This document shows, in pieces, positions 1-64,000 of a stretch of DNA of 64,000 nucleotides. The DNA comes from an uncultured Maribacter sp. (GTDB lineage Bacteria; Bacteroidota; Bacteroidia; Flavobacteriales; Flavobacteriaceae). Location of the stretch: positions 7,091 through 71,090 of the forward strand of contig CBDUKE010000002.1 in NCBI GenBank assembly GCA_965367725.1, written 5' to 3'. The number at the start of each line of letters is the position of its first letter. Position 1 is the stretch's first letter. The translations under genes were made by a program, and so were the position numbers. A model generated the notes under the pieces. It worked only from the letters and a program-made list of their open reading frames with translations. It searched no databases and had not been told where the DNA came from.

Positions 1-627
1 AAAAAGCGGTTGCAAAAAGAATTCAAAGATCCAAAGCACAAATTTGTAACACGGGCAGCCTTTAATACTTTGACCGACGAAATTCTGTTAATGACCAAAA
101 ACCAAAAAAGCGACCTGGTCATCATGGGAACACAAGGAGCTACCAATACCAGGGAAATCCTTCTCGGCACGAATACAACACAGGTTATAAAAAAGACGAT
201 TTGCCCGGTCATTGCCTTGTCCTCAGAATTTAAGTATAAGACCCCGAAGGCTATCTTGTTCCCAACGGATTATGAAATCGACTATGATAAAGAACAGTTG
301 TTACAGCTTTTGGATATAGCGAAAAATCATGATTCAAAAATCTATGTAATTCATGTGTCCTCCGGTTACGATTTAACGGACAATCAATTACGGAACAAAC
401 ACAAACTAAAGGAAATTCTTGCCCAGACCGACCATAAATTTAAAGACCTCCCGAATCAAGGCGTCATCGAGGCCATCAATCAATTTCAGAATAAAAGAGC
501 AATGGACCTTTTGGTCATGGTACGCAACAAACATACTTTTTTTGAACGCCTGTTCGTCGAACCGGTGATCAAAAAGATAGGGCTTAATATTGATATTCCG
601 TTAGTGGTCATTCCTTATTCCAACTGA
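1..627 (+). CDS. Universal stress protein (UspA family), 5' end cut by window edge
   Basis: The frame is open back to position 1, so the listed TTG at 10 is not a credible start. Two Usp-type alpha/beta segments are present: DLVIMGTQGATNTREILLGTNTTQVIKKTICPVIAL and DLLVMVRNKHTFFERLFVEPVIKKIGLNIDIPLVVIP. Confidence 0.75.
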   Translation, partial: KKRLQKEFKDPKHKFVTRAAFNTLTDEILLMTKNQKSDLVIMGTQGATNTREILLGTNTTQVIKKTICPVIALSSEFKYKTPKAILFPTDYEIDYDKEQLLQLLDIAKNHDSKIYVIHVSSGYDLTDNQLRNKHKLKEILAQTDHKFKDLPNQGVIEAINQFQNKRAMDLLVMVRNKHTFFERLFVEPVIKKIGLNIDIPLVVIPYSN

Positions 628-886
628 GAAAGGTCATGGTAAGACAACAAAGACCTGATGGCCACTCTTTTTAAGGATGTCGAATACGCCCATCAAAATA
701 AAAGGGCCAACAAAGCAGGTTTTGGGCCCATATGGGTTATAAAACTATAAATGACGACATTTGAAAATACCTCTGTCAATTAGGTTTCATTAATTTTAGA
801 CAATTAATTAGATGAACAGCTATTGAGGAGATAAATTTGAACCAAATGCTGAATCTTTGGAATATGATTGTTGCCCTAATGCGTAC

Positions 887-2197
887 TTAAAAGGTATTGA
901 AATTATTGATGTTTATATTTTTCGCTTTTAGATCAAACATTAAGTTATAAAGGCCAAAAAATGTTCTGTTGATATAAATAAAATGTTTTGACCCCCTGTT
1001 GCCATTCATTTTTCGCAATTCGGTACTCTTTGAATAACGTTGCCCTAATTCGGTTATTTTTTCAAAAAAACCACTATCAGAAAAGTCAAAGGTTACTTCT
1101 TGAAATGGTTGTGTGAACAAACTCAATAATTCGTGAAACATTGCTGTAAAAAATTCAATTTCTTCTTTAGAATCGTCTTCGCGCAAAATTTCCAATTCAA
1201 ACAATTTCGAAGAAAAATAATCCGGATTATTAATGTTTTCAGGTTCTGACAATTCAAAATAAGGAACATAAAACTCATTGGGAATACTTTTCATACAACC
1301 AAAATCCAAAGCGACTAATTTACCTTCTTTTGACACCAAAAAGTTTCCGGGATGCGGATCGGCATGCACTTTTCTTAACTTATGGATTTGGAACATGTAA
1401 AAATCCCAAAGCGCTTGCCCGAGTTGATTTGCCTTTTCTTGATCTGTGTTATATGCTGTAAACTCAGATAAGTGTTCGCCGTTCATATAATCCATTGTAA
1501 TGATACGGTCATTGGATAAGTCTTCATAATATTGGGGAAACAAAAGGTTCGGAATGTTGGAACAGGCTTTGGCAATTTCCTTGCTTTGATCTAATTCCAA
1601 CACATAATTTGTTTCTTCAATGAGTTTTTCTTCGACCTCCTTAAAGTATTTGTCTGAATCTTTACCCTTAATATTGAACATTTTCATAGCAATCGGCTTA
1701 ACAAGAGCCAAATCAGACGTTATACTTTGGGCAACTCCAGGATATTGGATTTTCACAGCAAGTTTTTTCCCATTTTTTTCTGCCACATGCACTTGACCAA
1801 TGCTGGCGGCATTTACTGAAGTCGAGTTAAACGAATCATATAATTCGTTGGGCAATTTGCCAAAATAATTTTTAAAGGTTTTCAATACCAATGGGGAAGA
1901 TAAAGGTGGAACTGAAAACTGGGATAAGGAGAACTTTTCAACATAGGATTGAGGCATGATGCTCTTTTCCATGCTTAACATTTGAGCCACTTTAAGCGCA
2001 CTGCCCTTAAGTTGTTTTAAACCATCGTAAATATCCTCAGCATTATTTTCATTAAGTCGTGTTCTGGCCAGATGTTCGGTTTTCGTTAATTTATCGCCAT
2101 AGTATTTAAGGTAATTGACCCCCACTTTTGCTCCAGTTGATACTAGCTTAGAGGCACGATGTATTTTTGAAATGGGAATATTATCGATTGTTTTCAT
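887..2197 (-). CDS. ABC1/UbiB/AarF atypical protein kinase family protein
   Basis: Family motifs AASIGQVHVAE, LAVKIQYPGV, HADPHPGNFLV and LDFGCM. The start lies 9 nt after the stop of the upstream TetR gene, so the two are likely an operon. Confidence 0.8.
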   Translation of the reverse strand: MKTIDNIPISKIHRASKLVSTGAKVGVNYLKYYGDKLTKTEHLARTRLNENNAEDIYDGLKQLKGSALKVAQMLSMEKSIMPQSYVEKFSLSQFSVPPLSSPLVLKTFKNYFGKLPNELYDSFNSTSVNAASIGQVHVAEKNGKKLAVKIQYPGVAQSITSDLALVKPIAMKMFNIKGKDSDKYFKEVEEKLIEETNYVLELDQSKEIAKACSNIPNLLFPQYYEDLSNDRIITMDYMNGEHLSEFTAYNTDQEKANQLGQALWDFYMFQIHKLRKVHADPHPGNFLVSKEGKLVALDFGCMKSIPNEFYVPYFELSEPENINNPDYFSSKLFELEILREDDSKEEIEFFTAMFHELLSLFTQPFQEVTFDFSDSGFFEKITELGQRYSKSTELRKMNGNRGSKHFIYINRTFFGLYNLMFDLKAKNININNFNTF

Positions 2198-2205
2198 ATG
2201 TACCT

Positions 2206-2862
2206 TTAATTTGAATGCATTTTTTCCTTGAAGATAAATTTTCCAAAGTCTATCATACTTTTAAGTGGGGCCACATTCAATACGTCGAAGCTTGTGTTTA
2301 CAGATTTTTCAATAAAAATGTCAGTCTTCTCAAAGGAAGCCGAGGTATCATCCATCCAGAATTTCAAAGTCAATAACAATTGTAACCAAGCAGATTCTTG
2401 CAATGCTCTTGTCTGTATTTTATCGATTTGTTCTTGTTTAATTGCTATCATTTCAATGTCTAAACTGTCAATATAGTTTGTAAAACTCTTTTTTAAACCT
2501 GAAAGAAGTGACAATCCTTTCAAATTATTTTTATGTTTTTGTAAGACATAAATAACATAACTTCTATTAGCCGTAAGATTTTCAAAAAAGGTAAAATAGA
2601 AACCCAATAGTTTATTTCGCGAATCATACGATTGATATTCTTGACTTTTACTTAAAATTGAAATGGTATTATTGAAAAAAACATTGAATACTTGCTTTTC
2701 AATAGCTTCAAATGATCCAAAAAATGTATAGAATTTTGATTCTTCAAAATTATTGGCTTTTGCAAACGCATATACAGATTTAGGGTTTTCGTTATTTTCA
2801 ATGACATAATCCATGTAAAATGAAATAATATCGCTTTCAGTAATTGTTTTCCTTTTGGCCAT
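2206..2862 (-). CDS. TetR/AcrR family transcriptional regulator
   Basis: 218 aa with an N-terminal HTH-like segment (SVYAFAKANNFEESKFYTFFGSFEAI) and a helical C-terminal domain. It lies directly upstream of the ABC1 kinase gene. Confidence 0.65.
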   Translation of the reverse strand: MAKRKTITESDIISFYMDYVIENNENPKSVYAFAKANNFEESKFYTFFGSFEAIEKQVFNVFFNNTISILSKSQEYQSYDSRNKLLGFYFTFFENLTANRSYVIYVLQKHKNNLKGLSLLSGLKKSFTNYIDSLDIEMIAIKQEQIDKIQTRALQESAWLQLLLTLKFWMDDTSASFEKTDIFIEKSVNTSFDVLNVAPLKSMIDFGKFIFKEKMHSN

Positions 2863-3087
2863 GACTTTATTTTGTATGATGCAAGGTATTAATTGTTTAA
2901 GGATATAATAGATAAATTAAACAAAATTTAACAAAATTATGGAGGATTGGCGCTAAAGAATGGTTTTATTACTATTAACCGCGCTAAGAAAGTTTGGAAT
3001 ATTTTGATATGCCCAGTTATGCCTAAATAGCCAGGCAAGTATGTGCTGTATAAGCAAGGATTGTCGCAATTCCGGTAAATGATAAAT

Positions 3088-4125
3088 TTAAGAATCAGCA
3101 ATATTTTCTTTAACTATGATATCTATGGGGATATCCACATTTAAATTGGATGGATCCTGTGTTGTCAAGAAATTATATAACCCTTTTATAGCAGCATAAC
3201 CTTGGTATTTAGGTTTTTGATTAATAATGAAATTAATTTCGTCCTTTTTTAAACAAGCTATATTTTTCTCGTTCAAATCAAATCCAACGACACATGTTTT
3301 ATTTATGTTGTGTTTTTTAAGTAATGGTGGAATGAGATGTGCTCTGGAATTGGTAACAAAGATTCCCTTAATGGTGTTTTTTTTAAGCCTATTTTCCATT
3401 TCCTTGGTTATCGCAAAATCAACATTTACGGGATGATCTATAGTTTGGATATTTACATGCGGGTTAATGGTCTTAAAAAATGCCCTAAAACCATCTTCCC
3501 TTTGCTTGCCGTTGGCATGAACGCCTTTGTCATTTATAATGTTAACAATATAATAGTGTCCTTCACCCCCTACCAATCCATATAACAATCTCCCGGCGAC
3601 CATGCCTGCCTTATATGAGTTTTGACGAATGAAATTGGCAGGACTGTCCAACGCTATTTCCGTATCCAAAAAAACAATAGGAATATGCTTGGAATTTGCT
3701 AGATTCAAGAGGTCATTGCTCTCATTTTTAAAAAATGGTACGGTAACTATGGCGTGATAATCTTTTTTGAATATTTCCTTGCTTTGAGCGGTGAATGAAG
3801 TGGAATCCGAAAAATTATAAAAATTTGCTTCAACACCTAATTCGCTAAGCTCTTCAACAGCCTTTACAATCCCATTTTTTGGTAGTTTCCAATAATTCCA
3901 TCTCCATTTATTTTCATCCTTAGGAATTAAAATGGCAATCTTGATTTTTTTTACTGAGGCCAATTTAAGCCTACTAGCGGTTGTGTTCTTTACGTAGCCC
4001 GTTTCCTCGATAATGTTAAGGATTCTTTTTTCTGTTTCCTTTGATACTCCTGGTCGCTTATGCAATACCCGATCTACAGTGCCAATAGAAACATTAGCCA
4101 ATTTTGCTATTCGTTTTATTCCCAT
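3088..4125 (-). CDS. LacI family transcriptional regulator
   Basis: N-terminal LacI HTH (IKRIAKLANVSIGTVDRVLHKRPGVSKETEKRI) followed by a periplasmic-binding-protein-like sugar-binding core. Confidence 0.85.
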   Translation of the reverse strand: MGIKRIAKLANVSIGTVDRVLHKRPGVSKETEKRILNIIEETGYVKNTTASRLKLASVKKIKIAILIPKDENKWRWNYWKLPKNGIVKAVEELSELGVEANFYNFSDSTSFTAQSKEIFKKDYHAIVTVPFFKNESNDLLNLANSKHIPIVFLDTEIALDSPANFIRQNSYKAGMVAGRLLYGLVGGEGHYYIVNIINDKGVHANGKQREDGFRAFFKTINPHVNIQTIDHPVNVDFAITKEMENRLKKNTIKGIFVTNSRAHLIPPLLKKHNINKTCVVGFDLNEKNIACLKKDEINFIINQKPKYQGYAAIKGLYNFLTTQDPSNLNVDIPIDIIVKENIADS

Positions 4126-4296
4126 TTCTAAGTCAATAAATTCAATTGATTGGTTGGCTCAAATGTCAAACGTATGAGTTAGTATTTGAAAACACCCTGC
4201 ATGCGCATTGTCAACTACAAACGGACTATAAGTCTATGATACAGAAAAACCGTTTTCTTTATAAATTTGCGCCTGCTTTATGCACTGATATTTAGT

Positions 4297-5670
4297 TTAA
4301 AATTCCCGTACTTTAATGTTTTTGAAAGAAACCTTGTCTCCGTGATCTTGCAATAAGATCAAGCCCTCAGGCTGCTGTCCAAAATCCTTCCACTTTTCAT
4401 ATTTGCTGTTGTCTACCAAGGCTCTAAAAACTTGACTAAACCTATTGAATTCGACTACTTTCACATGATTCAGCCAATGCTCAACATGACCGTCTTTCAC
4501 AACGATACGGGCATTGTTCCACGTATTTACCCCTTTGAAGTTTTTACCTCTGAAACTGCCATTGTTTTCTGCTCTGATCAAATCATACAAAGAGCCTACC
4601 GTTCTATTGCCGTTTTTTCCTTTTTTGGCATCAGGGTGCTTTTCGTCATCCAATATTTGAAACTCCAATCCGATTGCTGAACCTTCTCCTTTGTTCAATT
4701 CAGAATCCACAAAATATTTAATACCACTATTGGCCCCTTCGGTCATTTTGAAATCAACACTTAGCTCAAAGTCGCTAAATGAATTCACCGTCACGATATC
4801 CCCACCATTCCGGGATTCGTATCCACCGGAAGACAATACGGTGAGAATTCCATCTTTCATTTCCCATCCTTTTTCAGGAAATTTATCAAGTTTGGCTCCT
4901 CTCCAACCATCTGTAGTGTTTCCATCCCACAAAAAGCGCCAACCTTTTCTGGTTTCGTCAGGGGTTAACGCGTTCGTTAAATAACTGATTTCAGGAACTT
5001 CACTATCTACTTGCTTTCGTGAATTCTCTAAATCGGTAGTCTTGATTTTTATATTTTTCCATTTCACGATTTTACCTTCCAAGCTATTATCATGAATACT
5101 ATGTACTTGGAAGGCGATAAAGCCTTCAGCTGTAGTGTCATCAACCAAGTTGGCGCATTGTACCCCGTTTATCCAGGTACGGATGTTTGAACCTATGGCT
5201 TCAATACGGTAATGGTTCCATTCTCCAGGTTTAAAGGCATCTTGACCTTTTGGGTTTCTTGTCAGGGGGTAGAGCCATCCGTTTCGAGCCTCATCATAAA
5301 CTCCACCGGCCCATTTTCTTGGGCTTGTTTCTATTTCGCATTGGTACCCATGCACTCTTCCATCCATATAACCAGGCGTGCTCAAACTTCTGAATTGTAC
5401 ACCAGAGTTCAATCCATTTTCAACAAATACGTCAAACTCCAAAATAAAGTCGCCATAGGTTTTTTTTGTGGCCATAAAACTATTAGGAGTCCCTAGTTTT
5501 GAAGTTCCGATTAATTCCTGGTTCTTTATTGTATAAGCGGCGTCCCCATTTAGTTGGTGAAAGGTCGACAGATCCTTTCCATTGAAAAGGACCTCCCAAT
5601 TATCTTGTGCAGATACAGCGAAACAGGATATGAAGAGTAGGACTAAAAATTCAATTTTAATTTTATTCAT
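4297..5670 (-). CDS. Secreted tandem DUF1080 (3-keto-disaccharide hydrolase-like) protein
   Basis: Signal peptide. Two repeats show the DUF1080 pattern (W..LF.G.dL..w, G.i.LQ.H, v.fkNIkik), with copies ending in WKNIKIK and FKNIKVR. Confidence 0.7.
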
Positions 5671-5753
5671 GATTGCTAAAGTTCTTTGTTTATTTTGGTT
5701 TTAGACACTTAAAAATTGGAATTGTTGTTAGGCTAACAAATTTAATAAATATT

Positions 5754-5771
5754 TCCGTTAACGTTAACGGA
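5754..5771. promoter_or_regulatory. Perfect 18-bp palindrome TCCGTTAACGTTAACGGA, candidate LacI-family operator
   Basis: The inverted repeat is exact and centred on AACGTT, which is typical of LacI-family operators. It sits midway in the divergent region, 83 bp from the DUF1080 ATG and 79 bp from the Gfo/Idh/MocA ATG. The LacI gene is 1.6 kb away. Confidence 0.45.
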
Positions 5772-5849
5772 ATCTAAAAATAATCTTTAAATTGCAGTAA
5801 TTAATTACCAAATAAAAACTGTAGTGATTAAACCAATTAAGTAAATCAT

Positions 5850-7193
5850 ATGGATTCAAATAGAAGGGATTTTATAAGAAAAGCAGCTGTTGGAGCAGTA
5901 GGTATTGGTTTTAGTAATGGCATCAATGCCATGTCCGCCAAAAGTTATTCCAATATCATTGGAGCCAATGATCGTATCAATCTAGCTATTCAAGGATTGG
6001 GGAGAAGATATCCTGCCTATAAAATACCAATTATAACGAAAGAAAACAATGTCAAGTTGCTTTATCTATGTGATGTCATGAAAAGTCAACGGGATAAGGC
6101 TGCAGAAGATTTCGGCAAGGATTTAAATTATAAACCAGCATTGGAAAATGACATTCGAAAGATCTTGGATGATAAAAATGTTGATGCTATTTTTATGGCC
6201 ACCCCAGATCATTGGCATACCCCGGGAGCAATAATGGCCATGCAAGCAGGGAAGCATGTGTATCTAGAAAAACCTTGTTCACATAATATGCATGAAAATG
6301 AATTGATTGTGGCTGCTCAAGAGAAATATAATAAAGTGGTTCAAATGGGAAACCAGCAAAGATCTTCTGCTGAAACCACCCAAATTGTTAAGGATATTCA
6401 CAACGGCATAATTGGTAAAACATATAAGGCAACTGCATTTTATATTAATGGGCGGGGAGAAGTGCCAGTTCAAACAAAAGCTGCTCCCCCAGAAGGCTTG
6501 GATTGGGATCTTTTTCAAGGACCATCTCCAAGAAAGGAATATACGCACAATACCTTTGATTATAATTGGCATTGGTATGGTTGGGATTTTGGTACAGCCG
6601 AAATGGGCAACAATGCCACCCATGAATTGGATGTTGCGCGCTGGGCTTTGGGTGTTGAATTGCCTGAACAGGTAAATGTAAGATCTGGAAAGAACCAATA
6701 TTTAAATGACGGTTGGGAAATGTATGATTCTATGGAAGCGCGTTTTACATTTTCTGATGGACAAGTTATTGAATGGGATGGGCAAAGTAGAAATGGATAC
6801 AATAAATATGGATATGGAAGAGGGACGGTGATTTACGGTTCTGAAGGTTCTGTTTATGTGGATCGGGGAGGGTATGAATTATTTGACCTTAAGGGAAAAT
6901 CGATAAGAAATAGCAAATCAAGTGGCTCAGAAGGAGGACTTGCCCTAGGTGGTGGTGGAGATTTAACCACGCGACATACTGTTAATTTCTTTGAAACTAT
7001 TCGTGGTAAAGAAACATTAACATCCCCAATACAACAAGGGGCAACAAGTCAGGCCATGACCCATTATGCGAATATCGCTTCAAGAATTGGTAAATCATTG
7101 GAGGTTGATGCAACTACCGGTCGAATTTTTGACAGGGAAGCCATGAAATTATGGTCTCGTTCCTATGAACCTGGTTGGGAACCAAAATTATAA
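5850..7193 (+). CDS. Tat-exported Gfo/Idh/MocA family oxidoreductase
   Basis: Twin-arginine signal (NRRDFIRKAAVGAVGIG), an N-terminal Rossmann region and the EKP motif (HVYLEKPCSHN). Confidence 0.85.
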   Translation: MDSNRRDFIRKAAVGAVGIGFSNGINAMSAKSYSNIIGANDRINLAIQGLGRRYPAYKIPIITKENNVKLLYLCDVMKSQRDKAAEDFGKDLNYKPALENDIRKILDDKNVDAIFMATPDHWHTPGAIMAMQAGKHVYLEKPCSHNMHENELIVAAQEKYNKVVQMGNQQRSSAETTQIVKDIHNGIIGKTYKATAFYINGRGEVPVQTKAAPPEGLDWDLFQGPSPRKEYTHNTFDYNWHWYGWDFGTAEMGNNATHELDVARWALGVELPEQVNVRSGKNQYLNDGWEMYDSMEARFTFSDGQVIEWDGQSRNGYNKYGYGRGTVIYGSEGSVYVDRGGYELFDLKGKSIRNSKSSGSEGGLALGGGGDLTTRHTVNFFETIRGKETLTSPIQQGATSQAMTHYANIASRIGKSLEVDATTGRIFDREAMKLWSRSYEPGWEPKL

Positions 7194-7260
7194 AGAACAT
7201 GCCATTTGCTTGATCGGGGAAGAATAAAAAATAATTTCATCATAATACATATTAAAAGAA

Positions 7261-8082
7261 ATGGGTAAGACGGATTTATTTGATATTTCAGAAAAAGTTA
7301 TTGTCATAACTGGTGGTGCTGGTGCATTGGGAGGTAGTATGGCTTCCTATTTACTGACGCAAGGTGCTAAAATCGCAATAATCGATTTATTTTCTGAAAG
7401 TGTTGAACAAAGGGTCGTTGAATTAAAAAAAATAGCCTCTGGGGTCATAGGTATTCCTGGTAGTGTTTTAGACAAAGGTCATCTTGATAAGGCCAAATCC
7501 AAGATTCTTGAAAAATGGGGTAAAATTGATGCATTGATCAATGCTGCTGGCGGAAATATGCCAGGTGCAACAATCGGAGAAGACCAGACCATTTTTGACC
7601 TTAAAATGGAGGATTTTAAAAAGGTGTCCGAATTGAACTTAAATGGTTCCGTATTGCCCTCAATCGTTTTTGGTGAAGTAATGGCAAGGCAGGGATTCGG
7701 GAGTATTGTCAATATTTCATCGATGACCGCAACCCAGGCGGTCACTAGGGTTGTCGGATATTCGGCTTCCAAGGCTGCCATTGATAACTTCACCAAATGG
7801 ATGGCCACTGAAATGGCACTAAAATTTGAAGGAAGTGTACGTGTAAACGCAATTGCGCCCGGTTTTTTTATTGGAAATCAAAATCGTGCCCTTTTGACCA
7901 ATCCAGATGGTACATATACCGAAAGGGGACATACAATTATAAAAAACACCCCGATGAAACGCTTTGGGGATGCCGACGAACTCAACGGGGCCATACACTG
8001 GCTCATTAGTGATGCGGCCTCTTTTGTAACGGGGACCATTGTTCCAATCGATGGTGGTTTTAGCGCCTTTAGTGGGGTGTAA
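7261..8082 (+). CDS. SDR family oxidoreductase, likely short-chain D-mannonate/fructuronate oxidoreductase (UxuB-like)
   Basis: TGGAGALG cofactor motif and the YSASK catalytic motif. It sits immediately upstream of uxuA and uxaC, the usual Bacteroidota position for uxuB. Confidence 0.7.
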   Translation: MGKTDLFDISEKVIVITGGAGALGGSMASYLLTQGAKIAIIDLFSESVEQRVVELKKIASGVIGIPGSVLDKGHLDKAKSKILEKWGKIDALINAAGGNMPGATIGEDQTIFDLKMEDFKKVSELNLNGSVLPSIVFGEVMARQGFGSIVNISSMTATQAVTRVVGYSASKAAIDNFTKWMATEMALKFEGSVRVNAIAPGFFIGNQNRALLTNPDGTYTERGHTIIKNTPMKRFGDADELNGAIHWLISDAASFVTGTIVPIDGGFSAFSGV

Positions 8083-8108
8083 AAAGTGAATATTAATATC
8101 GATTTAAA

Positions 8109-9293
8109 ATGAAGATGCAACAAACTTGGAGATGGTATGGCCCTAATGATCCAGTCTCTTTAAATGATATTAAACAGGCAGGTGCGACGGGTATTGTTTC
8201 TGCATTGCATCAAATTGCAAATGGCGAAGTTTGGACTATTTCCGCAATCAATGAACATAAAAGTTTGATTGAAGCTGCCGGCCTTACTTGGATTGTGGTG
8301 GAGAGTATTCCCGTGCATGAAAACATAAAAACACGTTCTGGGAAATTTCAAGTCTATTTGAAGAATTATAAAACGAGCATCCAAAATTTGGCGAGTTGCG
8401 GCATCAATATCATCTGTTATAATTTTATGCCCGTTTTGGATTGGACCAGAACTTCGCTGGATTTTGAAGTTGAAGATGGATCCAAGGCATTGCGATTTGA
8501 TGTAATTGCCTTTGCTGCCTTTGAACTTCACCTTTTAAAAAGACCTGGTGCAAAAAACACCTATACTGAGGATCAACAGCAGGAAGCCAAGTCTTATTTT
8601 GAATCACTTTCTGAAAAAGAAAGAAAAGTATTGGTGAACAACATCATTGCCGGATTGCCGGGTGCCGAAGAAGGCTATACACTAGGGCAATTTCAACAAG
8701 CTTTGGACACCTACGCGCATATAGATGCAGGGAAGTTAAGAGAACATTTGGTGTTATTTTTAAAAGAGATAATTCCGATTGCTGCTCAAAGCGAAGTGTT
8801 GATGTGCCTTCATCCAGACGACCCACCATATCCCATTTTAGGATTGCCAAGGGTTGTAAGCACAGAAGAGGATTATGCATATTTATTTGAGCAAGTGCCC
8901 AATAAGGCTAACGGGATTACCTTTTGTACAGGATCATTAGGGGTAAGGGCTGATAATGACTTGGTTCAAATTTTTAGGCGGTTCGCCGATCGCGTACATT
9001 TTTTACACCTAAGAAGTACTCAGCGGGATATGCAAGGAAATTTCCATGAAGCCAATCATTTGGAAGGGGATGTAGATATGTTCACTATCGTAAAAGAAGT
9101 ACTGATCGAACAAAAAAGGAGACTTGAAGAAGGTAGGGCAGATGCTGCCATTCCTATGCGGCCGGACCATGGGCATCTAATGCTCGATGACCTATCAAAG
9201 AAAACCAATCCTGGTTATTCGGCCATAGGTCGGCTACGAGGTTTGGCCGAGCTTAGAGGTTTGGAAGTAGGAATTAGTAAATCAATGATTTAG
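8109..9293 (+). CDS. uxuA: Mannonate dehydratase
   Basis: 394 aa. The N-terminus ([30 protein letters not shown]) is characteristic of UxuA, and the gene neighbours uxaC. Confidence 0.92.
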
Positions 9294-9312
9294 CATTAAT
9301 AGAGCCTGGAAA

Positions 9313-10719
9313 ATGAAGAACAAAAATACATTCATACATGATAATTTCTTGTTGGAAAACAAATATGCCGAAGCGCTTTATCATGACCATGCGTCCAAAA
9401 TGCCAATTATTGATTACCATAACCATTTGCCCCCAAATGAAATAGCTGAAAATAAAATCTATCGGAATATCACAGAGCTATGGATCAATGGGGATCATTA
9501 CAAATGGAGAGCTATGCGAACCTTGGGCATAGACGAAAAATATATTACCGGCAATGCCAGTGATCTGGAGAAGTTTCAAAAATGGGCCCACACGGTCCCC
9601 TATACTATGCGCAACCCCCTATACCACTGGACTCATCTGGAGCTAGACAGGTATTTCGGAATCAATGAGTTGTTAAATACCAAGAGTGCGGATGCTATAT
9701 TTCGGGAAACATCCAAAAAATTAAAAACTCCGGAATTTAGCTGCCAAAATTTATTGTCCAAAATGAATGTTGAGGTACTATGTACAACAGAAGGTCCTAC
9801 AGATTCTTTGGAACACCATCGAAAACTTTCTAAAAGTAATTTTAAAACCAAGGTGACTACGGCCTTCAGGCCTGATGCAGCAATTTTTATTGGAGCCGAA
9901 TCGTATAACGATTACCTTGATGAATTGGAGGTTGTTACAGGGAAAACAATTGGCACCTATGATTCATTGTGCGATGCACTTAGAAATAGAATGAGTTTTT
10001 TCAATGAAAACGGATGCAAGCTTTGTGATCATGGCCTTGAACACATGTACGCAGCAGATTTTACGGAATCTGAAATAAAATCAATTTTCAAGAAAAAAAG
10101 AGAAGGGAAAAACATAACCGCCGAGGAAGTGGCTAAATTTCACAGTGCTTTACTCCTTTTTCTATCGGAGACCTATCACGAATTTGGCTGGGTGCAACAA
10201 TTTCATTTAGGGGCACTTAGAAATAATAACAGCCGTATGCACCAATTGCTGGGAGCCGATACCGGCTGGGATTCTATAGGGGATTTTCCCCAGGCTCAGA
10301 ATCTGTCTAAATTCCTGAACAAACTTGACCGTAAGAACGTATTGACCAAAACCATTATATACAATTTAAACCCTGCGGATAATGAAGTAATGGCCGCCAT
10401 GATAGGAAATTTTAATGATGGCAGTATCAAAGGAAAGGTACAGTTTGGATCTAGTTGGTGGTTTTTGGATCAAAAAGATGGCATGACCCAACAATTGAAT
10501 GCATTATCGAATATAGGACTCATTAGTTGTTTTGTGGGAATGTTAACCGACTCTAGAAGTTTTCTTTCCTATCCAAGACATGAATATTTTAGACGCATTC
10601 TTTGCAATCTTTTTGGGAATGATATCAAGAACGGAGAATTGCCCAATGATATGGCTTGGATTGGACAAATAGTAGAGGACATTAGTTACAACAATGCAAA
10701 AGAATATTTTAATTTTTAA
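9313..10719 (+). CDS. uxaC: Glucuronate isomerase
   Basis: 468 aa. N-terminal FIHDNFLLENKYAEALYH..PIIDYHNHL, plus the WWF and LTDSRSFLSY motifs typical of UxaC. Confidence 0.92.
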   Translation: MKNKNTFIHDNFLLENKYAEALYHDHASKMPIIDYHNHLPPNEIAENKIYRNITELWINGDHYKWRAMRTLGIDEKYITGNASDLEKFQKWAHTVPYTMRNPLYHWTHLELDRYFGINELLNTKSADAIFRETSKKLKTPEFSCQNLLSKMNVEVLCTTEGPTDSLEHHRKLSKSNFKTKVTTAFRPDAAIFIGAESYNDYLDELEVVTGKTIGTYDSLCDALRNRMSFFNENGCKLCDHGLEHMYAADFTESEIKSIFKKKREGKNITAEEVAKFHSALLLFLSETYHEFGWVQQFHLGALRNNNSRMHQLLGADTGWDSIGDFPQAQNLSKFLNKLDRKNVLTKTIIYNLNPADNEVMAAMIGNFNDGSIKGKVQFGSSWWFLDQKDGMTQQLNALSNIGLISCFVGMLTDSRSFLSYPRHEYFRRILCNLFGNDIKNGELPNDMAWIGQIVEDISYNNAKEYFNF

Positions 10720-10755
10720 TACAAAACCGATAGCGGATGAAAAAGGTAGTGATCT

Positions 10756-10797
10756 CAGGGCAAGATAATGTTAAGATTCGCCCCTGTGGGTTTTTTT
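10756..10797 (+). terminator. Possible intrinsic terminator after uxaC
   Basis: Imperfect stem CAGGG...CCCTG followed within 4 nt by TTTTTTT (10791-10797). The stem is short and has a bulge. Confidence 0.35.
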
Positions 10798-11022
10798 GAG
10801 GTTCACTAGCCAATGATTTCAATGTTTTTATGGCAGCTGTGGGTCGATCTTGGTCACAGTAGCGGAAGTAGAAAAATCAATGGGTGTGGTCGCCTATGTA
10901 AGGGTTACTCGATTAGAGCTAATTCCTAACAATTTAGTGGTCGGATTTTATTATTTTAGACGGATTGTTTTAAAATGCAAAATGACATCAAAAAATTAAA
11001 ATCTTAATATAAAAACTTCAAA

Positions 11023-11910
11023 ATGAGTAAAATGAAAAATGCAATTTCAAAAACACCGGTAAAACTTCTATTATTAGGTATTCTTCTGATGGGTGTTTTT
11101 ATTGGGAACGCACAAGAAAAAATTGGTGGATTGGCACTTTATACGGTGCGGAATGCTATGGGCTTAGATGCCAAAACTACCTTACAAGCGGTGGCCGATG
11201 CTGGTTATAAAAATATAGAGGCTGCGGGTTACGCCGATGGTAAATTCTATAATATGTCCCCAACTGATTTTAAAAAATACCTGGACGAATTAGGATTGAA
11301 CCCTATAAGTACCCACCAGGGTTCAGTAACCCATGATAATGCAGCTGCCATGATGGCCGATGTAAAAGCCGCGGGATTTGAATATTTTGTAATTCCCGTT
11401 CCTCCAATGGGTCTTTTTAAAGTGGACCCGGATACGCGAACCATGGGCATGACCGGAGGTGTCCCCAACTTGGCCGAAATCTTGGATGCCTTAGGTGAAA
11501 AATGTACGGCTGCCGGACTTAAATTATTATACCACAACCACGATTTTGAGTTTATAAAGGATGCGGATGGCATTGTACCCATTGATTATCTCTTGGAACA
11601 TTGCAATCCTGAAAACGTCAATTTTCAGATGGACCTCTATTGGGTCACCAAGGCTGGGGCAGATCCAGTAGCCTATTTTGAAAAATACCCGGGCCGTTTT
11701 AAAATATGGCATGTAAAGGATATGGATGATCAGGGTCGATTCGCTCCAGTAGGGCAGGGTAAAATTGATTTCGCCCGCATTCTTGCCAACAAAGAACTAT
11801 CGGGAATGAAATACTATATGGTAGAGCAGGATAGGACCTTTGATGGACTGGAACCACTGGAGGCCATTAAAATAAGTCATAAAGGCTTGAAGGAAATCGG
11901 GTTTAAATAA
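11023..11910 (+). CDS. Secreted sugar phosphate isomerase/epimerase (xylose isomerase-like TIM barrel)
   Basis: Signal peptide and TIM-barrel family pattern (GYKNIEAAGY, YHNHDFEF, WHVKD, MVEQD). Confidence 0.7.
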   Translation: MSKMKNAISKTPVKLLLLGILLMGVFIGNAQEKIGGLALYTVRNAMGLDAKTTLQAVADAGYKNIEAAGYADGKFYNMSPTDFKKYLDELGLNPISTHQGSVTHDNAAAMMADVKAAGFEYFVIPVPPMGLFKVDPDTRTMGMTGGVPNLAEILDALGEKCTAAGLKLLYHNHDFEFIKDADGIVPIDYLLEHCNPENVNFQMDLYWVTKAGADPVAYFEKYPGRFKIWHVKDMDDQGRFAPVGQGKIDFARILANKELSGMKYYMVEQDRTFDGLEPLEAIKISHKGLKEIGFK

Positions 11911-12075
11911 TCCTTGCTCTATTGAAACCAAATGATTCACCTGTTGTTCAATGGATTAATTTTGTAGTTGGGGGACTTTAAAAAGGATATTCCCAAACTG
12001 AAATTAAATTAATATACAAACCAATTGGGGATGCTTTAAATACCCACGCACCCAATGCTAACAACCTAATTACAA

Positions 12076-14370
12076 ATGAAAGCAATTCCTATAATGACCA
12101 TCCTAACTTGCATTGCCATAACGCTTATGGTAACCAGTTGTGGCCCAAAATTCACCGAAGAGAATAAGGGGGATTTCAGCATAGTAAAAAATGAAGACGG
12201 GAGTACCTTGGGCTATAGCCCAAATTCCGCAGTAAAATTGTTGACGGTAGATCAATACGCCTTTAAGGATTTGAACAAAAACGGTACATTGGATGCTTAT
12301 GAGGATTGGCGTTTGTCTGCCGATGAACGCGCAAAAGACTTGGCTTCCAAAATGACTGTTGAACAAATTTCAGGTCTAATGTTGTATAGTTCACATCAAT
12401 CCATTCCAGGCAGCAGTCGCGGGTTTGGTTCATCGCAATACAACGGCAAACCATTTCCGGAAAGTGGGGCGATTGCCAGTGATCTGTCTGATGAACAAAA
12501 GAAATTTCTACTTGACGATTATTTGAGACATGTTCTAATAACCCGTGTTGAGACTCCGGTTACTTCGGCACAATGGAACAATAATGCACAAGCATATGTA
12601 GAGGGTATTGATTTTGGAATACCGGTCAACACCAGCTCCGATCCAAGGCATGGCAGTGATTCCTATGCGGAATTCAATGCGGGAGCGGGCGGTAAAATCT
12701 CCATGTGGCCCGGTACCTTGGGAATCGCGGCATCTTTTGATCCTGCTTTAATGAAAACGTTCGGCGAAATTGCATCAAAGGAATATCGTGCTTTGGGTAT
12801 TGCAACCGCATTATCCCCGCAAATAGATCTCGCAACCGAACCTAGATGGAGCCGTTTTGACGGTACCATGGGAGAAGACCCTGATTTGGCGACAGATTTG
12901 GCAAGGGCCCTTGTAGACGGATTTCAATCTACTGATGAAGGTGGTTGGGGTTTCGAAAGTGTTAATACCATGGTCAAACATTGGCCTGGTGGTGGCCCTG
13001 AAGAGGGAGGCCGTGACGGTCATTTCGGATATGGAGCTTATGCCGTGTATCCAGGAAAAAATCTAAAAGATCATACACAACCTTTTACCGAAGGGGTATT
13101 TAAGTTGGAAGGTGCTACCAAAAAGGCCTCGGCCGTTATGCCGTATTATACTATTTCTACAGGTGAAGGGGAAGCTGTAGCCAATGGCTACAACAAGTAT
13201 TTGATTACCGATCTCCTAAGGGGCGAATATGGGTACGATGGCGTGCTTTGTACCGATTGGATGATTACCAAGGATGTTTCAGCGATAGATAAATTTGAAG
13301 GAAAACCCTGGGGCGTAGAAACTTTGACCGAAGCAGAACGGCACTATAAGGCCATTGATGCAGGTATGGATCAATTTGGCGGTAATAACGCCATGGGTCC
13401 CGTACTGGAAGCCTATAAAATGGGCGTTGAGGAACATGGTAAGGAATATATGCGCAAGCGTTTTGAATCTTCGGCAGTTCGTTTACTCAAAAATATTTTT
13501 AGGGTCGGATTGTTCGAGAATCCCTATTTGGATATTGCAGAAACTGAAAAAATAGTCGGTAATCCCGAATTTATGAAAGCAGGCTTTGATGCCCAGTTAC
13601 AATCGGTGGTCATGCTCAAGAACCAGCAAAAAATTCTTCCATTGAAAGAAAGACAAAAAGTGTTTGTGCCACAACGTTATATTGCGCCTAGTACCAATTG
13701 GTGGGGAATAGTAACCCCAGAAAAAACAGAATCCCCTTTCAATATCGAAGTAGTAACAAAATATTTTGAAGTTGTTAATAATCCTGAAGAGGCAGATTTT
13801 GCCTTGGTAGGTATTAGAAGTCCGGATGGAGGTGTCGGGTACGATGGTGAAGATTTGGAGAAAGGGGGCAACGGATATGTACCTATTAGCCTGCAATATG
13901 GAACCTATAAGGCGACTGATGCCCGTGAAACCAGTTTGGCAGGCGGCAGTCCGATGGAGGATTTTACCAACCGCAGTTATAAGGATAAAACGGTAACTGC
14001 CAGCAATACGACCGATATGAAACTGGTCAAGGATACAAGGACCAAAATGGGGAACAAACCGGTAATTGTAATCGTGCAAGTTTCAAAACCTATGGTCTTT
14101 TCGGAAATCGAAAAAAACGCTTCTGGGATTCTGGTGCATATGGGCGTTCAAGATCAGGCCCTGATGGATATCATATCAGGTAAGGCCGAGCCCTCTGCCT
14201 TATTGCCGTTTCAAATGCCCACCGATATGAAAACGGTGGAAACGCAATATGAAGATGTCCCCAGGGATATGAAAGCCTATGTTGATTCCGAAGGAAATAC
14301 CTATGATTTTGCCTTTGGATTGAACTGGAATGGAGTAATAGATGATGAAAGGGTAAAAAAATATCAATAA
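12076..14370 (+). CDS. Glycoside hydrolase family 3 (beta-glucosidase-like) lipoprotein
   Basis: Lipobox (MVTSCG). GH3 motifs KHWPGGGPEEGGRDGH and the nucleophile region GVLCTDWM. 764 aa. Confidence 0.85.
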   Translation: MKAIPIMTILTCIAITLMVTSCGPKFTEENKGDFSIVKNEDGSTLGYSPNSAVKLLTVDQYAFKDLNKNGTLDAYEDWRLSADERAKDLASKMTVEQISGLMLYSSHQSIPGSSRGFGSSQYNGKPFPESGAIASDLSDEQKKFLLDDYLRHVLITRVETPVTSAQWNNNAQAYVEGIDFGIPVNTSSDPRHGSDSYAEFNAGAGGKISMWPGTLGIAASFDPALMKTFGEIASKEYRALGIATALSPQIDLATEPRWSRFDGTMGEDPDLATDLARALVDGFQSTDEGGWGFESVNTMVKHWPGGGPEEGGRDGHFGYGAYAVYPGKNLKDHTQPFTEGVFKLEGATKKASAVMPYYTISTGEGEAVANGYNKYLITDLLRGEYGYDGVLCTDWMITKDVSAIDKFEGKPWGVETLTEAERHYKAIDAGMDQFGGNNAMGPVLEAYKMGVEEHGKEYMRKRFESSAVRLLKNIFRVGLFENPYLDIAETEKIVGNPEFMKAGFDAQLQSVVMLKNQQKILPLKERQKVFVPQRYIAPSTNWWGIVTPEKTESPFNIEVVTKYFEVVNNPEEADFALVGIRSPDGGVGYDGEDLEKGGNGYVPISLQYGTYKATDARETSLAGGSPMEDFTNRSYKDKTVTASNTTDMKLVKDTRTKMGNKPVIVIVQVSKPMVFSEIEKNASGILVHMGVQDQALMDIISGKAEPSALLPFQMPTDMKTVETQYEDVPRDMKAYVDSEGNTYDFAFGLNWNGVIDDERVKKYQ

Positions 14371-14435
14371 CCTTTAAACCCTGGACATTATTTTAAGTCT
14401 AAAAGAAAACAACTTTTAACCAATTTATATTTATC

Positions 14436-14933
14436 ATGATAAAAAAAATTCTAATCGGGCTGGGTATAGTACTAGTAATAATCCAGTTTATACGTCCAGA
14501 CAAAAACGAGTCGAATGACCTTACAAATGACATTTCCACTAAATATCAAGTGTCTTCGGAGCTAAACCACTTATTACAAGTTTCTTGTAATGATTGCCAT
14601 TCCAACAAAACAGAGTACCCCTGGTATTCCAATGTACAGCCTGTGGCATGGTGGCTTAATGATCACGTGGTCGATGGAAAAAAACACCTTAATTTTTCAG
14701 AGTTCACTAAAAAACCGCTCTTTGTCCAAAACCATAAGTTTGATGAAATTGTGGAAATGGTAGGGGATAAGGAAATGCCGTTACCTTCGTATACCTATTT
14801 AGGTTTGCATTCAGAGGCTAATTTAACTGATGATCAGCGTAAAATGATTGTCGATTGGGCCAAGGCACAGATGGACTATTTAAAGAGAACCTACCCTGCC
14901 GATAGTTTGGTATTCCCAAAGAGAGACGATTGA
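14436..14933 (+). CDS. Heme-binding domain-containing protein (Haem_bd-like)
   Basis: N-terminal TM segment, then CNDCHSNKTEYPWYSNVQPVAWWLNDHV..GKKHLNFSEF, a pattern I recognise from the haem-binding domain family. Confidence 0.6.
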   Translation: MIKKILIGLGIVLVIIQFIRPDKNESNDLTNDISTKYQVSSELNHLLQVSCNDCHSNKTEYPWYSNVQPVAWWLNDHVVDGKKHLNFSEFTKKPLFVQNHKFDEIVEMVGDKEMPLPSYTYLGLHSEANLTDDQRKMIVDWAKAQMDYLKRTYPADSLVFPKRDD

Positions 14934-14956
14934 GTAGCACACAAATAATCATTCAT

Positions 14957-14993
14957 TTTTCTACCTACCGCAATCCCATAGGTAGGTAGAAAA
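14957..14993. terminator. Bidirectional intrinsic terminator between convergent genes
   Basis: 13-bp stem TTTTCTACCTACC / GGTAGGTAGAAAA with an 11-nt loop. The A and T tracts on either side would serve both strands. Confidence 0.6.
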
Positions 14994-15004
14994 TTCTTTG
15001 GTTC

Positions 15005-15889
15005 CTATTTCAGTTTTTCCTTAAAAAAATCAATGGTTCGCTTCCATGCCAATTCTGCTGCTTCCCGGTCATACCTAGGTGTCGTATCGTTATGAAAGCC
15101 ATGGTTGGCATTTTTGTAAATATAGGCTTTGAATTCTTTTCCATGTTCCTTTAAAGCCGCTTCATAAGCTGGCCATCCTTCATTAACGCGTTTATCCAAC
15201 TCCCCAAAATGCAGTAATAAGGGAGCATTTATTTTATCGATATCCTCTTTAGGTTGGCCGCCATAAAATGGAACTGCAGCCGCTAGGTCAGGAACTTTAA
15301 CCGCCATCATATTAGAGATCCAACCCCCAAAACAAAATCCAACTACACCTACTTTGCCAGAGCATTGAGGATGCGTTTTCAAATGTTCAAAGGCAGCGAT
15401 AAAATCTTCCAACATTTCGTTGCGGTCTCGCTTACGCTGTAATTCGCGACCGTCATCATCATTGCCAGGATAACCTCCTAAGGGTGTTAATGCATCAGGG
15501 GCCAATGAGATAAAACCTGCTAGGCCAGCCCGTCGCCCAACATCTTCAATATGTGGGTTTAATCCGCGATTTTCATGAACCACCACAATGCCCGGAAGCT
15601 TTCCTTGGGCATCAGCAGGTCTGGAAAGCAATCCTTTTATCGCGCCTCCGCCGTTTGGTGAATCATAGGTAATGAATTCGGATTTTAAATTTGGGTCATC
15701 TTGTTTTATTTGAATTTTCTTTACATAATCCGGAGAAATAAAGCCTAATAAAGAGGATACGGTTAGGCCACCTACGGCATAGGTAGATAGTTTGTCCAAA
15801 AATAACCTTCTGCTTACCCTATCGTGGGCATAGTCATCATAGAGGTCAAATACCTCTTGTTTAATATCTTCTTTTTTGATTTTTTTCAT
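15005..15889 (-). CDS. Dienelactone hydrolase family protein (exported)
   Basis: Tat-like N-terminus ([16 protein letters not shown]). DLH nucleophile motif GVVGFCFGG and C-terminal HGF. Confidence 0.85.
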
Positions 15890-16191
15890 AATGGAATGTG
15901 TTAGTTAAACAAATCAAACTTAAGTCAGGTTCTAAAGAACCTAATTGCTTAATCCATAAAGTATTATAGATAGACTCCTATTGAAAAAAGAATCTAACTA
16001 AAGATAAGAAACCTTTATTAATATCAGGCAGGTCTTGATCATACTTTTGGAGTGAACCTATTTAAGGTATTAACACCAAATAATTACACCTCGTAATGTA
16101 AATATTTTAAAACCTATGAAAAATTACTAGCTAATTGTTGGAAATGTTTATAGACATTTGGATCATGTAAGAACCCCAAAATCCTACTACT

Positions 16192-17457
16192 ATGAGAAAT
16201 ACTTTTACCTACAACGCGGCAATCTTGTTAATTATTACATTATGTTTTAATTCAATAACCGCACAGTCAACAAAAACCTCTAAAATTCAAAAATCAGAAA
16301 TGCATGATACCCATAAGAGGGTAGAGAGTTATATGAAACTCAAAAAATTGGGTTTTGAAGAAAAGGAAATTTTTGAGGATTTAGGAAATGCCAATTTTCT
16401 ATCAGAAAATTACGAGACGGCACTGTTTTGGTATGATAAACTCAAAGGGCATAGCCCCAATGGAGTTTTAAATAATAACTATCAGAAGAGGTATCGATAT
16501 GCTTTAAGAAAGTCTATGGGTATAGAAGCTTCCTCAATGCCAGAGCATCAGGATTGGTTAACAATGATCAAATCTGATTACGAATTGGAACGAAGCCCTT
16601 TACAAAGCAATGCTATCGAATTGGCTGATAATCGCTCATCTAAAGGAGTATTATTAAAAAGTGAATACTTTTCAAATAATCGTACTGCTGGCAAGAATAA
16701 GGCTTATCCGTTAAATCTTGAAAGACTTAATCCTGAAAATGTATACGAATCCCCAATAGTCTTGACCGCTGATGGTAATACGGCTTATTTTAGCAAGTCC
16801 ATTTATCAAAAACCGCTGACTGGTATTTTCTCTAAAAAAGAATTGGTGCATAAAATTTATCAGGCTAAAAAAGTAAATGGTGCATGGAAAAATATTAGGG
16901 AAATTGCTTTATGCCCCAAGTATGCATCAGCACTGCACCCAACAGTTTCCCATGATGGCAAACGATTGTTTTTTGCATCGAACATGCCAGGGAGCTATGG
17001 CGACTATGATATTTATGTTTCTTCAGTGCGCAGTGATGGTAGTTTAGGTGTTGCTAAAAACCTAGGTGATAAGGTAAATACGAAGAAGAATGACCTATAC
17101 CCAAATCTAGTAGGGGGCAAAACGTTGTTTTTTGCCTCTGAAGGGCGCGAGGGTCAAGGCGGATTAGATGTTTTTATGGTTGAGGTAGATCAGAAGAATG
17201 TTGGTTATGCTGTTAATCTAGGAAGCTCGATCAATAGCGAGGAAGATGATTTTACGGTTCGTTTTAAAACAGATGGTGGCATGGGATATGTCGTGTCCAA
17301 TCGTGGAAAAAGCAAAGAAAATGTTCGTCAAGTAGCTTTCTCAATTACCAACCAAGATGAGTCTACGTATCTCAATAAAAAAGAATTCGACATATTGGAA
17401 ATTCTGAACAATGATTTAAAAGTAGATTATACGACTTCGCTCTATGAAGATGAATAG
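16192..17457 (+). CDS. Secreted PD40/TolB-like beta-propeller repeat protein without an OmpA domain
   Basis: Signal peptide and a TPR-like N-terminal stretch. PD40-type repeats are present (DGNTAYFSK, DGKRLFFASNMPGSYGDYDIYVS, GGKTLFFASEGREGQGGLDVFMV). Confidence 0.5.
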   Translation: MRNTFTYNAAILLIITLCFNSITAQSTKTSKIQKSEMHDTHKRVESYMKLKKLGFEEKEIFEDLGNANFLSENYETALFWYDKLKGHSPNGVLNNNYQKRYRYALRKSMGIEASSMPEHQDWLTMIKSDYELERSPLQSNAIELADNRSSKGVLLKSEYFSNNRTAGKNKAYPLNLERLNPENVYESPIVLTADGNTAYFSKSIYQKPLTGIFSKKELVHKIYQAKKVNGAWKNIREIALCPKYASALHPTVSHDGKRLFFASNMPGSYGDYDIYVSSVRSDGSLGVAKNLGDKVNTKKNDLYPNLVGGKTLFFASEGREGQGGLDVFMVEVDQKNVGYAVNLGSSINSEEDDFTVRFKTDGGMGYVVSNRGKSKENVRQVAFSITNQDESTYLNKKEFDILEILNNDLKVDYTTSLYEDE

Positions 17458-17627
17458 TTAAACTGTTTAGAGCCAAAAACAGACAACAGCAGCGGTGATT
17501 ATTATGACCTATATGATTTGTTAAATCACCCACAAATTATGTCTGAATCAATTTGAACAAATGTCGCTAGTTAAATGTGACTATACCCAAGTTTTACATT
17601 ATTACTTAACCCTTATAATCTTATAAC

Positions 17628-19310
17628 ATGAGCACTCATAGCAAAGTAATTAAGATCAGTTTGCTAATGGTATTATCCATGGGTTTAAATATGTCTATCG
17701 TATTTGGCCAGGAAGCAAGCCCAAACTTAAGCTCAAAAAGCACCTATCATAATCAATTGTTTTTTAATAGATTCTTGATCAATCCGACGTTCTCTTTGGT
17801 GCGTGAAAATAAATCCTATTTAAATATTTTACATCGGAATCAGTATGCCACTTTTGATGATAATAATCAGAATTATTATCTTGGATTCAGCAATAGATTA
17901 AATGAAAATACAGCACTGGGCATAGGCGTCTATAGTCAGTGGGCAGGAGTTGTTCAAGAGTTTGGCTTCAATGCCAATTATGCCACTGCGGTACAATTGG
18001 GAGATAAGAGCAAATTAACTTTTGGAACCAATGTCACCTATTTTAATGAAGGTCTTGATAAGAACCGCGTCATAGTCACAGAAAACGATCCTGAGGTCGG
18101 TAAAGCCAATAAAGAAAGTAAAATAGCAATTCAACCTGGAATTACACTTTCTGTTGGTAAGTTTGATTTTGGACTGTATGCCGAGGACCTGATTAAGTTT
18201 AATCAAACCACGAATGAATTTTTAACCCAATTTAATGATAAAAGCATTAAAGCATCAGTACAATACACTCATCTTCTTGGCAATTCAAGAGGATTGTTTG
18301 AAAATGCGAGACTTATGCCTTTAGTACAAATGGGTAAAAATTTGGATGGTTCATTGTCCTATCTTGGATCCGTTCTGTTGGATCTGCCAAATTACGGATG
18401 GTTGCAGTCTACTTTGGATGATGAGTATGGAATGTCGATGGGTCTAGGCTTCAATCTCAATAAAAAAATGTCAATTGGGTATCTTATGGAGAAAGATTTC
18501 AAACAAAAAGACGCCGATCTAGGATGGAATCATGAATTATCCTTAGCCTACACTTTTAAAAATGATGATGATGAAAATAATAGTTATGCAGATAGTTCTC
18601 AAGATGCGAAGATAGACCGTATAGTAAGAAATTATGAAGAGCAGATTTTAAGATTAACTGCCGAGAAGAGTGAAAAGGGCAGTGAAAAGGAGCGTGTGAA
18701 AAAGAAGAATTTTGTATTAGAGAATAATGAGCAGGATTCAAATGCACTAGCCTTTGAAAACCGTCTAATCTTGGATGAATTGATTTTCAGACAAGACTCT
18801 ATTGAAGGTGCCAGGGCTAAAGATTTTGAAAAGAGGTTTGAAACCATTGTAAGGATATTGCGGAATGATTTAAAACAAAGTATCAAATCAAATACCAAAA
18901 GTCATGACACATCGCAGAGCCCAACTTTGGTCGCAAGTAACAACGGACCGGAAGTAGCTAAAAAAATAACTCAAGATCAACATAAGAAATATGAAAAGCT
19001 ACCAATTAAGGTTTTAGACCCATCAGATATCATAGGCGTAAAATCTGGTTATTATGTAATTGCCAATGTTTATAAAAACAAAAAGTATTTGAATGCTTTT
19101 ATGAATTCACTCAAGGAGCAAGGATTGGATGCCAGAAAGTTTTACAACAAGGATAATGGTCTCCATTATGTTTACTTAGCCGATTTTAACTACAAAAAAG
19201 ACGCAGAATCGGCATTCGTCTCCAACCTAAATGGTAAATACCGGGATGAAAAATGGATTATGCAGGTAAATACAACAAATGCCACAGCCGCAAACATATA
19301 TGCTGATTAA
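17628..19310 (+). CDS. PorP/SprF family type IX secretion membrane protein fused to a C-terminal SPOR-like domain
   Basis: The N-terminal half matches the PorP/SprF pattern (YHNQLFFNRFLINPTFS..., HRNQY). A charged coiled-coil linker follows. The C-terminus (GYYVIANVYKNKKYLNAFMNSLKEQGLDARKFYNKDNGLHYVYLADFNYKKDAESAF) fits the SPOR beta-alpha-beta-beta-alpha-beta pattern. Confidence 0.6.
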   Translation: MSTHSKVIKISLLMVLSMGLNMSIVFGQEASPNLSSKSTYHNQLFFNRFLINPTFSLVRENKSYLNILHRNQYATFDDNNQNYYLGFSNRLNENTALGIGVYSQWAGVVQEFGFNANYATAVQLGDKSKLTFGTNVTYFNEGLDKNRVIVTENDPEVGKANKESKIAIQPGITLSVGKFDFGLYAEDLIKFNQTTNEFLTQFNDKSIKASVQYTHLLGNSRGLFENARLMPLVQMGKNLDGSLSYLGSVLLDLPNYGWLQSTLDDEYGMSMGLGFNLNKKMSIGYLMEKDFKQKDADLGWNHELSLAYTFKNDDDENNSYADSSQDAKIDRIVRNYEEQILRLTAEKSEKGSEKERVKKKNFVLENNEQDSNALAFENRLILDELIFRQDSIEGARAKDFEKRFETIVRILRNDLKQSIKSNTKSHDTSQSPTLVASNNGPEVAKKITQDQHKKYEKLPIKVLDPSDIIGVKSGYYVIANVYKNKKYLNAFMNSLKEQGLDARKFYNKDNGLHYVYLADFNYKKDAESAFVSNLNGKYRDEKWIMQVNTTNATAANIYAD

Positions 19311-19441
19311 TGGTTTTAGATTTAACTTAAAAAAGATATATAAATTAATACCTATATAGGGCGAGTTTCAAAGATAAATTCAAGTCCTAAGAAGAAATTG
19401 GGAAAGGTTTCCAATGAGTTGTTTGATTACCGGGTTTAAAG

Positions 19442-19480
19442 GGAGGGGCTATCCAAAGAGATAAAAACCCCTCCTTTTTA
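19442..19480 (+). terminator. Intrinsic terminator after the PorP/SprF-SPOR gene
   Basis: Stem GGAGGGG (19442-19448) / CCCCTCC (19468-19474) followed by TTTTT. Confidence 0.5.
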
Positions 19481-20060
19481 TTTATGGTAATTCACGCCCA
19501 TTTCACGTCTAAAAACTACTGAATCCTTGTATTTCACTCCTGTATTTGAACGAATAAATGTAGGAATCGTACATGTGCTTGTAATATTTTTCTATATTTA
19601 TTCCAGTATTAAACCTAAATCAAATAATATTAACCTTCAAACCCCCAATGAAAATGAAGACCTATCTTAACCTACAGAGTACCGAAAAGTGTATTCAAAA
19701 AGTCGAAATCGAATCAACGGCATCCCAAAGAAAAGACTTTAGCCTAAGCAATGTTAAATACCCAAAGCGTTCTAGTAATAACTTACATCTAGAGCAAGCC
19801 TAAAGACCCTAATAATCGTTTTCAATAGACGGATAATTTTCAATTACTAAATAGAACTAAAATAAGGTACACCTTGTTTAAGCCTAAGTAACTGGATTGC
19901 TGTATCGTTTCAGTGCCTTATTATTTGAATAATGAGGTCAATTGTCCCCATCTTTTGGTTCTGGTTAAATGTGTTATGCACAATATTCAAATCCCGAAAT
20001 TTTATTAATTCTAATTCAATTTTAAATAATTAGACCTATGTAATCAAAATACTATACGTT

Positions 20061-20684
20061 ATGAGATCAGATGTTTTAAAGATTATCGTTGTTGATAATA
20101 ATACATTACTACATGAGGAGTACAATACTTACTTCGAAAATTATAAGGATTTTTCACTTGAAGGCGTTTATTGCTCAATAGAAAATGCCTTATTGGAATA
20201 TGCCATTATATTACCCGATATCATTATTTTGGAAGTAGGTTTTCCATTTTTAACAGGCATACAGGAAATACGCCTTTTTCATAAAAATAATAGGCATGTT
20301 AAGATATTGATGGTCAGTGGTAAATCTGACTTTGAGATTATTAAAAAAGCATTTAAGAATGGTGCGAACGGATATCTAACAAAGCCATTATGTGAAATAC
20401 GTTTACTACGCGCCCTGAAATCAATAAAATATGAAGGTGCGGCGATGAGTAGTGATATTGTGCACAAAGTAATATCAAATTTTCAGGTAAAATCGTATAA
20501 TTTCTTTTCAGAAAGGGAAAACCAAATTATTGATTATTTATGTAGAGGTGCTACCTATAAGATAATTGCGGATAAATTATTTGTTACAACAAGTACTATA
20601 AATTTTCATATCCAAAATATTTATTTAAAATTAAATGTGAATTCAAAATCTGAAGCGCTTACGAAACTACAGGAATTTGAATGA
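20061..20684 (+). CDS. Orphan LuxR/NarL-type response regulator with an atypical receiver (Glu at the phospho-acceptor position)
   Basis: Receiver fold with conserved S (MVSGKSD) and K (YLTKPL). The expected Asp in hhhhDhxhP is Glu (IIILEVGFP, E58, codon gaa 20232-20234), and the acidic pair is DN. C-terminal LuxR HTH (SERENQIIDYLCRGATYKIIADKLFVTTSTINFHIQNIYLKLNV). No kinase gene is adjacent. Confidence 0.8.
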   Translation: MRSDVLKIIVVDNNTLLHEEYNTYFENYKDFSLEGVYCSIENALLEYAIILPDIIILEVGFPFLTGIQEIRLFHKNNRHVKILMVSGKSDFEIIKKAFKNGANGYLTKPLCEIRLLRALKSIKYEGAAMSSDIVHKVISNFQVKSYNFFSERENQIIDYLCRGATYKIIADKLFVTTSTINFHIQNIYLKLNVNSKSEALTKLQEFE

Positions 20685-20831
20685 TTGAGATTGGAATGGC
20701 CAAAGGTGGGTTTAATTTTGAAGATCTGGGGTTGTAAATCACCATTTAATCGAAATTTATTCAGGATTACTTTAGCTTAATTATTAATGGGTATACTGTG
20801 CCAAGTATATTTTCATTTTTGTGATTGATTG

Positions 20832-20861
20832 AAAAAACCTCTGTTAAAACAGAGGTTTTTT
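20832..20861. terminator. Bidirectional intrinsic terminator
   Basis: AAAAAACCTCTG-TTAAAA-CAGAGGTTTTTT lies between convergent genes ending at 20684 and 20898. Confidence 0.65.
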
Positions 20862-20897
20862 ATGAATTAATTTGAGCGTATTAAGGTTTCGGAGGAA

Positions 20898-21581
20898 TTA
20901 TTTTTCGTCAGTTTCGGGTAAATTAATACCCTTACGTAAAAATGTCAAGCCCATAAGTACAAGCCAAACAGCTTTGACGTGGAACAGCGGTTTGTAAATT
21001 TCATAGTTATCAGGTATGCCCATGATTATGCCCATCGCAGCGAATCCCATTACTATGGTTAACCAACCAAGTGCCTTGCTAACAAGATTCCATTTAACAA
21101 AAGCAGCACCTAAAATTACCAGTCCAACCCCTGAAAATACACGGCCAAACCTGACAAAACAGGTTACATAATGATTGGTGAAACTTAACCCATCCATTAT
21201 CTGTTGAACTTCTTCAGGTGATTTTCCTGCGGTTTTTCCAACGCCCCAAGCCCCAAATGTGTAGTAAAATGCAGCGGCAATAGCCAGAGTGAAAGTACCT
21301 ACGATAATCATGCCCGCACCGGGATAAATAAGTACGCGATAGGGTTTCTTAGTTGCTATTGAAGTTAAGGCGAACATTGCTATTCCCATGATTACCCATC
21401 CAAAAATATGAATACGATACATCCAAATCCAAGTCCATAAATGTTCATTTACGGCGCTAAAATCAGAGGCAACAATATACTCCCCTAAATGGTGTGGTGA
21501 AAAAAACCAACCACCCCATAATAATAGGGCAGAAACAATAAAAGCCCACCCAATAACATTAGTTTCAAAATCTTTTTTCAT
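20898..21581 (-). CDS. Hypothetical integral membrane protein (about 6 TM)
   Basis: 227 aa with repeated hydrophobic helices rich in W, G and F. I recognise no family. The GTAAC-N4-GTTAC site lies 51 bp upstream. Confidence 0.5.
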   Translation of the reverse strand: MKKDFETNVIGWAFIVSALLLWGGWFFSPHHLGEYIVASDFSAVNEHLWTWIWMYRIHIFGWVIMGIAMFALTSIATKKPYRVLIYPGAGMIIVGTFTLAIAAAFYYTFGAWGVGKTAGKSPEEVQQIMDGLSFTNHYVTCFVRFGRVFSGVGLVILGAAFVKWNLVSKALGWLTIVMGFAAMGIIMGIPDNYEIYKPLFHVKAVWLVLMGLTFLRKGINLPETDEK

Positions 21582-21631
21582 AATTTATCTATTTGTTGGG
21601 CCTAATATTAAATGAATCAGATTTCTTTTTT

Positions 21632-21647
21632 TGTAACAAATGTTACA
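21632..21647. promoter_or_regulatory. Palindromic operator TGTAACAAATGTTACA (site 1 of the family)
   Basis: Perfect inverted arms TGTAACA/TGTTACA. The site lies in the divergent region between the membrane protein (ATG 21581) and the class-V aminotransferase (ATG 21840). Confidence 0.6.
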
Positions 21648-21839
21648 AAGGTTGAAATCAAAATTTTCATTTCCTCCTTTTCATTGGCTTAACCAAAGCG
21701 TGTTTTTGGATAAACTTAGGCATTTGCTCAAATGTTTTATTTAAATTTAGGAAGGTATTATCTATATTTTTTTCATATATTTTAGTACCATTGACATTTA
21801 TTTGTTCATTGCTTTATTAGATTAAAAACAAACTATACT

Positions 21840-23342
21840 ATGGGTATTTCGTTACCAGGGCAAAAAACCATATCTACTGATTTGGAAGAATATTTTCAAC
21901 AGTTTAGAAGACACATTGTAGGAGTTGACCAAACTTTCCATTCTCCATACGGAGTGAAAAACATAATTTATGCAGATTGGACTGCTAGTGGCAGGTTATA
22001 TGGTCCCATAGAGCAAAAACTATTTCATGAAATTGGCCCAATGGTTGCAAATACGCATACTGAGACATCCTTTACCGGATCGGTAATGACCATGGCCTAT
22101 CACAAGGCACGCAAAATAATAAAGCAGCATGTAAATGCCAGTGAGGAAGATATACTGATAACGGTAGGAACCGGAATGACAGGTGCAGTAAATAAATTCC
22201 AAAGAATATTAGGGCTTAAGGTATCTGAAAATTTAAAAGAACATACAAATGTACCCGAAGCATTGAGACCTATAGTTTTTGTGTCCCATATGGAGCATCA
22301 TTCAAACCAAACTTCTTGGTTGGAGACCATTGCAAAGGTTGAGGTTATTCCTTGTGATGAAACTGGTTTGATATGTTTTGATAGTTTTCAAAAATTATTG
22401 GACAAGTATCAAGATAACCTTATAAAAATTGCTTCAATAACATCATGTTCCAACGTAACAGGAATTAAAACCGATTACCATAGAATTGCGAAAATGATCC
22501 ATCAAAATAACGGACTTTGTTTCGTTGATTTTGCATGTTCTGCGCCTTACGTGGAAATTGATATGCATCCTAAAAGCAAAGCGGAATATTTAGATGCAAT
22601 TTTCTTTTCTCCCCATAAGTTCTTGGGTGGTCCTGGCGCAAGTGGCGTATTGATATTCAATAAGAAATTATACAAAAATTTGGTTCCCGATAATCCAGGT
22701 GGTGGTACAGTCACTTATACCAATCCATGGGGAAACCACGATTATATTGATGATATAGAGACTAGGGAAGATGGGGGAACTCCAGGATTTTTACAGGCGA
22801 TTCGTGCGGCCTTTGCTATTCAATTGAAAGAAGAAATGGGAGTTAAGAAAATTCATGATAGGGAAAATGAAATAAATAAAACGATTTTTGAAAGTCTTTC
22901 CCAAATAGCTAATTTGCATATTCTGGCCGAGGAGCATCAAGAAAGATTGGGAATATTCTCTTTTTATATTGATGATGCACATTATAACCTGATCGTAAAA
23001 CTATTGAATGATCGTTTTGGCATCCAAACCCGGGGCGGCTGCTCTTGTGCTGGCACCTACGGGCACTTTTTGCTTCATGTAAATGAACTGACCTCAAAAG
23101 CAATAGAGCAGAAAATATTGGAGGGTTGCTTAATGGAAAGACCTGGATGGGTACGAATGTCGATTCACCCAACCATGACCAATGCAGAAGTTGATTTTAT
23201 CTGCAATGCCATAAAACAAGTTGCTTTGAATCATAAGGAATGGGGTAAAGACTATACACAAAATTTGGCCAAAAACGAGTTTGAACACAAAGAAGGCAAT
23301 GTGCAAGAACAAGAATTAGTAAGTAGTTGGTTCAATTCTTGA
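21840..23342 (+). CDS. Class V aminotransferase-fold PLP enzyme (cysteine desulfurase/selenocysteine lyase-like)
   Basis: 500 aa. PLP-lysine motif FSPHKFLGGPGASGVL and overall class-V pattern (SHMEHHSN, GGCSCAG near the C-terminus). Confidence 0.75.
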   Translation: MGISLPGQKTISTDLEEYFQQFRRHIVGVDQTFHSPYGVKNIIYADWTASGRLYGPIEQKLFHEIGPMVANTHTETSFTGSVMTMAYHKARKIIKQHVNASEEDILITVGTGMTGAVNKFQRILGLKVSENLKEHTNVPEALRPIVFVSHMEHHSNQTSWLETIAKVEVIPCDETGLICFDSFQKLLDKYQDNLIKIASITSCSNVTGIKTDYHRIAKMIHQNNGLCFVDFACSAPYVEIDMHPKSKAEYLDAIFFSPHKFLGGPGASGVLIFNKKLYKNLVPDNPGGGTVTYTNPWGNHDYIDDIETREDGGTPGFLQAIRAAFAIQLKEEMGVKKIHDRENEINKTIFESLSQIANLHILAEEHQERLGIFSFYIDDAHYNLIVKLLNDRFGIQTRGGCSCAGTYGHFLLHVNELTSKAIEQKILEGCLMERPGWVRMSIHPTMTNAEVDFICNAIKQVALNHKEWGKDYTQNLAKNEFEHKEGNVQEQELVSSWFNS

Positions 23343-23351
23343 TTTACCTTT

Positions 23352-29536
<6,185 letters not shown>

Positions 29537-29709
29537 TTTTTTACATTGATAATTTCTTGGTTATAAACCTAAAAAAAAGCTTAAAAAGACTAATTTAAAC
29601 TTAAAAATAAGGGTATTTTAAAAGTAATCACAATAAACATTTTTAATTTGGATTTAGGACGTTATTTTTGAGATCTCCAAATGAATTAATAAGGCGTTAC
29701 CAGATAATC

Positions 29710-30342
29710 ATGATCAAAGAACTGCAAGAAAATTACGGACATCTTTTTGAAGAGGAATTGATAAATGAAATTATCCAGACAGGAACGTATCGGGAAATTC
29801 GTGAAGGTCATAAACTTATGGAAATTGGCGATTATGTAAAGTCCATGCCACTGCTGATATCCGGAGTTATTAAAGTGTTAAGGGAAGATGGCGATGGTGA
29901 TGAATTACTTTTATATTTTCTAGAGCATGGCGATACTTGTGCCATGACACTTACTTGTTGCGTGGGGCAAACCAAAAGCGAGATAAGGGCTATTGCGGAA
30001 ACCAATGCAAAACTGATTATGATACCCGTCCAAAAAATGGAAGAATGGTTGGCAAAATATAGTAGTTGGCGCAATTTTGTGTTGCAGAGTTATCATAATA
30101 GGTTAAATGAAATGCTCGAAACTGTGGATAGCATTGCCTTTCTGAAAATGGATGATCGCCTGCTAAAATATATTAAGGACAAAGCCCGTGTAAACAATGA
30201 TAGTACGATAAGTACAACACATCAGCATATTGCATATGAATTACATACTTCAAGGGTAGTTGTTTCGAGATTGCTTAAAAAATTGGAGAATCTAGGAAAA
30301 ATAGAACTTCATAGAAACCAGATCAAATTAAACGATGATTAA
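29710..30342 (+). CDS. Crp/Fnr family transcriptional regulator
   Basis: The listed TTG at 29668 is unlikely, and ATG 29710 (MIKELQENYG...) gives the usual ~210 aa. It has a cNMP-binding-like beta-roll, and C-terminal HTH HQHIAYELHTSRVVVSRLLKKLENLGKI. A cysteine cluster C77-x5-C83-C84 (TCAMTLTCC, nt 29938-29961) is present. Confidence 0.85.
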   Translation: MIKELQENYGHLFEEELINEIIQTGTYREIREGHKLMEIGDYVKSMPLLISGVIKVLREDGDGDELLLYFLEHGDTCAMTLTCCVGQTKSEIRAIAETNAKLIMIPVQKMEEWLAKYSSWRNFVLQSYHNRLNEMLETVDSIAFLKMDDRLLKYIKDKARVNNDSTISTTHQHIAYELHTSRVVVSRLLKKLENLGKIELHRNQIKLNDD

Positions 30343-30401
30343 TTATAGTATATAGTAAGGGCTATTAAAGTATACCGAATTTTTAGTTTAATGTTTATGT
30401 T

Positions 30402-30428
30402 AAAGACTGATATTTATCAGTCTTTTTT
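30402..30428 (+). terminator. Intrinsic terminator after the Crp/Fnr gene
   Basis: Stem AAAGACTGAT / ATCAGTCTTT with a 4-nt loop, followed by a T-tract. Confidence 0.6.
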
Positions 30429-30448
30429 ATTTGGGAAACCCTGAGATT

Positions 30449-30464
30449 TGTAACCAATGTTACT
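30449..30464. promoter_or_regulatory. Palindromic operator TGTAACCAATGTTACT (site 2)
   Basis: The GTAAC-N4-GTTAC core is intact. It lies 57 bp upstream of the ATG at 30521 (MBL remnant, then rhodanese). Confidence 0.55.
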
Positions 30465-30520
30465 TTACACTTCGTTATTCTATTATAATTTTATACCGTT
30501 AACTGTATCATCTTGTAAAC

Positions 30521-30721
30521 ATGGGAATTGAACAAATTTGTACAGGCTGTTTGACCCATGCAGCTTTTTATTTGGAGCGAAAAGGTGAAGCTGCAATTTT
30601 TAATCCATTACACAAGGTTCAACCTTATTTTGATAGGTCAGCATATATTGGTCTGACTACCCTTGCTATGGCTGGTGCAATAGTTTGTTCAAGTTGGATG
30701 TATGGGAGAGACAATTACTAA
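30521..30721 (+). pseudogene. Remnant of an MBL-fold persulfide dioxygenase-like gene (N-terminal ~40 codons, then unrelated sequence)
   Basis: MGIEQICTGCLTHAAFYLERKGEAAIFNPLHKVQPYFDRS resembles, from memory, the conserved N-terminus of ~470-aa Bacteroidota MBL-fold/rhodanese proteins (M.IEQIYTGCLAQGAYYI...GEAAIIDPLREVQPY.DRA). The HxHxDH metal motif and everything after it are missing, and the ORF ends after 66 aa. Confidence 0.4.
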
Positions 30722-30769
30722 AATTGCCCTTCCCCAATTACAAAAGGAAAAAAATAAATATAAAGAAAT

Positions 30770-31111
30770 ATGTCATTTTTAAGTTCACTTTTTGGGGGTA
30801 GTGCCCTTAACTCGGATAAGTTCGAAGTCCTTGATAAAAACGCTTATAAAGTTGCCATTCGGCAAAAGAAAGTACAATTGGTCGATGTTAGAACTCCTAG
30901 GGAATATAAGGGTGGGCATATTGGAAAAGCAATTAATATAGATCTATTCCAAAGAGGAAGTTTTAAGCAGGCTTTTGAAAAATTGGATAAGAACAAACCT
31001 GTTTATCTATACTGTAGGACGGGAAGTAGAAGTAGAAAGGCGGCCCAGAAAATTTTGGATATGGGATTTGAAAAAGTTTATGATCTAAAAGGAGGTTATA
31101 TACATTGGTAG
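30770..31111 (+). CDS. Rhodanese-like domain protein (single domain, active-site Cys)
   Basis: VDVRTPREYKGGHIGKAINI and the active-site loop YCRTGSRSRKAA, then KGGYIHW at the C-terminus. Confidence 0.85.
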   Translation: MSFLSSLFGGSALNSDKFEVLDKNAYKVAIRQKKVQLVDVRTPREYKGGHIGKAINIDLFQRGSFKQAFEKLDKNKPVYLYCRTGSRSRKAAQKILDMGFEKVYDLKGGYIHW

Positions 31112-31331
31112 TTGACCATCTTAAGAAGAATTTGGAAGCAATAAACCTCCGCGTAAGAAATAGTGAAATTAAAATAGTTCTAAAATGACCCATTGGATGG
31201 AACGTGAAGAAAGTGTCTTGAAGACATTTTTAGTGACAGGACAGCCCATAGGTTGGAAATGGTGATTGGCTAATTATCCTGCCTGCCAGCAGGCACACGT
31301 GTGACCTATTAAAACAAATAAATACAAACAG

Positions 31332-31604
31332 ATGAAAGCATCTATAATAGTACAAAACCTAAAATGTGGTGGATGTGCCCGTACCATTACCAATAAATTA
31401 TCTGAAATGGAAAACATTTCAGAAGTTCAGGTTTCTCCAAATACGTCAATGGTATCTTTCGCCTACGAAGATTCGAATGATGCCTTAAATGTCATGGATA
31501 AACTTAAAGAGTTAGGATATCCCTCTATTGATAGTAAAAACACCTTGGCTTCAAAAGCTAAATCGTTTGTAAGCTGTGCCACAGGGAAAATGTCAAAGCA
31601 ATGA
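31332..31604 (+). CDS. Heavy-metal-associated (HMA) domain protein
   Basis: 90 aa with a ferredoxin-like HMA pattern and the metal motif KCGGCARTI near the N-terminus. It overlaps the next gene by 4 nt (ATGA). Confidence 0.7.
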   Translation: MKASIIVQNLKCGGCARTITNKLSEMENISEVQVSPNTSMVSFAYEDSNDALNVMDKLKELGYPSIDSKNTLASKAKSFVSCATGKMSKQ

Positions 31605-32632
31605 AAATAGCATACATATTGGCCATTCTCTTGGTAATTACAGGTTGTAAAGACGCCAAAAAATCTGAATTTTCAAAAGCAGATAGAACGGATACACTAG
31701 ATGTTCTAGCTTCAGATTTACATCCGGGGAAAAAAATTATGGAGACATTATGTTACGCCTGCCATGACGCTACTACAACAGAAGAATATAGGCTCGGTCC
31801 ACCAATGGCCGCGATTAAAAGGCGTTACTTAATGGGCGGGTCTACCAAGAATGAATTTAGCAGTGCTATATTAGCATGGATCGCGAAACCTTCACTCGAG
31901 AAGTCGAAAATGCCCGGTGCAATTGATCGCTTTGGTGTTATGCCGTACCTCCCTGTCCCAGAGGAAGACATACGGCAAATTGCAGAGTATCTCTACGATT
32001 ATGATATAGAACAACCAGAATGGTTTGAGGAGCATTACCAAAAAAGCCATGGCAGAGGACAAGGAATGGGAAATGCTATGGGTAATGGCATGGGAAGAGG
32101 AAAAGGAATGGGCAGACAGCAACGTTTTGGACAAAACACCACTGTTGACGATTATTCCGATATTGGCCTAAAATATGCCTTATCAACAAAAGCACAATTA
32201 GGTAAAAATTTAATGAAGGCCATCGCGGAAAAAGGCACTATAGGCGCAGTTGAATTTTGTAACATTGAGGCGATGAAACTTACGGATAGTATTTCGGTCA
32301 TGCATAATGCGATAATCAAGAGAGTTTCAGATAAACCCAGGAACCCAAAGAATATGGCCAATGATAAAGAGCTAGGACATATTACAGCTTTTAAGGAACT
32401 GGTAAAAACTGGATATGAAATAGACCCTATTGTAGAAGAAATAAACGGGGAGGTCAATTTCTATTATCCCATAACTACAAATACCATGTGTCTACAATGT
32501 CATGGGACCCCAAATGAGCAAGTTACATCTGAAACATTAAGTGCGTTAAAAGCCCTTTATCCCTCGGACAAAGCTTTAGGTTATGATGTTAATGAGGTTA
32601 GGGGTATTTGGAGTATAGTTTTTGATAAATAA
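31601..32632 (+). CDS. Lipoprotein: c-type cytochrome domain + Met/Gly-rich linker + DUF3365-like heme domain
   Basis: Lipobox LVITGC. It has two CxxCH motifs (CYACH, CLQCH). The linker is GRGQGMGNAMGNGMGRGKGMGRQQ (nt ~32051-32119). The C-terminal half resembles DUF3365/Tll0287-like proteins (VRGIWSIVF ending). Confidence 0.6.
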   Translation: MKIAYILAILLVITGCKDAKKSEFSKADRTDTLDVLASDLHPGKKIMETLCYACHDATTTEEYRLGPPMAAIKRRYLMGGSTKNEFSSAILAWIAKPSLEKSKMPGAIDRFGVMPYLPVPEEDIRQIAEYLYDYDIEQPEWFEEHYQKSHGRGQGMGNAMGNGMGRGKGMGRQQRFGQNTTVDDYSDIGLKYALSTKAQLGKNLMKAIAEKGTIGAVEFCNIEAMKLTDSISVMHNAIIKRVSDKPRNPKNMANDKELGHITAFKELVKTGYEIDPIVEEINGEVNFYYPITTNTMCLQCHGTPNEQVTSETLSALKALYPSDKALGYDVNEVRGIWSIVFDK

Positions 32633-32699
32633 CCAAATTTGGCTTCTTGATTTAGTTTATTTAAAAATAGCGACCACCATTAATTCATAGTATTAACAA

Positions 32700-33491
32700 A
32701 TGAGATATTCGGTAATTTTTCTAATTGGCTTTTTTGCCTTAATTGCATGTAAAGAAGGTAATTCAACTAAACATGAAAATGGGGCTGATGCCCATAGTAG
32801 TTCACAAAATGACCATTGGGGCTATACAGGTGAAACAGGACCAGAACATTGGGCTGAAATTGAAGAGGAATCTGAATGTGATGGTAAGTTTCAGTCACCA
32901 ATCAATATCGTAAAGTACAAGGAAAACAATGATTTGGAACCAATTAATCTGAATTATACCATAAATACAAAAATCCATGATGTTACGAACAATGGGCATA
33001 GTATTCAGTATAACTTTGAAAAAGGGGATTTTATCAATGTCAATGGTATTAGATACGATTTAAAACAAGTGCATTTTCATGAACCTTCAGAACATACAAT
33101 TGATGGGGTACGTTATCCTTTAGAAATGCATTTGGTGCATAGTAATGACTCAGGGCAGTACACGGTTATCGCCGTCATGGCAAAAGAAGGGCAGAGCAGT
33201 ACACCCTTTGATTTTTTGGAAAGTTTCTTGCCACTTAAAGTAGGTGAGCGTAAAATTGTGGACAGGTCCTTTAATATGAACGACAACTTGCCAGCAAACA
33301 ATGATTATTTCTTTTATGTTGGATCATTGACCACGCCTCCCTGTTCTGAAGGTGTTAAGTGGTATGTTTTAAAAGAATCCATTACTGTCTCTTTGGAACA
33401 GGTAGAACTATTAAAGAATTTGATGCCTATTAACAATTATAGAAATGAGCAACCCCATAATGGGCGACAAATTTATATGAAAAGCGATTAA
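32700..33491 (+). CDS. Alpha-class carbonic anhydrase (secreted lipoprotein)
   Basis: HWGY, SPINI, NNGHSIQ, the zinc histidines in QVHFHEPSEHTIDG and EMHLVH, and GSLTTPPCSEGVKW. Confidence 0.92.
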   Translation: MRYSVIFLIGFFALIACKEGNSTKHENGADAHSSSQNDHWGYTGETGPEHWAEIEEESECDGKFQSPINIVKYKENNDLEPINLNYTINTKIHDVTNNGHSIQYNFEKGDFINVNGIRYDLKQVHFHEPSEHTIDGVRYPLEMHLVHSNDSGQYTVIAVMAKEGQSSTPFDFLESFLPLKVGERKIVDRSFNMNDNLPANNDYFFYVGSLTTPPCSEGVKWYVLKESITVSLEQVELLKNLMPINNYRNEQPHNGRQIYMKSD

Positions 33492-33518
33492 TTCGTGATA
33501 CGAATCCTGAAGCTTAGG

Positions 33519-33620
33519 TGTAATCAGGGATAAATCCTTGATTACAAGCATAAACACAGCATTCCACCGCTTATTTGGATTACACTGAACCATTGAACTT
33601 AATACAATGATTCAGTGTAA
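33519..33620. other. Cluster of strong hairpins in a convergent intergenic region
   Basis: A 12-bp stem TGTAATCAGGGA/TCCTTGATTACA (33519-33546). A composite ~15-bp hairpin TTACACTGAA-C-CATTG...CAATG-A-TTCAGTGTAA (33580-33620). Neither has a clear U-tract. Confidence 0.45.
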
Positions 33621-33670
33621 AATGAAATTATGGTCTAGACCAGAAATCAACTTATTTCATAAAAATTTAA

Positions 33671-34549
33671 TCAGTCCTTTTTAGACTTACCAAAGCCATA
33701 TATGTTTTGGTGGATAAAATCTTTGGGAAATTTTTCGTCCCCAGGAAAGCCCAATTCAATTGTACCACTATCCTCCGGTATATAATTGGTCTTAAAAATG
33801 TAATCCCAAAGACTTAGACTAATTCCGAAGTTTACACCATAAGTATCTTTAGGGAGGGCATATACATGATGGTACAAATGCATTACCGGATTATTAAAAA
33901 TATATTTTAATGGACCCCATGTTATTTTAATATTGGCATGATTCAAATGTCCAATAGTAATAGCAATAAAATGCACGATATACGCCTGTTCAGGTTCAAA
34001 ACCACCTAAAACCATAACGCCAAGTGTTTTTAAAGGTTTATAAATGATATTTTCCATCCAGTGGTAACGTAAGTGTGCCGCAAAACCCATTTCCTTAACG
34101 GAATGGTGCACCTTGTGGAATTTCCATAAAAAGGAATACTTATGAAGTAATACATGGGTGAACCATTGTACAAAGTCAAGAATTATAAAGAAAATCAGCA
34201 ATTGGGCCCAGGCCGGAAGGGCAGAAAGGTCCAATAAAGTTAGGCTCTTTGAGGAAACTCCTAAATCATTGAAAAGTAAACCCAATAATTTATAAAAACC
34301 ACTTACTGCAATAGCAAATAAGAAGAAGTTGAAATACATATAAAATCCATCCAACCAAAAATCCTTCCTAAAAATAGATTGGTTCTTTCGCCAAGGGAAG
34401 GCGATTTCAAGGCCCCAAACGATTAAAGAAATAACAGTAAGCCCCCAGAAGTAATTCGTATACCAGGGAACATCAAAAAGTATTGATTTCCATGTCCAAT
34501 CTACGCTACCCATGAATGAGTTAACAAAAGCATCTAAGTATTTTTCCAT
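33671..34549 (-). CDS. Fatty acid hydroxylase / sterol desaturase family membrane protein
   Basis: Histidine boxes HVLLH, HKVHH and HLYHH in a polytopic membrane protein. Confidence 0.8.
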   Translation of the reverse strand: MEKYLDAFVNSFMGSVDWTWKSILFDVPWYTNYFWGLTVISLIVWGLEIAFPWRKNQSIFRKDFWLDGFYMYFNFFLFAIAVSGFYKLLGLLFNDLGVSSKSLTLLDLSALPAWAQLLIFFIILDFVQWFTHVLLHKYSFLWKFHKVHHSVKEMGFAAHLRYHWMENIIYKPLKTLGVMVLGGFEPEQAYIVHFIAITIGHLNHANIKITWGPLKYIFNNPVMHLYHHVYALPKDTYGVNFGISLSLWDYIFKTNYIPEDSGTIELGFPGDEKFPKDFIHQNIYGFGKSKKD

Positions 34550-34598
34550 TACTTTATTATTTAATTATATAATTTTTTTTAATTTTTCAGCGTGCAAA

Positions 34599-35072
34599 TT
34601 ATTCTTTGAGGGCATACCACTCAATATCTTTTAAAACCTCTCTTCTGCCTTTATTTACTGGTGGGTAGTTGGCAACTAGGTAATCTACTATAATATCCTC
34701 ATTATTGCCTAAATCCCATAGATTTTGAGTCTCTTGCATCCAGCGTATTGTGCTGATCCATCTTTCTTTATTCATTCGATTTTGGGTGACCAGCTTGGCA
34801 GAATGGCAATTCGTACAATTATTGACCACGGCCATGAGTCCTTCGGCCTCTACCAAACCTGTGCGAACATGTATGCCATTTTCTATTTTATCGTAATCAT
34901 CTTCCTCAACCACGGCGATATACTCAGCTTCGGGTTTGGATTTTTCAAATAGGTTTGGGTTCGACAAAAGGTATAGCACGGAAAGTGCAGCTACTGCAAA
35001 CAAACCAAAAAGACCTACCATCAGGCGATATATTGCCCTAACTTGTTGTTTGAATTTTTTGTGATCCTCCAT
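34599..35072 (-). CDS. Membrane-anchored monoheme cytochrome c, SorB-like partner of the molybdoenzyme
   Basis: N-terminal TM helix and a single CTNCH heme motif. Its start lies 3 nt after the stop of the sulfite-oxidase-like gene. Confidence 0.6.
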   Translation of the reverse strand: MEDHKKFKQQVRAIYRLMVGLFGLFAVAALSVLYLLSNPNLFEKSKPEAEYIAVVEEDDYDKIENGIHVRTGLVEAEGLMAVVNNCTNCHSAKLVTQNRMNKERWISTIRWMQETQNLWDLGNNEDIIVDYLVANYPPVNKGRREVLKDIEWYALKE

Positions 35073-35074
35073 GC

Positions 35075-36295
35075 TTATGTAACCTTTATGGCAATTCTAT
35101 GACAAGCATTGTTGAGATAACCTTTAGGATTCCAACCTGGTAAAAGCATAGGTTGACTTATTCCTCTAGCGTCGGTTGCTCTTGCCCAAACTTCGTAATA
35201 TCCTTTTTTTGGAAAATCAATACTAGCTGTAAAATGCTGCCATGCCAAACGGTTTGCTGGTTTTTCGATGGGGCATTCTTTCCAAGTTGAACCAAAATCT
35301 ATTGAGTATTCCATTTTTGGAACTTCCAATTCCCCTGCCCATGCATGCCCTCTAATATTTAATTTTTTTCCTTTGGTAATCGTCGCACCGGATTTAGGAT
35401 AGGTAATCAAGGATTTTACGGGCATCGATTCTATGATACACATATCCTCATCTTTTACTTTCTCCCCTGGGGCCACTGGATTACAAGGTACACGATATGC
35501 ATCGCCGGTCATTTTGGTTCCATCGTGAACTATATTACGTACACTGATACGGTTAACCCATTTGCCCGAAACAGAAGCTGGCCAACCACCAGCAACTAAC
35601 CTTAAAGGGTAACCATGGGCCAACGGAATATCCTCACCATTCATTTTGAATGCAATCAGGGTCTCATCCTGCATTGCTTTTGGTATAGGGGCACCCCGGG
35701 ATATAGGTTCTTTTTTTGGATCTCTACTTAGATGTACATCGGCTGCATGAAAACCTATGTAGACGGCATCACTTTTTAAGCCTACATCCTCAAGAATATC
35801 GCGCAATCGCACACCAGTCCAAGTGGCACTGGATACAGCTCCGATCGTCCATTGATTTCCTTTGGCAGGGGGGTCAAATTCGCTTCGGCCATTCCCACCA
35901 CATTCCAATGTTAATTGGTAAGTGTGTTGCGGAAACTTTGATTTTAGCTCAGCAAGTGTATATGTTTTTGACTGTTTGGCCGATTCACCATCAATAGTCA
36001 ACGTCCATTTACTCGCATCAATATCTTCTGGAATGAGTCCATTATTACGTATGAACATGAATTTGTTGGGCGTGATTTTATCATCCAATAAATGTGCTTT
36101 GGCTTCAATATTCCAAGGTTTGTCATTGAGTACGACCATTTCCTTATCTTTGTCGAACATCTTAAAGGGGTCGGGGTCTTGTAATGCCAATGGTTGATAC
36201 CCTTCTGGCAGCACATTGCCAAAAACAATATCGGCTCCGATAACAGTGGTCATAGTGCCTAAAACCGCTTTCCTAACAAAGTTTCTTCTTTTCAT
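35075..36295 (-). CDS. Tat-exported sulfite oxidase/dehydrogenase-family molybdopterin enzyme (SorA-like)
   Basis: I prefer the internal ATG at 36295 (MKRRNFVRKAVLGTMTTV, twin-arginine) over the listed start at 36358. Mo-ligand region LTLECGGNGRSEF and a C-terminal dimerisation-domain-like region. Confidence 0.8.
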   Translation of the reverse strand: MKRRNFVRKAVLGTMTTVIGADIVFGNVLPEGYQPLALQDPDPFKMFDKDKEMVVLNDKPWNIEAKAHLLDDKITPNKFMFIRNNGLIPEDIDASKWTLTIDGESAKQSKTYTLAELKSKFPQHTYQLTLECGGNGRSEFDPPAKGNQWTIGAVSSATWTGVRLRDILEDVGLKSDAVYIGFHAADVHLSRDPKKEPISRGAPIPKAMQDETLIAFKMNGEDIPLAHGYPLRLVAGGWPASVSGKWVNRISVRNIVHDGTKMTGDAYRVPCNPVAPGEKVKDEDMCIIESMPVKSLITYPKSGATITKGKKLNIRGHAWAGELEVPKMEYSIDFGSTWKECPIEKPANRLAWQHFTASIDFPKKGYYEVWARATDARGISQPMLLPGWNPKGYLNNACHRIAIKVT

Positions 36296-36350
36296 TTTGT
36301 TTGTTGAAGTTCTTGATTTCCGAAAATAAGCATTTTTTGGTTTTATAAAA

Positions 36351-36366
36351 TGTAACAAATGTTACA
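36351..36366. promoter_or_regulatory. Palindromic operator TGTAACAAATGTTACA (site 3, identical to site 1)
   Basis: An exact 16-mer repeat of site 1. It lies 56 bp upstream of the SorA-like ATG and just downstream of the DsrE operon terminator. Confidence 0.6.
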
Positions 36367-36437
36367 GTAGTCCATTTTGAGGATATATACAATTAAAATT
36401 AAGCAAGTTTAATTTGAAATAGCTGTTTTTTTGATGA

Positions 36438-36465
36438 AAAAATGGGGGCCTTGGCCCCCATTTTT
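36438..36465 (-). terminator. Intrinsic terminator of the SQR-TusE-DsrE operon
   Basis: GC-rich stem ATGGGGGCC/GGCCCCCAT. On the minus strand it is followed by TTTTTT. Confidence 0.7.
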
Positions 36466-36565
36466 ACTTGAATATTTAGTTATAGAAGTACGCTTATATA
36501 AATAATAGATGTAAAGCCTTTCTCTATTTTCTCTGTTTTGGAAATCACCAATAGTTAAAATATTT

Positions 36566-37096
36566 TTATGTAAAAATGATATTAGTTCTGTCGCCACTAC
36601 ACAATTCATAAAATTCACCAATGGTAATTATACTATCAACTTCATCAGACAAATCTTCTTTCTTTAATTTGAACATATCAACGGCAAGCTTACACGCATA
36701 AATGGTACCGCCGCCCGCAGTGATCATTTCCAAAAATTCATCTACTGGAGGCATATCCAACGCTTCCATTTGTTTTCTCATCATACCTGAAACCGCAGTT
36801 TCTACTCCTGGCAATCCGCCAAGCATTGTAGGGAAAGGTAAACCTCCAGGCATTTTCATTGCCGGGTTACCGGTTGTTGCAGTATGCAAGTGGTTCATTG
36901 ATTTTTTAGTAATGCCTTCAAGACCAAAAAAAGTAAAGAACATATTGGTTTCTATTCCTTCCATTACAGCTCCGTTAGCCATGACCAGGGTAGCATAAAC
37001 ATCTTCTAATGCTCCCTTAGCACATATAATACAAACTTTCTCTAAAGGTTTTTTCTCTTTTGTGTCCATTTTTTTTTCTATTGTTTGTGTTTCCAT
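36566..37096 (-). CDS. DsrE/DsrF/DrsH-like family sulfur-relay protein (COG2210-type)
   Basis: 176 aa. Cys-containing segments KVCIICAKGALEDVY and GGTIYACKLAVDMF are typical of this family. Confidence 0.7.
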   Translation of the reverse strand: METQTIEKKMDTKEKKPLEKVCIICAKGALEDVYATLVMANGAVMEGIETNMFFTFFGLEGITKKSMNHLHTATTGNPAMKMPGGLPFPTMLGGLPGVETAVSGMMRKQMEALDMPPVDEFLEMITAGGGTIYACKLAVDMFKLKKEDLSDEVDSIITIGEFYELCSGDRTNIIFT

Positions 37097-37137
37097 CTTT
37101 TTATTTATTAATTATTAAAAACTACTAATAAAGTTAA

Positions 37138-37446
37138 CTATATGCAACTGGTTGGTTTAGGGATTCCTGCTATTTTTGATGAGAATTTTAAAGGCCCCTT
37201 TGGAAACAATTTATATAATCCTTTAATATCAACAATACCTGATTTTCCTACTTTTCTTATAGTTAAAGCTTCTTTTGCGGCTGTTTTTTCACGCAAATAA
37301 TGTAACACTTCAAAGTGTTTATCAGTCAATTCAATATCTAATTCTTTTGCTATTTCCCTAGCAATATCCTCATTCCACTGAGACATATCCTTAAGGTATC
37401 CATCTTCCGATAAATCAACTTTGATTCCTGCTAATACTGATTCCAT
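37138..37446 (-). CDS. TusE/DsrC/DsvC family sulfur relay protein (single C-terminal Cys, TusE-like)
   Basis: 102 aa. DGYL..MSQWNEDIA, HFEVLHYLRE, and a C-terminus GIPKPTSCI with the penultimate Cys. No second Cys lies ~10 residues upstream. Confidence 0.8.
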   Translation of the reverse strand: MESVLAGIKVDLSEDGYLKDMSQWNEDIAREIAKELDIELTDKHFEVLHYLREKTAAKEALTIRKVGKSGIVDIKGLYKLFPKGPLKFSSKIAGIPKPTSCI

Positions 37447-37468
37447 AATAATATTTGTTTTATTGTTT

Positions 37469-38701
37469 TTAATTTATTTTTTTTCCTTTTAAACTCATAT
37501 TTCTACTTACCATTGGTATGGGTATTCCTTTCAAAAGCATATTCCAATAAATCCACCTAAAAGCCAATTTACCCCAATGGTTGAATATACTTTCCTTTAA
37601 AAGCCTTAGAGGGCCTATACCTGCAATAGGGAAGGTGCCTTCTAAAGGTTCGTACTCGTAATTAAAATCAATTAAAAGTGCTTTGTTTTTGCCAGTTTCA
37701 ATAAAACAATTGGCATGGCCATCAAATTCCTCTTTTAAAGGTTTACCATCAATATACAATAAAATATTATCTGTTAAAGTTTCAGATGCAAAATGGGCAA
37801 CTGAGCCAGCTTTGGATGCGGGGACATTGGTAGCGTCACCGATTACAAATACATTTTCATGATCTATTGATTGTAATGTGCTATTATGTGTAGGCACAAA
37901 ATTTAATTCGTCACCCATACCTGAGCGTTCAATTACTTCATCGCCCATATTAGTAGGCACCGTTACAAGTAGATCGAAGTCAACCTTTCTCTCACCAAAA
38001 TCAATTATTTGATTGGTATCATTATCCACGCTTTCAATATTGAAATCAGTAACGACATTAATATTCTTTTCTTTCATTAAATGACCAAGAGCGGCTGTAG
38101 CTTTAGGTTTTGTGAATGCTCCACCAAGTGGGGTCACATATGTTAGTTCAACTTTGTCTCTCATTCCTTTTTTTGTGAAATAAGAATCGGCCAAGAAAAC
38201 GAATTCCAATGGTGCTACAGGGCATTTAATGGGCATTTCGGTAAAGTGAACGACCATTTTACCACCTTCCCATTCCCTTAATTTATTCCTAAGTGCCAAA
38301 GCACCTTCATAGGTGTAAAAATCAAAAACATTCTTATGCCAATTTTCACCTTTCATCCCTTCGGTTTCCTGTGGTGCAATTTTACAGCCTGTTGCAACAA
38401 TTAAAATATCATACTGTAAGGTTTCATCCTCTAATTGAACTTTGTTTTCTTCAGGAAAAATTTGTTCAATTTTCTTTTGAATATAGTTGACACCTTTGGG
38501 AATGAATTTATTACCCACTTTTTTTACCTGCTCTTCTGTATAGATATCAAAAGGTAGGAATAGGAATCCAGGCTGATAATAATGTGTTTTGTATTGATCT
38601 ACGATTGTAATTTTCCATTCTTTTTTCGGCAGTTTTTTCACCAAATGATTTGCCATCATCGTTCCTGACGTACCTGCACCTAATATCAATAAATTTTTCA
38701 T
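37469..38701 (-). CDS. Sulfide:quinone oxidoreductase-family FAD flavoprotein (SQR-like)
   Basis: GAGTSG dinucleotide fold, PIKCPVAPLEF (SQR-type Cys loop) and VFVIGDATNVPASKAGSVA. 410 aa. Confidence 0.7.
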   Translation of the reverse strand: MKNLLILGAGTSGTMMANHLVKKLPKKEWKITIVDQYKTHYYQPGFLFLPFDIYTEEQVKKVGNKFIPKGVNYIQKKIEQIFPEENKVQLEDETLQYDILIVATGCKIAPQETEGMKGENWHKNVFDFYTYEGALALRNKLREWEGGKMVVHFTEMPIKCPVAPLEFVFLADSYFTKKGMRDKVELTYVTPLGGAFTKPKATAALGHLMKEKNINVVTDFNIESVDNDTNQIIDFGERKVDFDLLVTVPTNMGDEVIERSGMGDELNFVPTHNSTLQSIDHENVFVIGDATNVPASKAGSVAHFASETLTDNILLYIDGKPLKEEFDGHANCFIETGKNKALLIDFNYEYEPLEGTFPIAGIGPLRLLKESIFNHWGKLAFRWIYWNMLLKGIPIPMVSRNMSLKGKKIN

Positions 38702-38788
38702 TCTGCTTTTTATTTAAAGTTGAAATTTGAGCATCTACGATACTTTGAATTTCTTGATGCAAAATTATCCTGATATGCATGGGCATTT

Positions 38789-38804
38789 TATGACATTTGT
38801 CATA
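38789..38804. promoter_or_regulatory. Second palindrome type TATGACATTTGTCATA, promoter-proximal to the SQR operon
   Basis: Perfect inverted arms TATGACA/TGTCATA. It lies 88 bp upstream of the SQR ATG and 30 bp (centre to centre) from the GTAAC site. A near-identical site occurs at 60283-60298. Confidence 0.45.
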
Positions 38805-38818
38805 TTGCTTTATACTTT

Positions 38819-38834
38819 TGTAACATTTGTTACA
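38819..38834. promoter_or_regulatory. Palindromic operator TGTAACATTTGTTACA (site 4)
   Basis: Perfect arms. It lies in the 380-bp divergent region between the SQR operon (ATG 38701) and the FadL-like OMP (ATG 39082). Confidence 0.6.
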
Positions 38835-39081
38835 ATAAATATTTTCTATATGACTGAAAAACAATTGTTTAAATATTTTTTTATTTCCTAAACCACTTGT
38901 AAATAAGGAACTCAACCCACATAAGATCATTATAAAAATATTTTTATGATAAATGTCATGAATCCTTAAGACATTCAATAATAATTTTGTGGTGTTTTTA
39001 AATACTAAATAGATACATCAGAAGCATATGCTATTAATACTAATAAGTATGGGCTTTTGAAAATACTTAAACTAAATAATC

Positions 39082-40497
39082 ATGAGAAAAACATTTCTTA
39101 ATTTATCGTTTCTAATTTTTGCGACTGCTGCTTTAGCGCAGTCGGGTCACATTATGCAGGGTGTTGGGGCTGTTAATATGTCAATGGGGGGTGCATCAAC
39201 TGGGCAACCCTTGGATATTTCCGGTGCACTACAATGGAATCCTGCTTCAATATCAACCTTTGATGATAAAATCTTAAAGTTTGATATTGGTTTATTCTTT
39301 TCATCTCCTGAATTATCTTCAACATTTGGTCCTTTAAGTGGAACAACAGCAGATGATAGGCCCCTATCGCCTATGCCGGCAATAGCCATGGTCTGGGGTA
39401 AGGAGGGCAGCAAGCATACTTTTGGTGCTTCTGCATTCGGTATTAGTGGTTTTGGCGTTACATTTCCTGAAAACACTAATTATCCGCAAGATCTACAAGG
39501 AAACCCAAACCCTAACTTTGATCAAACAGCAGCTGTTAATCCAATAAATTTCCCTCAATTTGCAGGAGGTTTTGGTAGAATTGAATCTGATTATATGTTA
39601 TTGCAAGTCGGCTTTACCTGGGCTTATGAATTATCGGATAAATTTTCAATTGGTGTAGAGCCAACTTTTAACTATGGAGCATTAGAGCTAGCACCTAACC
39701 CATTAGCCTCACCAAGTCAAACTTTAGGTTATCCAATTTCGGATAAAGCTTCTGCGATTGGTTTTGGCGCACAATTTGGTTTATTCTATGATTCAGGTAC
39801 TGGTTTTAAAGCTGGGGCTTCCTATAAAACAAACCAATCTTTTAGTGAACTTGAATTTAAGAACACTTATTTGGATGGCTCTGCAGCGCAAGACGTTAAT
39901 TTCCAAATGGATTATCCTTCAATTTTATCCTTTGGTTTAGGTTATTCTAATGATGCAATTGACTTAGCTCTAGATTATAGAATGGTAAATTATGAGAATA
40001 CAGAGGGTTTTGAAAAAAGTGGATGGACAATTGCTGAAAGTGGGCAGTTTGCTGGATTCCCTACTGGATCAGTTCAAGGATTTGGATGGGAAAATATCTC
40101 GATCATTTCTGCTGGTTTACAATATAAAGGTGTAGATAAATTACCTTTGAGAGTTGGGTATACTTATAGTTCAAATCCTATTAATGAAGAATTAACATTT
40201 TTCTCTGTTCCAGCAACAGCAATTATTAAAAATGCCTTCCAATTCGGATTAAGTTATGAAGTAGATGAAAACTGGAAACTTGATGCTGTTTATCATTACG
40301 GTTCAAGTGGTGATGCTACATCTGGGCAATTATTAAATCCAACTCCTGATCAAGATTTTAATGGTGATGGAAATCCGGATGGACCTTGGAATGCAAATAC
40401 TAATCCGTTAGGAGCTATTCCAGGAAGTGAAGTGTCTTACGAAATGACAACATCTATGATACAATTTGGTGTTAGTTATACCTTTGCCAAAAAGTAA
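39082..40497 (+). CDS. Outer membrane transport protein, OMPP1/FadL/TodX family
   Basis: Signal peptide. N-terminal GVGAVNMSMGGASTG hatch-like motif, alternating beta-strand pattern and a terminal aromatic residue (YTFAKK). Confidence 0.7.
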   Translation: MRKTFLNLSFLIFATAALAQSGHIMQGVGAVNMSMGGASTGQPLDISGALQWNPASISTFDDKILKFDIGLFFSSPELSSTFGPLSGTTADDRPLSPMPAIAMVWGKEGSKHTFGASAFGISGFGVTFPENTNYPQDLQGNPNPNFDQTAAVNPINFPQFAGGFGRIESDYMLLQVGFTWAYELSDKFSIGVEPTFNYGALELAPNPLASPSQTLGYPISDKASAIGFGAQFGLFYDSGTGFKAGASYKTNQSFSELEFKNTYLDGSAAQDVNFQMDYPSILSFGLGYSNDAIDLALDYRMVNYENTEGFEKSGWTIAESGQFAGFPTGSVQGFGWENISIISAGLQYKGVDKLPLRVGYTYSSNPINEELTFFSVPATAIIKNAFQFGLSYEVDENWKLDAVYHYGSSGDATSGQLLNPTPDQDFNGDGNPDGPWNANTNPLGAIPGSEVSYEMTTSMIQFGVSYTFAKK

Positions 40498-40524
40498 TAT
40501 AGTTACCAATTAACACATGTTTTT

Positions 40525-40558
40525 AACAGCGGGGACCTTTGTCCCCGTTGTTATTTAT
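40525..40558 (+). terminator. Intrinsic terminator after the FadL-like gene
   Basis: 12-bp stem AACAGCGGGGAC/GTCCCCGTTGTT with loop CTTT, followed by a T-rich tail. Confidence 0.65.
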
Positions 40559-40662
40559 TAAAACGGGAAAGTCAACAATTACTTTGGTGAGCTCGCTTTT
40601 GTGATAATTGTTTCTTTTGTTTCGTCCTGTTTTGACAATAAATAGTACACTCTTTTTTTATA

Positions 40663-40678
40663 TGTAACAAAGGTTGCA
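40663..40678. promoter_or_regulatory. Degenerate operator-like site TGTAACAAAGGTTGCA
   Basis: The left arm is perfect and the right arm has 2 mismatches. It lies upstream of the first DUF2202 gene. Confidence 0.3.
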
Positions 40679-40767
40679 GTATACTATTAAATTAAGTCCC
40701 AACTTTGTGTTCAATTAAGATATTGGTCATTGTTGCTGATGGCCACAGGGGAAACCCGAAATGTTGA

Positions 40768-40840
40768 TCAATGACGTCAAAATTCATTGATTTGTTTGGT
40801 TGTTGAAAAAAGCACCTGCCCTTGTGTAGGTGCTTTTTTA
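40768..40840 (+). repeat. Two-hairpin element copy B1 (hairpin 1, invariant TTTGTTTGGTTGTT, terminator-like hairpin 2, T-tract)
   Basis: Hairpin 1 is TCAATGA/TCATTGA. The invariant linker is at 40791-40804. Hairpin 2 is AGCACCT/AGGTGCT followed by TTTTT. The architecture recurs at 41661-41735 and 42635-42711. Confidence 0.6.
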
Positions 40841-40908
40841 TGTAACAAAAGTAGCTGTTTGGGGTAGCTGGATTTCAGAACTTGCGAGTAGATTTAAAAA
40901 ATACCGCT

Positions 40909-41544
40909 ATGAAAATAATACGAAAATTTAGCATTGGGGCTTTATCTCTGATGCTACTCATAATCGCCACAAATCTGTCTTGTAATGATGACGAAGCCAA
41001 TACCTCTTTGAATGAATTGGAAAGTATTAATTTATCAACTGAAGATACAAACGCGCTACTTTTTATGCTGGAAGAAGAGAAATTGGCGCGAGATACGTAC
41101 GCGTATTTAGATGATTTATACGGAATAAATCAATTTTCGAACATTAAATTGAGCGAACAATCCCATATGAATGCGGTTGCCAAATTGTTAGATCAGTACA
41201 ATATAGATTATGCAATTCTTCCTTACGGCGAATTCGAAAACCAAGAAATGCAGGATTTCTATGATCAATTTGTTGAAAAAGGTCAAATTGATGCAATGAA
41301 TGCACTGGAAGTTGGTGCAACAATTGAAGATCTTGATATAGTTGATTTGGATGAATTTATTGAAGCGACATCAAATACCAGTATAATTTCGGTATTCGAG
41401 AGCCTCCAATGTGGTTCGCGTAATCATCTACGAAGTTTTGTAAGCGTCATTGAAAATGCCAATGAAACGTACGACCCCCAATTCTTGTCTATTGAGGCGT
41501 ATAATGAAATAATTGAGGATACTAATGAAAAGTGCGGCCTATAA
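40909..41544 (+). CDS. DUF2202 (ferritin-like) lipoprotein, paralog 1
   Basis: I prefer ATG 40909 (MKIIRKFSIGALSLMLLIIATNLSC lipobox) over the listed TTG at 40882. Signature LFMLEEEKLARDTYAYL...FSNIKLSEQSHMNAV...EVGATIEDLDI...SLQCGSRNHLRSF. Confidence 0.7.
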   Translation: MKIIRKFSIGALSLMLLIIATNLSCNDDEANTSLNELESINLSTEDTNALLFMLEEEKLARDTYAYLDDLYGINQFSNIKLSEQSHMNAVAKLLDQYNIDYAILPYGEFENQEMQDFYDQFVEKGQIDAMNALEVGATIEDLDIVDLDEFIEATSNTSIISVFESLQCGSRNHLRSFVSVIENANETYDPQFLSIEAYNEIIEDTNEKCGL

Positions 41545-41556
41545 TCGGTAAAATTT

Positions 41557-41629
41557 CCTCGATGTCCTCTTCGAGGATTACAAATAACTTTCATTCCCGC
41601 AGACCTGCCTATCGGCAGACAGGGGCGGG
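41557..41629. repeat. GC-rich multi-hairpin intergenic insert (REP-like), copy 1
   Basis: CCTCGA..TCGAGG hairpin, then AGGATTACAAA...TTCATTCCC, then an imperfect hairpin CCCGC..CCTGCC-TATC-GGCAG..GCGGG. It shares AGGATTACAAA, TTCATTCCC and CCTCTTCG with the element at 47960-48134. Confidence 0.45.
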
Positions 41630-41660
41630 TATTTAAGAACAAATAGTTTTCTAAGATGAA

Positions 41661-41735
41661 TTGATCATTCCCAATGATTGGTTTTTGTTTGGTTGTTTAT
41701 AAAGGCACCTACCAATTTGGTAGGTGCCTTTTTTA
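41661..41735 (+). repeat. Two-hairpin element copy B2
   Basis: Hairpin 1 is TTGATCATT/AATGATTGG (with wobbles). The invariant TTTGTTTGGTTGTT is at 41684-41697. Hairpin 2 is AAAGGCACCTACC/GGTAGGTGCCTTT followed by a T-tract. Confidence 0.6.
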
Positions 41736-41766
41736 TTTAAGAATTGTAATAAAGAAAAACAAAAAA

Positions 41767-41818
41767 GAAACATTTAACACACAAATTTCAAACTATTGCT
41801 ACTTATCTAGGTCTAAAT
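41767..41818 (+). repeat. 52-nt upstream element copy A1
   Basis: GAAACATTTAACACACAAATTTCAAACTATTGCTACTTATCTAGGTCTAAAT matches 42883-42934 at 48 of 52 positions. Both copies lie ~65 nt upstream of a start codon. Both are also followed by a shared start-proximal TAATTTAAATATATA..ACCATGAAA. Confidence 0.6.
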
Positions 41819-41885
41819 GCAAAACAATGTGCTGATAAAATATATTAATACGAACTGGCACACATTTATAATTTAAATATATACC

Positions 41886-42602
41886 ATGAAATTTAATAGA
41901 ATAATTAAAACACCCCTTATAGTACTTGGGTTCCTAACGTTTAGTCTGTTTATGGCCTGTAGTGATAATGGCGCAAATTTATTGGAAGAAGAAGCATTAG
42001 AGAACTCGATCGGTTTACAAGAGGATATAAATGTATCGGAAAACCCTGTTGATTCACAGGAGGAGCTAAATGTATTGGAAAATTCAGTTGATTCAGAAGA
42101 AGATATAAATGCTTTGTTATTTATGTTGGAGGAGGAAAAATTGGCTCGGGACACCTATATGTATTTGGATGAATTCTGGGGCATTAATCAATTTTCCAAT
42201 ATAAAGCTCAGTGAACAGTCCCATATGAATGCGGTAGCCAATTTATTGGATCAATACAATATTGATTATACCATATTGCCAGATGGAGAGTTTGAAAATC
42301 AAGAATTACAGGGTTTTTATAATCAGTTTGTTGAAAAAGGGCAGATTGATAGGGTAAATGCGCTTGAGGTGGGCGCAACTATTGAAGATCTTGATATTGT
42401 TGACCTCGAAAACTATATCAATGCAACCTCAAATGCCGATATTATATTGTTGTTTGAAAGTTTGCAGTGCGGTTCGCGCAATCATTTGAGAAGTTTTGTT
42501 AGGGGTTTGGAAAATTCAGGTGCTTCGTATACACCACAATATTTAACTCTTGAGAATTATAATTTAATCATTAATGACAATAGTGAGAAGTGTGGTCAAT
42601 AA
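41886..42602 (+). CDS. DUF2202 (ferritin-like) lipoprotein, paralog 2
   Basis: Lipobox FMAC. Same signature as paralog 1 across ~170 aa. The N-terminal acidic linker contains a 39-nt tandem repeat at 42028-42112. Confidence 0.7.
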   Translation: MKFNRIIKTPLIVLGFLTFSLFMACSDNGANLLEEEALENSIGLQEDINVSENPVDSQEELNVLENSVDSEEDINALLFMLEEEKLARDTYMYLDEFWGINQFSNIKLSEQSHMNAVANLLDQYNIDYTILPDGEFENQELQGFYNQFVEKGQIDRVNALEVGATIEDLDIVDLENYINATSNADIILLFESLQCGSRNHLRSFVRGLENSGASYTPQYLTLENYNLIINDNSEKCGQ

Positions 42603-42634
42603 TCTTTTTTAGAGGCCTATGGATCTTAAAAATT

Positions 42635-42711
42635 AATTGATAGTTCCCCCAAGATCAATTTTTGTTTGGTTGTTGATAGAGACGCTCACCATTTAGGTGA
42701 GTGTCTTTTTT
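42635..42711 (+). repeat. Two-hairpin element copy B3
   Basis: Hairpin 1 is AATTGAT/ATCAATT. The invariant TTTGTTTGGTTGTT is at 42661-42674. Hairpin 2 is GACGCTCACC/GGTGAGTGTC followed by a T-tract. Confidence 0.6.
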
Positions 42712-42712
42712 A

Positions 42713-42728
42713 TGTAACATTTGTCACA
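42713..42728. promoter_or_regulatory. Hybrid operator-like site TGTAACATTTGTCACA
   Basis: The left arm is the TGTAACA type and the right arm is TGTCACA, one mismatch from TGTTACA. It directly follows element B3. Confidence 0.35.
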
Positions 42729-42882
42729 AAAAAAATTGCTTAAACCTAGGTTTTATTAGGGTTACATGATTAGAATCATGTCACGGCTATTTTTCCCAGG
42801 ATAATTTTAACCCATAATTAAAGGCGACGTCAAGTTTAAAAAGATGCGAAAAATAAAATGGATTATCAAGACATACAAAAAT

Positions 42883-42934
42883 GAAACATTTAACATATAA
42901 ATTTCAAACTATTGCTACTTGTCAAGGTCTAAAT
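42883..42934 (+). repeat. 52-nt upstream element copy A2
   Basis: See A1. It lies upstream of the repeat protein gene at 42998. Confidence 0.6.
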
Positions 42935-42997
42935 AAATATAAAACGGTTTGAGAATTGAATGTATTCATTAGAATAATAATTTAAATATATAATACC

Positions 42998-43684
42998 ATG
43001 AAAAAAAGAATGTTATTAGCAGCATTTGTGGTTCTAGGAACTGCAGCGCTAACAGCCCAAGAAAGAGATCAAGACAGAATCCAAGACCAAGACAGGACTA
43101 AGTTGGTAATGGTCGATGGTGAAATGTTGGAACTTAGAGATCGTGCCCAATTGCGATTAAAAGAAAAGCAAACCCTAGCAGATGGTACGGTGATAAACAC
43201 TAATGGTACCTACCAAACCAGGGACGGAGCGCAATTGCGATTAAAAAATGGTGAATGCCTTGATGGCGACGGAATCAAATACCGCAACGAATATCAGTAT
43301 CGCTACAAAGTAAACCAAGAGAATAAAGGTTTGGCCCAAACCCAGGTGGAAGAACGTAACCAAAATCGGTTGCATTATATGCTTGTAGATGGCGAAATGT
43401 ATCAGATAGAAAATCAATTTCAAAATAGACTGCAGTCCCAAATAAATCTAGCTGATGGCGGAACAGTTAATCCTGATGGCACCTATCAAACAAAAGAGCG
43501 CAAACAATTGAAATTGCAAGATGGCGAATGTTTGAATTTAGATGGACAAAAGTTCCAAAATTTACATCAACAACGCAAAATGATGGTTCAAAAAAACATG
43601 CAGGCCAATAAAAAAATGATGAAGAAAACTGGTGTTAAAAAACCTGTAATCCAAAAGAAAAAAGGCAAAAAAAGCACTAGATAA
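42998..43684 (+). CDS. Secreted protein with an internal ~90-aa duplication and a Lys-rich tail, family unknown
   Basis: Signal peptide. Two repeats match the pattern (V/L)VDGEM..(L/I)....Q.RL......LADG..(V/I)N..GTYQT.....QL(R/K)L..GECL..DG.K(Y/F). The C-terminus is KKMMKKTGVKKPVIQKKKGKK. Confidence 0.5.
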   Translation: MKKRMLLAAFVVLGTAALTAQERDQDRIQDQDRTKLVMVDGEMLELRDRAQLRLKEKQTLADGTVINTNGTYQTRDGAQLRLKNGECLDGDGIKYRNEYQYRYKVNQENKGLAQTQVEERNQNRLHYMLVDGEMYQIENQFQNRLQSQINLADGGTVNPDGTYQTKERKQLKLQDGECLNLDGQKFQNLHQQRKMMVQKNMQANKKMMKKTGVKKPVIQKKKGKKSTR

Positions 43685-43696
43685 TATGAGTTGGTT

Positions 43697-43734
43697 GGGC
43701 TTTGCCACAATGTTGTTGGCAAAGCCCTTTTTTT
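43697..43734 (+). terminator. Intrinsic terminator
   Basis: Stem GGGCTTTGCC/GGCAAAGCCC followed by TTTTTTT. Confidence 0.7.
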
Positions 43735-43751
43735 AATCTAATCTTTTTGTC

Positions 43752-44654
43752 ATGAACACCAGGACCATAATTTATTTGTTTACATTTTTAGTACTACCAC
43801 TGGGTCTTTTGGCTCAAAATAATAAGACCACGGTCAAGGAAAAATCCAATGATAATCAGTCGTATTTACTTACCGATATAAGTTACATCAACGATGCAAT
43901 TTTTATGGGAAGACGGGATTCCATTGCCGCACCGTACATATTCCCATCAATTGGGTATTATGATGCATCAGGTTTTTTTGCCGATGTATCAGCATCTTAT
44001 CTAACCAGTTCAGATGAAAGTCGTTTTGATCTTTTTTTGATCAGTGCTGGTTATATGTTCGATGCAAAAAAATGGAGTGGGGGCATTTCAGGCACTGCTT
44101 ATTTTTTCAATGAAGACAGTTACAATGTTCAATCTGAAACAGTTGGTGATATTACCGGAATGCTGGGTTATGATTTAGATGCTTTTGAAGTTACCCTAAC
44201 CGCTAGTAGTTATTTCAACAAAGAAAGTTCGGCGGATATTTTTGTCGGACTTATGTTGGATCGCACTTTTTATGCCGCGGACAATAGTTTATTGATCAAC
44301 CCATCATTGGCACTGTATGCGGGTTCCCAATACTTTTATCAAGAGTATTATACCACTAGTCGTTTGGGCAGCAGAAAGGGCCAAGGAAATGGCACTTCAT
44401 TAACGGAACCTTCATCGACAACCGCTGTGGAAATAAAAGAAGCTTCAGAATTTAATCTCCTGAACGTTGAACTGAGTCTGCCGTTGCAATATTATCATAA
44501 ACAGTTCATTTTTTCTGTAACCCCAACTTGGGCTTTTCCGCAGAGCAGTGCTACCATAACCACTGAAGATTCTGTAATTGTGGAAGACTTGGAAAATGTG
44601 TTCTATTGGTCAGTAGGTATTAGTTATTGGTTTAAAACCAAGAAAGAAAAATAA
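43752..44654 (+). CDS. Hypothetical secreted protein, possibly an outer-membrane beta-barrel
   Basis: Signal peptide, alternating hydrophobic and aromatic strands rich in Y, S and G, and a YWF near the C-terminus. I recognise no family. Confidence 0.4.
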   Translation: MNTRTIIYLFTFLVLPLGLLAQNNKTTVKEKSNDNQSYLLTDISYINDAIFMGRRDSIAAPYIFPSIGYYDASGFFADVSASYLTSSDESRFDLFLISAGYMFDAKKWSGGISGTAYFFNEDSYNVQSETVGDITGMLGYDLDAFEVTLTASSYFNKESSADIFVGLMLDRTFYAADNSLLINPSLALYAGSQYFYQEYYTTSRLGSRKGQGNGTSLTEPSSTTAVEIKEASEFNLLNVELSLPLQYYHKQFIFSVTPTWAFPQSSATITTEDSVIVEDLENVFYWSVGISYWFKTKKEK

Positions 44655-44727
44655 CCCCCAACTTTTTCTTTTATAGTCAAAGTAAGCCAAGATTTAAGTC
44701 GTACTTTAGATATTAATTCCATTGATT

Positions 44728-45381
44728 ATGATAGTTCATCGTTTTGAGTCAAAACCTTCAGTCTTAAATCATTTTATTGCGGAAATCAGGGATATTGATA
44801 TTCAGAAAGATCCTATGCGTTTTCGAAGAAATATTGAACGTGTTGGCGAAATTTTGTGCTATGAAATGAGCAAGACCTTGAATTATGATACCAAGACCGT
44901 TCAGACCCCTTTTGGCACCAAAGACATTGCCTTGCCCATAGATGAGCTCGTCCTTTGTTCAGTCTTACGTGCCGGGCTTCCACTTCATCAAGGATTATTG
45001 AATTATTTTGATCGCGCTGAAAATGCCTTTATCTCGGCCTATAGGCATCACCCAAACGGCGGGGACGATTTTGAGGTTATTGTCAAATACTTTGCAGCCC
45101 CTTCTTTGGGCAATAAGACGCTGGTACTCACAGACCCTATGTTGGCTACGGGTAGAACCCTTGAGAATGTATTGAATGTTTTAAAAAGTCATGGCCAACC
45201 AAAGCAGATCCACATTATTTCAGTAATTGGTTCAAAGCAGGGTGTGGAATATATAAAAAAAGTTTTTCCAGAGGGTACCCATCTTTGGATTGCAGCTATA
45301 GACGATGAACTTACCAGTAAGGGGTATATAATTCCTGGCATAGGCGATGCTGGCGATTTGGCCTTTGGGGTAAAGCTTTGA
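44728..45381 (+). CDS. upp: Uracil phosphoribosyltransferase
   Basis: PRPP loop LTDPMLATGRTL and uracil-binding YIIPGIGDAGDLAFG. I prefer ATG 44728 over the TTG at 44722. Confidence 0.88.
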   Translation: MIVHRFESKPSVLNHFIAEIRDIDIQKDPMRFRRNIERVGEILCYEMSKTLNYDTKTVQTPFGTKDIALPIDELVLCSVLRAGLPLHQGLLNYFDRAENAFISAYRHHPNGGDDFEVIVKYFAAPSLGNKTLVLTDPMLATGRTLENVLNVLKSHGQPKQIHIISVIGSKQGVEYIKKVFPEGTHLWIAAIDDELTSKGYIIPGIGDAGDLAFGVKL

Positions 45382-45443
45382 CCAAGCCGTATTTTCTGCT
45401 GATAGCTTTCGTCTATTCCACCATTCTTAAATGATATGCTCTT

Positions 45444-45459
45444 GGTAACAATAGTTACT
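45444..45459. promoter_or_regulatory. Palindromic operator GGTAACAATAGTTACT (site 5)
   Basis: The GTAAC-N4-GTTAC core is perfect. It lies 45 bp upstream of the TolC-family gene start. Confidence 0.5.
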
Positions 45460-45503
45460 GCCAGGTCTGTTATCTCCGTCTAATTTTGCCACAAATTAAT
45501 TAG

Positions 45504-46811
45504 ATGATGAAGAAACTACTTTTGATACTAACGTTTTTAGGTACTGGATTTTTAATACAGGCCCAAGAAACAATGTTGATTACCAAGGATGAGGTACTCG
45601 CAAAGGTTATTCAAGAGAATAATACGTTAAAAATATCAGAGCAGGAAGTAATGGCGGCAAGGGGCGATTTCAATCAATCAAATGCCATATTCCTACCAAA
45701 TATCAGTGTTTCGCACACAGCTATAGCTACCACAAATCCGTTAATGGCTTTTGGTTCAAAACTGAATCAGGAAATCTTGACGCAAGCTGATTTTAATCCA
45801 TTGGTATTGAATGATCCCAATCAGATTGAAGACTATGCCACCAGAATCGTGGTACAGCAACCTTTATTGAATTTTGATGGGATATATCAGCGCAAGGCCG
45901 CGAAGGCTAAATTGAATGCCACGTCATTACAGTCTGAACGTAAGCAGGACTATATGCAATTGGTCGTGGATAAGGCTTATATGCAATTGCAGTTGGCTTA
46001 TAAAACTGTTGCCGTTTTGCAAAAGGCCAAAGAGGCCGCCCTTGAGAATAAACGTTTGGCAGACAATAGTCTTAAACAAGGATACTTGCAAAAATCGGAT
46101 GTTCTCGCCGTTGAGGTGCGTCTAACTGAAATAGACAACCAATTACAGTATGCCAAAAGTAATATCCAAAATACATCGAACCAATTATCGGTTTTAATGA
46201 ATGACGAGAGTTACCAATTATTGCAACCAGCGGATTCATTGACCATTCTTACAAGTACAATCAGTTTTGAAAGTTTACCGGAAAACAGAAAGGACATTCA
46301 GGCCATTTCTTCGGCATCCGAGGCTTATATGCAAATGTATAAGGCCGATAAAATGAGTTTTCTTCCTAGCCTTAATGCATTTGGCACCTATGAATTGCAT
46401 GATGATGAAGTGTTCCAAGGTGATGCAGATGGCTACCTTTTTGGTGCGGAATTGAAATGGAACATTTTCGAAGGCTCCAAACGCTTTGGAAAAGCACAGA
46501 AAAGTAAGGCGGAATATGAAAAATCGAAATTGGAGTTAAACCAATATAAGGCAGAAAGTCAGGTAGAGCTGAATAGGGCCAAGCGTATGCTTCAGGATGC
46601 CAAAAACAACTTGGGGCTTACGGCTTTGGCCTTACGACAATCCAAGGAATCGCTAAGGATAAGAACCAATCGTTTTGAACAAGGGTTGGAAAAAACAACG
46701 GATTTGTTGATGGCCGAAACGCAATATGCCCAAAAGCAATTGGAGTACTATACGACTATTTATCAAAACAATTATGCATTGGCATATGTTCAATTTTTAA
46801 CCAAGGAATAG
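45504..46811 (+). CDS. TolC family outer membrane efflux protein
   Basis: Signal peptide and two coiled-coil/beta repeats typical of TolC. It is the first gene of the efflux operon. Confidence 0.85.
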   Translation: MMKKLLLILTFLGTGFLIQAQETMLITKDEVLAKVIQENNTLKISEQEVMAARGDFNQSNAIFLPNISVSHTAIATTNPLMAFGSKLNQEILTQADFNPLVLNDPNQIEDYATRIVVQQPLLNFDGIYQRKAAKAKLNATSLQSERKQDYMQLVVDKAYMQLQLAYKTVAVLQKAKEAALENKRLADNSLKQGYLQKSDVLAVEVRLTEIDNQLQYAKSNIQNTSNQLSVLMNDESYQLLQPADSLTILTSTISFESLPENRKDIQAISSASEAYMQMYKADKMSFLPSLNAFGTYELHDDEVFQGDADGYLFGAELKWNIFEGSKRFGKAQKSKAEYEKSKLELNQYKAESQVELNRAKRMLQDAKNNLGLTALALRQSKESLRIRTNRFEQGLEKTTDLLMAETQYAQKQLEYYTTIYQNNYALAYVQFLTKE

Positions 46812-46869
46812 TCCATTAGGCAATTTCTACTTGGCAGTAAATAAGAAAAAAATTAAATACCAAATAAGA

Positions 46870-47949
46870 ATGAAGACAAAATATTATATAACAACACTTT
46901 TTACAACAGCCGTGCTGTTGACAGGTTGTGGAGATGGGGATAAAAAAACAGTGGCTGATAATTCCCCCGCAGTTACTGTTACTGTAAGCTCGGTCTCAGG
47001 TGGGGATAGTAATTCATTTTTGACCACAAGTGGTAAGATCGAGGCCGTAAAAAGTGCCAACCTAAGTACCCGAATGATGGGCTATGTTGATAGGATCTAT
47101 GTGCAAGTTGGGGAGAAGGTAAGCAAAGGGCAACAATTGATCAGTATCAGTAATACAGATCTATCGGCAAAATTGGCCCAAGTGAACGCAGGTATCACCG
47201 AAGCAACTGCGGCATTCAGCAATGCCGAAAAAGATTTTAACAGGTTTACGGCCTTGTTCAATGAAAATAGCGCTTCGCAAAAAGAGCTCGATGATATTAC
47301 GGCGAACTATACCATGGCAAAGGCTAGACTAGAGGGTGCAAAACAAATGAAAAATGAAGTAAATGCCCAATTTTCCTATGCCAATATCCGTGCCCCTTTT
47401 AGTGGTACAGTAACGAATAAATTTATCAATGTTGGCGATATGGCGAATCCAGGAATGCCCTTGTTGGAAGTGGAATCTCCTGGCAAATTCCAAGTGTTGG
47501 CCATGGTTCCAGAATCTGAAATACTACAGATAAAAGCCGATACCGATGTTCGTGTGGTTTTAAAATCCTTGGGCAAAACAGTCAAAGGAAAAGTGGTTGA
47601 GGTGAGTACATCTGCCAAGAATACAGGTGGCCAATATATGGTGAAAGTAATGCTTGAAAAAACAGATGCAACCGTGATGTCGGGTATGTATGCCACAGTG
47701 CAGTTTCCTACCCAATCCAATGAAAGTACCCAAGCCGTTATGCTACCAAAAGAAGCAATAGTCATCAATGGGCAATTAACCGGTGTTTATACCGTAAGCG
47801 AAAGTAATACAGCCTTATTGCGTTGGTTGCGATTAGGACGCACTATTGGGGATAAGGTAGAAGTATTGTCCGGGATGTCATCAGATGAACAATACATTGT
47901 CTCTGCCGATGGTAAATTATACAATGGAGCGAAGATCAATATCCAGTAA
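46870..47949 (+). CDS. Efflux RND periplasmic adaptor (membrane fusion protein) lipoprotein
   Basis: I prefer ATG 46870 (MKTKYYITTLFTTAVLLTGC lipobox) over the TTG at 46831. Biotinyl/lipoyl-like hairpin (GQQLISISNTDL) and a beta-barrel region. Confidence 0.85.
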   Translation: MKTKYYITTLFTTAVLLTGCGDGDKKTVADNSPAVTVTVSSVSGGDSNSFLTTSGKIEAVKSANLSTRMMGYVDRIYVQVGEKVSKGQQLISISNTDLSAKLAQVNAGITEATAAFSNAEKDFNRFTALFNENSASQKELDDITANYTMAKARLEGAKQMKNEVNAQFSYANIRAPFSGTVTNKFINVGDMANPGMPLLEVESPGKFQVLAMVPESEILQIKADTDVRVVLKSLGKTVKGKVVEVSTSAKNTGGQYMVKVMLEKTDATVMSGMYATVQFPTQSNESTQAVMLPKEAIVINGQLTGVYTVSESNTALLRWLRLGRTIGDKVEVLSGMSSDEQYIVSADGKLYNGAKINIQ

Positions 47950-47959
47950 TTAATAAAAG

Positions 47960-48134
47960 CTCCTCCTACAGACAAAGGGAGGTATCACGCCTTGAGGCGT
48001 GAAGTAGGGTTTGAAAGCGAGTCCCTGAATTTTAAGAGTATGGGTTCGGGGAAAAGCACAAGGGTTTAGGATTACAAACTCCCCTTTCTTCCACTAAAGT
48101 GGAATTCATTCCCCTCTTCGTCTGAAGAGGGGAG
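47960..48134. repeat. GC-rich multi-hairpin intergenic insert (REP-like), copy 2, between the MFP and RND genes
   Basis: Hairpins CACGCC-TTGA-GGCGTG, TTCCAC-TAAA-GTGGAA and CCCCTCTTC-GTC-TGAAGAGGGG. It shares AGGATTACAAA and TTCATTCCC with 41557-41629. Confidence 0.45.
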
Positions 48135-48154
48135 CAATAAAGTAAAATAAAAGA

Positions 48155-51100
48155 ATGAAAGAAGGATTAGCTGGCAAAATCGCCAAATTATTTATAGGGT
48201 CTAAATTAACGGTGCTTCTGATGATCGTATTCATGGTCATTGGCGTGTATAGCTCCTTTTTGATACCAAGGGAGGAGGAGCCCCAGATTGATGTGCCTAT
48301 CGCCGATATTTTTGTGGGATATCCTGGAGCAAGCCCAACCGAGGTTGAATCACGAGTGACAAAACCACTCGAAAAACTCATTTCGAACATAAAAGGGGTA
48401 GAGTATGTGTATTCCACCTCGATGGAAGAGCAAGGCATGGTCATCGTACAGTTTTACGTAGGTGAGGATATTGAACGTTCTTTTGTAAAGCTCTATAACG
48501 AGATCAATAAGCATATGGATATTATGCCCGAGGGTGTTACCTTTCCCTTGGTGAAAACCCGTGCTATTGACGATGTACCGATGTTGGGTTTAACGCTTTG
48601 GAGTGAGACATATGACGATTATCGCATAAAGCAAATTGCACAGGAGCTTACTGATGAAATTGGGAAGATAAATGATGTCTCGGCTACCAAAAAAATAGGA
48701 GGGAGAAATAGACAATTACGCGTTGTTCTTGATAAGGAAAAAATGGCGGAAAGCGGATTGGATTTCCTTTCTGTGGCCCAAATGATAAAGGCCAACAACC
48801 AACAACTGAGCGGCGGTTCTTTTGATAAGAACGATACCGAATATATGGTGACAACCGGGAAGTTCCTGGAAACTGTATCGGATGTTGAGAATTTAGTAGT
48901 TGGTGTTCAACAAAATAGACCCATTTACTTAAAGCAGATTGCATCGGTGGAAGACGGACCGGAACTTCCTAAGAATTATGTTTCCTTAGGTTTTGGTCAA
49001 GCTAGTGAAAAGGCCCAAAAATACAATTCGGAATATCCTGCGGTTACCATCTCTGTAGCAAAACGCAAGGGTGCCGATGCTATGAAAATATCGGATATTA
49101 TCATTGACAAAGTTGAACATCTTAAGAAGAACTTGATTCCTGACGATATACATGTTGAGGTAACACGTAATTATGGTGAAACAGCTTCACACAAGGTCTC
49201 CGAACTTTTGTTGCACCTAATTGGTGCTATTATCGCTGTAACTTTCGTGGTGATGCTGGCTATGGGTTGGCGTGGTGGTTTGGTGGTGTTCTTATCCGTA
49301 CCCATCACATTTGCCTTGACGTTATTGAGTTATTATATGCTCGATTATACCTTGAACAGAATCACACTTTTCGCCTTGGTTTTTGTAACAGGTATTGTAG
49401 TGGATGATTCTATCATCATTGCAGAGAATATGCACCGCCATTTTAAAATGAAGCGCTTACCCTTTAAGCAGGCGGCATTATATGCGATAAATGAAGTGGG
49501 TAACCCGACCATATTGGCAACTTTCACGGTTATAGCATCTGTATTGCCGATGGCCTTTGTTTCTGGTTTAATGGGACCTTATATGAGTCCAATGCCCATT
49601 GGTGCTTCAATTGCCATGCTGTTGTCACTTTTCGTTGCTTTAACAATCACGCCCTATTTGGGTTTTATATTCCTAAGGGAAAAGGAGAAGAGTGGTGGAG
49701 AAGAGAAAAAAGAGAAGCCTTTGGAGGAATCTTTTATCTACCGTATCTATGAAAGGTTTGAAAAACCACTCATCGAAAATAAAAAGAAACGTTGGATGTT
49801 CTTGGGAATCACTTTTGTGTTATTGATTGCCTCAGTGGCATTGTTCTTTACAAAATCGGTGGCTGTGAAAATGTTGCCTTTTGATAACAAGAATGAATTT
49901 CAAGTGGTCATTGACATGCCTGAGGGTACAACCCTGGAAAGGACCGGTGTTGTGACCAAGGAAATTGCCCAGTATTTATCAACGCGCCCAGAAGTGGTGA
50001 ACTACCAGAATTATGTGGGTACTTCGGCCCCGATAACTTTTAACGGATTGGTGCGGCATTACGATTTACGCGGGGGCAGCAATATGGCCGATATTCAAGT
50101 AAATCTGATCGACAAAGGCGAGCGTAGTGAACAAAGCCATGAAATAGCCAGTCTTTTACGTCCTGAGATTCAGCGAATAGGTGCCAAGTTCAATGCCAAC
50201 GTAAAAATTGTTGAAGTACCGCCAGGACCTCCGGTGATGTCAACCATTGTGGGCGAGATTTATGGTCCGGATTATGATACGCAAATTGATATTGCAAATC
50301 AGGTTCAGAACATACTAAAAAATACTGACGATGTGGTTGATGTAGATTGGATGGTTGAAGCCGACCAAATCGAGTATGAATTTATCATTGACAAGGAAAA
50401 AGCCATGTTGTATGGTGTAGTACCACAACAAATTTCCCATACGATGAAAATGGCCTTGTCGGAAAGGGTCATTACGAATTTGTATGATGAGGCTGCCGTA
50501 AATCAAGTGGGGTTGATCCTGGCCTTGGATGAAAAGGAAAAATCGACCATTAGTGATATTTCCCAATTAAAGGTCAAATCGCAACAGGGAAACATGATAA
50601 CCATTGGTGACTTGGTTGATATACAGCAGACCACAAGGGCAAAAAGCATTTATCGCAAGAACCAAAAGCGAGTAGTCTATGTAATGGCCGATATGGCGGG
50701 AGAGCTCGAAAGTCCGGTGTACGCTATTTTGGGAATGACGGATAAGTTAAAAGGACTTAATCTTCCTGAAGGATATTCCGTTGATGAGTTGTATATAAAA
50801 CAACCCGATTTTGAGGATAATTATACGGTAAAATGGGATGGGGAATGGCAGATTACCTTGGAAGTATTCCGTGATTTGGGAATCGCTTTTCTTGGTGTCA
50901 TTGTGATTATTTACATTTTGATCGTAGGCTGGTTCCAGAATTTCAAGGCACCTATCGTTATGATGGTTGCTATTCCGCTTTCTATGGTGGGTATTGTTTT
51001 GGGGCATTGGTTGTTGGGTGCATTTTTTACAGCCACTTCTTTTATTGGAATGATTGCCTTGGCAGGTATCATGGTTCGAAACTCGGTCTTGTTGATTGAC

Positions 51101-51349
51101 TTTGTGAATTTGCGATTAGATGAAGGAATACCGATTAAACAAGCCGTCATAGAGGCGGGAGCGGTTCGTACAACGCCCATTTTATTGACTGCAGGAACTG
51201 TGGTGATAGGGGCGTTTGTAATCCTCTTTGATCCTATTTTTCAAGGATTGGCCATTTCGCTTATGGGTGGGACCATTGTATCCACGGTATTGACCCTTTT
51301 AGTAGTGCCTTTGGTGTATTACATGATAGAACGTAAAAATTATAAATAA
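48155..51349 (+). CDS. Efflux RND transporter permease (AcrB/CzcA superfamily)
   Basis: 1064 aa with a 12-TM RND architecture and large periplasmic loops. The substrate class (metal or organic) cannot be decided by eye. Confidence 0.9.
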   Translation: MKEGLAGKIAKLFIGSKLTVLLMIVFMVIGVYSSFLIPREEEPQIDVPIADIFVGYPGASPTEVESRVTKPLEKLISNIKGVEYVYSTSMEEQGMVIVQFYVGEDIERSFVKLYNEINKHMDIMPEGVTFPLVKTRAIDDVPMLGLTLWSETYDDYRIKQIAQELTDEIGKINDVSATKKIGGRNRQLRVVLDKEKMAESGLDFLSVAQMIKANNQQLSGGSFDKNDTEYMVTTGKFLETVSDVENLVVGVQQNRPIYLKQIASVEDGPELPKNYVSLGFGQASEKAQKYNSEYPAVTISVAKRKGADAMKISDIIIDKVEHLKKNLIPDDIHVEVTRNYGETASHKVSELLLHLIGAIIAVTFVVMLAMGWRGGLVVFLSVPITFALTLLSYYMLDYTLNRITLFALVFVTGIVVDDSIIIAENMHRHFKMKRLPFKQAALYAINEVGNPTILATFTVIASVLPMAFVSGLMGPYMSPMPIGASIAMLLSLFVALTITPYLGFIFLREKEKSGGEEKKEKPLEESFIYRIYERFEKPLIENKKKRWMFLGITFVLLIASVALFFTKSVAVKMLPFDNKNEFQVVIDMPEGTTLERTGVVTKEIAQYLSTRPEVVNYQNYVGTSAPITFNGLVRHYDLRGGSNMADIQVNLIDKGERSEQSHEIASLLRPEIQRIGAKFNANVKIVEVPPGPPVMSTIVGEIYGPDYDTQIDIANQVQNILKNTDDVVDVDWMVEADQIEYEFIIDKEKAMLYGVVPQQISHTMKMALSERVITNLYDEAAVNQVGLILALDEKEKSTISDISQLKVKSQQGNMITIGDLVDIQQTTRAKSIYRKNQKRVVYVMADMAGELESPVYAILGMTDKLKGLNLPEGYSVDELYIKQPDFEDNYTVKWDGEWQITLEVFRDLGIAFLGVIVIIYILIVGWFQNFKAPIVMMVAIPLSMVGIVLGHWLLGAFFTATSFIGMIALAGIMVRNSVLLIDFVNLRLDEGIPIKQAVIEAGAVRTTPILLTAGTVVIGAFVILFDPIFQGLAISLMGGTIVSTVLTLLVVPLVYYMIERKNYK

Positions 51350-51355
51350 TAGCAG

Positions 51356-51661
51356 ATGAAATTATTATTGGTCACAGTAGTAGAACAATTTGAAAAACAG
51401 GTAGTCGACCTTTTTAAAAAGGCAAAGATTGAGAACTTTAGTGGTTCTGAGATTGATGGGTACAAGACCCCGGTTTCGTTATTGATGAAATCGAGCTGGT
51501 TCCCGAATGTTAAGGGTGGTGTGGAATCCAGTCTTTTTTTCTCCTTTACTGAAGATGATAAAATCGATGTTCTTTTTGAACTGATCAAGGAGTTCAATAC
51601 GAAATTGGAAACCAACAATCCCATAAAGGCTGTTGTTGTTCCTATTGAAAGAAGTATTTAA
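51356..51661 (+). CDS. Small hypothetical protein, possibly a P-II-like fold
   Basis: 101 aa starting 6 nt after the RND stop. The N-terminal MKLLLVTVVEQFEKQVVDLFKKAKIENFSGSEIDGYK resembles a beta-alpha-beta P-II-like start. This is a weak call. Confidence 0.3.
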   Translation: MKLLLVTVVEQFEKQVVDLFKKAKIENFSGSEIDGYKTPVSLLMKSSWFPNVKGGVESSLFFSFTEDDKIDVLFELIKEFNTKLETNNPIKAVVVPIERSI

Positions 51662-51683
51662 GTATAATTATAAAAACAGATAA

Positions 51684-51890
51684 ATGTTAAATAAGTATTT
51701 TAGGATAATCGTGGGCTGCTTTGTCATATTCAGTGCACTAATGGCCATGTACGTACATATTAATTGGTTGTGGTTTACTTTGTTTATTGGGGCAAACATG
51801 TTTCAATCGGCATTCACTAAATGGTGTTTACTGGAGAAAATTTTGGTAAAATTAGGGGTTAAAGAAGGCGGGGAGAGCTGCTCGGTATAA
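51684..51890 (+). CDS. DUF2892 (YgaP-like) small membrane protein
   Basis: 68 aa with two TM segments. GANMFQSAFTKWCLLEKILVKLGV matches the DUF2892 C-terminal pattern. Confidence 0.65.
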   Translation: MLNKYFRIIVGCFVIFSALMAMYVHINWLWFTLFIGANMFQSAFTKWCLLEKILVKLGVKEGGESCSV

Positions 51891-52017
51891 GCATAAACTA
51901 CCATTTGTAGTCAGTTTTATTTTTGATTGTGCTAATCTTTGTTGTAAACGATTGGTGGGCCGGTAACCCAAGTTTAAATTATTTCATTTAAATTTGACCG
52001 ACCTACATCAAATTATA

Positions 52018-55000
52018 ATGAAGAACATACTAGCAAAATTCCTTAAACTTTCCACGCCTTTATTCAATACCCGAGCCGCAGGGCTCTATATATTGCTTTT
52101 TGCAGCGGCAATTGGTATTGCAACATTCATAGAGAATGACTTTGGCACCTCTGCGGCACAAAAGGTCATTTATAAATCGTGGTGGTTTGAGCTTTTACTA
52201 TTGCTGTTCGGAATAACAATTATTGTGAACATTTTTAAGTTCAGGATGATCCAACAAAAGAAATGGCCTTTATTGCTATTTCATGGGGCGATTATTATAA
52301 TTATAATTGGGGCAGGTGTTACAAGATATTTTGGTTTTGAAGGCATTATGCATATTCGGGAAAACGATGCAGCCAACAGCTTCTTATCCTCCAATACATT
52401 CTTAAAATTCAAAGTTAACAAGAACAACCAAACTTTTGATTTTGATGAGCCCGTACTCTTTGCGTCCTTGGGAAACAATGGCTGGAAGGGCGAGTACTTG
52501 ATCGATGGAGATTTAATTGCTGTTGAGGTGCAGGAATTCATTCCCAATCCGAAACAAGTGCTGACCGAAAGTATGGATGGTAGGGCCACGCTCCAAATTG
52601 TAGTTTCTGGGGCAAATGGTCGGGAAGAGTATTATATTGGTGAAGGGCAGACTAAAAGAATTAGGAATGTCATTTATAATTTCAAAAATACCCAGCTGCC
52701 GGATGCCATAAATATTCTTTTTAGGAACGATTCATTACTGTTCACTTCCAATAAGACCTTGACCCATATGACTATGGCTACTCAGTTGAGGGATACCATA
52801 ATTCCTTCAGGTACTTATACCCCCTTAAAATTAAACTCTTTATATTCCGATGGGGTCAATCAATTTGTCTTAACCGATTTTAAAAAGCAAGGTAAAGTCA
52901 ACATTGAATCGGAAGATTCAAAAGTCCGAAATGAAAGTTTGACAGCCCTATTATTGGATATCTCTGTAAACGGCAATAAGAAAGAAGCCTATGTTTATGG
53001 GAGCAAGGGAGTAGAAGGTAGACCACAACAACTAAATTTTGACGGCCTTGATTTAGCGGTTTCTTATGGTGCTAAAGAAATCACCGTCCCTTTTCAAGTA
53101 AAATTGAATAAGTTTATTATGGAGAAGTACCCAGGGACCAATAGTGCTGCTTCCTATGCGAGTGAGGTTACGTTGATCGATGATAGCAAAAATGTTAAAA
53201 TGGACTACCGCATTTTCATGAACAATATCTTGGATTATGGGGGATATCGATTTTTTCAATCTTCCTTTGATAAGGATGAGAAAGGAACGTATTTGAGTGT
53301 AAATTTTGACTTTTGGGGCACTTGGATATCTTATTTAGGCTATGCTTTGTTGACGCTAGGTATGGTATTGGTATTCTTCAGCAAAAAAACAAGATTTTAC
53401 CAAGTCTCCCAGAAGATCAAAAAACTGAGGGCAAAGTCATCCACTTTCGTACTTGCCTTGTTTTTATCAACTTCATTTTCCTATGCCCAGTCGCAAGCCT
53501 TTGCTGACAATGCTGTAGCTATTGAACATGCCGATGCATTCAGCAAATTGGTGGTTCAGGATTTTAAAGGTAGAATGAAACCGATGCATACGCTTTCTCG
53601 CGAGATCATGCGAAAGTTGGCGCGTAAGGAAAGTATGTACGACCTGACTGCAGACCAAATTCTGCTTAGCATGTTTGTCAATAAAGAAGATTGGTATAAG
53701 GCGGGGATAATTAAATTGGGCAAGCATCAGGATATCCATAAAAGCCTAAGCGTCGCAGGGGATTACGCCTCTTATGCTGATTTTTTTAAGACCAATGGGG
53801 AATATAAGTTTAGAGATGAAGTTCGTCGCGTATATGGCTTGGAACCCATAGACAGAGGTGTCTATGAGAAAGAATTATTGAAGATTGATGAAAGAGTCAA
53901 TATCCTGAATATGGTATTCTCGGGTAGTTTGTTGAAAATCGTCCCGAACCCCAATGATTCAAATAACACTTGGGAGTCTAATGCCACAAGTAATCACAGT
54001 GCCAATGACGGTCATAATCACAGTACAGTTGGCAAAGACTTTTTCAGCTCTTATACAACTGCATTAAAAGCGGCAGTTGTTTCGAGCGATTATACACAGG
54101 CTGGGCAACTCCTTAATGAATTAGCAGCTTACCAGCGTGAAAAGGGCGGTGATATCATACCAAAGGAATCAAAAATAAGCGCCGAAATTTTATTGAATAA
54201 AATGAATGTCTTTTCCCGTTTGGCAGGGTTTTATGCTCTTTTGGGAGTTTTCTTTTTGTTCTTTTTGTTCCTATCGGTCTTTAAGCCAACGATTAATTTA
54301 AACAAGGTGTATTTGGTTCTGTTCTCTTTGGTTATTCTTGGATTTGTCCTTCACACTATAGGATTGGGTCTGCGTTGGTATGTTTCTGGCAGGGCACCAT
54401 GGAGTAACGGATATGAGTCTATGATCTATATTGCCTGGACTTCGACTCTGGCTGGTGTGTTGTTCACCCGTAAGTCTTTTGGTGGGTTGGCAGCAACCAT
54501 GGTTTTAGCCGCAACAATTCTATTGGTATCCATGTTGAGTTTTCTTGATCCGGAAATCACCCCTTTGGTCCCGGTTCTAAAATCGTATTGGTTGACCATT
54601 CATGTTTCTCTTATAGCTGGTAGTTACGGGTTTCTTATGCTCGGAGCAATCATCGGTATTATCAATTTGATTCTCATGGTATTTATGAAGGAATCAAACA
54701 AGAAAAGAGTAAAACGAATTATTCAGGAAATGTCCCATATCAGTGAATTGACCTTGATTGGCGGACTGTTTATGGTCAGTATAGGCACCTATTTAGGAGG
54801 TGTTTGGGCCAATGAATCCTGGGGAAGATATTGGGGCTGGGATGCCAAGGAAACCTGGGCTTTGGTGACCATATTGGTCTATGCTTTTATCTTGCATATG
54901 CGGTTGATTCCAAAGTTAAAAGGATTGTTTGCTTATAATGTAGCCACAACCTTCGGATTGGCCTCTGTTATCATGACCTATTACGGCGTAAACTATTATT

Positions 55001-55134
55001 TATCCGGATTACATTCCTATGCCACGGGGGATCCAATACCTATTCCAAATTGGGTGTATATCGTAGTAGTTTCCATCATTGGTATAAGCGTGATAGCTTA
55101 CTTTAAAAAGCGGAAATATCCAGGTATTTCGTAG
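52018..55134 (+). CDS. ccsBA: Fused system II cytochrome c synthase CcsBA (ResB-like + CcsA)
   Basis: N-terminal ResB-like region. The C-terminal CcsA has the Trp-rich heme-handling motif [21 protein letters not shown]. I prefer ATG 52018 over the TTG at 51994. Confidence 0.85.
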   Translation: [1038 protein letters not shown]

Positions 55135-55151
55135 ATTTCATTTGTAGTTAA

Positions 55152-56390
55152 CTACGATGGTTGTTCTTCTAGAAAAAATACGCCCTGTTCTGCGATAGTG
55201 TTTTCCATTTCTTTAGTTGATATGGGTCTAAGCGTCTTTTTTCTTAACTTTCTTACGACCCTATCCGTTACGGTTTTTACATGCTGCTTATTCAATTCTT
55301 GCGAATTATCGTCAAAATATTGAACCACTTTTTGGTTGACTATTATTTTATATTCAGCTAAAAACGCACGTAAAGGCGCTTCTTGCAGCCATTCTGTATA
55401 GGTTGTAAGTTCTTCGGTTAGTATACCGGTTACCTCACCAATAGCTGCGAATCTTTTTTCTTTGGTTTCTTCCAAGTCTACGGAAATAGTATCTAAATCA
55501 TAGAATACTATATGCTCATTTTGGGCCAAGGATTTTTCAATGTTGCATGGCATAGCCAAATCAATCAATAAGACCTTATTACTATTTTGAGGGACTTGCT
55601 TAACCAGTTGTGGACAATTACTTGCCGCACTTATTATGACATCAAATCCCTTAAAATCATTATCCAATACCCGTTGCCACTTATAGGTTTTACATTCATG
55701 GGTATTAGCCAATGCTATAGCTTTGTCCTCGGTACGATTACAGACATAAATGTTTCGAAAATTAAATTTTGTATTGTATTTAAATAACTGTTTTACAATA
55801 TCCCCGGCCCCAATAAACAGTATTTTCTTGGTCTTTAAAGAAGCTTTATCAAAGGTATCACTGATAACTTTCAATGACTTGTAGGCCACCGATGTAGTAC
55901 CATCCCTAAAATGGGTTTCGTTACTGATACGTTTATGACTCTTAAAAACGGTCTGCATCGCACGTTCCAACAAGGACCCCTGTAATTGATGTGCAATTGA
56001 AAATTGATATGATTTCTTAATTTGATGAACTATCTCTGCATCACCAAGTACCGAAGAAACCAAACCCGAAGTAACTTTTAAAAGATGTCTTACGGTTTCT
56101 TCGGTTTCATTACCAAAACTGAACAACTGTTTATTTTCGGCACTACTTTTCCTTGCTTTTAAATCAATTAGAAAATTTCGTACGACCTGTGCAGAAGTGG
56201 TCTCCGATTCAAAATATATTTCTGTCCGGTTGCAGGTGACCAATAGCAATAGTCCCGATATATCGGTAAATACAGGGCAGATACGTGCTACCAAATCACT
56301 TTTTTCTTCTTCTGGGATATGGTATATCTCCCTTTGGGTAACAGAAGCTGTATGGTGTGAAATACTTATAAACCGTAATGATTTGTTCAT
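55152..56390 (-). CDS. hemA: Glutamyl-tRNA reductase
   Basis: Catalytic-Cys motif TCNRTEIY, GDAEIVHQIK and the NADPH fold GAGDIVKQL. 412 aa. Confidence 0.9.
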   Translation of the reverse strand: MNKSLRFISISHHTASVTQREIYHIPEEEKSDLVARICPVFTDISGLLLLVTCNRTEIYFESETTSAQVVRNFLIDLKARKSSAENKQLFSFGNETEETVRHLLKVTSGLVSSVLGDAEIVHQIKKSYQFSIAHQLQGSLLERAMQTVFKSHKRISNETHFRDGTTSVAYKSLKVISDTFDKASLKTKKILFIGAGDIVKQLFKYNTKFNFRNIYVCNRTEDKAIALANTHECKTYKWQRVLDNDFKGFDVIISAASNCPQLVKQVPQNSNKVLLIDLAMPCNIEKSLAQNEHIVFYDLDTISVDLEETKEKRFAAIGEVTGILTEELTTYTEWLQEAPLRAFLAEYKIIVNQKVVQYFDDNSQELNKQHVKTVTDRVVRKLRKKTLRPISTKEMENTIAEQGVFFLEEQPS

Positions 56391-56486
56391 TCTACGCGAT
56401 TATTTATTTGGCTATAATAATAACAGTAAATAAAAATTATTACTAGAATACCTTTCTTAAAAAAGATTTCTTGGGATTACCGTTCC

Positions 56487-56885
56487 CTATTCCTTTAAAG
56501 TACGTACATAATTAACTACCAACCACATATCTTCTACTTCTGGAATCTTTTTTTCGTAATTTGGCATATCGTCCCTTCCTATATAACTCTTATAGAAAAT
56601 TGCTCCATCAGATTGTGCCTGAAATTTGGCGGTAGAGAAATCACCCAAATCTCCTTCTACTTCATCAGCTTTGGTTCCATCACCATAACCTTCTTTTCCA
56701 TGACAGGATTTACAATGCTTGTTGTAGAGCGATTTTCCTATGTCCAAGTCAACAGTAGGATCTGTCGGATTTTTCATTTTTTCATATTTTTCAGGGACTT
56801 TCCATTCTTCTTGCACCATAGAGGTAAAGGAATACAAAGCAAATGATACGATTCCGATAAGTAATAAAGTCTTAAATGTTTTCAT
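56487..56885 (-). CDS. Secreted monoheme class I c-type cytochrome
   Basis: Signal peptide, CKSCHGKEG heme motif and a downstream Met (DDMPNY). Confidence 0.8.
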   Translation of the reverse strand: MKTFKTLLLIGIVSFALYSFTSMVQEEWKVPEKYEKMKNPTDPTVDLDIGKSLYNKHCKSCHGKEGYGDGTKADEVEGDLGDFSTAKFQAQSDGAIFYKSYIGRDDMPNYEKKIPEVEDMWLVVNYVRTLKE

Positions 56886-56959
56886 AAGTTTAATATATAT
56901 TGATTTTAATTCTTTCTTTTCAAAAATAGTGCCGAATTGGCTTTTTTTTTTAAAAGGTT

Positions 56960-57862
56960 TTAATCACTCTCTGTTTTTATGGCTAATTCTGTTCCTTCTT
57001 TTCTAATCTTGAATAAGTTGATGATTGTGTATACATAATTTGCCCAAACACCTACCAATAAGATGGTTAATACGGCATACATCCAAATTGGTGCCGCTTC
57101 GGACCACAACGTATTATTTTCAACCTTAATTTGTTTGTTGAAAACACCCCAATTTACTATTTTCTTTTGAATTACATTTCCAAATTCATCGTGGTCCTCG
57201 ATACTTGTATAAACGACAAGGTCACCATTAATATCCCCAGGGATGTCTGTTGGCATTTCAAACTCATAAACACCATTTTCGATGGTGCCTTCATTAACGT
57301 TCATTTTAGAAAGCATGCCGCCTACTGAAATGAAAACATCGGCCTCTTCCAAAGGTATTTTCACACCCAAACTATCAAGGGTGTATGCCTTTACTACGGC
57401 GGTTTTAACACTATCTTTTTCGATTAAGTTTAATTCTAAATTCAGATCTTGAACACTGATTTCCTCTTCTTCACCATCCAATCCATCTGAACCTTCAAAA
57501 ATTGCTTTAAAATTTATTTTTCCCTCGCTATCGACCAAGTAATCATGATCCTTGGGAATTGTAATTTGGGCGACTCCATCTTTAGAAGTTTTTGAAACTC
57601 CCAACAGGACTTCCTCATCTTCCCATACATTAAAAAATTTAATCTCTGCCTCATAAACAGGAACCCTGTCTTTTCTATCTTCTTTGTTTGCAGCAATAAA
57701 ACTTGCCTCAAGTATTCTTGTATTATCGGGTTGCTTAATTGTGTTACAGTTAAACCTTATTCGATAATTACTTAAATCAACTTCTTGGGATTGGGCATTT
57801 GTAGCAATGAACAACCCAAATAACACCATTATGACCGTATATCTAAACAAACTAGTTTTCAT
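56960..57862 (-). CDS. Unknown secreted, C-terminally membrane-anchored protein (X1), third gene of FeS-NrfD module 1
   Basis: Signal peptide, beta-rich body and a C-terminal TM helix (PIWMYAVLTILLVGVWANYVYTIINLF). It overlaps the NrfD stop by 4 nt. It is a paralog of 60645-61517 (shared EDEEV.LG...T...G block and the same topology). Confidence 0.55.
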   Translation of the reverse strand: MKTSLFRYTVIMVLFGLFIATNAQSQEVDLSNYRIRFNCNTIKQPDNTRILEASFIAANKEDRKDRVPVYEAEIKFFNVWEDEEVLLGVSKTSKDGVAQITIPKDHDYLVDSEGKINFKAIFEGSDGLDGEEEEISVQDLNLELNLIEKDSVKTAVVKAYTLDSLGVKIPLEEADVFISVGGMLSKMNVNEGTIENGVYEFEMPTDIPGDINGDLVVYTSIEDHDEFGNVIQKKIVNWGVFNKQIKVENNTLWSEAAPIWMYAVLTILLVGVWANYVYTIINLFKIRKEGTELAIKTESD

Positions 57863-59208
57863 TTTTGTTGATTTTGGGTAAGGTGTTTATGACTAATTCT
57901 AACTTTGTGCTCTCTTTCGTAATCAATGATACCTGACATAGGTATAATGGGTACAAGTTTCATGATCAAAATAAAGAACAAAACAAAGGCTGCTAACCCT
58001 GCAAAACTCAATGCCCATTCAACCCAGGTGGCTGTGTAATGTATAAACTCCGGTCGCGTATCCTGGATTGGCAAATAGGGTGTTTCCAGAGTGGGTACCA
58101 CTATTAAATATCTGTTTAACCATAACCCCAAAACGGCAATAACAGCTGCGAAGGTGATGGATTTTATAGTTCTGAATTTTTTAAAGAATATAATGACTAT
58201 GGGCACTAATACACCAATGTAATTTGCAAAAATAAATTCCCAAAAATACCGGGTAAAAAGGGTATCCAACAGATTTATATCATGAATCTTATGGCTAAAC
58301 CACCTAGAAAAATATTCACTAAATGTAAAGTAGCCGAACAACAATGAAATAACCAAAAGAATAACCCCCGCACCTATAAAATGTACTTTGCGAATGTAAT
58401 GGTCCAACTTTAAATATTTTCGAATAAGGAACATGGCGATAATGATCACACTAATGCCAGAGTACAGGCCTGCGACAATAAAATAAGGTGCAAAAATAGT
58501 ACTGTTCCATCCGGGTTGTAGCGTTAAACTGAATATCCAGGCCAAAACGGTATAAGCAACAATAGCCAAAGCAATGATCATGGCAGACATAGTTCGGGTT
58601 ATTTTATGTAACCTTACGCGTTGGGTGGGGGTGTCCTGATAACCAATAGCCAAAGTTTTGTATAGTTTCTGCCTCCAATTAGGTGCATCTTCACTATTAT
58701 CGCGAAGCATTGCAAAATCAGGGATAAATGTTAGATAGAGGTAAATAAAACAGCCTATCAAATCTGTGATAATGGCGATAATATCCCAAGTAATCGGTGA
58801 TTGTATCCTAGGGTAAATAAACAGATAATGTAACCTATCCAACCTGCCGATACATAACAAAATAAATATAGGACCTACAATCAAGGATAGTACGGTAATT
58901 ATTTCAACGATTCTGGAAACTGAATTCTTCCAGGGTGTTTTAAAGAAGTGTAATATTCCTGAAATGAATGCCCCAGAATAGCTTAAACAAACAAAGAAAA
59001 TAAAATTAATAATGTAAATACCCCAGACCACATTGTCACGCATTCCAGTAACTTCATGTCCTTTTACAACTTGAAGCACAAATGCGACCAAACCCAATAA
59101 AACAAATCCCAATAAAATTCCAATCCATATTTTTGACCATTTGCTCGATTTTAGCAACATTGGTAAAAATTCTTTGACTAACTCCCTTTTCCTAACATCT
59201 ATATCCAT
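57859..59208 (-). CDS. NrfD/PsrC family quinone-interacting membrane subunit (module 1)
   Basis: 449 aa polytopic membrane protein with an NrfD-like helix pattern, adjacent to an NrfC-like FeS protein. Confidence 0.75.
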   Translation of the reverse strand: MDIDVRKRELVKEFLPMLLKSSKWSKIWIGILLGFVLLGLVAFVLQVVKGHEVTGMRDNVVWGIYIINFIFFVCLSYSGAFISGILHFFKTPWKNSVSRIVEIITVLSLIVGPIFILLCIGRLDRLHYLFIYPRIQSPITWDIIAIITDLIGCFIYLYLTFIPDFAMLRDNSEDAPNWRQKLYKTLAIGYQDTPTQRVRLHKITRTMSAMIIALAIVAYTVLAWIFSLTLQPGWNSTIFAPYFIVAGLYSGISVIIIAMFLIRKYLKLDHYIRKVHFIGAGVILLVISLLFGYFTFSEYFSRWFSHKIHDINLLDTLFTRYFWEFIFANYIGVLVPIVIIFFKKFRTIKSITFAAVIAVLGLWLNRYLIVVPTLETPYLPIQDTRPEFIHYTATWVEWALSFAGLAAFVLFFILIMKLVPIIPMSGIIDYEREHKVRISHKHLTQNQQK

Positions 59209-59217
59209 AGTAAAGAG

Positions 59218-60210
59218 TTATTTAGTTTGAATTTTACCCTTTGCTTTAAGGTCTTGAACATAAGGCACATCTTTATAGCGTTCAATAATTTCCTCATCAA
59301 CATCAAAACCGCGTTCCAACGGGAATTGTCGGTTAACTGCAGGCAGATAGTATACATTGGGTTTTGTGCCCAGATGCTCTAAGTGTCTGTAACCTCCCCT
59401 GTCATTGATCAATTCTGAGAACCGGACAGTTTCTTCGCCGTTCGTTACCATATCCTCATTCTTATCACCGAAGTAAATTACACCCATGGGGCATGCTGTT
59501 GCACAATGAGGCAACTTGCCTTGGCGAAGCATGTCTGGACAAAAATCACATTTCATTACAGTACCTTCTGCAGCCGGGACACTGGTTTCAGGAGAATAGG
59601 GTTGGTCCGTATCATCAAACTTGGCTTTGTGACTCCAATTGAACTGACGAGCCGAATAAGGGCAACTTGTAATACAGAATTTACATCCTATGCAGCGGTC
59701 ATTATCAATTAGAACGATGCCGTCATCGCGCTTAAAAGTAGCCCCTGTGGGGCAAACCGTTACACATGGTGGTTCGTCACAATGAAAACAAGGTTTAGGA
59801 AACCAGTAAGGGGAAGTTTCTTCATTGTTCTGAATAAGCTGCACTTTCATAAACTCTTCATGGTAGTCGAGATTATGTGCTTTTTGACAACTTTCAACAC
59901 AATTTCTGGCATTTTTACATTTGGCCAAGTCAATGACCATCACAAATTTTCTGTTAGGAATTCCCTCTCTTGATTCAGCCGGCGTTATATGTGCTTCGGG
60001 ATACTTATTAATACTTTCAGCATCTACCTCGACCATTTTACCATCAGAGGTCAGTACACGAATTTTTTCGCCAGAGGCTTTTAGTTCTTCGGGGGATGAC
60101 AAATTTGAAAGAAACGAAGCGCTTGCAACTGTAGTCACACCTGATAATAATCCTAGCTTTAAGAATTTACGCCTATTGGTGCTATCATTTTGTGTTTTAT
60201 CGTTCGCCAT
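59218..60210 (-). CDS. Tat-exported 4Fe-4S ferredoxin-type subunit (NrfC/PsrB/HybA-like, module 1)
   Basis: Twin-arginine signal (NRRKFLKLGLLSG). Cluster motifs CKNARNCVESC (3 Cys), CFHCDEPPCVTVCP, CIGCKFCITSCP and CDFC...CATACP. Confidence 0.8.
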   Translation of the reverse strand: MANDKTQNDSTNRRKFLKLGLLSGVTTVASASFLSNLSSPEELKASGEKIRVLTSDGKMVEVDAESINKYPEAHITPAESREGIPNRKFVMVIDLAKCKNARNCVESCQKAHNLDYHEEFMKVQLIQNNEETSPYWFPKPCFHCDEPPCVTVCPTGATFKRDDGIVLIDNDRCIGCKFCITSCPYSARQFNWSHKAKFDDTDQPYSPETSVPAAEGTVMKCDFCPDMLRQGKLPHCATACPMGVIYFGDKNEDMVTNGEETVRFSELINDRGGYRHLEHLGTKPNVYYLPAVNRQFPLERGFDVDEEIIERYKDVPYVQDLKAKGKIQTK

Positions 60211-60282
60211 AATTCTAAGAATACATATATAATTATATGTTAATTTGAAAGTCTAAAATTAGGTTTTACTATTACTTTTAAA

Positions 60283-60298
60283 TATGACAATTATCATA
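60283..60298. promoter_or_regulatory. Second palindrome type TATGACAATTATCATA, promoter-proximal to FeS-NrfD module 1
   Basis: It matches 38789-38804 at 14 of 16 positions. It has the same relative position, between the GTAAC site and the operon start. Confidence 0.4.
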
Positions 60299-60301
60299 TT
60301 T

Positions 60302-60317
60302 GGTAACATATGTTACA
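60302..60317. promoter_or_regulatory. Palindromic operator GGTAACATATGTTACA (site 6)
   Basis: The GTAAC-N4-GTTAC core is perfect. It lies 92 bp upstream of the FeS subunit ATG (60210). Confidence 0.55.
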
Positions 60318-60644
60318 TAAGCTCAAATCTGTTCTTTTATCCTTCGGAATCTTGGGGATTTTCAGAAACAAACCATATCAAAATTGGCATTTATTCGTAA
60401 AGTTTGCGCTCCAATTTTTAATTTGTATTTTGTTGAAAGATTATGAAAATCAGAGGTTTCCAGAGTTTTATTCCCTAAAGGTTTTCAAACTTAGGAATCT
60501 TGTTGCTTATGTTGAATCTGCAATTTCAACTAAACCTTAATTTAGTAACAGGGTTACCAGTTTTTCTATTATAATGCAAAAATAGCGAACAAATTATTCG
60601 ATATTTTTATCTCGGCATATTTAAAATTATAACTTCTTGGAATG

Positions 60645-61517
60645 CTAAAATTTTGCTATTTTAAATAAATTCAGTGTTAAATAAATAATAAAAACCCATA
60701 TACCAAATATTATTAAATTTGGCAATATAAGCAGGAATAAAGGTGTTTTATTTCTTGGCGACCACATGGTTCGTTGATCAAAAGTTGATTCATCAACTAT
60801 TGGCGTTCCAATAGGAGCATTAACCAAAGCTTTTACAGTCCCATATTTATCACTATCATTTAAAACCACTTCAAAAGTCAAGTTACCATCGACCCCAGGT
60901 ATTTCTTCTTCGATAGGTACGGTTATAGATCCATTTTCATCGGTATAATTAAATTCCTCACCAATTCTTAGGGGCATAAACAACCGCTGTACCAGTACAT
61001 CCAATGATTCTCCAATAATTGGACTGCCTGTACCAGCATCAATCAGGGTTGCTGTCATATAATTAATACTGTCCTTAGTGACTAGATTGGCTTTAATATT
61101 CGCATTTTTGAAACTAATTTTTTTTGAAGCTCTCTTATAGGAGTCGTTACCCTTAAACGAAACACCTAGATTATAGGTATTCGTTGAGTCAGGTTGAATA
61201 GTGCTCAAATTTTTGAATACAAATCTACTTTCACCTTTTATATCAGTAGTTGTATTTCCCAATATAACTTCCTCGTCTTCAAATCCATAATAAACGGAAA
61301 TAGGAATATCTGAAACCCCGATATTCCGTTTTTCTATTTTTGCAGTAGCTTTAATTTTCAAATAAATGTCACCTTCCATTATTTTAACATAATCAGCTCC
61401 TAATCTAATTCTGTTTTTTTCAGTTTCCTGTGCGTACAAATTCTGAAAACCTATTGTAAATAGTAACAAACCCAGGAATCCAAGTAAAATCATGCGAAAT
61501 TTTATTCTATTTTTCAT
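60645..61517 (-). CDS. Unknown secreted, C-terminally membrane-anchored protein (X2), third gene of FeS-NrfD module 2
   Basis: Paralog of X1 with a signal peptide, beta-rich body and C-terminal TM (PLFLLILPNLIIFGIWVFIIYLTLNLF). It overlaps the NrfD stop by 4 nt. Confidence 0.55.
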   Translation of the reverse strand: MKNRIKFRMILLGFLGLLLFTIGFQNLYAQETEKNRIRLGADYVKIMEGDIYLKIKATAKIEKRNIGVSDIPISVYYGFEDEEVILGNTTTDIKGESRFVFKNLSTIQPDSTNTYNLGVSFKGNDSYKRASKKISFKNANIKANLVTKDSINYMTATLIDAGTGSPIIGESLDVLVQRLFMPLRIGEEFNYTDENGSITVPIEEEIPGVDGNLTFEVVLNDSDKYGTVKALVNAPIGTPIVDESTFDQRTMWSPRNKTPLFLLILPNLIIFGIWVFIIYLTLNLFKIAKF

Positions 61518-62836
61518 GATTCGTTGATTTTATTCGTTACCAATATCTCTTGTTCATCGGCTGTTCTTTGAATGGGGATCACCGGTAAATAGCGCACCAA
61601 TATGGTAATTATCAGTAAAGCCATTGTTAATGTCGCAACAGTAATCAACCATTCATGCATACTTGGAAAATAATGACGCCAAGATTCCGGCACCCCTTGA
61701 ATTGGCAAAAATGGATGTAAAAGGGTTGGGGTAACAATTAAATAACGTTTCCACCAAGAGCCAACAACCACTAGTAAACCAATCCAAAACATTGGCAATG
61801 GTTTTCTTCCTTTTTTAAATAACAAAACCAAAATCGGCACAATTAAGCCCCCAATTATTACAAACCAAAATAAGGGCGCATACTCCCCTGAAACCAGGAC
61901 ATTCATATGTGTAATTTCTTCCTTTTTAGAAGTAAATTCGGGCATTAAATATTCATTAATATTAAAGTACAGGTAAATTAAGCAGGTCAACACTAAAAAT
62001 TTACCAAGTTTATCGAAATGATAGTCAGTTATATATTTCTCTAATTTATAAGCTCTTCGGATAACATATACAACCGTAACAAGCGCTCCAACACCTGCAA
62101 CAGAAGCACCTGAAATAAAGTAGGCGCCCATATTGGTGCTATCCCACCCAACTCTGAATAATGTTGAAAATAACCACGCATCAATTGTTTGCAGCATAAA
62201 ACCAGCAGGAATAGTTAAAATGGCAATTATTTGAATTGATTTAAGTTGAATTTTCTTTTGGGCATCATTCCCTGTCCAGTTCAATGAAAGTTTACCATAC
62301 CATTTACTTAATTTCGGTTTGGATTTATTAAAATGTTTCTTAAGTATAGCTAAATCTGGGAGTAGTGGGAAATACAATAATAATAGACTAATTACAATAT
62401 AAGTAGGTATTATAATGACATCCCAAATAATAGGTGATTGCATTCTACCATGAATAAATAAATACAATAATCTATCCGGTCTTCCCATATCGATCATAAT
62501 GGTGATACCAGCCATAATTATTGATGCCAAAGAAATTATTTCAGCAATTCTCACAATAGGTGTTCTCCAGGAATTGTTGGTTAGTCTTAAAACTGCCACC
62601 GTCACGGTGCCAACAAAACTGGTTGCCACAAAAAAAACAAAATTGGAAATATAAATTCCCCACAAAGCATAATCGTTCATATTGGTTACCACTTGTCCCT
62701 GTATTATCTGATCAACATATGCGATAATTCCAATAACACTGAATATTATTAGTGTCCAAGTCCAAATAATACCTGCCTTACCAAATTTTCTTGGTGCTAA
62801 ATCGTTCATTAATTGGTCAGAAACTTTCATGATCAT
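61514..62836 (-). CDS. NrfD/PsrC family quinone-interacting membrane subunit (module 2)
   Basis: 440 aa and colinear with 57859-59208 (for example WGIYI.NF.FF, RY.IV.PTL..P.LPIQ). Confidence 0.75.
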   Translation of the reverse strand: MIMKVSDQLMNDLAPRKFGKAGIIWTWTLIIFSVIGIIAYVDQIIQGQVVTNMNDYALWGIYISNFVFFVATSFVGTVTVAVLRLTNNSWRTPIVRIAEIISLASIIMAGITIMIDMGRPDRLLYLFIHGRMQSPIIWDVIIIPTYIVISLLLLYFPLLPDLAILKKHFNKSKPKLSKWYGKLSLNWTGNDAQKKIQLKSIQIIAILTIPAGFMLQTIDAWLFSTLFRVGWDSTNMGAYFISGASVAGVGALVTVVYVIRRAYKLEKYITDYHFDKLGKFLVLTCLIYLYFNINEYLMPEFTSKKEEITHMNVLVSGEYAPLFWFVIIGGLIVPILVLLFKKGRKPLPMFWIGLLVVVGSWWKRYLIVTPTLLHPFLPIQGVPESWRHYFPSMHEWLITVATLTMALLIITILVRYLPVIPIQRTADEQEILVTNKINES

Positions 62837-63816
62837 TCTGGTTTATCAACTGATTTAAAATCCGTGAAATCTTTCAATCCATCTTCAAAATCAACCAATC
62901 TGTCAACCGGAGGTAAATAAAATACGCTCGGTTTTGTACCTAAACCTTCCATTAACCGATAGCCATGCTTATCTTCTAAAAGTTTACTCAGGCGTACCGA
63001 TTCTTCTCCATTGGTTACGGTATCCTCATATTTATCCCCAAAATAAAAAACGCCATTGGGGCAAGCGGTAACACAGTGGGGTAATATGTTTTCCTTAATT
63101 GTATGTGGACAAAAATCGCACTTATCAACCGTTCCCTTCACGCTTGGCATACCCGTATACTCAATGGAGTTGTGTTCACGATGTTCCATTTCCATATTCA
63201 TGGTAATTTCACTTGTGCCACCATATTCAGGTTCACTCCAATTAAAAACCCTTGTAGAATAAGGGCATGCAGCCATACAGAAACGGCATCCAATACAACG
63301 CTCGTTATCAATCAAAACCAGGCCGTCCCTTCTTTTGAATGTGGCATCGACCGGGCAAACAGTCACACAGGCCGGATGATCACAATGCATACAAGTAGTG
63401 GGCATCCAATAAGGTGCAGTATCTTCATCTTCCTGCATTTTATACACTTTGAGCCATGCATGTTCTCCTGTAATATAGTGGTGTTTATTGCAGGCAACTT
63501 GGCATTTTAAAGCATTTTTACACTTCGCGAGATCTATGACCATGACAAATTTTCTATTTGGCATACCCTCTCGTAAATTGTATTTCTTATCTTGATCTTG
63601 GGAGTGTTTAACTTCAACAACTTCGGATGAATCAACTTGGATCAATGTTCCATCAGTAGTCATCAATTCCATTGTTTCACCTGCACTGATATTCGTTTTT
63701 GCGTGTAATTTAGCAGCAATTTTTGATAGGCCAATGCCACCAATAACTGTAGCAAGGCCCAATTTTACCCCATCATAAAGAAAATAACGCCTAGAATTCT
63801 TATTGTTATCTTCCAT
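62833..63816 (-). CDS. Tat-exported 4Fe-4S ferredoxin-type subunit (module 2)
   Basis: SRRYFLYDG signal. Same four cluster motifs as module 1 (CKNALKCQVAC, CMHCDHPACVTVCP, CIGCRFCMAACP, CDFC...CVTACP). Confidence 0.8.
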   Translation of the reverse strand: MEDNNKNSRRYFLYDGVKLGLATVIGGIGLSKIAAKLHAKTNISAGETMELMTTDGTLIQVDSSEVVEVKHSQDQDKKYNLREGMPNRKFVMVIDLAKCKNALKCQVACNKHHYITGEHAWLKVYKMQEDEDTAPYWMPTTCMHCDHPACVTVCPVDATFKRRDGLVLIDNERCIGCRFCMAACPYSTRVFNWSEPEYGGTSEITMNMEMEHREHNSIEYTGMPSVKGTVDKCDFCPHTIKENILPHCVTACPNGVFYFGDKYEDTVTNGEESVRLSKLLEDKHGYRLMEGLGTKPSVFYLPPVDRLVDFEDGLKDFTDFKSVDKPE

Positions 63817-63838
63817 GATGCATCAGAATTAATTGTTA

Positions 63839-64000
63839 TTACATTTTTTTGCCTAGCCAGTTAAGAAATGAAGTATTAGAAATATTTTTCTTGATAATTT
63901 TTGATTTTTTTATCGTACTAACTTTAACTTTTACAGCAGTACCATCAGGTTTTAATAAGGTTTGGTATTCTTCTTCTTTAGGAATGGATATGTAGTTGGG
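63839..64000 (-). CDS. C-terminal end of an unidentified ORF upstream of module 2 (partial, not in the supplied track)
   Basis: Minus-strand frame open from the window edge: ...PNYISIPKEEEYQTLLKPDGTAVKVKVSTIKKSKIIKKNISNTSFLNWLGKKM, with stop TAA at 63841-63839. It ends 22 nt before the FeS subunit start. Too short to assign. Confidence 0.35.
   Translation of the reverse strand, partial: PNYISIPKEEEYQTLLKPDGTAVKVKVSTIKKSKIIKKNISNTSFLNWLGKKM

Follow-up and report, generated by a model that had tools for sequence, protein, structure and literature searches.

In the cst operon of Staphylococcus aureus (tauE-cstA-cstB-sqr, with the repressor CstR), a sulfide-induced sulfide:quinone reductase (SQR) stands together with CstB, a rhodanese-fused persulfide dioxygenase (PDO), and with CstA, in which rhodanese, TusA and TusD are fused and the Cys thiols take up sulfane sulfur (PMC9163753; PMC5480029). 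In Methylacidiphilum fumariolicum SolV, a type III SQR-TusA-DsrE2 operon (MFUM_v2_0219-0221) is up-regulated by sulfide; the paper leaves the function of the carriers unaddressed, and cites sulfide oxidation with quinone by type III SQRs in Caldivirga and other organisms (PMC10205796). The SQR of Cupriavidus pinatubonensis is fused to a rhodanese (DUF442) domain that takes the sulfane sulfur and restricts how much of it accumulates (PMC9163753), and in Allochromatium vinosum a relay of TusA, DsrEFH and DsrC feeds reverse DsrAB (PMC11094781). For the sulfite step, the nearest described enzymes are the sulfite:cytochrome c oxidoreductase SorAB of Starkeya novella, and SorT.

The window, which is the whole 64,000-nucleotide stretch analysed here, comes from a marine flavobacterium with a 3.2-Mb, 92% complete assembly, and it shares features with all of these systems (Table 1). 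With the cst operon it has in common an SQR, a rhodanese-fused PDO and Tus/Dsr-type carriers; however, its SQR is of type III instead of type II, its carriers are separate DsrC/TusE-family and DsrE2B-like proteins instead of one polypeptide, its regulator is probably of Crp/Fnr instead of CsoR type, a periplasmic sulfite dehydrogenase is added, and the PDO is unlinked in the source genome. Like the Methylacidiphilum operon, it places a type III SQR in one transcription unit with two small carriers, one of DsrE2 type, but the first carrier is TusA-like there and DsrC/TusE-like here. The covalent attachment of a sulfurtransferase domain in Cupriavidus follows the same logic as the SQR::DsrC fusions described below, although these have another type of SQR and carry, in place of an N-terminal rhodanese, a C-terminal DsrC-family domain with a C-terminal Cys arm. 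As in Allochromatium, DsrE-family and DsrC-family proteins would act as consecutive cytoplasmic cysteine persulfide carriers; in contrast, there is a single DsrE2B-like gene and no DsrEFH, the DsrC-family protein retains a single cysteine where DsrC has two, searches of the source genome turned up neither DsrA nor TusA, and the proposed order runs from enzyme to carrier, not from carrier to enzyme.

Table 1. Features of the sulfur gene island and its surroundings (window positions)
Feature	Position	Strand	Remarks
Crp/Fnr-family regulator, candidate palindrome binder	29668..30342	+	cNMP_binding + HTH_Crp_2; likely start ATG 29710
Operator variant TGTAACCAATGTTACT	30449..30464		in front of PDO remnant
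Deletion scar of island PDO, 66 codons	30521..30721	+	codons 1-40 PDO-like (30521-30640)
Single-domain rhodanese, 113 aa	30770..31111	+	PF00581 E 5e-22
Fatty-acid-hydroxylase-family membrane protein, last gene of SorAB unit	33671..34549	-	PF04116 E 2e-24
Monoheme cytochrome c, membrane-anchored (CTNCH)	34599..35072	-	SorB profile, weak match
Periplasmic sulfite-oxidase-family molybdoenzyme, 406 aa	35075..36295	-	PF00174 E 3e-51, PF03404 E 3e-18
Operator palindrome TGTAACAAATGTTACA	36351..36366		56 nt 5' of SorA-like start
Intrinsic terminator	36436..36467	-	12-bp stem, CAAG loop, U tract; between DsrE-like and SorA-like genes
DsrE2B-like sulfur carrier, soluble, 176 aa	36566..37096	-	PF13686 DrsE_2 E 2e-26
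DsrC/TusE-family sulfur carrier, 102 aa	37138..37446	-	PF04358 DsrC family E 9e-27
Type III SQR, 410 aa	37469..38701	-	NF049943
Operator palindrome TGTAACATTTGTTACA	38819..38834		118 nt 5' of SQR start; same palindrome as before SorA
FadL/TodX-type outer-membrane channel	39082..40497	+	PF03349 E 2e-17; divergent from SQR operon

The genes, coordinates, terminator and palindromic operator of the first-pass annotation are all as described there, and the five minus-strand ORFs from SQR to cytochrome are present in the ORF listing. They form two separate transcription units, an SQR unit and a SorAB unit, with an operator in front of each. The strong terminator claimed between them is a G+C-rich hairpin of -20.4 kcal/mol (z -5.1), with equally good folds in 0 of 200 shuffles; the consensus scanner's terminator list does not contain it. 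The divergent placement of the FadL/TodX-type gene is repeated in about 20 of the 80 SQR loci. The membrane protein after the cytochrome does belong to the fatty-acid-hydroxylase family, and such a gene comes after SorB in the loci L016, L123 and L124 as well.

The SQR assignment holds, at the level of type III: the flavoprotein scores 659.7 bits against NF049943 (cut-off 525) in the profile search, carries its FAD Rossmann motif in residues 6-12, and has the two catalytic cysteines in place, Cys159 (MPIKCPVAP) and Cys333 (GHANCF). In the PDB it comes closest to human SQOR (E 3e-47), with whose two catalytic Cys motifs these residues align. Both motifs are found in 80 of 80 relatives, and a selenoprotein subtype has Sec in HxxU, equivalent to H-A-N-C333 of the window SQR.

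The small protein after it had been called TusE/DsrC-like with a single C-terminal Cys. The family and the cysteine stand: it reaches 80.4 bits against TIGR03342 (cut-off 53.5), is alignable over its whole length with DsrC structures, and has a lone Cys101 as the penultimate residue (..PKPTSCI), with Ser in place of the second DsrC cysteine. This C-terminus, PKPxSC[IL], is conserved in 77 of 78 relatives, the one exception being a truncated sequence. The name TusE is too specific, since the protein falls short of the TusE equivalog cut-off and no TusA or DsrAB was found in the 92%-complete assembly; the partners that TusE or DsrC normally has are thus missing as far as the search went, which covered TusA and DsrA. 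The DsrE-like protein was correctly recognised; it has a conserved Cys in the motif IYACKLAV, which is aligned in its best solved relative, 2qs7 (E 9e-15). The genome holds a single copy of each carrier gene, and one further DsrE/TusD-family gene lies on contig C57.

Our survey demonstrates that SQR, TusE and DsrE constitute an obligate module. Among 201 Flavobacteriaceae genomes, the DsrE-like gene is present in exactly the 30 bearing SQR, always adjacent to it, and in none of the 171 others. The neighbourhood survey that the first-pass annotation proposed was run on 80 loci, and the three genes are side by side in all of them wherever the contig reaches far enough, with the triad order conserved and the carrier cysteines invariant. 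Moreover, P0004 (581 aa) and P0030 (562 aa) are SQRs fused to a DsrC domain ending in ..GCV or ..GCI, each with a DrsE_2 gene next after it; the locus L118 has this pair twice in tandem. The fused architecture occurs in at least 25 clusters, including Mobiluncus curtisii, Mobiluncus porci and other Actinomycetaceae, and the natural fusions come from this family and from metagenomic lineages; we found no paper describing them. The association is specific to a clade, remoter type III SQRs being paired with CBS-domain proteins, with rhodanese and YeeE, or with nothing. Synteny and fusion show functional coupling, short of its chemistry or direction; together with the co-occurrence and the invariant carrier cysteines they support a hand-off from SQR to the carriers.

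As noted at first, the window has no PDO-like sequence apart from the remnant in Table 1, whose PDO-like part matches residues 1-40 of the intact PDO with 52.5% identity. About 82 bp of unrelated sequence (30638-30719) now lie where about 1.35 kb stood, and window positions 30410-30637 and 30720-31109 align to both flanks of the PDO gene that L123 keeps intact. The same deletion is found in L016, and in L123 and L124 the island order is PDO, then rhodanese. A genome of the same genus (G046) and the genome G150 keep an intact operator-PDO-rhodanese unit at the very place of the scar; the island lacks PDO through a lineage-specific deletion and not by design. The alternative then raised, a PDO encoded elsewhere, is borne out by the genome search, which identified on another contig (G000:C67:11998-13407) a CstB-like PDO that is intact and has two rhodanese domains. 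Its structure matches are 3tp9 (E 5e-69) and 3r2u (E 1e-55), the latter being the S. aureus CstB-type protein. It stands behind a variant of the same operator with the core kept. With this gene present, the route from SQR through PDO to sulfite dehydrogenase is canonical in its components. However, PDO of this type occurs in 198 of the 201 Flavobacteriaceae genomes, with or without SQR, so its presence is no proof that it receives the sulfur of the module.

For the sulfite step, the description as a SorAB-like sulfite dehydrogenase is upheld at the level of the fold only. As in SorAB and SorT, a Tat-exported enzyme with the sulfite-oxidase fold and dimerisation domain (Tat motif KRRNFVRK) is adjacent to a monoheme cytochrome c; the Mo-ligand Cys motif is conserved (LECGGNGR), the CAGNRR motif is aligned, and the matches include chicken sulfite oxidase (E 8e-54), SorA 2blf (E 6e-45) and 4pw3 (E 3e-40), the enzyme being slightly closer to the animal one. 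Nevertheless, both proteins are far under the NCBIfam equivalog cut-offs for SorA, SorT and SorB, with 225.6 bits for the enzyme against SorA (cut-off 600) and 28.1 for the cytochrome against SorB (cut-off 93). The cytochrome also differs in being about 157 aa long with an N-terminal membrane anchor in its translation, next to a single CxxCH motif, and the pair differs in being followed by the fatty-acid-hydroxylase-family gene. The cytochrome, presumed to be the electron acceptor of the Mo enzyme, is next to SorA in L016, L123 and L124 too. SorA adjoins PDO or SQR in many genomes, and occurs in 16 of the 30 with SQR versus 41 of the 171 without. The ORF lister's choice of start for the Mo enzyme, TTG 36358, is a codon overlapping the operator; ATG 36295 yields the twin-arginine N-terminus, and thus the start given earlier is better.

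The operator between the terminator and this gene lies where it had been placed. The exact 16-mer has 3 copies in the whole assembly, every one in the window, and allowing up to one mismatch gives 7 copies in the window versus 0.18 expected. The copy before SQR is in the region common to SQR and the divergent FadL-type gene, and 50 of 78 related loci have the core GTAAC-N4-GTTAC 5' of SQR, with almost every copy at -136 to -68. The position before SorA is also occupied in L016, L123 and L124, and a homologue of the 30449-30464 operator precedes the intact island PDO in the latter two. About 55 nt upstream of the C67 PDO is GGTAACTAATGTTACT, where the outer bases differ from the island operator; of 20 other genomes, 8 have the core in front of their orthologous PDO. 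The island is probably controlled via this palindrome, and the candidate to bind it is the adjacent Crp/Fnr-type regulator, whose gene is the neighbour of the island PDO, or of the scar left by it, in L016 and L124 and has a homologue about 2.8 kb upstream of SQR in Lutibacter loci. Since the outer bases differ and the genome has a Crp paralogue (46% identical, recognition helix almost identical), a regulator shared with the C67 PDO is a candidate only.

The explanation that we favour, and regard as reasonably probable on the whole, adds a relay to the PDO. A membrane-bound, cytoplasm-facing type III SQR would oxidise H2S with quinone and hold the sulfane sulfur on Cys159/Cys333; the DsrC/TusE-family protein would accept it on the penultimate Cys of its flexible C-terminal arm, with no free polysulfide released by SQR, and the DsrE2B-like carrier would then receive or buffer it. 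The two-rhodanese CstB-like PDO would convert the carrier-delivered sulfur to sulfite or thiosulfate, the core copy on C67 being the only PDO for the pathway in the source genome because the island's own copy is deleted. Finally, the sulfite-oxidase-family enzyme with its membrane-anchored cytochrome would take sulfite to sulfate in the periplasm. We infer the direction and order of transfer among SQR and carriers, the cytoplasmic orientation of SQR, and the step between carriers and PDO.

The relay may instead be non-essential to a canonical pathway, with SQR releasing polysulfide that reaches PDO through low-molecular-weight thiols, while the two carriers buffer or scavenge excess sulfane sulfur or signal to the regulator. 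The nearly universal rhodanese-fused PDO of Flavobacteriaceae fits this, as do the rhodaneses of sqr-pdo operons, which are reported to limit sulfane-sulfur accumulation without being essential (PMC9163753), and the detoxification of reactive sulfur species proposed for DsrE4-type proteins (PMC11094781). We consider it unlikely, though the strongest competitor, given the strict co-occurrence of the DsrE-like gene with SQR, and given that several lineages have the DsrC domain covalently joined to SQR, a sign of partners paired one to one at the enzyme rather than of a general buffer. Less probable still is a PDO-independent fate, in which the carrier-borne sulfur would be oxidised by another enzyme of the regulon or be exported or stored as elemental sulfur, leaving PDO for endogenous persulfides only; the DsrO/DsrP-like modules at 56960-63816 are candidate oxidisers, and the FadL-type channel might serve export or storage. 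The window and L016 have lost the island PDO yet keep the triad, PDO lies within 8 kb in 0 of 80 loci, and a DsrO/DsrP-like module has an operator copy in front. Fused SQR::DsrC forms occur in Actinomycetaceae such as Mobiluncus, which live at low oxygen and gain little from an O2-dependent PDO. On the other hand, 29 of the 30 genomes with SQR have PDO, and in fuller islands PDO, SorAB and the triad are neighbours behind the same operator. In DsrMKJOP, DsrO and DsrP face the periplasm and membrane while DsrC is handled by the cytoplasmic DsrK; the DsrO and DsrP of the window come without DsrK, and a search of the genome for DsrA found none. In favour of a PDO-independent fate, Methylacidiphilum takes sulfide to elemental sulfur (PMC10205796).

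It is very improbable that the flavoprotein, in place of oxidising sulfide, works in the manner of a CoA-disulfide reductase and reduces a disulfide or persulfide of the TusE-like protein. In favour are its membership of the pyridine-nucleotide-disulfide oxidoreductases (PF07992), a broad superfamily, and its tie to a carrier protein with a Cys. Against this, the flavoprotein passes the curated cut-off for type III SQR, the solved structures nearest to it are all SQRs and align with it at both cysteines, and it shares its regulation with PDO and sulfite dehydrogenase, two oxidative enzymes. Its cysteines, moreover, total three (105, 159 and 333), so none occupies the N-terminal redox Cys site of CoA-disulfide reductases.

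The non-canonical hand-off from SQR to DsrE/TusE suggested at first thus survives as a layer added to PDO, and fails as a substitute for it. The comparative evidence supports a direct transfer in which SQR passes its sulfane sulfur to a carrier protein, a step that would add to PDO without replacing it, and the window of this marine flavobacterium fairly probably holds the core of a Flavobacteriaceae island for sulfide detoxification and oxidation.

The six minus-strand ORFs between window positions 38701 and 33671 are arranged as the first-pass annotation described, with the SQR-TusE-DsrE triad preceding a unit of sulfite-oxidase type. The flavoprotein of the triad scores 659.7 bits against NF049943, the type III sulfide:quinone reductase (SQR) model, compared with a curated cut-off of 525, and covers model positions 1-406 of 406. 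Among solved structures human SQOR is the closest (E 3e-47), ahead of other SQRs, and Cys159 (MPIKCPVAP) and Cys333 (GHANCF) align to the catalytic cysteine motifs of human SQOR. Both cysteines are invariant in 80 of 80 relatives, and the Cys333 position is taken by selenocysteine (HxxU) in selenoprotein members of the family; the canonical catalytic positions of type III enzymes are Cys159 and Cys339 in cable-bacteria numbering, flanking the FAD (PMC13047784). On sequence grounds the flavoprotein is a type III SQR in the classification of Marcia, with quinone-reducing activity predicted, and sulfide-dependent quinone reduction has been shown for other type III SQRs, as cited in PMC10205796. 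The concern that it might not be an SQR at all fails because of the NF049943 score, the SQOR match and the alignment of both catalytic cysteines, and a CoA-disulfide-reductase type is rejected on the same score together with the structural matches and their aligned cysteines. Type III was the most abundant SQR class in a marine-sediment survey, with 1,814 of 2,593 SQR sequences (PMC12345210).

We retrieved 80 loci carrying the window SQR at 75-97% identity, from Aequorivita, Gillisia, Lutibacter, Salinimicrobium, Maribacter, Winogradskyella, Polaribacter and other genera. In all 80, unless the contig ends first, the TusE-like gene follows the SQR at about +1.25 kb and the DsrE-like gene at about +1.6 kb. 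Among 201 Flavobacteriaceae, taken as one genome per genus and, being related, not independent of each other, 30 have the SQR; the DsrE-like gene is found in the same 30, always adjoining the SQR, and in 0 of the 171 others. SQR-TusE-DsrE is an obligate module in Flavobacteriaceae. When the window operon is compared with loci L019/L020 and L052/L065, the SQR is 91-92% identical to that of Aequorivita-type loci, whose TusE/DsrE are only 53-61% identical to those of the window, while the window TusE/DsrE are 78-92% identical to the Lutibacter/Maribacter arenosus type, for which SQR identity drops to 77-80%. This makes the operon a mosaic, and the carrier pair seems to have been exchanged as a unit.

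The TusE-like protein belongs to PF04358 (DsrC/TusE/DsvC) with 94 bits against a cut-off of 24.9 (E 9e-27), and scores 80.4 bits against TIGR03342 (cut-off 53.5). It has one cysteine, the penultimate residue, with serine at the second DsrC cysteine position, and its C-terminal arm motif PKPxSC[IL] is conserved among relatives. As judged from these matches, the gene product is a member of the DsrC/TusE/DsvC superfamily with a penultimate-Cys arm. Two familiar roles were considered for it and rejected. For the tRNA-thiolation TusE of E. coli type, the protein reaches 66.8 bits against the cut-off of 191 of the TusE equivalog NF008562, and TusA (PF01206) has no match in the 92%-complete assembly; for the DsrC of a reverse Dsr pathway, dsrA likewise has no match in this assembly and the carrier has a single cysteine. 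The earlier label of a TusE/DsrC-like protein with a single C-terminal Cys is hence kept for the superfamily and the cysteine, and not for a TusE equivalog or a two-cysteine DsrC. The DsrE-like protein is soluble and scores 93.1 bits against PF13686 (DrsE_2; cut-off 25), while its 93.9 bits against the DsrE2 equivalog NF047629 stay below the cut-off of 210. Its closest solved relative is 2qs7, an archaeal DsrE2B (PMC11094781), with the active-site cysteine aligned; among the relatives listed, every variant keeps this cysteine in the context (W/Y)(A/G)CKLA. Since each carrier gene is present in one copy, TusA and dsrA were not found, and the 92%-complete assembly has only one other DsrE/TusD-family (PF02635) gene (G000:C57:15050-15433), the SQR is the only obvious partner of both carriers.

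Searching 1.8 billion representative proteins yielded 484 relatives at E<=1e-30, and some of them carry the DsrC-family partner within the same polypeptide. P0004 (581 aa, 52% identity) and P0030 (562 aa, 37% identity) each have a C-terminal DsrC-family domain, which comes after a low-complexity linker, ends in ..GCV or ..GCI and has only a single cysteine. A DrsE_2 gene directly follows both on their contigs, and two such pairs stand in tandem in locus L118. At a 90% identity threshold, no fewer than 25 clusters show this SQR::DsrC architecture, among them proteins from Mobiluncus curtisii, Mobiluncus porci and Actinomycetaceae that carry the NCBI name "TusE/DsrC/DsvC family sulfur relay protein". 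The SQR-DsrC-DrsE_2 and SQR-DsrC orders also occur without fusion, beside ArsR-type regulators. Ten representatives of type III SQR at greater distance differ from each other, with a DsrC partner in 4 of 10 (two fused) and DrsE_2 in 3 of 10, and the remaining ones with CBS-domain proteins, rhodanese plus YeeE, or no partner; the DsrC/DsrE partnership is thus clade-specific and not universal in type III. The CBS-domain proteins are fused to the SQR or follow it (P0009; L127:2702-3196; L128:2629-2892).

The first-pass annotation saw no intact persulfide dioxygenase (PDO) between the triad and the sulfite-oxidising unit, and proposed either a non-canonical hand-off of sulfur or a PDO encoded elsewhere. 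The second is what the genome has. An assembly-wide search for metallo-beta-lactamase domains (3.2 Mb, 222 contigs, 92% complete) gave nine genes. The product of one of these, G000:C67:11998-13407, is 469 aa long and combines a single metallo-beta-lactamase domain (Lactamase_B) with two rhodanese domains. It aligns over its full length to 3tp9 (E 5e-69) and 3r2u (E 1e-55), and also to ETHE1-type PDOs; the HxHxD metal motif (ETHFHADF) is aligned and the rhodanese Cys loop CAAGYRS is present. We take 3r2u to be the S. aureus CstB-type protein. By architecture the C67 protein is a CstB-type PDO, its dioxygenase activity being predicted. An intact PDO elsewhere, here with the operator core upstream and differing outer bases, is the result that the first-pass annotation had named as making the pathway canonical; in its components the pathway is so, with co-regulation of SQR and PDO probable.

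Within the island, a 66-codon ORF matches the PDO N-terminus in its first 40 codons, and two window segments align to the two flanks of the intact island PDO gene of the related locus L123, so that about 82 bp stand for about 1.35 kb. The alignments identify this ORF as the deletion scar of an island PDO, and the deletion is not an assembly artefact, since the closest relative (L016) has the same loss. The complete genome G046, of the same genus, has the fuller island, FadL / SQR-TusE-DsrE / SorA-SorB-hydroxylase / cytochrome-HMA-rhodanese-PDO, in which the PDO is intact with its own operator upstream; G150 has the same set and, in addition, the Crp-type gene. The G150 island also has a second SQR-like gene (L124:9464-10696), between sorA and the dsrE-like gene and 26% identical to the window SQR. 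At one genome per genus, 198 of 201 Flavobacteriaceae have the CstB-like PDO. The PDO thus belongs to the core genes of the family, and its island copy was redundant. The PDO-less island is an ordinary case, in which the gene loss is tolerable through a second copy. Of the hand-off from SQR to DsrE/TusE, the coupling is retained, with strict linkage and fusions in its favour, while a PDO-less design is given up, the island PDO having been deleted.

The molybdenum enzyme of the second unit has both PF00174 and PF03404 (the Mo domain and the dimerisation domain) and a Tat motif, KRRNFVRK. Its Mo-ligand motif LECGGNGR aligns to CAGNRR of chicken sulfite oxidase (E 8e-54), and SorA (2blf) is matched at E 6e-45. 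It is followed by a membrane-anchored monoheme cytochrome c (CTNCH) and then by a fatty-acid-hydroxylase-family membrane protein. Both domains, the Mo-ligand cysteine motif, the export signal and the haem partner of the sulfite-oxidase fold are present, while the equivalog scores stay below their cut-offs (SorA 225.6 against 600, SorT 186 against 570, SorB 28.1 against 93 bits). The description as a SorAB-like sulfite dehydrogenase accordingly holds for the fold and the haem partner and does not extend to SorA, SorT or SorB equivalogs. Adjacency of SorAB to the triad is limited to the closest relatives (L016, G046 and G150). In the 201 genomes SorA is present in 57, in 16 of 30 with the SQR and 41 of 171 without it, and frequently adjoins the PDO. 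In the islands L016, L123 and L124 the fatty-acid-hydroxylase-family gene always comes after SorB, and on an unrelated metagenomic contig such a gene (L122:2778-3614) adjoins a type III SQR (39% identity).

The operator is a palindrome with the core GTAAC-N4-GTTAC. Its exact 16-mer TGTAACAWWTGTTACA has three copies in the 3.2-Mb assembly, all within the window and preceding sqr, sorA and a class-V aminotransferase gene. At one mismatch or fewer the window has 7 copies, against 0.18 expected. Genome-wide the core has 10 copies where about 3.7 would be expected, and 6 of them are on the contig of the window. Because 50 of 78 related loci keep the core upstream of sqr, with few exceptions at a distance of 68-136 nt from the start codon, it is a phylogenetic footprint. 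Ahead of the C67 PDO, GGTAACTAATGTTACT lies about 55 nt before the start and keeps this core; a sample of 20 further Flavobacteriaceae has the core ahead of the orthologous PDO in 8 genomes, whether or not SQR is present, where the chance of a core is about 0.0005 per 400 bp by our own estimate from base composition. An operator variant, GGTAACATATGTTACA, lies ahead of the second of two tandem DsrO/DsrP-like modules, which may therefore share the regulon. Between the triad and the sorA unit, direct folding gives a terminator with a 12-bp G+C-rich hairpin and a U tract (-20.4 kcal/mol, z -5.1); a consensus terminator scan did not list this dsrE-sorA hairpin, though direct folding confirms it. 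Copies of the core outside the island are at G000:C133:58, C135:4174 and C141:560, with genes for an FeS/flavin disulfide-reductase-like protein (C133) and a multihaem cytochrome (C135) near them.

Window features discussed in the text, with their positions
Feature	Window position	Strand	Remark
Class-V aminotransferase (cysteine-desulfurase-like), 500 aa	21840-23342		exact operator copy upstream at 21632-21647
Segments aligning to the flanks of the intact island PDO gene	30410-30637; 30720-31109		
Fatty-acid-hydroxylase-family gene	33671-34549	(-)	
Terminator	36436-36467		
SQR-TusE-DsrE operon	36566-38701	(-)	
Two tandem DsrO/DsrP-like modules	56487-63816	(-)	operator variant ahead of second module at 60302-60317
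DsrO-like FeS proteins	62833-63816; 59218-60210	(-)	
NrfD/DsrP-like membrane proteins	61514-62836; 57859-59208	(-)	
Unannotated proteins of the modules, about 290-300 aa	60645-61517; 56960-57862	(-)	
Cytochrome c ending second module	56487-56885	(-)	

The genome has both the SQR and the PDO with the GTAAC-N4-GTTAC core upstream, though the operator ahead of the core PDO departs from the island one in its outer bases. Two Crp/Fnr paralogues of the island regulator (29710-30342) are encoded, at G000:C9:14624-15241 (46% identical) and G000:C81:1854-2423 (33%), and the recognition helix of the C9 paralogue is almost identical to that of the island regulator, so that either of these two may bind ahead of the core PDO. 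One common regulator for the island and core-PDO operators is likely. The conserved palindrome before SQR, PDO and SorAB across the family points to a sulfide/persulfide regulon, for which a Crp/Fnr-type protein would be the candidate regulator. We know of no sulfide or persulfide sensor from the Crp/Fnr family.

Sulfur-relay proteins beside an SQR are not new in kind, since in the cst operon of S. aureus SQR and CstB stand together with a rhodanese-TusA-TusD sulfurtransferase (PMC5480029, PMC9163753), Cupriavidus has a rhodanese fused to SQR (PMC9163753), and in Methylacidiphilum sulfide induces an operon that encodes a type III SQR, TusA and DsrE2 (PMC10205796). A DsrC/TusE-family partner of SQR, its obligate linkage as a triad in Flavobacteriaceae and the SQR::DsrC fusion were not found described in the literature, subscription-only papers aside, and appear to be new.

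The SQR, the TusE-like and the DsrE-like protein have no recognisable signal peptide, the SQR starting directly with its FAD-binding fold, and in all systems known to us DsrC-family domains are located in the cytoplasm; for these reasons we infer that the SQR faces the cytoplasm. Proteins of the DsrC family insert a flexible C-terminal arm, which bears the penultimate cysteine, into the active site of a partner, as established for DsrAB/DsrC, and the fusion together with the strict linkage suggests the same mode for the SQR. Sulfane sulfur on the Cys159/Cys333 pair would then be picked up by the DsrC-family arm, with the DsrE2B-like protein as the next carrier or as a buffer. As co-regulation and the fuller islands suggest, the rhodanese-bearing PDO would convert sulfane sulfur to sulfite or thiosulfate, and the final oxidation to sulfate would fall to the periplasmic Mo enzyme and its cytochrome.

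Of the SQR classes, type III has been studied least, and the acceptor of the sulfane sulfur made by SQRs is debated, with glutathione, sulfite, rhodanese or free polysulfide as candidates. We tentatively propose, at somewhat less than even confidence, that in this clade type III SQRs, instead of releasing polysulfide to small thiols, pass sulfur to a dedicated single-Cys DsrC-family acceptor, whose arm enters the active site with a DsrE2B-like protein as backing, organised as a triad in Flavobacteriaceae and as a fusion in Actinomycetaceae and others, some of them perhaps without an O2-dependent PDO. If true, this would define a class of SQRs that form a protein persulfide. The obligate, sometimes fused DsrC-family partner would be a concrete and testable answer to the acceptor question for one large clade, and DsrC/TusE-type proteins would gain a role besides those in tRNA thiolation and with dissimilatory sulfite reductase.

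Follow-up and report, generated by a model that had tools for sequence, protein, structure and literature searches.

Two paralogous gene triads from an uncultured Maribacter sp. belong to a conserved, still uncharacterised cytochrome cluster of the Bacteroidota and are not orphans. They lie at the end of the 64,000-nucleotide stretch of DNA that was analysed (the window). Each triad encodes a Tat-exported ferredoxin (FeS), an NrfD-family membrane protein and a secreted protein, X. On balance, the triad together with a monoheme cytochrome c probably constitutes a minimal menaquinol:cytochrome c oxidoreductase of the NrfCD/alternative complex III (ACIII) type that would feed the cytochrome cluster. 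An earlier note on this DNA had described the triads as having no catalytic partner. This holds for molybdopterin and ActB-type subunits but not for multiheme cytochromes, since a hexaheme cytochrome is encoded past the window end; the missing partner was an artefact of the window edge.

Organization of the locus

The genes and sites of the region are as follows.

63839-64000, minus strand: 3' end of tat88 (full ORF L001:9712-9978), encoding an 88-aa Tat-signal protein
62833-63816, minus strand: FeS2, 327 aa, Tat-exported NrfC/DsrO-like ferredoxin with 15 Cys, predicted to hold three [4Fe-4S] and one [3Fe-4S] cluster
61514-62836, minus strand: NrfD2, 440 aa, ActC-like integral membrane quinone-site subunit
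60645-61517, minus strand: X2, 290 aa, secreted, with tandem Ig-like domains and a transmembrane anchor at the C-terminus, paralogous to X1
60303-60316, no strand assigned: palindrome GTAACATATGTTAC, candidate operator of the Crp/Fnr family, lying 93 nt ahead of the FeS1 start
59218-60210, minus strand: FeS1, 330 aa, Tat-exported NrfC/DsrO-like ferredoxin with 15 Cys
57859-59208, minus strand: NrfD1, 449 aa, ActC-like membrane subunit with ~10 transmembrane helices
56960-57862, minus strand: X1, 300 aa, with a signal peptide, two Ig-like domains of beta-sandwich fold and a transmembrane helix at the C-terminus
56487-56885, minus strand: monoheme class I cytochrome c, 132 aa, one CXXCH, Pfam Cytochrom_C; fourth gene of the module
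55152-56390, minus strand: hemA (glutamyl-tRNA reductase), often co-oriented and downstream of the module
51994-55134, plus strand: fused ResB-CcsA (system II cytochrome c biogenesis), a convergent neighbour

Open reading frames, Pfam matches and pairwise identities of 26-48% bear out the paralogy of the two triads. Identity between the modules is 48% for FeS, 33% for NrfD and 26% for X (E = 1e-21 for X), and each module has retained its own X, the two having diverged together. The junctions are as the earlier note had read them: FeS1 and NrfD1 are separated by 9 nt, and the genes at the other three junctions overlap by ATGA. The same is true of the surroundings of module 1, which is preceded by the palindrome and followed by the monoheme cytochrome c and then hemA.

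Conservation of the cluster

Gene order was counted in 80 species-level loci, and this neighbourhood survey upholds the triad as a conserved unit in Bacteroidota. NrfD stands before X in 74/74 loci, FeS likewise lies ahead of X in 65/65, with the FeS gene adjoining the NrfD gene, and cytochrome c follows X in 77/77. Upstream partners are the DUF5777 protein (49 of 51 loci), a monoheme lipoprotein termed c130 (46 of 51) and the hexaheme cytochrome (43 of 51). What is conserved next to the triads from genome to genome is a set of cytochromes and an outer-membrane barrel; sulfur enzymes are not among these neighbours. ResB-CcsA also recurs close to the cluster in many loci. More distant relatives of X (~31% identity) occur in three further Bacteroidota-type loci, where the order is DUF5777, multiheme cytochrome, (cytochrome b), FeS, NrfD, X and cytochrome c. 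Neither the window, nor the extended contig, nor any of 83 related loci, taken with up to 10 kb of flanking DNA, encodes a molybdopterin (Mo-bisPGD) subunit. No ActB-type large subunit was found in the window or in more than 80 related loci.

The FeS and NrfD subunits

Both FeS proteins are matched by Pfam Fer4_11 (79 and 73 bits), and a Tat motif of the RRxFL type is present in 88/91 family members. The first cluster motifs of the two paralogs, CKNARNCVESC and CKNALKCQVAC, have three Cys each. This feature, already pointed out in the earlier note, extends to the whole family. Cys group I reads C-x2-A-x2-C-x3-C (CKNAxxCx3C) in nearly all of 69 FeS1 and 22 FeS2 sequences, a single FeS2 carrying Glu in place of the Ala. 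The group thus has the form C-x2-X-x2-C-x3-C(P) with the second Cys replaced, and that Cys is missing in 91/91 members. The remaining 12 Cys are invariant and all four Cys groups are represented. Because only 15 Cys are invariant, a [3Fe-4S] cluster would be expected at the distal FS1 position. The top solved match of FeS is PsrB, and the proteins (327-330 aa) align to ActB only at residues ~770-945.

Pfam NrfD (PF03916, cutoff 25.8 bits) matches NrfD1 with 117 bits and NrfD2 with 95. For both, the closest solved homologue is ActC, which aligns over the full length with 26-27% identity over ~400 residues (E = 4e-44 and 4e-36; 155 and 128-132 bits), while ActF matches only at 1e-3 to 1e-5. Residues S164, D169, R119, E122, D191, Y270, E326 and R395 of ActC are kept in 76 + 24 family members. 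Two of the four quinol-site residues are kept, as are about half of the channel residues. H139 of ActC is Cys in NrfD1 and Asp in NrfD2, and D253 is Ile or Leu. With two of the four quinol-site residues replaced, the quinone chemistry of NrfD may therefore differ from that of ActC.

The triads could also serve as the membrane module of a conventional reductase for polysulfide, thiosulfate or tetrathionate, with the gene for its molybdopterin catalytic subunit lying elsewhere in the genome. The PsrB match is in keeping with this, as are the public names of cluster members ('molybdopterin-containing oxidoreductase family iron-sulfur binding subunit', 'NrfD/PsrC family molybdoenzyme membrane anchor subunit') and a 'polysulfide reductase' listed in a Lutibacter genome paper. 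Yet among solved proteins neither NrfD1 nor NrfD2 retrieves PsrC at E < 0.01, while the score for ActC is 155 bits. The FS1 cluster, which normally faces the Mo subunit, has lost one ligand in every member, and the conserved partners are cytochromes. Together with the lack of a molybdopterin gene in more than 80 loci and their 10-kb flanks, this makes such a reductase highly improbable.

The X subunit

Pfam searches of X1 and X2 matched no family, as the earlier description of X as a protein of unknown family would have it. In the AF2 model of X1 (pLDDT 93.6) Foldseek detects generic Ig tandems only. A profile of X retrieves 932 clusters at 50% identity, so X is a member of a large unannotated family. 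The soluble part has no conserved Cys or His, and no conserved cofactor ligands. X is a tandem Ig-like protein that carries no cofactor and is anchored in the membrane by its C-terminus, presumably as an accessory subunit. Most likely it would stabilise or cap FeS in the place of the missing large subunit and form a docking surface for the cytochrome.

Cytochromes beyond the window and the shared operator

On this contig, which comes from metagenomes, the same-strand genes upstream of module 2 encode tat88, a DUF5777 barrel, a monoheme lipoprotein and a six-heme lipoprotein cytochrome. The partial frame that the earlier note had left to be identified is tat88. It is the first gene of the module 2 sub-block and occurs with module 2 in 11/12 loci. 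The protein has no Pfam or NCBIfam match and weakly resembles the N-terminal extension of FeS1 and FeS2. The hexaheme gene, outside the window, shares an operon with module 2. The note had held that a canonical catalytic subunit just beyond the window would overturn its picture; this has come about in part, as the hexaheme protein is of the NrfA/OcwA superfamily and is not a canonical molybdoenzyme.

The closest solved relatives of the six-heme cytochrome are OcwA (profile E = 1e-9, also the top Foldseek match), octaheme nitrite reductase and NrfA. The model is of moderate confidence (pLDDT 77), and the structural matches are weak (TM 0.3-0.4). The sequence has six CXXCH motifs, no CXXCK, and exactly six further invariant His (H76, H176, H243, H274, H296 and H373).

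The palindrome occurs at 8 sites in the window, where 1.1 are expected. It is common to the hexaheme operon and FeS1: on this contig the operator shared by the upstream genes precedes the six-heme gene, and in other loci it is found upstream of FeS1, of the hexaheme gene and, in several, of hemA. In this genome it also precedes genes for a type III SQR, a SorAB-like sulfite dehydrogenase and a DsrE-like protein. Its consensus is the published HcpR2 motif GTAACnnnnGTTAC, described for NO-responsive regulons.

This operator is one of several features that would suit a nitrogen-oxide system. In such a Bacteroidota Nrf-type pathway the triads would take the part of NrfCD, and the hexaheme protein, induced under nitrosative stress, would catalyse the reduction of nitrite, NO or hydroxylamine. 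The alignment of the hexaheme profile with octaheme nitrite reductase takes in the C-terminal helices and five heme motifs. The second heme motif of the hexaheme falls on the catalytic CXXCK heme motif, and a 'G-x-HNP' helix motif is common to both. NrfA proteins are matched as well, and OcwA itself reduces nitrite and hydroxylamine. Several points speak against such a pathway. Every hexaheme motif is CXXCH, and the six extra His suffice to make all hemes bis-His, which would leave none of them an open site. NrfC and NrfD equivalog scores fall far under their cutoffs (NrfC 121 and 106 bits against 378; NrfD 24 against 348), and Nrf systems have neither lipoprotein anchors nor an outer-membrane barrel. 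The Crp/Fnr protein of the window has Val where HcpR2 has Pro, at a position aligned by eye to CRP E181. A Nrf-like role is therefore rather unlikely.

Proposed path of electrons

If the triad and its cytochrome do form a menaquinol:cytochrome c oxidoreductase, the ActC-like NrfD would bind menaquinol and oxidise it on the periplasmic side. Electrons would then travel through the four clusters of the Tat-exported FeS and leave by the family-specific distal [3Fe-4S], at the end where a molybdoenzyme usually docks. There they would reduce the small cytochrome c, which could in turn supply two co-regulated lipoprotein cytochromes that go with the DUF5777 outer-membrane barrel, namely c130 and the NrfA/OcwA-like hexaheme. 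Candidate terminal acceptors are a nitrogen oxide, a metal or other extracellular acceptor, or a sulfur compound. Transfer from quinol to cytochrome c would be downhill with menaquinone because class I cytochromes usually have high potentials. The minimal ACIII-like quinol:cytochrome c reading offered in the earlier note gains from ActC as the best match and from the invariable presence of cytochrome c after X.

Electrons might instead run the other way, through a Qrc-like cytochrome c:menaquinone oxidoreductase that passes them from cytochromes to the quinone pool. Outer-membrane or periplasmic cytochromes would then draw on a donor outside the cell or in the periplasm (Fe(II), reduced sulfur or hydroxylamine). 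QrcCD, a homologous FeS/NrfD dimer in a related module working in this opposite direction, reduces menaquinone (PMC13059093), and the altered quinone-site residues leave direction open. The operator ahead of the SQR, SorAB-like and DsrE-like genes would also fit. This direction is nevertheless quite unlikely. The cytochrome conserved beside the triads is a monoheme c of class I rather than a low-potential c3, and menaquinone reduction from a class I heme would presumably be uphill. The sulfur genes are not conserved neighbours in other loci, and SQR needs no such module to reduce quinone. Scores are far under the Qrc cutoffs (QrcC 122-126 bits against 400; QrcD 43-63 against 570) and a QrcB-like subunit is lacking. 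The related suggestion of the earlier note, a quinone reductase taking electrons from periplasmic sulfur oxidation, is weakly based, since what points to it is the operator shared in one genome.

Comparison with known systems

The modules have the components of an NrfCD-type module, a PF03916 membrane subunit and a four-group Tat ferredoxin encoded next to it, but all equivalog scores of their proteins (NCBIfam) are below cutoff. Alternative complex III (ActABCDEF) has been solved from Rhodothermus marinus (6F0K) and Flavobacterium johnsoniae (6BTM). The likeness lies in an NrfD nearest to ActC, with roughly ten helices, an FeS that can be aligned to the ActB FeS domain, an ActE-related monoheme cytochrome c, and the presumed quinol:cytochrome c oxidoreductase activity. 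This cytochrome matches ActE at ~3e-6 and c552-type cytochromes at 1e-13, and is also related to CcoP domains of cbb3 oxidases. In contrast to ActB, which fuses a molybdopterin-like domain to the FeS domain (~950-1040 aa), the modules have no ActB1; they also lack pentaheme ActA, ActD and ActF, and have one NrfD gene each. The three-Cys motif is in group I (distal FS1) here and in group III (CvGtRyC) in ActB, other residues stand in for H139 and D253 of ActC, the multiheme cytochrome nearby resembles NrfA/OcwA rather than ActA, and the Ig-like X is extra. A full alternative complex III was rejected, as the module has no large ActB, ActF or pentaheme ActA.

The dimeric NrfCD/PsrBC redox module of CISM enzymes (NrfABCD, MccACD/SirACD, PsrABC, TtrABC) likewise pairs a Tat-exported four-group ferredoxin with a cofactor-less, quinone-binding NrfD-family membrane protein. 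The parallel extends to the electron partner, which in Nrf and Mcc/Sir, too, belongs to the periplasmic multiheme cytochromes of the NrfA/MccA superfamily. The modules differ in having a 10-helix ActC/DsrP-type NrfD (against the 8-helix NrfD/PsrC type), 15 rather than 16 Cys in FeS, an extra X, a dedicated monoheme cytochrome, and partner cytochromes that are lipoproteins encoded beside an outer-membrane barrel. Membership of NrfABCD was rejected on the sub-cutoff NrfC and NrfD scores and on six CXXCH with no CXXCK in the hexaheme. QrcABCD was rejected on its low scores and the lack of a QrcB-like gene, and the Psr/Phs/Ttr molybdoenzymes on the absence of a Mo-bisPGD catalytic subunit from all loci examined.

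The best-scoring NCBIfam models are DsrO (171-172 bits, 172 for FeS2; cutoff 200) and DsrP (68 and 110 bits; cutoff 350). DsrP has ten helices and DsrO is predicted to have three to four clusters, the function of that module within DsrMKJOP being itself unresolved. No DsrM, DsrK or DsrJ homologue and no dsrAB context is present in the window or its flanks; with the sub-cutoff scores, DsrMKJOP membership was rejected.

OcwA is the cell-surface nonaheme terminal reductase of Thermincola potens (6I5B). With it, NrfA and octaheme nitrite reductase, the hexaheme shares the last hemes, a three-helix C-terminus and the GxHNP motif. It differs from OcwA and NrfA in having six hemes (against nine or five) and no CXXCK; a GxDG linker of collagen-like type and a lipoprotein signal set it apart as well.

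The earlier note knew of no characterised complex of this composition, but the module is not novel in concept. The literature already recognises NrfCD pairs without a molybdopterin subunit whose electrons go to periplasmic multiheme cytochromes (PMC3534657; PMC10861901), and pairs without any catalytic subunit have been proposed to reduce such cytochromes (PMC3534657).

Gene organization of the two modules

Two FeS-NrfD-X modules are encoded in tandem on the minus strand, each by an iron-sulfur protein gene, an NrfD-type membrane protein gene and a gene for the protein X. The gene anatomy described in an earlier note on this DNA is right in all details, the six-frame open reading frames being identical to its genes.

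Genes of the two modules and their neighbors in the window (genes and protein lengths from the six-frame ORF list)
62833-63816, minus: FeS2, 327 aa
61514-62836, minus: NrfD2, 440 aa
60645-61517, minus: X2, 290 aa
60303-60316: palindrome GTAACATATGTTAC, upstream of FeS1
59218-60210, minus: FeS1, 330 aa
57859-59208, minus: NrfD1, 449 aa
56960-57862, minus: X1, 300 aa
56487-56885, minus: monoheme cytochrome c, 132 aa, Pfam Cytochrom_C
55152-56390, minus: hemA, 412 aa
51994-55134, convergent to the module genes: fused ResB-CcsA gene

The junction sequences bear out the ATGA overlaps noted for FeS2/NrfD2, NrfD2/X2 and NrfD1/X1, and the 9-nt spacer between FeS1 and NrfD1. The triads are true paralogues, as had been claimed, with identities of 48% (FeS), 33% (NrfD) and 26% (X, full length, E = 1e-21). 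Pfam finds Fer4_11 and further 4Fe-4S models in FeS1 and FeS2, and an NrfD domain in both membrane proteins (117 and 95 bits, cutoff 25.8). The 434 nt between X2 and FeS1 (window 60211-60644) are gene-free, and tblastn of this gap for a cytochrome c pseudogene or remnant found none. In 18 other loci module 2 has its own monoheme cytochrome c behind it, with 48-76% identity to the cytochrome c encoded after X1. Since the gap holds no trace of such a gene, one cytochrome c may serve both modules in the source genome.

The contig beyond the window

When FeS2 is looked up by exact sequence, several ENA metagenome assemblies prove to contain the source contig (L001-L006); in L001 it continues past window position 64000. 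Four genes directly precede FeS2 on the same strand.

Genes upstream of FeS2, in order of increasing distance
63839-64000 (partial; full gene L001:9712-9978), minus in the window: tat88, 88 aa, twin-arginine signal
Upstream of tat88, same strand: DUF5777 protein, 294 aa, Pfam 'membrane bound beta barrel' (257 bits)
Upstream of the DUF5777 gene, same strand: c130, a 130-aa monoheme lipoprotein
Upstream of c130, same strand: hexaheme (MHC390), a 390-aa lipoprotein with six CXXCH motifs

The partial reading frame that had been flagged for identification at the window edge is thus the 3' part of the tat88 gene. Its product has no family match. It contains the stretch 'LLKPDGTAVKV', and the protein is similar to the N-terminal extensions of FeS1 and FeS2, where a Tat signal is followed by L-x-x-DG-x-x-V-x-V. 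The apparent lack of a multiheme cytochrome in association with the modules was a boundary artefact, as the hexaheme gene lies just past the window end. The absence of a molybdopterin subunit, in contrast, extends to the contig past that point. 'Psr with a remote Mo subunit' is one of the less likely readings of the modules.

Upstream of the hexaheme gene there is a 460-nt gap, then, still on the same strand, a further group of genes (L001:890-6554). They encode a lipoprotein of 265 aa, a putative outer-membrane protein of 527 aa and two giant cytochromes, one of 612 aa with 23 CXXCH motifs and one of 483 aa with 19. These genes point to extracellular electron transfer in the source organism. 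Neither the giant cytochromes nor their 527-aa and 265-aa neighbors are conserved beside the module in the other 80 loci.

Conservation across genomes

The protein X1 has 583 database relatives, chiefly in Flavobacteriaceae, and every one is named 'hypothetical'. A profile of X recovers 932 clusters at 50% identity, 317 of them at E < 1e-30, all of about 290-300 aa. Scanning one genome per species gave 80 loci, in which ORFs were called and compared with the window proteins. Among the genera represented are Lutibacter, Ulvibacterium, Seonamhaeicola, Maribacter, Croceivirga, Eudoraea, Mariniflexile and Gaetbulibacter.

Occurrence of cluster genes (denominators are the loci whose contig leaves room for the feature)
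NrfD1-type gene before X: 74/74
FeS1-type gene before the NrfD1-type gene: 65/65
Monoheme cytochrome c after X: 77/77
DUF5777 upstream: 49/51
c130 upstream: 46/51
Hexaheme upstream: 43/51
Second module present: 12/37

This neighborhood survey answers the question of whether FeS-NrfD-X is a conserved triad: wherever the contig has room, both partners accompany X. Where a second module occurs, tat88 precedes it in 11 of the 12 loci. A distant representative of X, about 31% identical to X1, leads to three more loci of Bacteroidota type, one of them in the MAG 'Bacteroides sp. SM23_62_1'. There the order is DUF5777, multiheme cytochrome, a Ni_hydr_CYTB-type cytochrome b, FeS, NrfD, X and monoheme cytochrome c, with ResB/CcsA nearby. 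A contig for the distant representative P0260 is too short to add anything. Near and distant loci alike thus define FeS-NrfD-X-cytochrome c as the conserved unit, which is set within a gene cluster for cytochromes and an outer-membrane barrel protein. The cytochrome b of the distant clusters is about 200 aa long (L088:6057-6668, L089:6051-6668, L090:1550-2092) and would be a second potential quinone-interacting membrane protein in the operon.

Public annotations of the cluster members are generic. The label 'polysulfide reductase' in a Lutibacter genome paper is misleading for this cluster. No description of it was found in a limited collection of literature searched for DUF5777, NrfD/multiheme proteins in Flavobacteriaceae, OcwA in Bacteroidota, and Lutibacter.

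The membrane and iron-sulfur subunits

Among solved structures, NrfD matches only subunits of alternative complex III (ACIII). ActC of R. marinus scores 155 bits against NrfD1 (E = 4e-44, NrfD1 residues 23-425), and similar scores are obtained with ActC of Roseiflexus (6LOD), 8K9E and F. johnsoniae. ActF reaches only 1e-3 to 1e-5, and PsrC is undetected in this set for either NrfD1 or NrfD2 at E < 0.01. The top NCBIfam models are DsrP, QrcD and HybB, all far under their cutoffs; no ActC model is among the NCBIfam matches. Two labels were rejected on such grounds. A DsrOP paralogue as the main label has scores under cutoff, no Dsr context and, in ActC, a better full-length competitor. A HybAB-like hydrogenase module has 82-87 vs 263 bits for HybA, 66 vs 450 for HybB, and no hydrogenase genes.

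Seventy-six NrfD1-type and 24 NrfD2-type sequences were aligned with ActC at the residues listed by Calisto and Pereira (PMC8076601). Both families keep ActC S164, D169, R119, E122, D191, Y270, E326 and R395. At the quinol-site position H139 all NrfD1-type sequences have Cys and all NrfD2-type sequences Asp, and D253 becomes Ile in NrfD1 and Leu in NrfD2. The two paralogues thus differ consistently at the quinone site. By these comparisons NrfD1 and NrfD2 are ActC-like, with about ten predicted helices, and form a subfamily of their own.

The FeS subunit is matched best by PsrB, ArrB and the ActB FeS domain among solved proteins, and by DsrO among curated models (171 and 172 bits, cutoff 200). 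The 91 family members share exactly 15 invariant Cys. Groups II-IV have their full set, and the sequence of group I is C-K-N-A-x-x-C-x3-C. CxxXxxC motifs occur in NarH, SdhB and ActB, and by this analogy a [3Fe-4S] cluster is predicted for the three-Cys group; the assignment draws on established motif knowledge. Group I builds FS1, the membrane-distal cluster, which in molybdoenzymes is turned toward the catalytic subunit. Here the motif with three Cys is that of group I, whereas ActB has it in group III (CvGtRyC).

The X subunit

Neither X1 nor X2 belongs to a family in Pfam or NCBIfam, and against PDB sequences the X profile gives only weak Ig-like matches, e.g., intimin and a collagen adhesin. 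In a confident AlphaFold2 model built with 121 diverse homologues (pLDDT 93.6), a signal peptide is followed by two beta-sandwich domains; the C-terminal helix spans 40 residues. Foldseek with this model returns only generic tandem Ig-like domains (transglutaminase, complement, GH2 accessory domains), and no ACIII, Dsr or Hyd subunit. The soluble part has no conserved Cys, His or Met; Gly, Trp, Pro and an 'LW..AP.WM' stretch at the membrane interface are conserved instead, which argues for a non-redox accessory subunit.

Candidate operator and regulon

The palindrome GTAACnnnnGTTAC, a candidate operator of the Crp/Fnr family, occurs eight times in the window vs 1.1 expected.

14-nt GTAACnnnnGTTAC sites, window positions
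21633, 30450, 36352, 38820, 40664, 42714, 45445, 60303

They lie upstream of genes for a type III sulfide quinone reductase (SQR), a SorAB-like sulfite dehydrogenase and a FadL-like porin, of DUF2202 and DUF6799 genes, of an RND efflux operon and of FeS1. The distance is 106 nt for FeS1, and a further site is 170 nt upstream of the hexaheme gene (L001:6846). Since the palindrome stands before both, the layout reads as two operons with one operator, presumably hexaheme - c130 - DUF5777 - tat88 - FeS2 - NrfD2 - X2 and FeS1 - NrfD1 - X1 - cytochrome c (- hemA). In other genomes it is found upstream of the hexaheme gene, FeS1 and hemA. Counts from a sigma-70 promoter/terminator scan, which is ill-suited to Bacteroidota promoters, are not above those of shuffles.

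The candidate regulator is encoded by a Crp/Fnr-family gene (29668-30342, plus) that has its own site behind it. Rodionov et al. published an identical consensus as the HcpR2 motif, which is tied to nitrosative-stress regulons (PMC1274295). This identity is a lead, not proof, because the window protein has Val for the Pro of HcpR2 at the position aligned by eye to CRP E181, and because the regulon here is broad. Orthology with the Crp/Fnr gene beside the distant cluster in L089 was rejected (28% identity over 64 residues).

Co-regulated sulfur genes, in the source genome only, speak for sulfur compounds as one option for the terminal chemistry. The SQR gene (37469-38701, minus) aligns with the whole length of the NCBIfam model for 'type III sulfide quinone reductase, selenoprotein subtype' (660 bits, cutoff 525); the reading frame is uninterrupted and ends ...KGKKIN*. 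The DUF2202 genes are tandem paralogues (40882-41544 and 41886-42602, plus; 168 and 180 bits) followed by the DUF6799 gene; the first of them and the DUF6799 gene each have a site upstream.

Cytochrome partners

The 132-aa cytochrome c is a class I monoheme protein. Of the solved chains, a Kuenenia diheme partner protein and c552 are nearest to it (1e-13 to 1e-15); ActE gives about 3e-6. A hexaheme profile built from 60 homologues matches, among solved cytochromes, OcwA of Thermincola potens (6I5B; E = 1e-9), octaheme nitrite reductase (E = 9e-7) and NrfA proteins (E = 4e-6). With octaheme nitrite reductase it is colinear over five heme motifs, its second motif standing opposite the catalytic CXXCK; with OcwA the last hemes and the C-terminal helices align, and these helices have a GxHNP motif in common. 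Foldseek with a model of moderate quality (pLDDT 77) finds the three in the same order at weak TM-scores. OcwA is a cell-surface terminal reductase that reduces nitrite and hydroxylamine too (PMC6703420).

In this family all six heme motifs are CXXCH, CXXCK is absent, and exactly six more His are invariant. Six bis-His hemes would fit this pattern, and catalysis by the hexaheme is therefore not assured. Nitrogen oxides are a second option for the terminal chemistry, to which the nitrite reductase and NrfA homology and the HcpR2-like operator point. Extracellular or metal acceptors are a third, consistent with the OcwA homology, the lipoproteins and outer-membrane barrel, and the giant cytochromes adjoining in the source genome.

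Proposed function

The best-supported reading of the module is a minimal NrfCD/ACIII-type menaquinol:cytochrome c oxidoreductase. NrfD would supply a periplasm-facing quinol site and possibly proton paths, and the FeS subunit would wire electrons to its distal [3Fe-4S] cluster. The small cytochrome c would accept them and pass them to the co-regulated lipoprotein cytochromes at the DUF5777 barrel. X may be an anchor, cap or docking element in place of the absent large subunit. The direction from quinol to cytochrome c is the probable one, since the homologous ActBC and NrfCD modules oxidise quinol and a potential gap is expected between menaquinol and a class I cytochrome c; Qrc-like reverse electron flow is less likely.

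A more ambitious proposal, which we consider rather doubtful, is that the four proteins form an unrecognised Bacteroidota analogue of complex III in which tandem-Ig X replaces ActB1 or the molybdoenzyme large subunit. This would be the inner-membrane end of a new Gram-negative trans-envelope conduit, with the OcwA/NrfA-like hexaheme lipoprotein, the monoheme lipoprotein and the small DUF5777 barrel as its outer end. Together these would allow respiration at the outer membrane or outside the cell by a route that has no relation to Mtr/Pcc porin-cytochromes.

The cluster occurs widely among marine and sediment Flavobacteriaceae and in other Bacteroidota (>80 species-level genome loci) and includes two families, X and DUF5777, that lack functional annotation. 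Bacteroidota are mostly studied for polysaccharide degradation. If the module is a menaquinol:cytochrome c oxidoreductase feeding an outer-membrane OcwA/NrfA-like cytochrome, it would add a respiratory branch to the phylum, allow NrfD-type quinol oxidation to be studied in a far smaller system than ACIII, and bear on how sediment members cope with low-oxygen, sulfidic or nitrosative conditions. The question is directly testable because there are cultured carriers (Lutibacter, Maribacter arenosus, Seonamhaeicola and Ulvibacterium marinum).

Comparison with known systems

NrfD-family modules are a recurring link from the quinone pool to periplasmic redox chemistry, and several of them, DsrJOP included, have to our knowledge no assigned function. 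The FeS/NrfD pair described here belongs to the widespread NrfCD-type dimeric redox module. Tested for membership in ACIII, DsrMKJOP, NrfABCD, Qrc and Psr, the module falls outside each. The idea that molybdopterin-free FeS/NrfD pairs reduce periplasmic multiheme cytochromes is already published (PMC3534657; PMC10861901). What is new is the FeS-NrfD-X-cytochrome c composition with its large, unannotated family of tandem-Ig subunits, the invariable loss of one FS1 ligand, an ActC-like subfamily with an altered quinone site, and the conserved partnership with an OcwA/NrfA-like hexaheme cytochrome and DUF5777.
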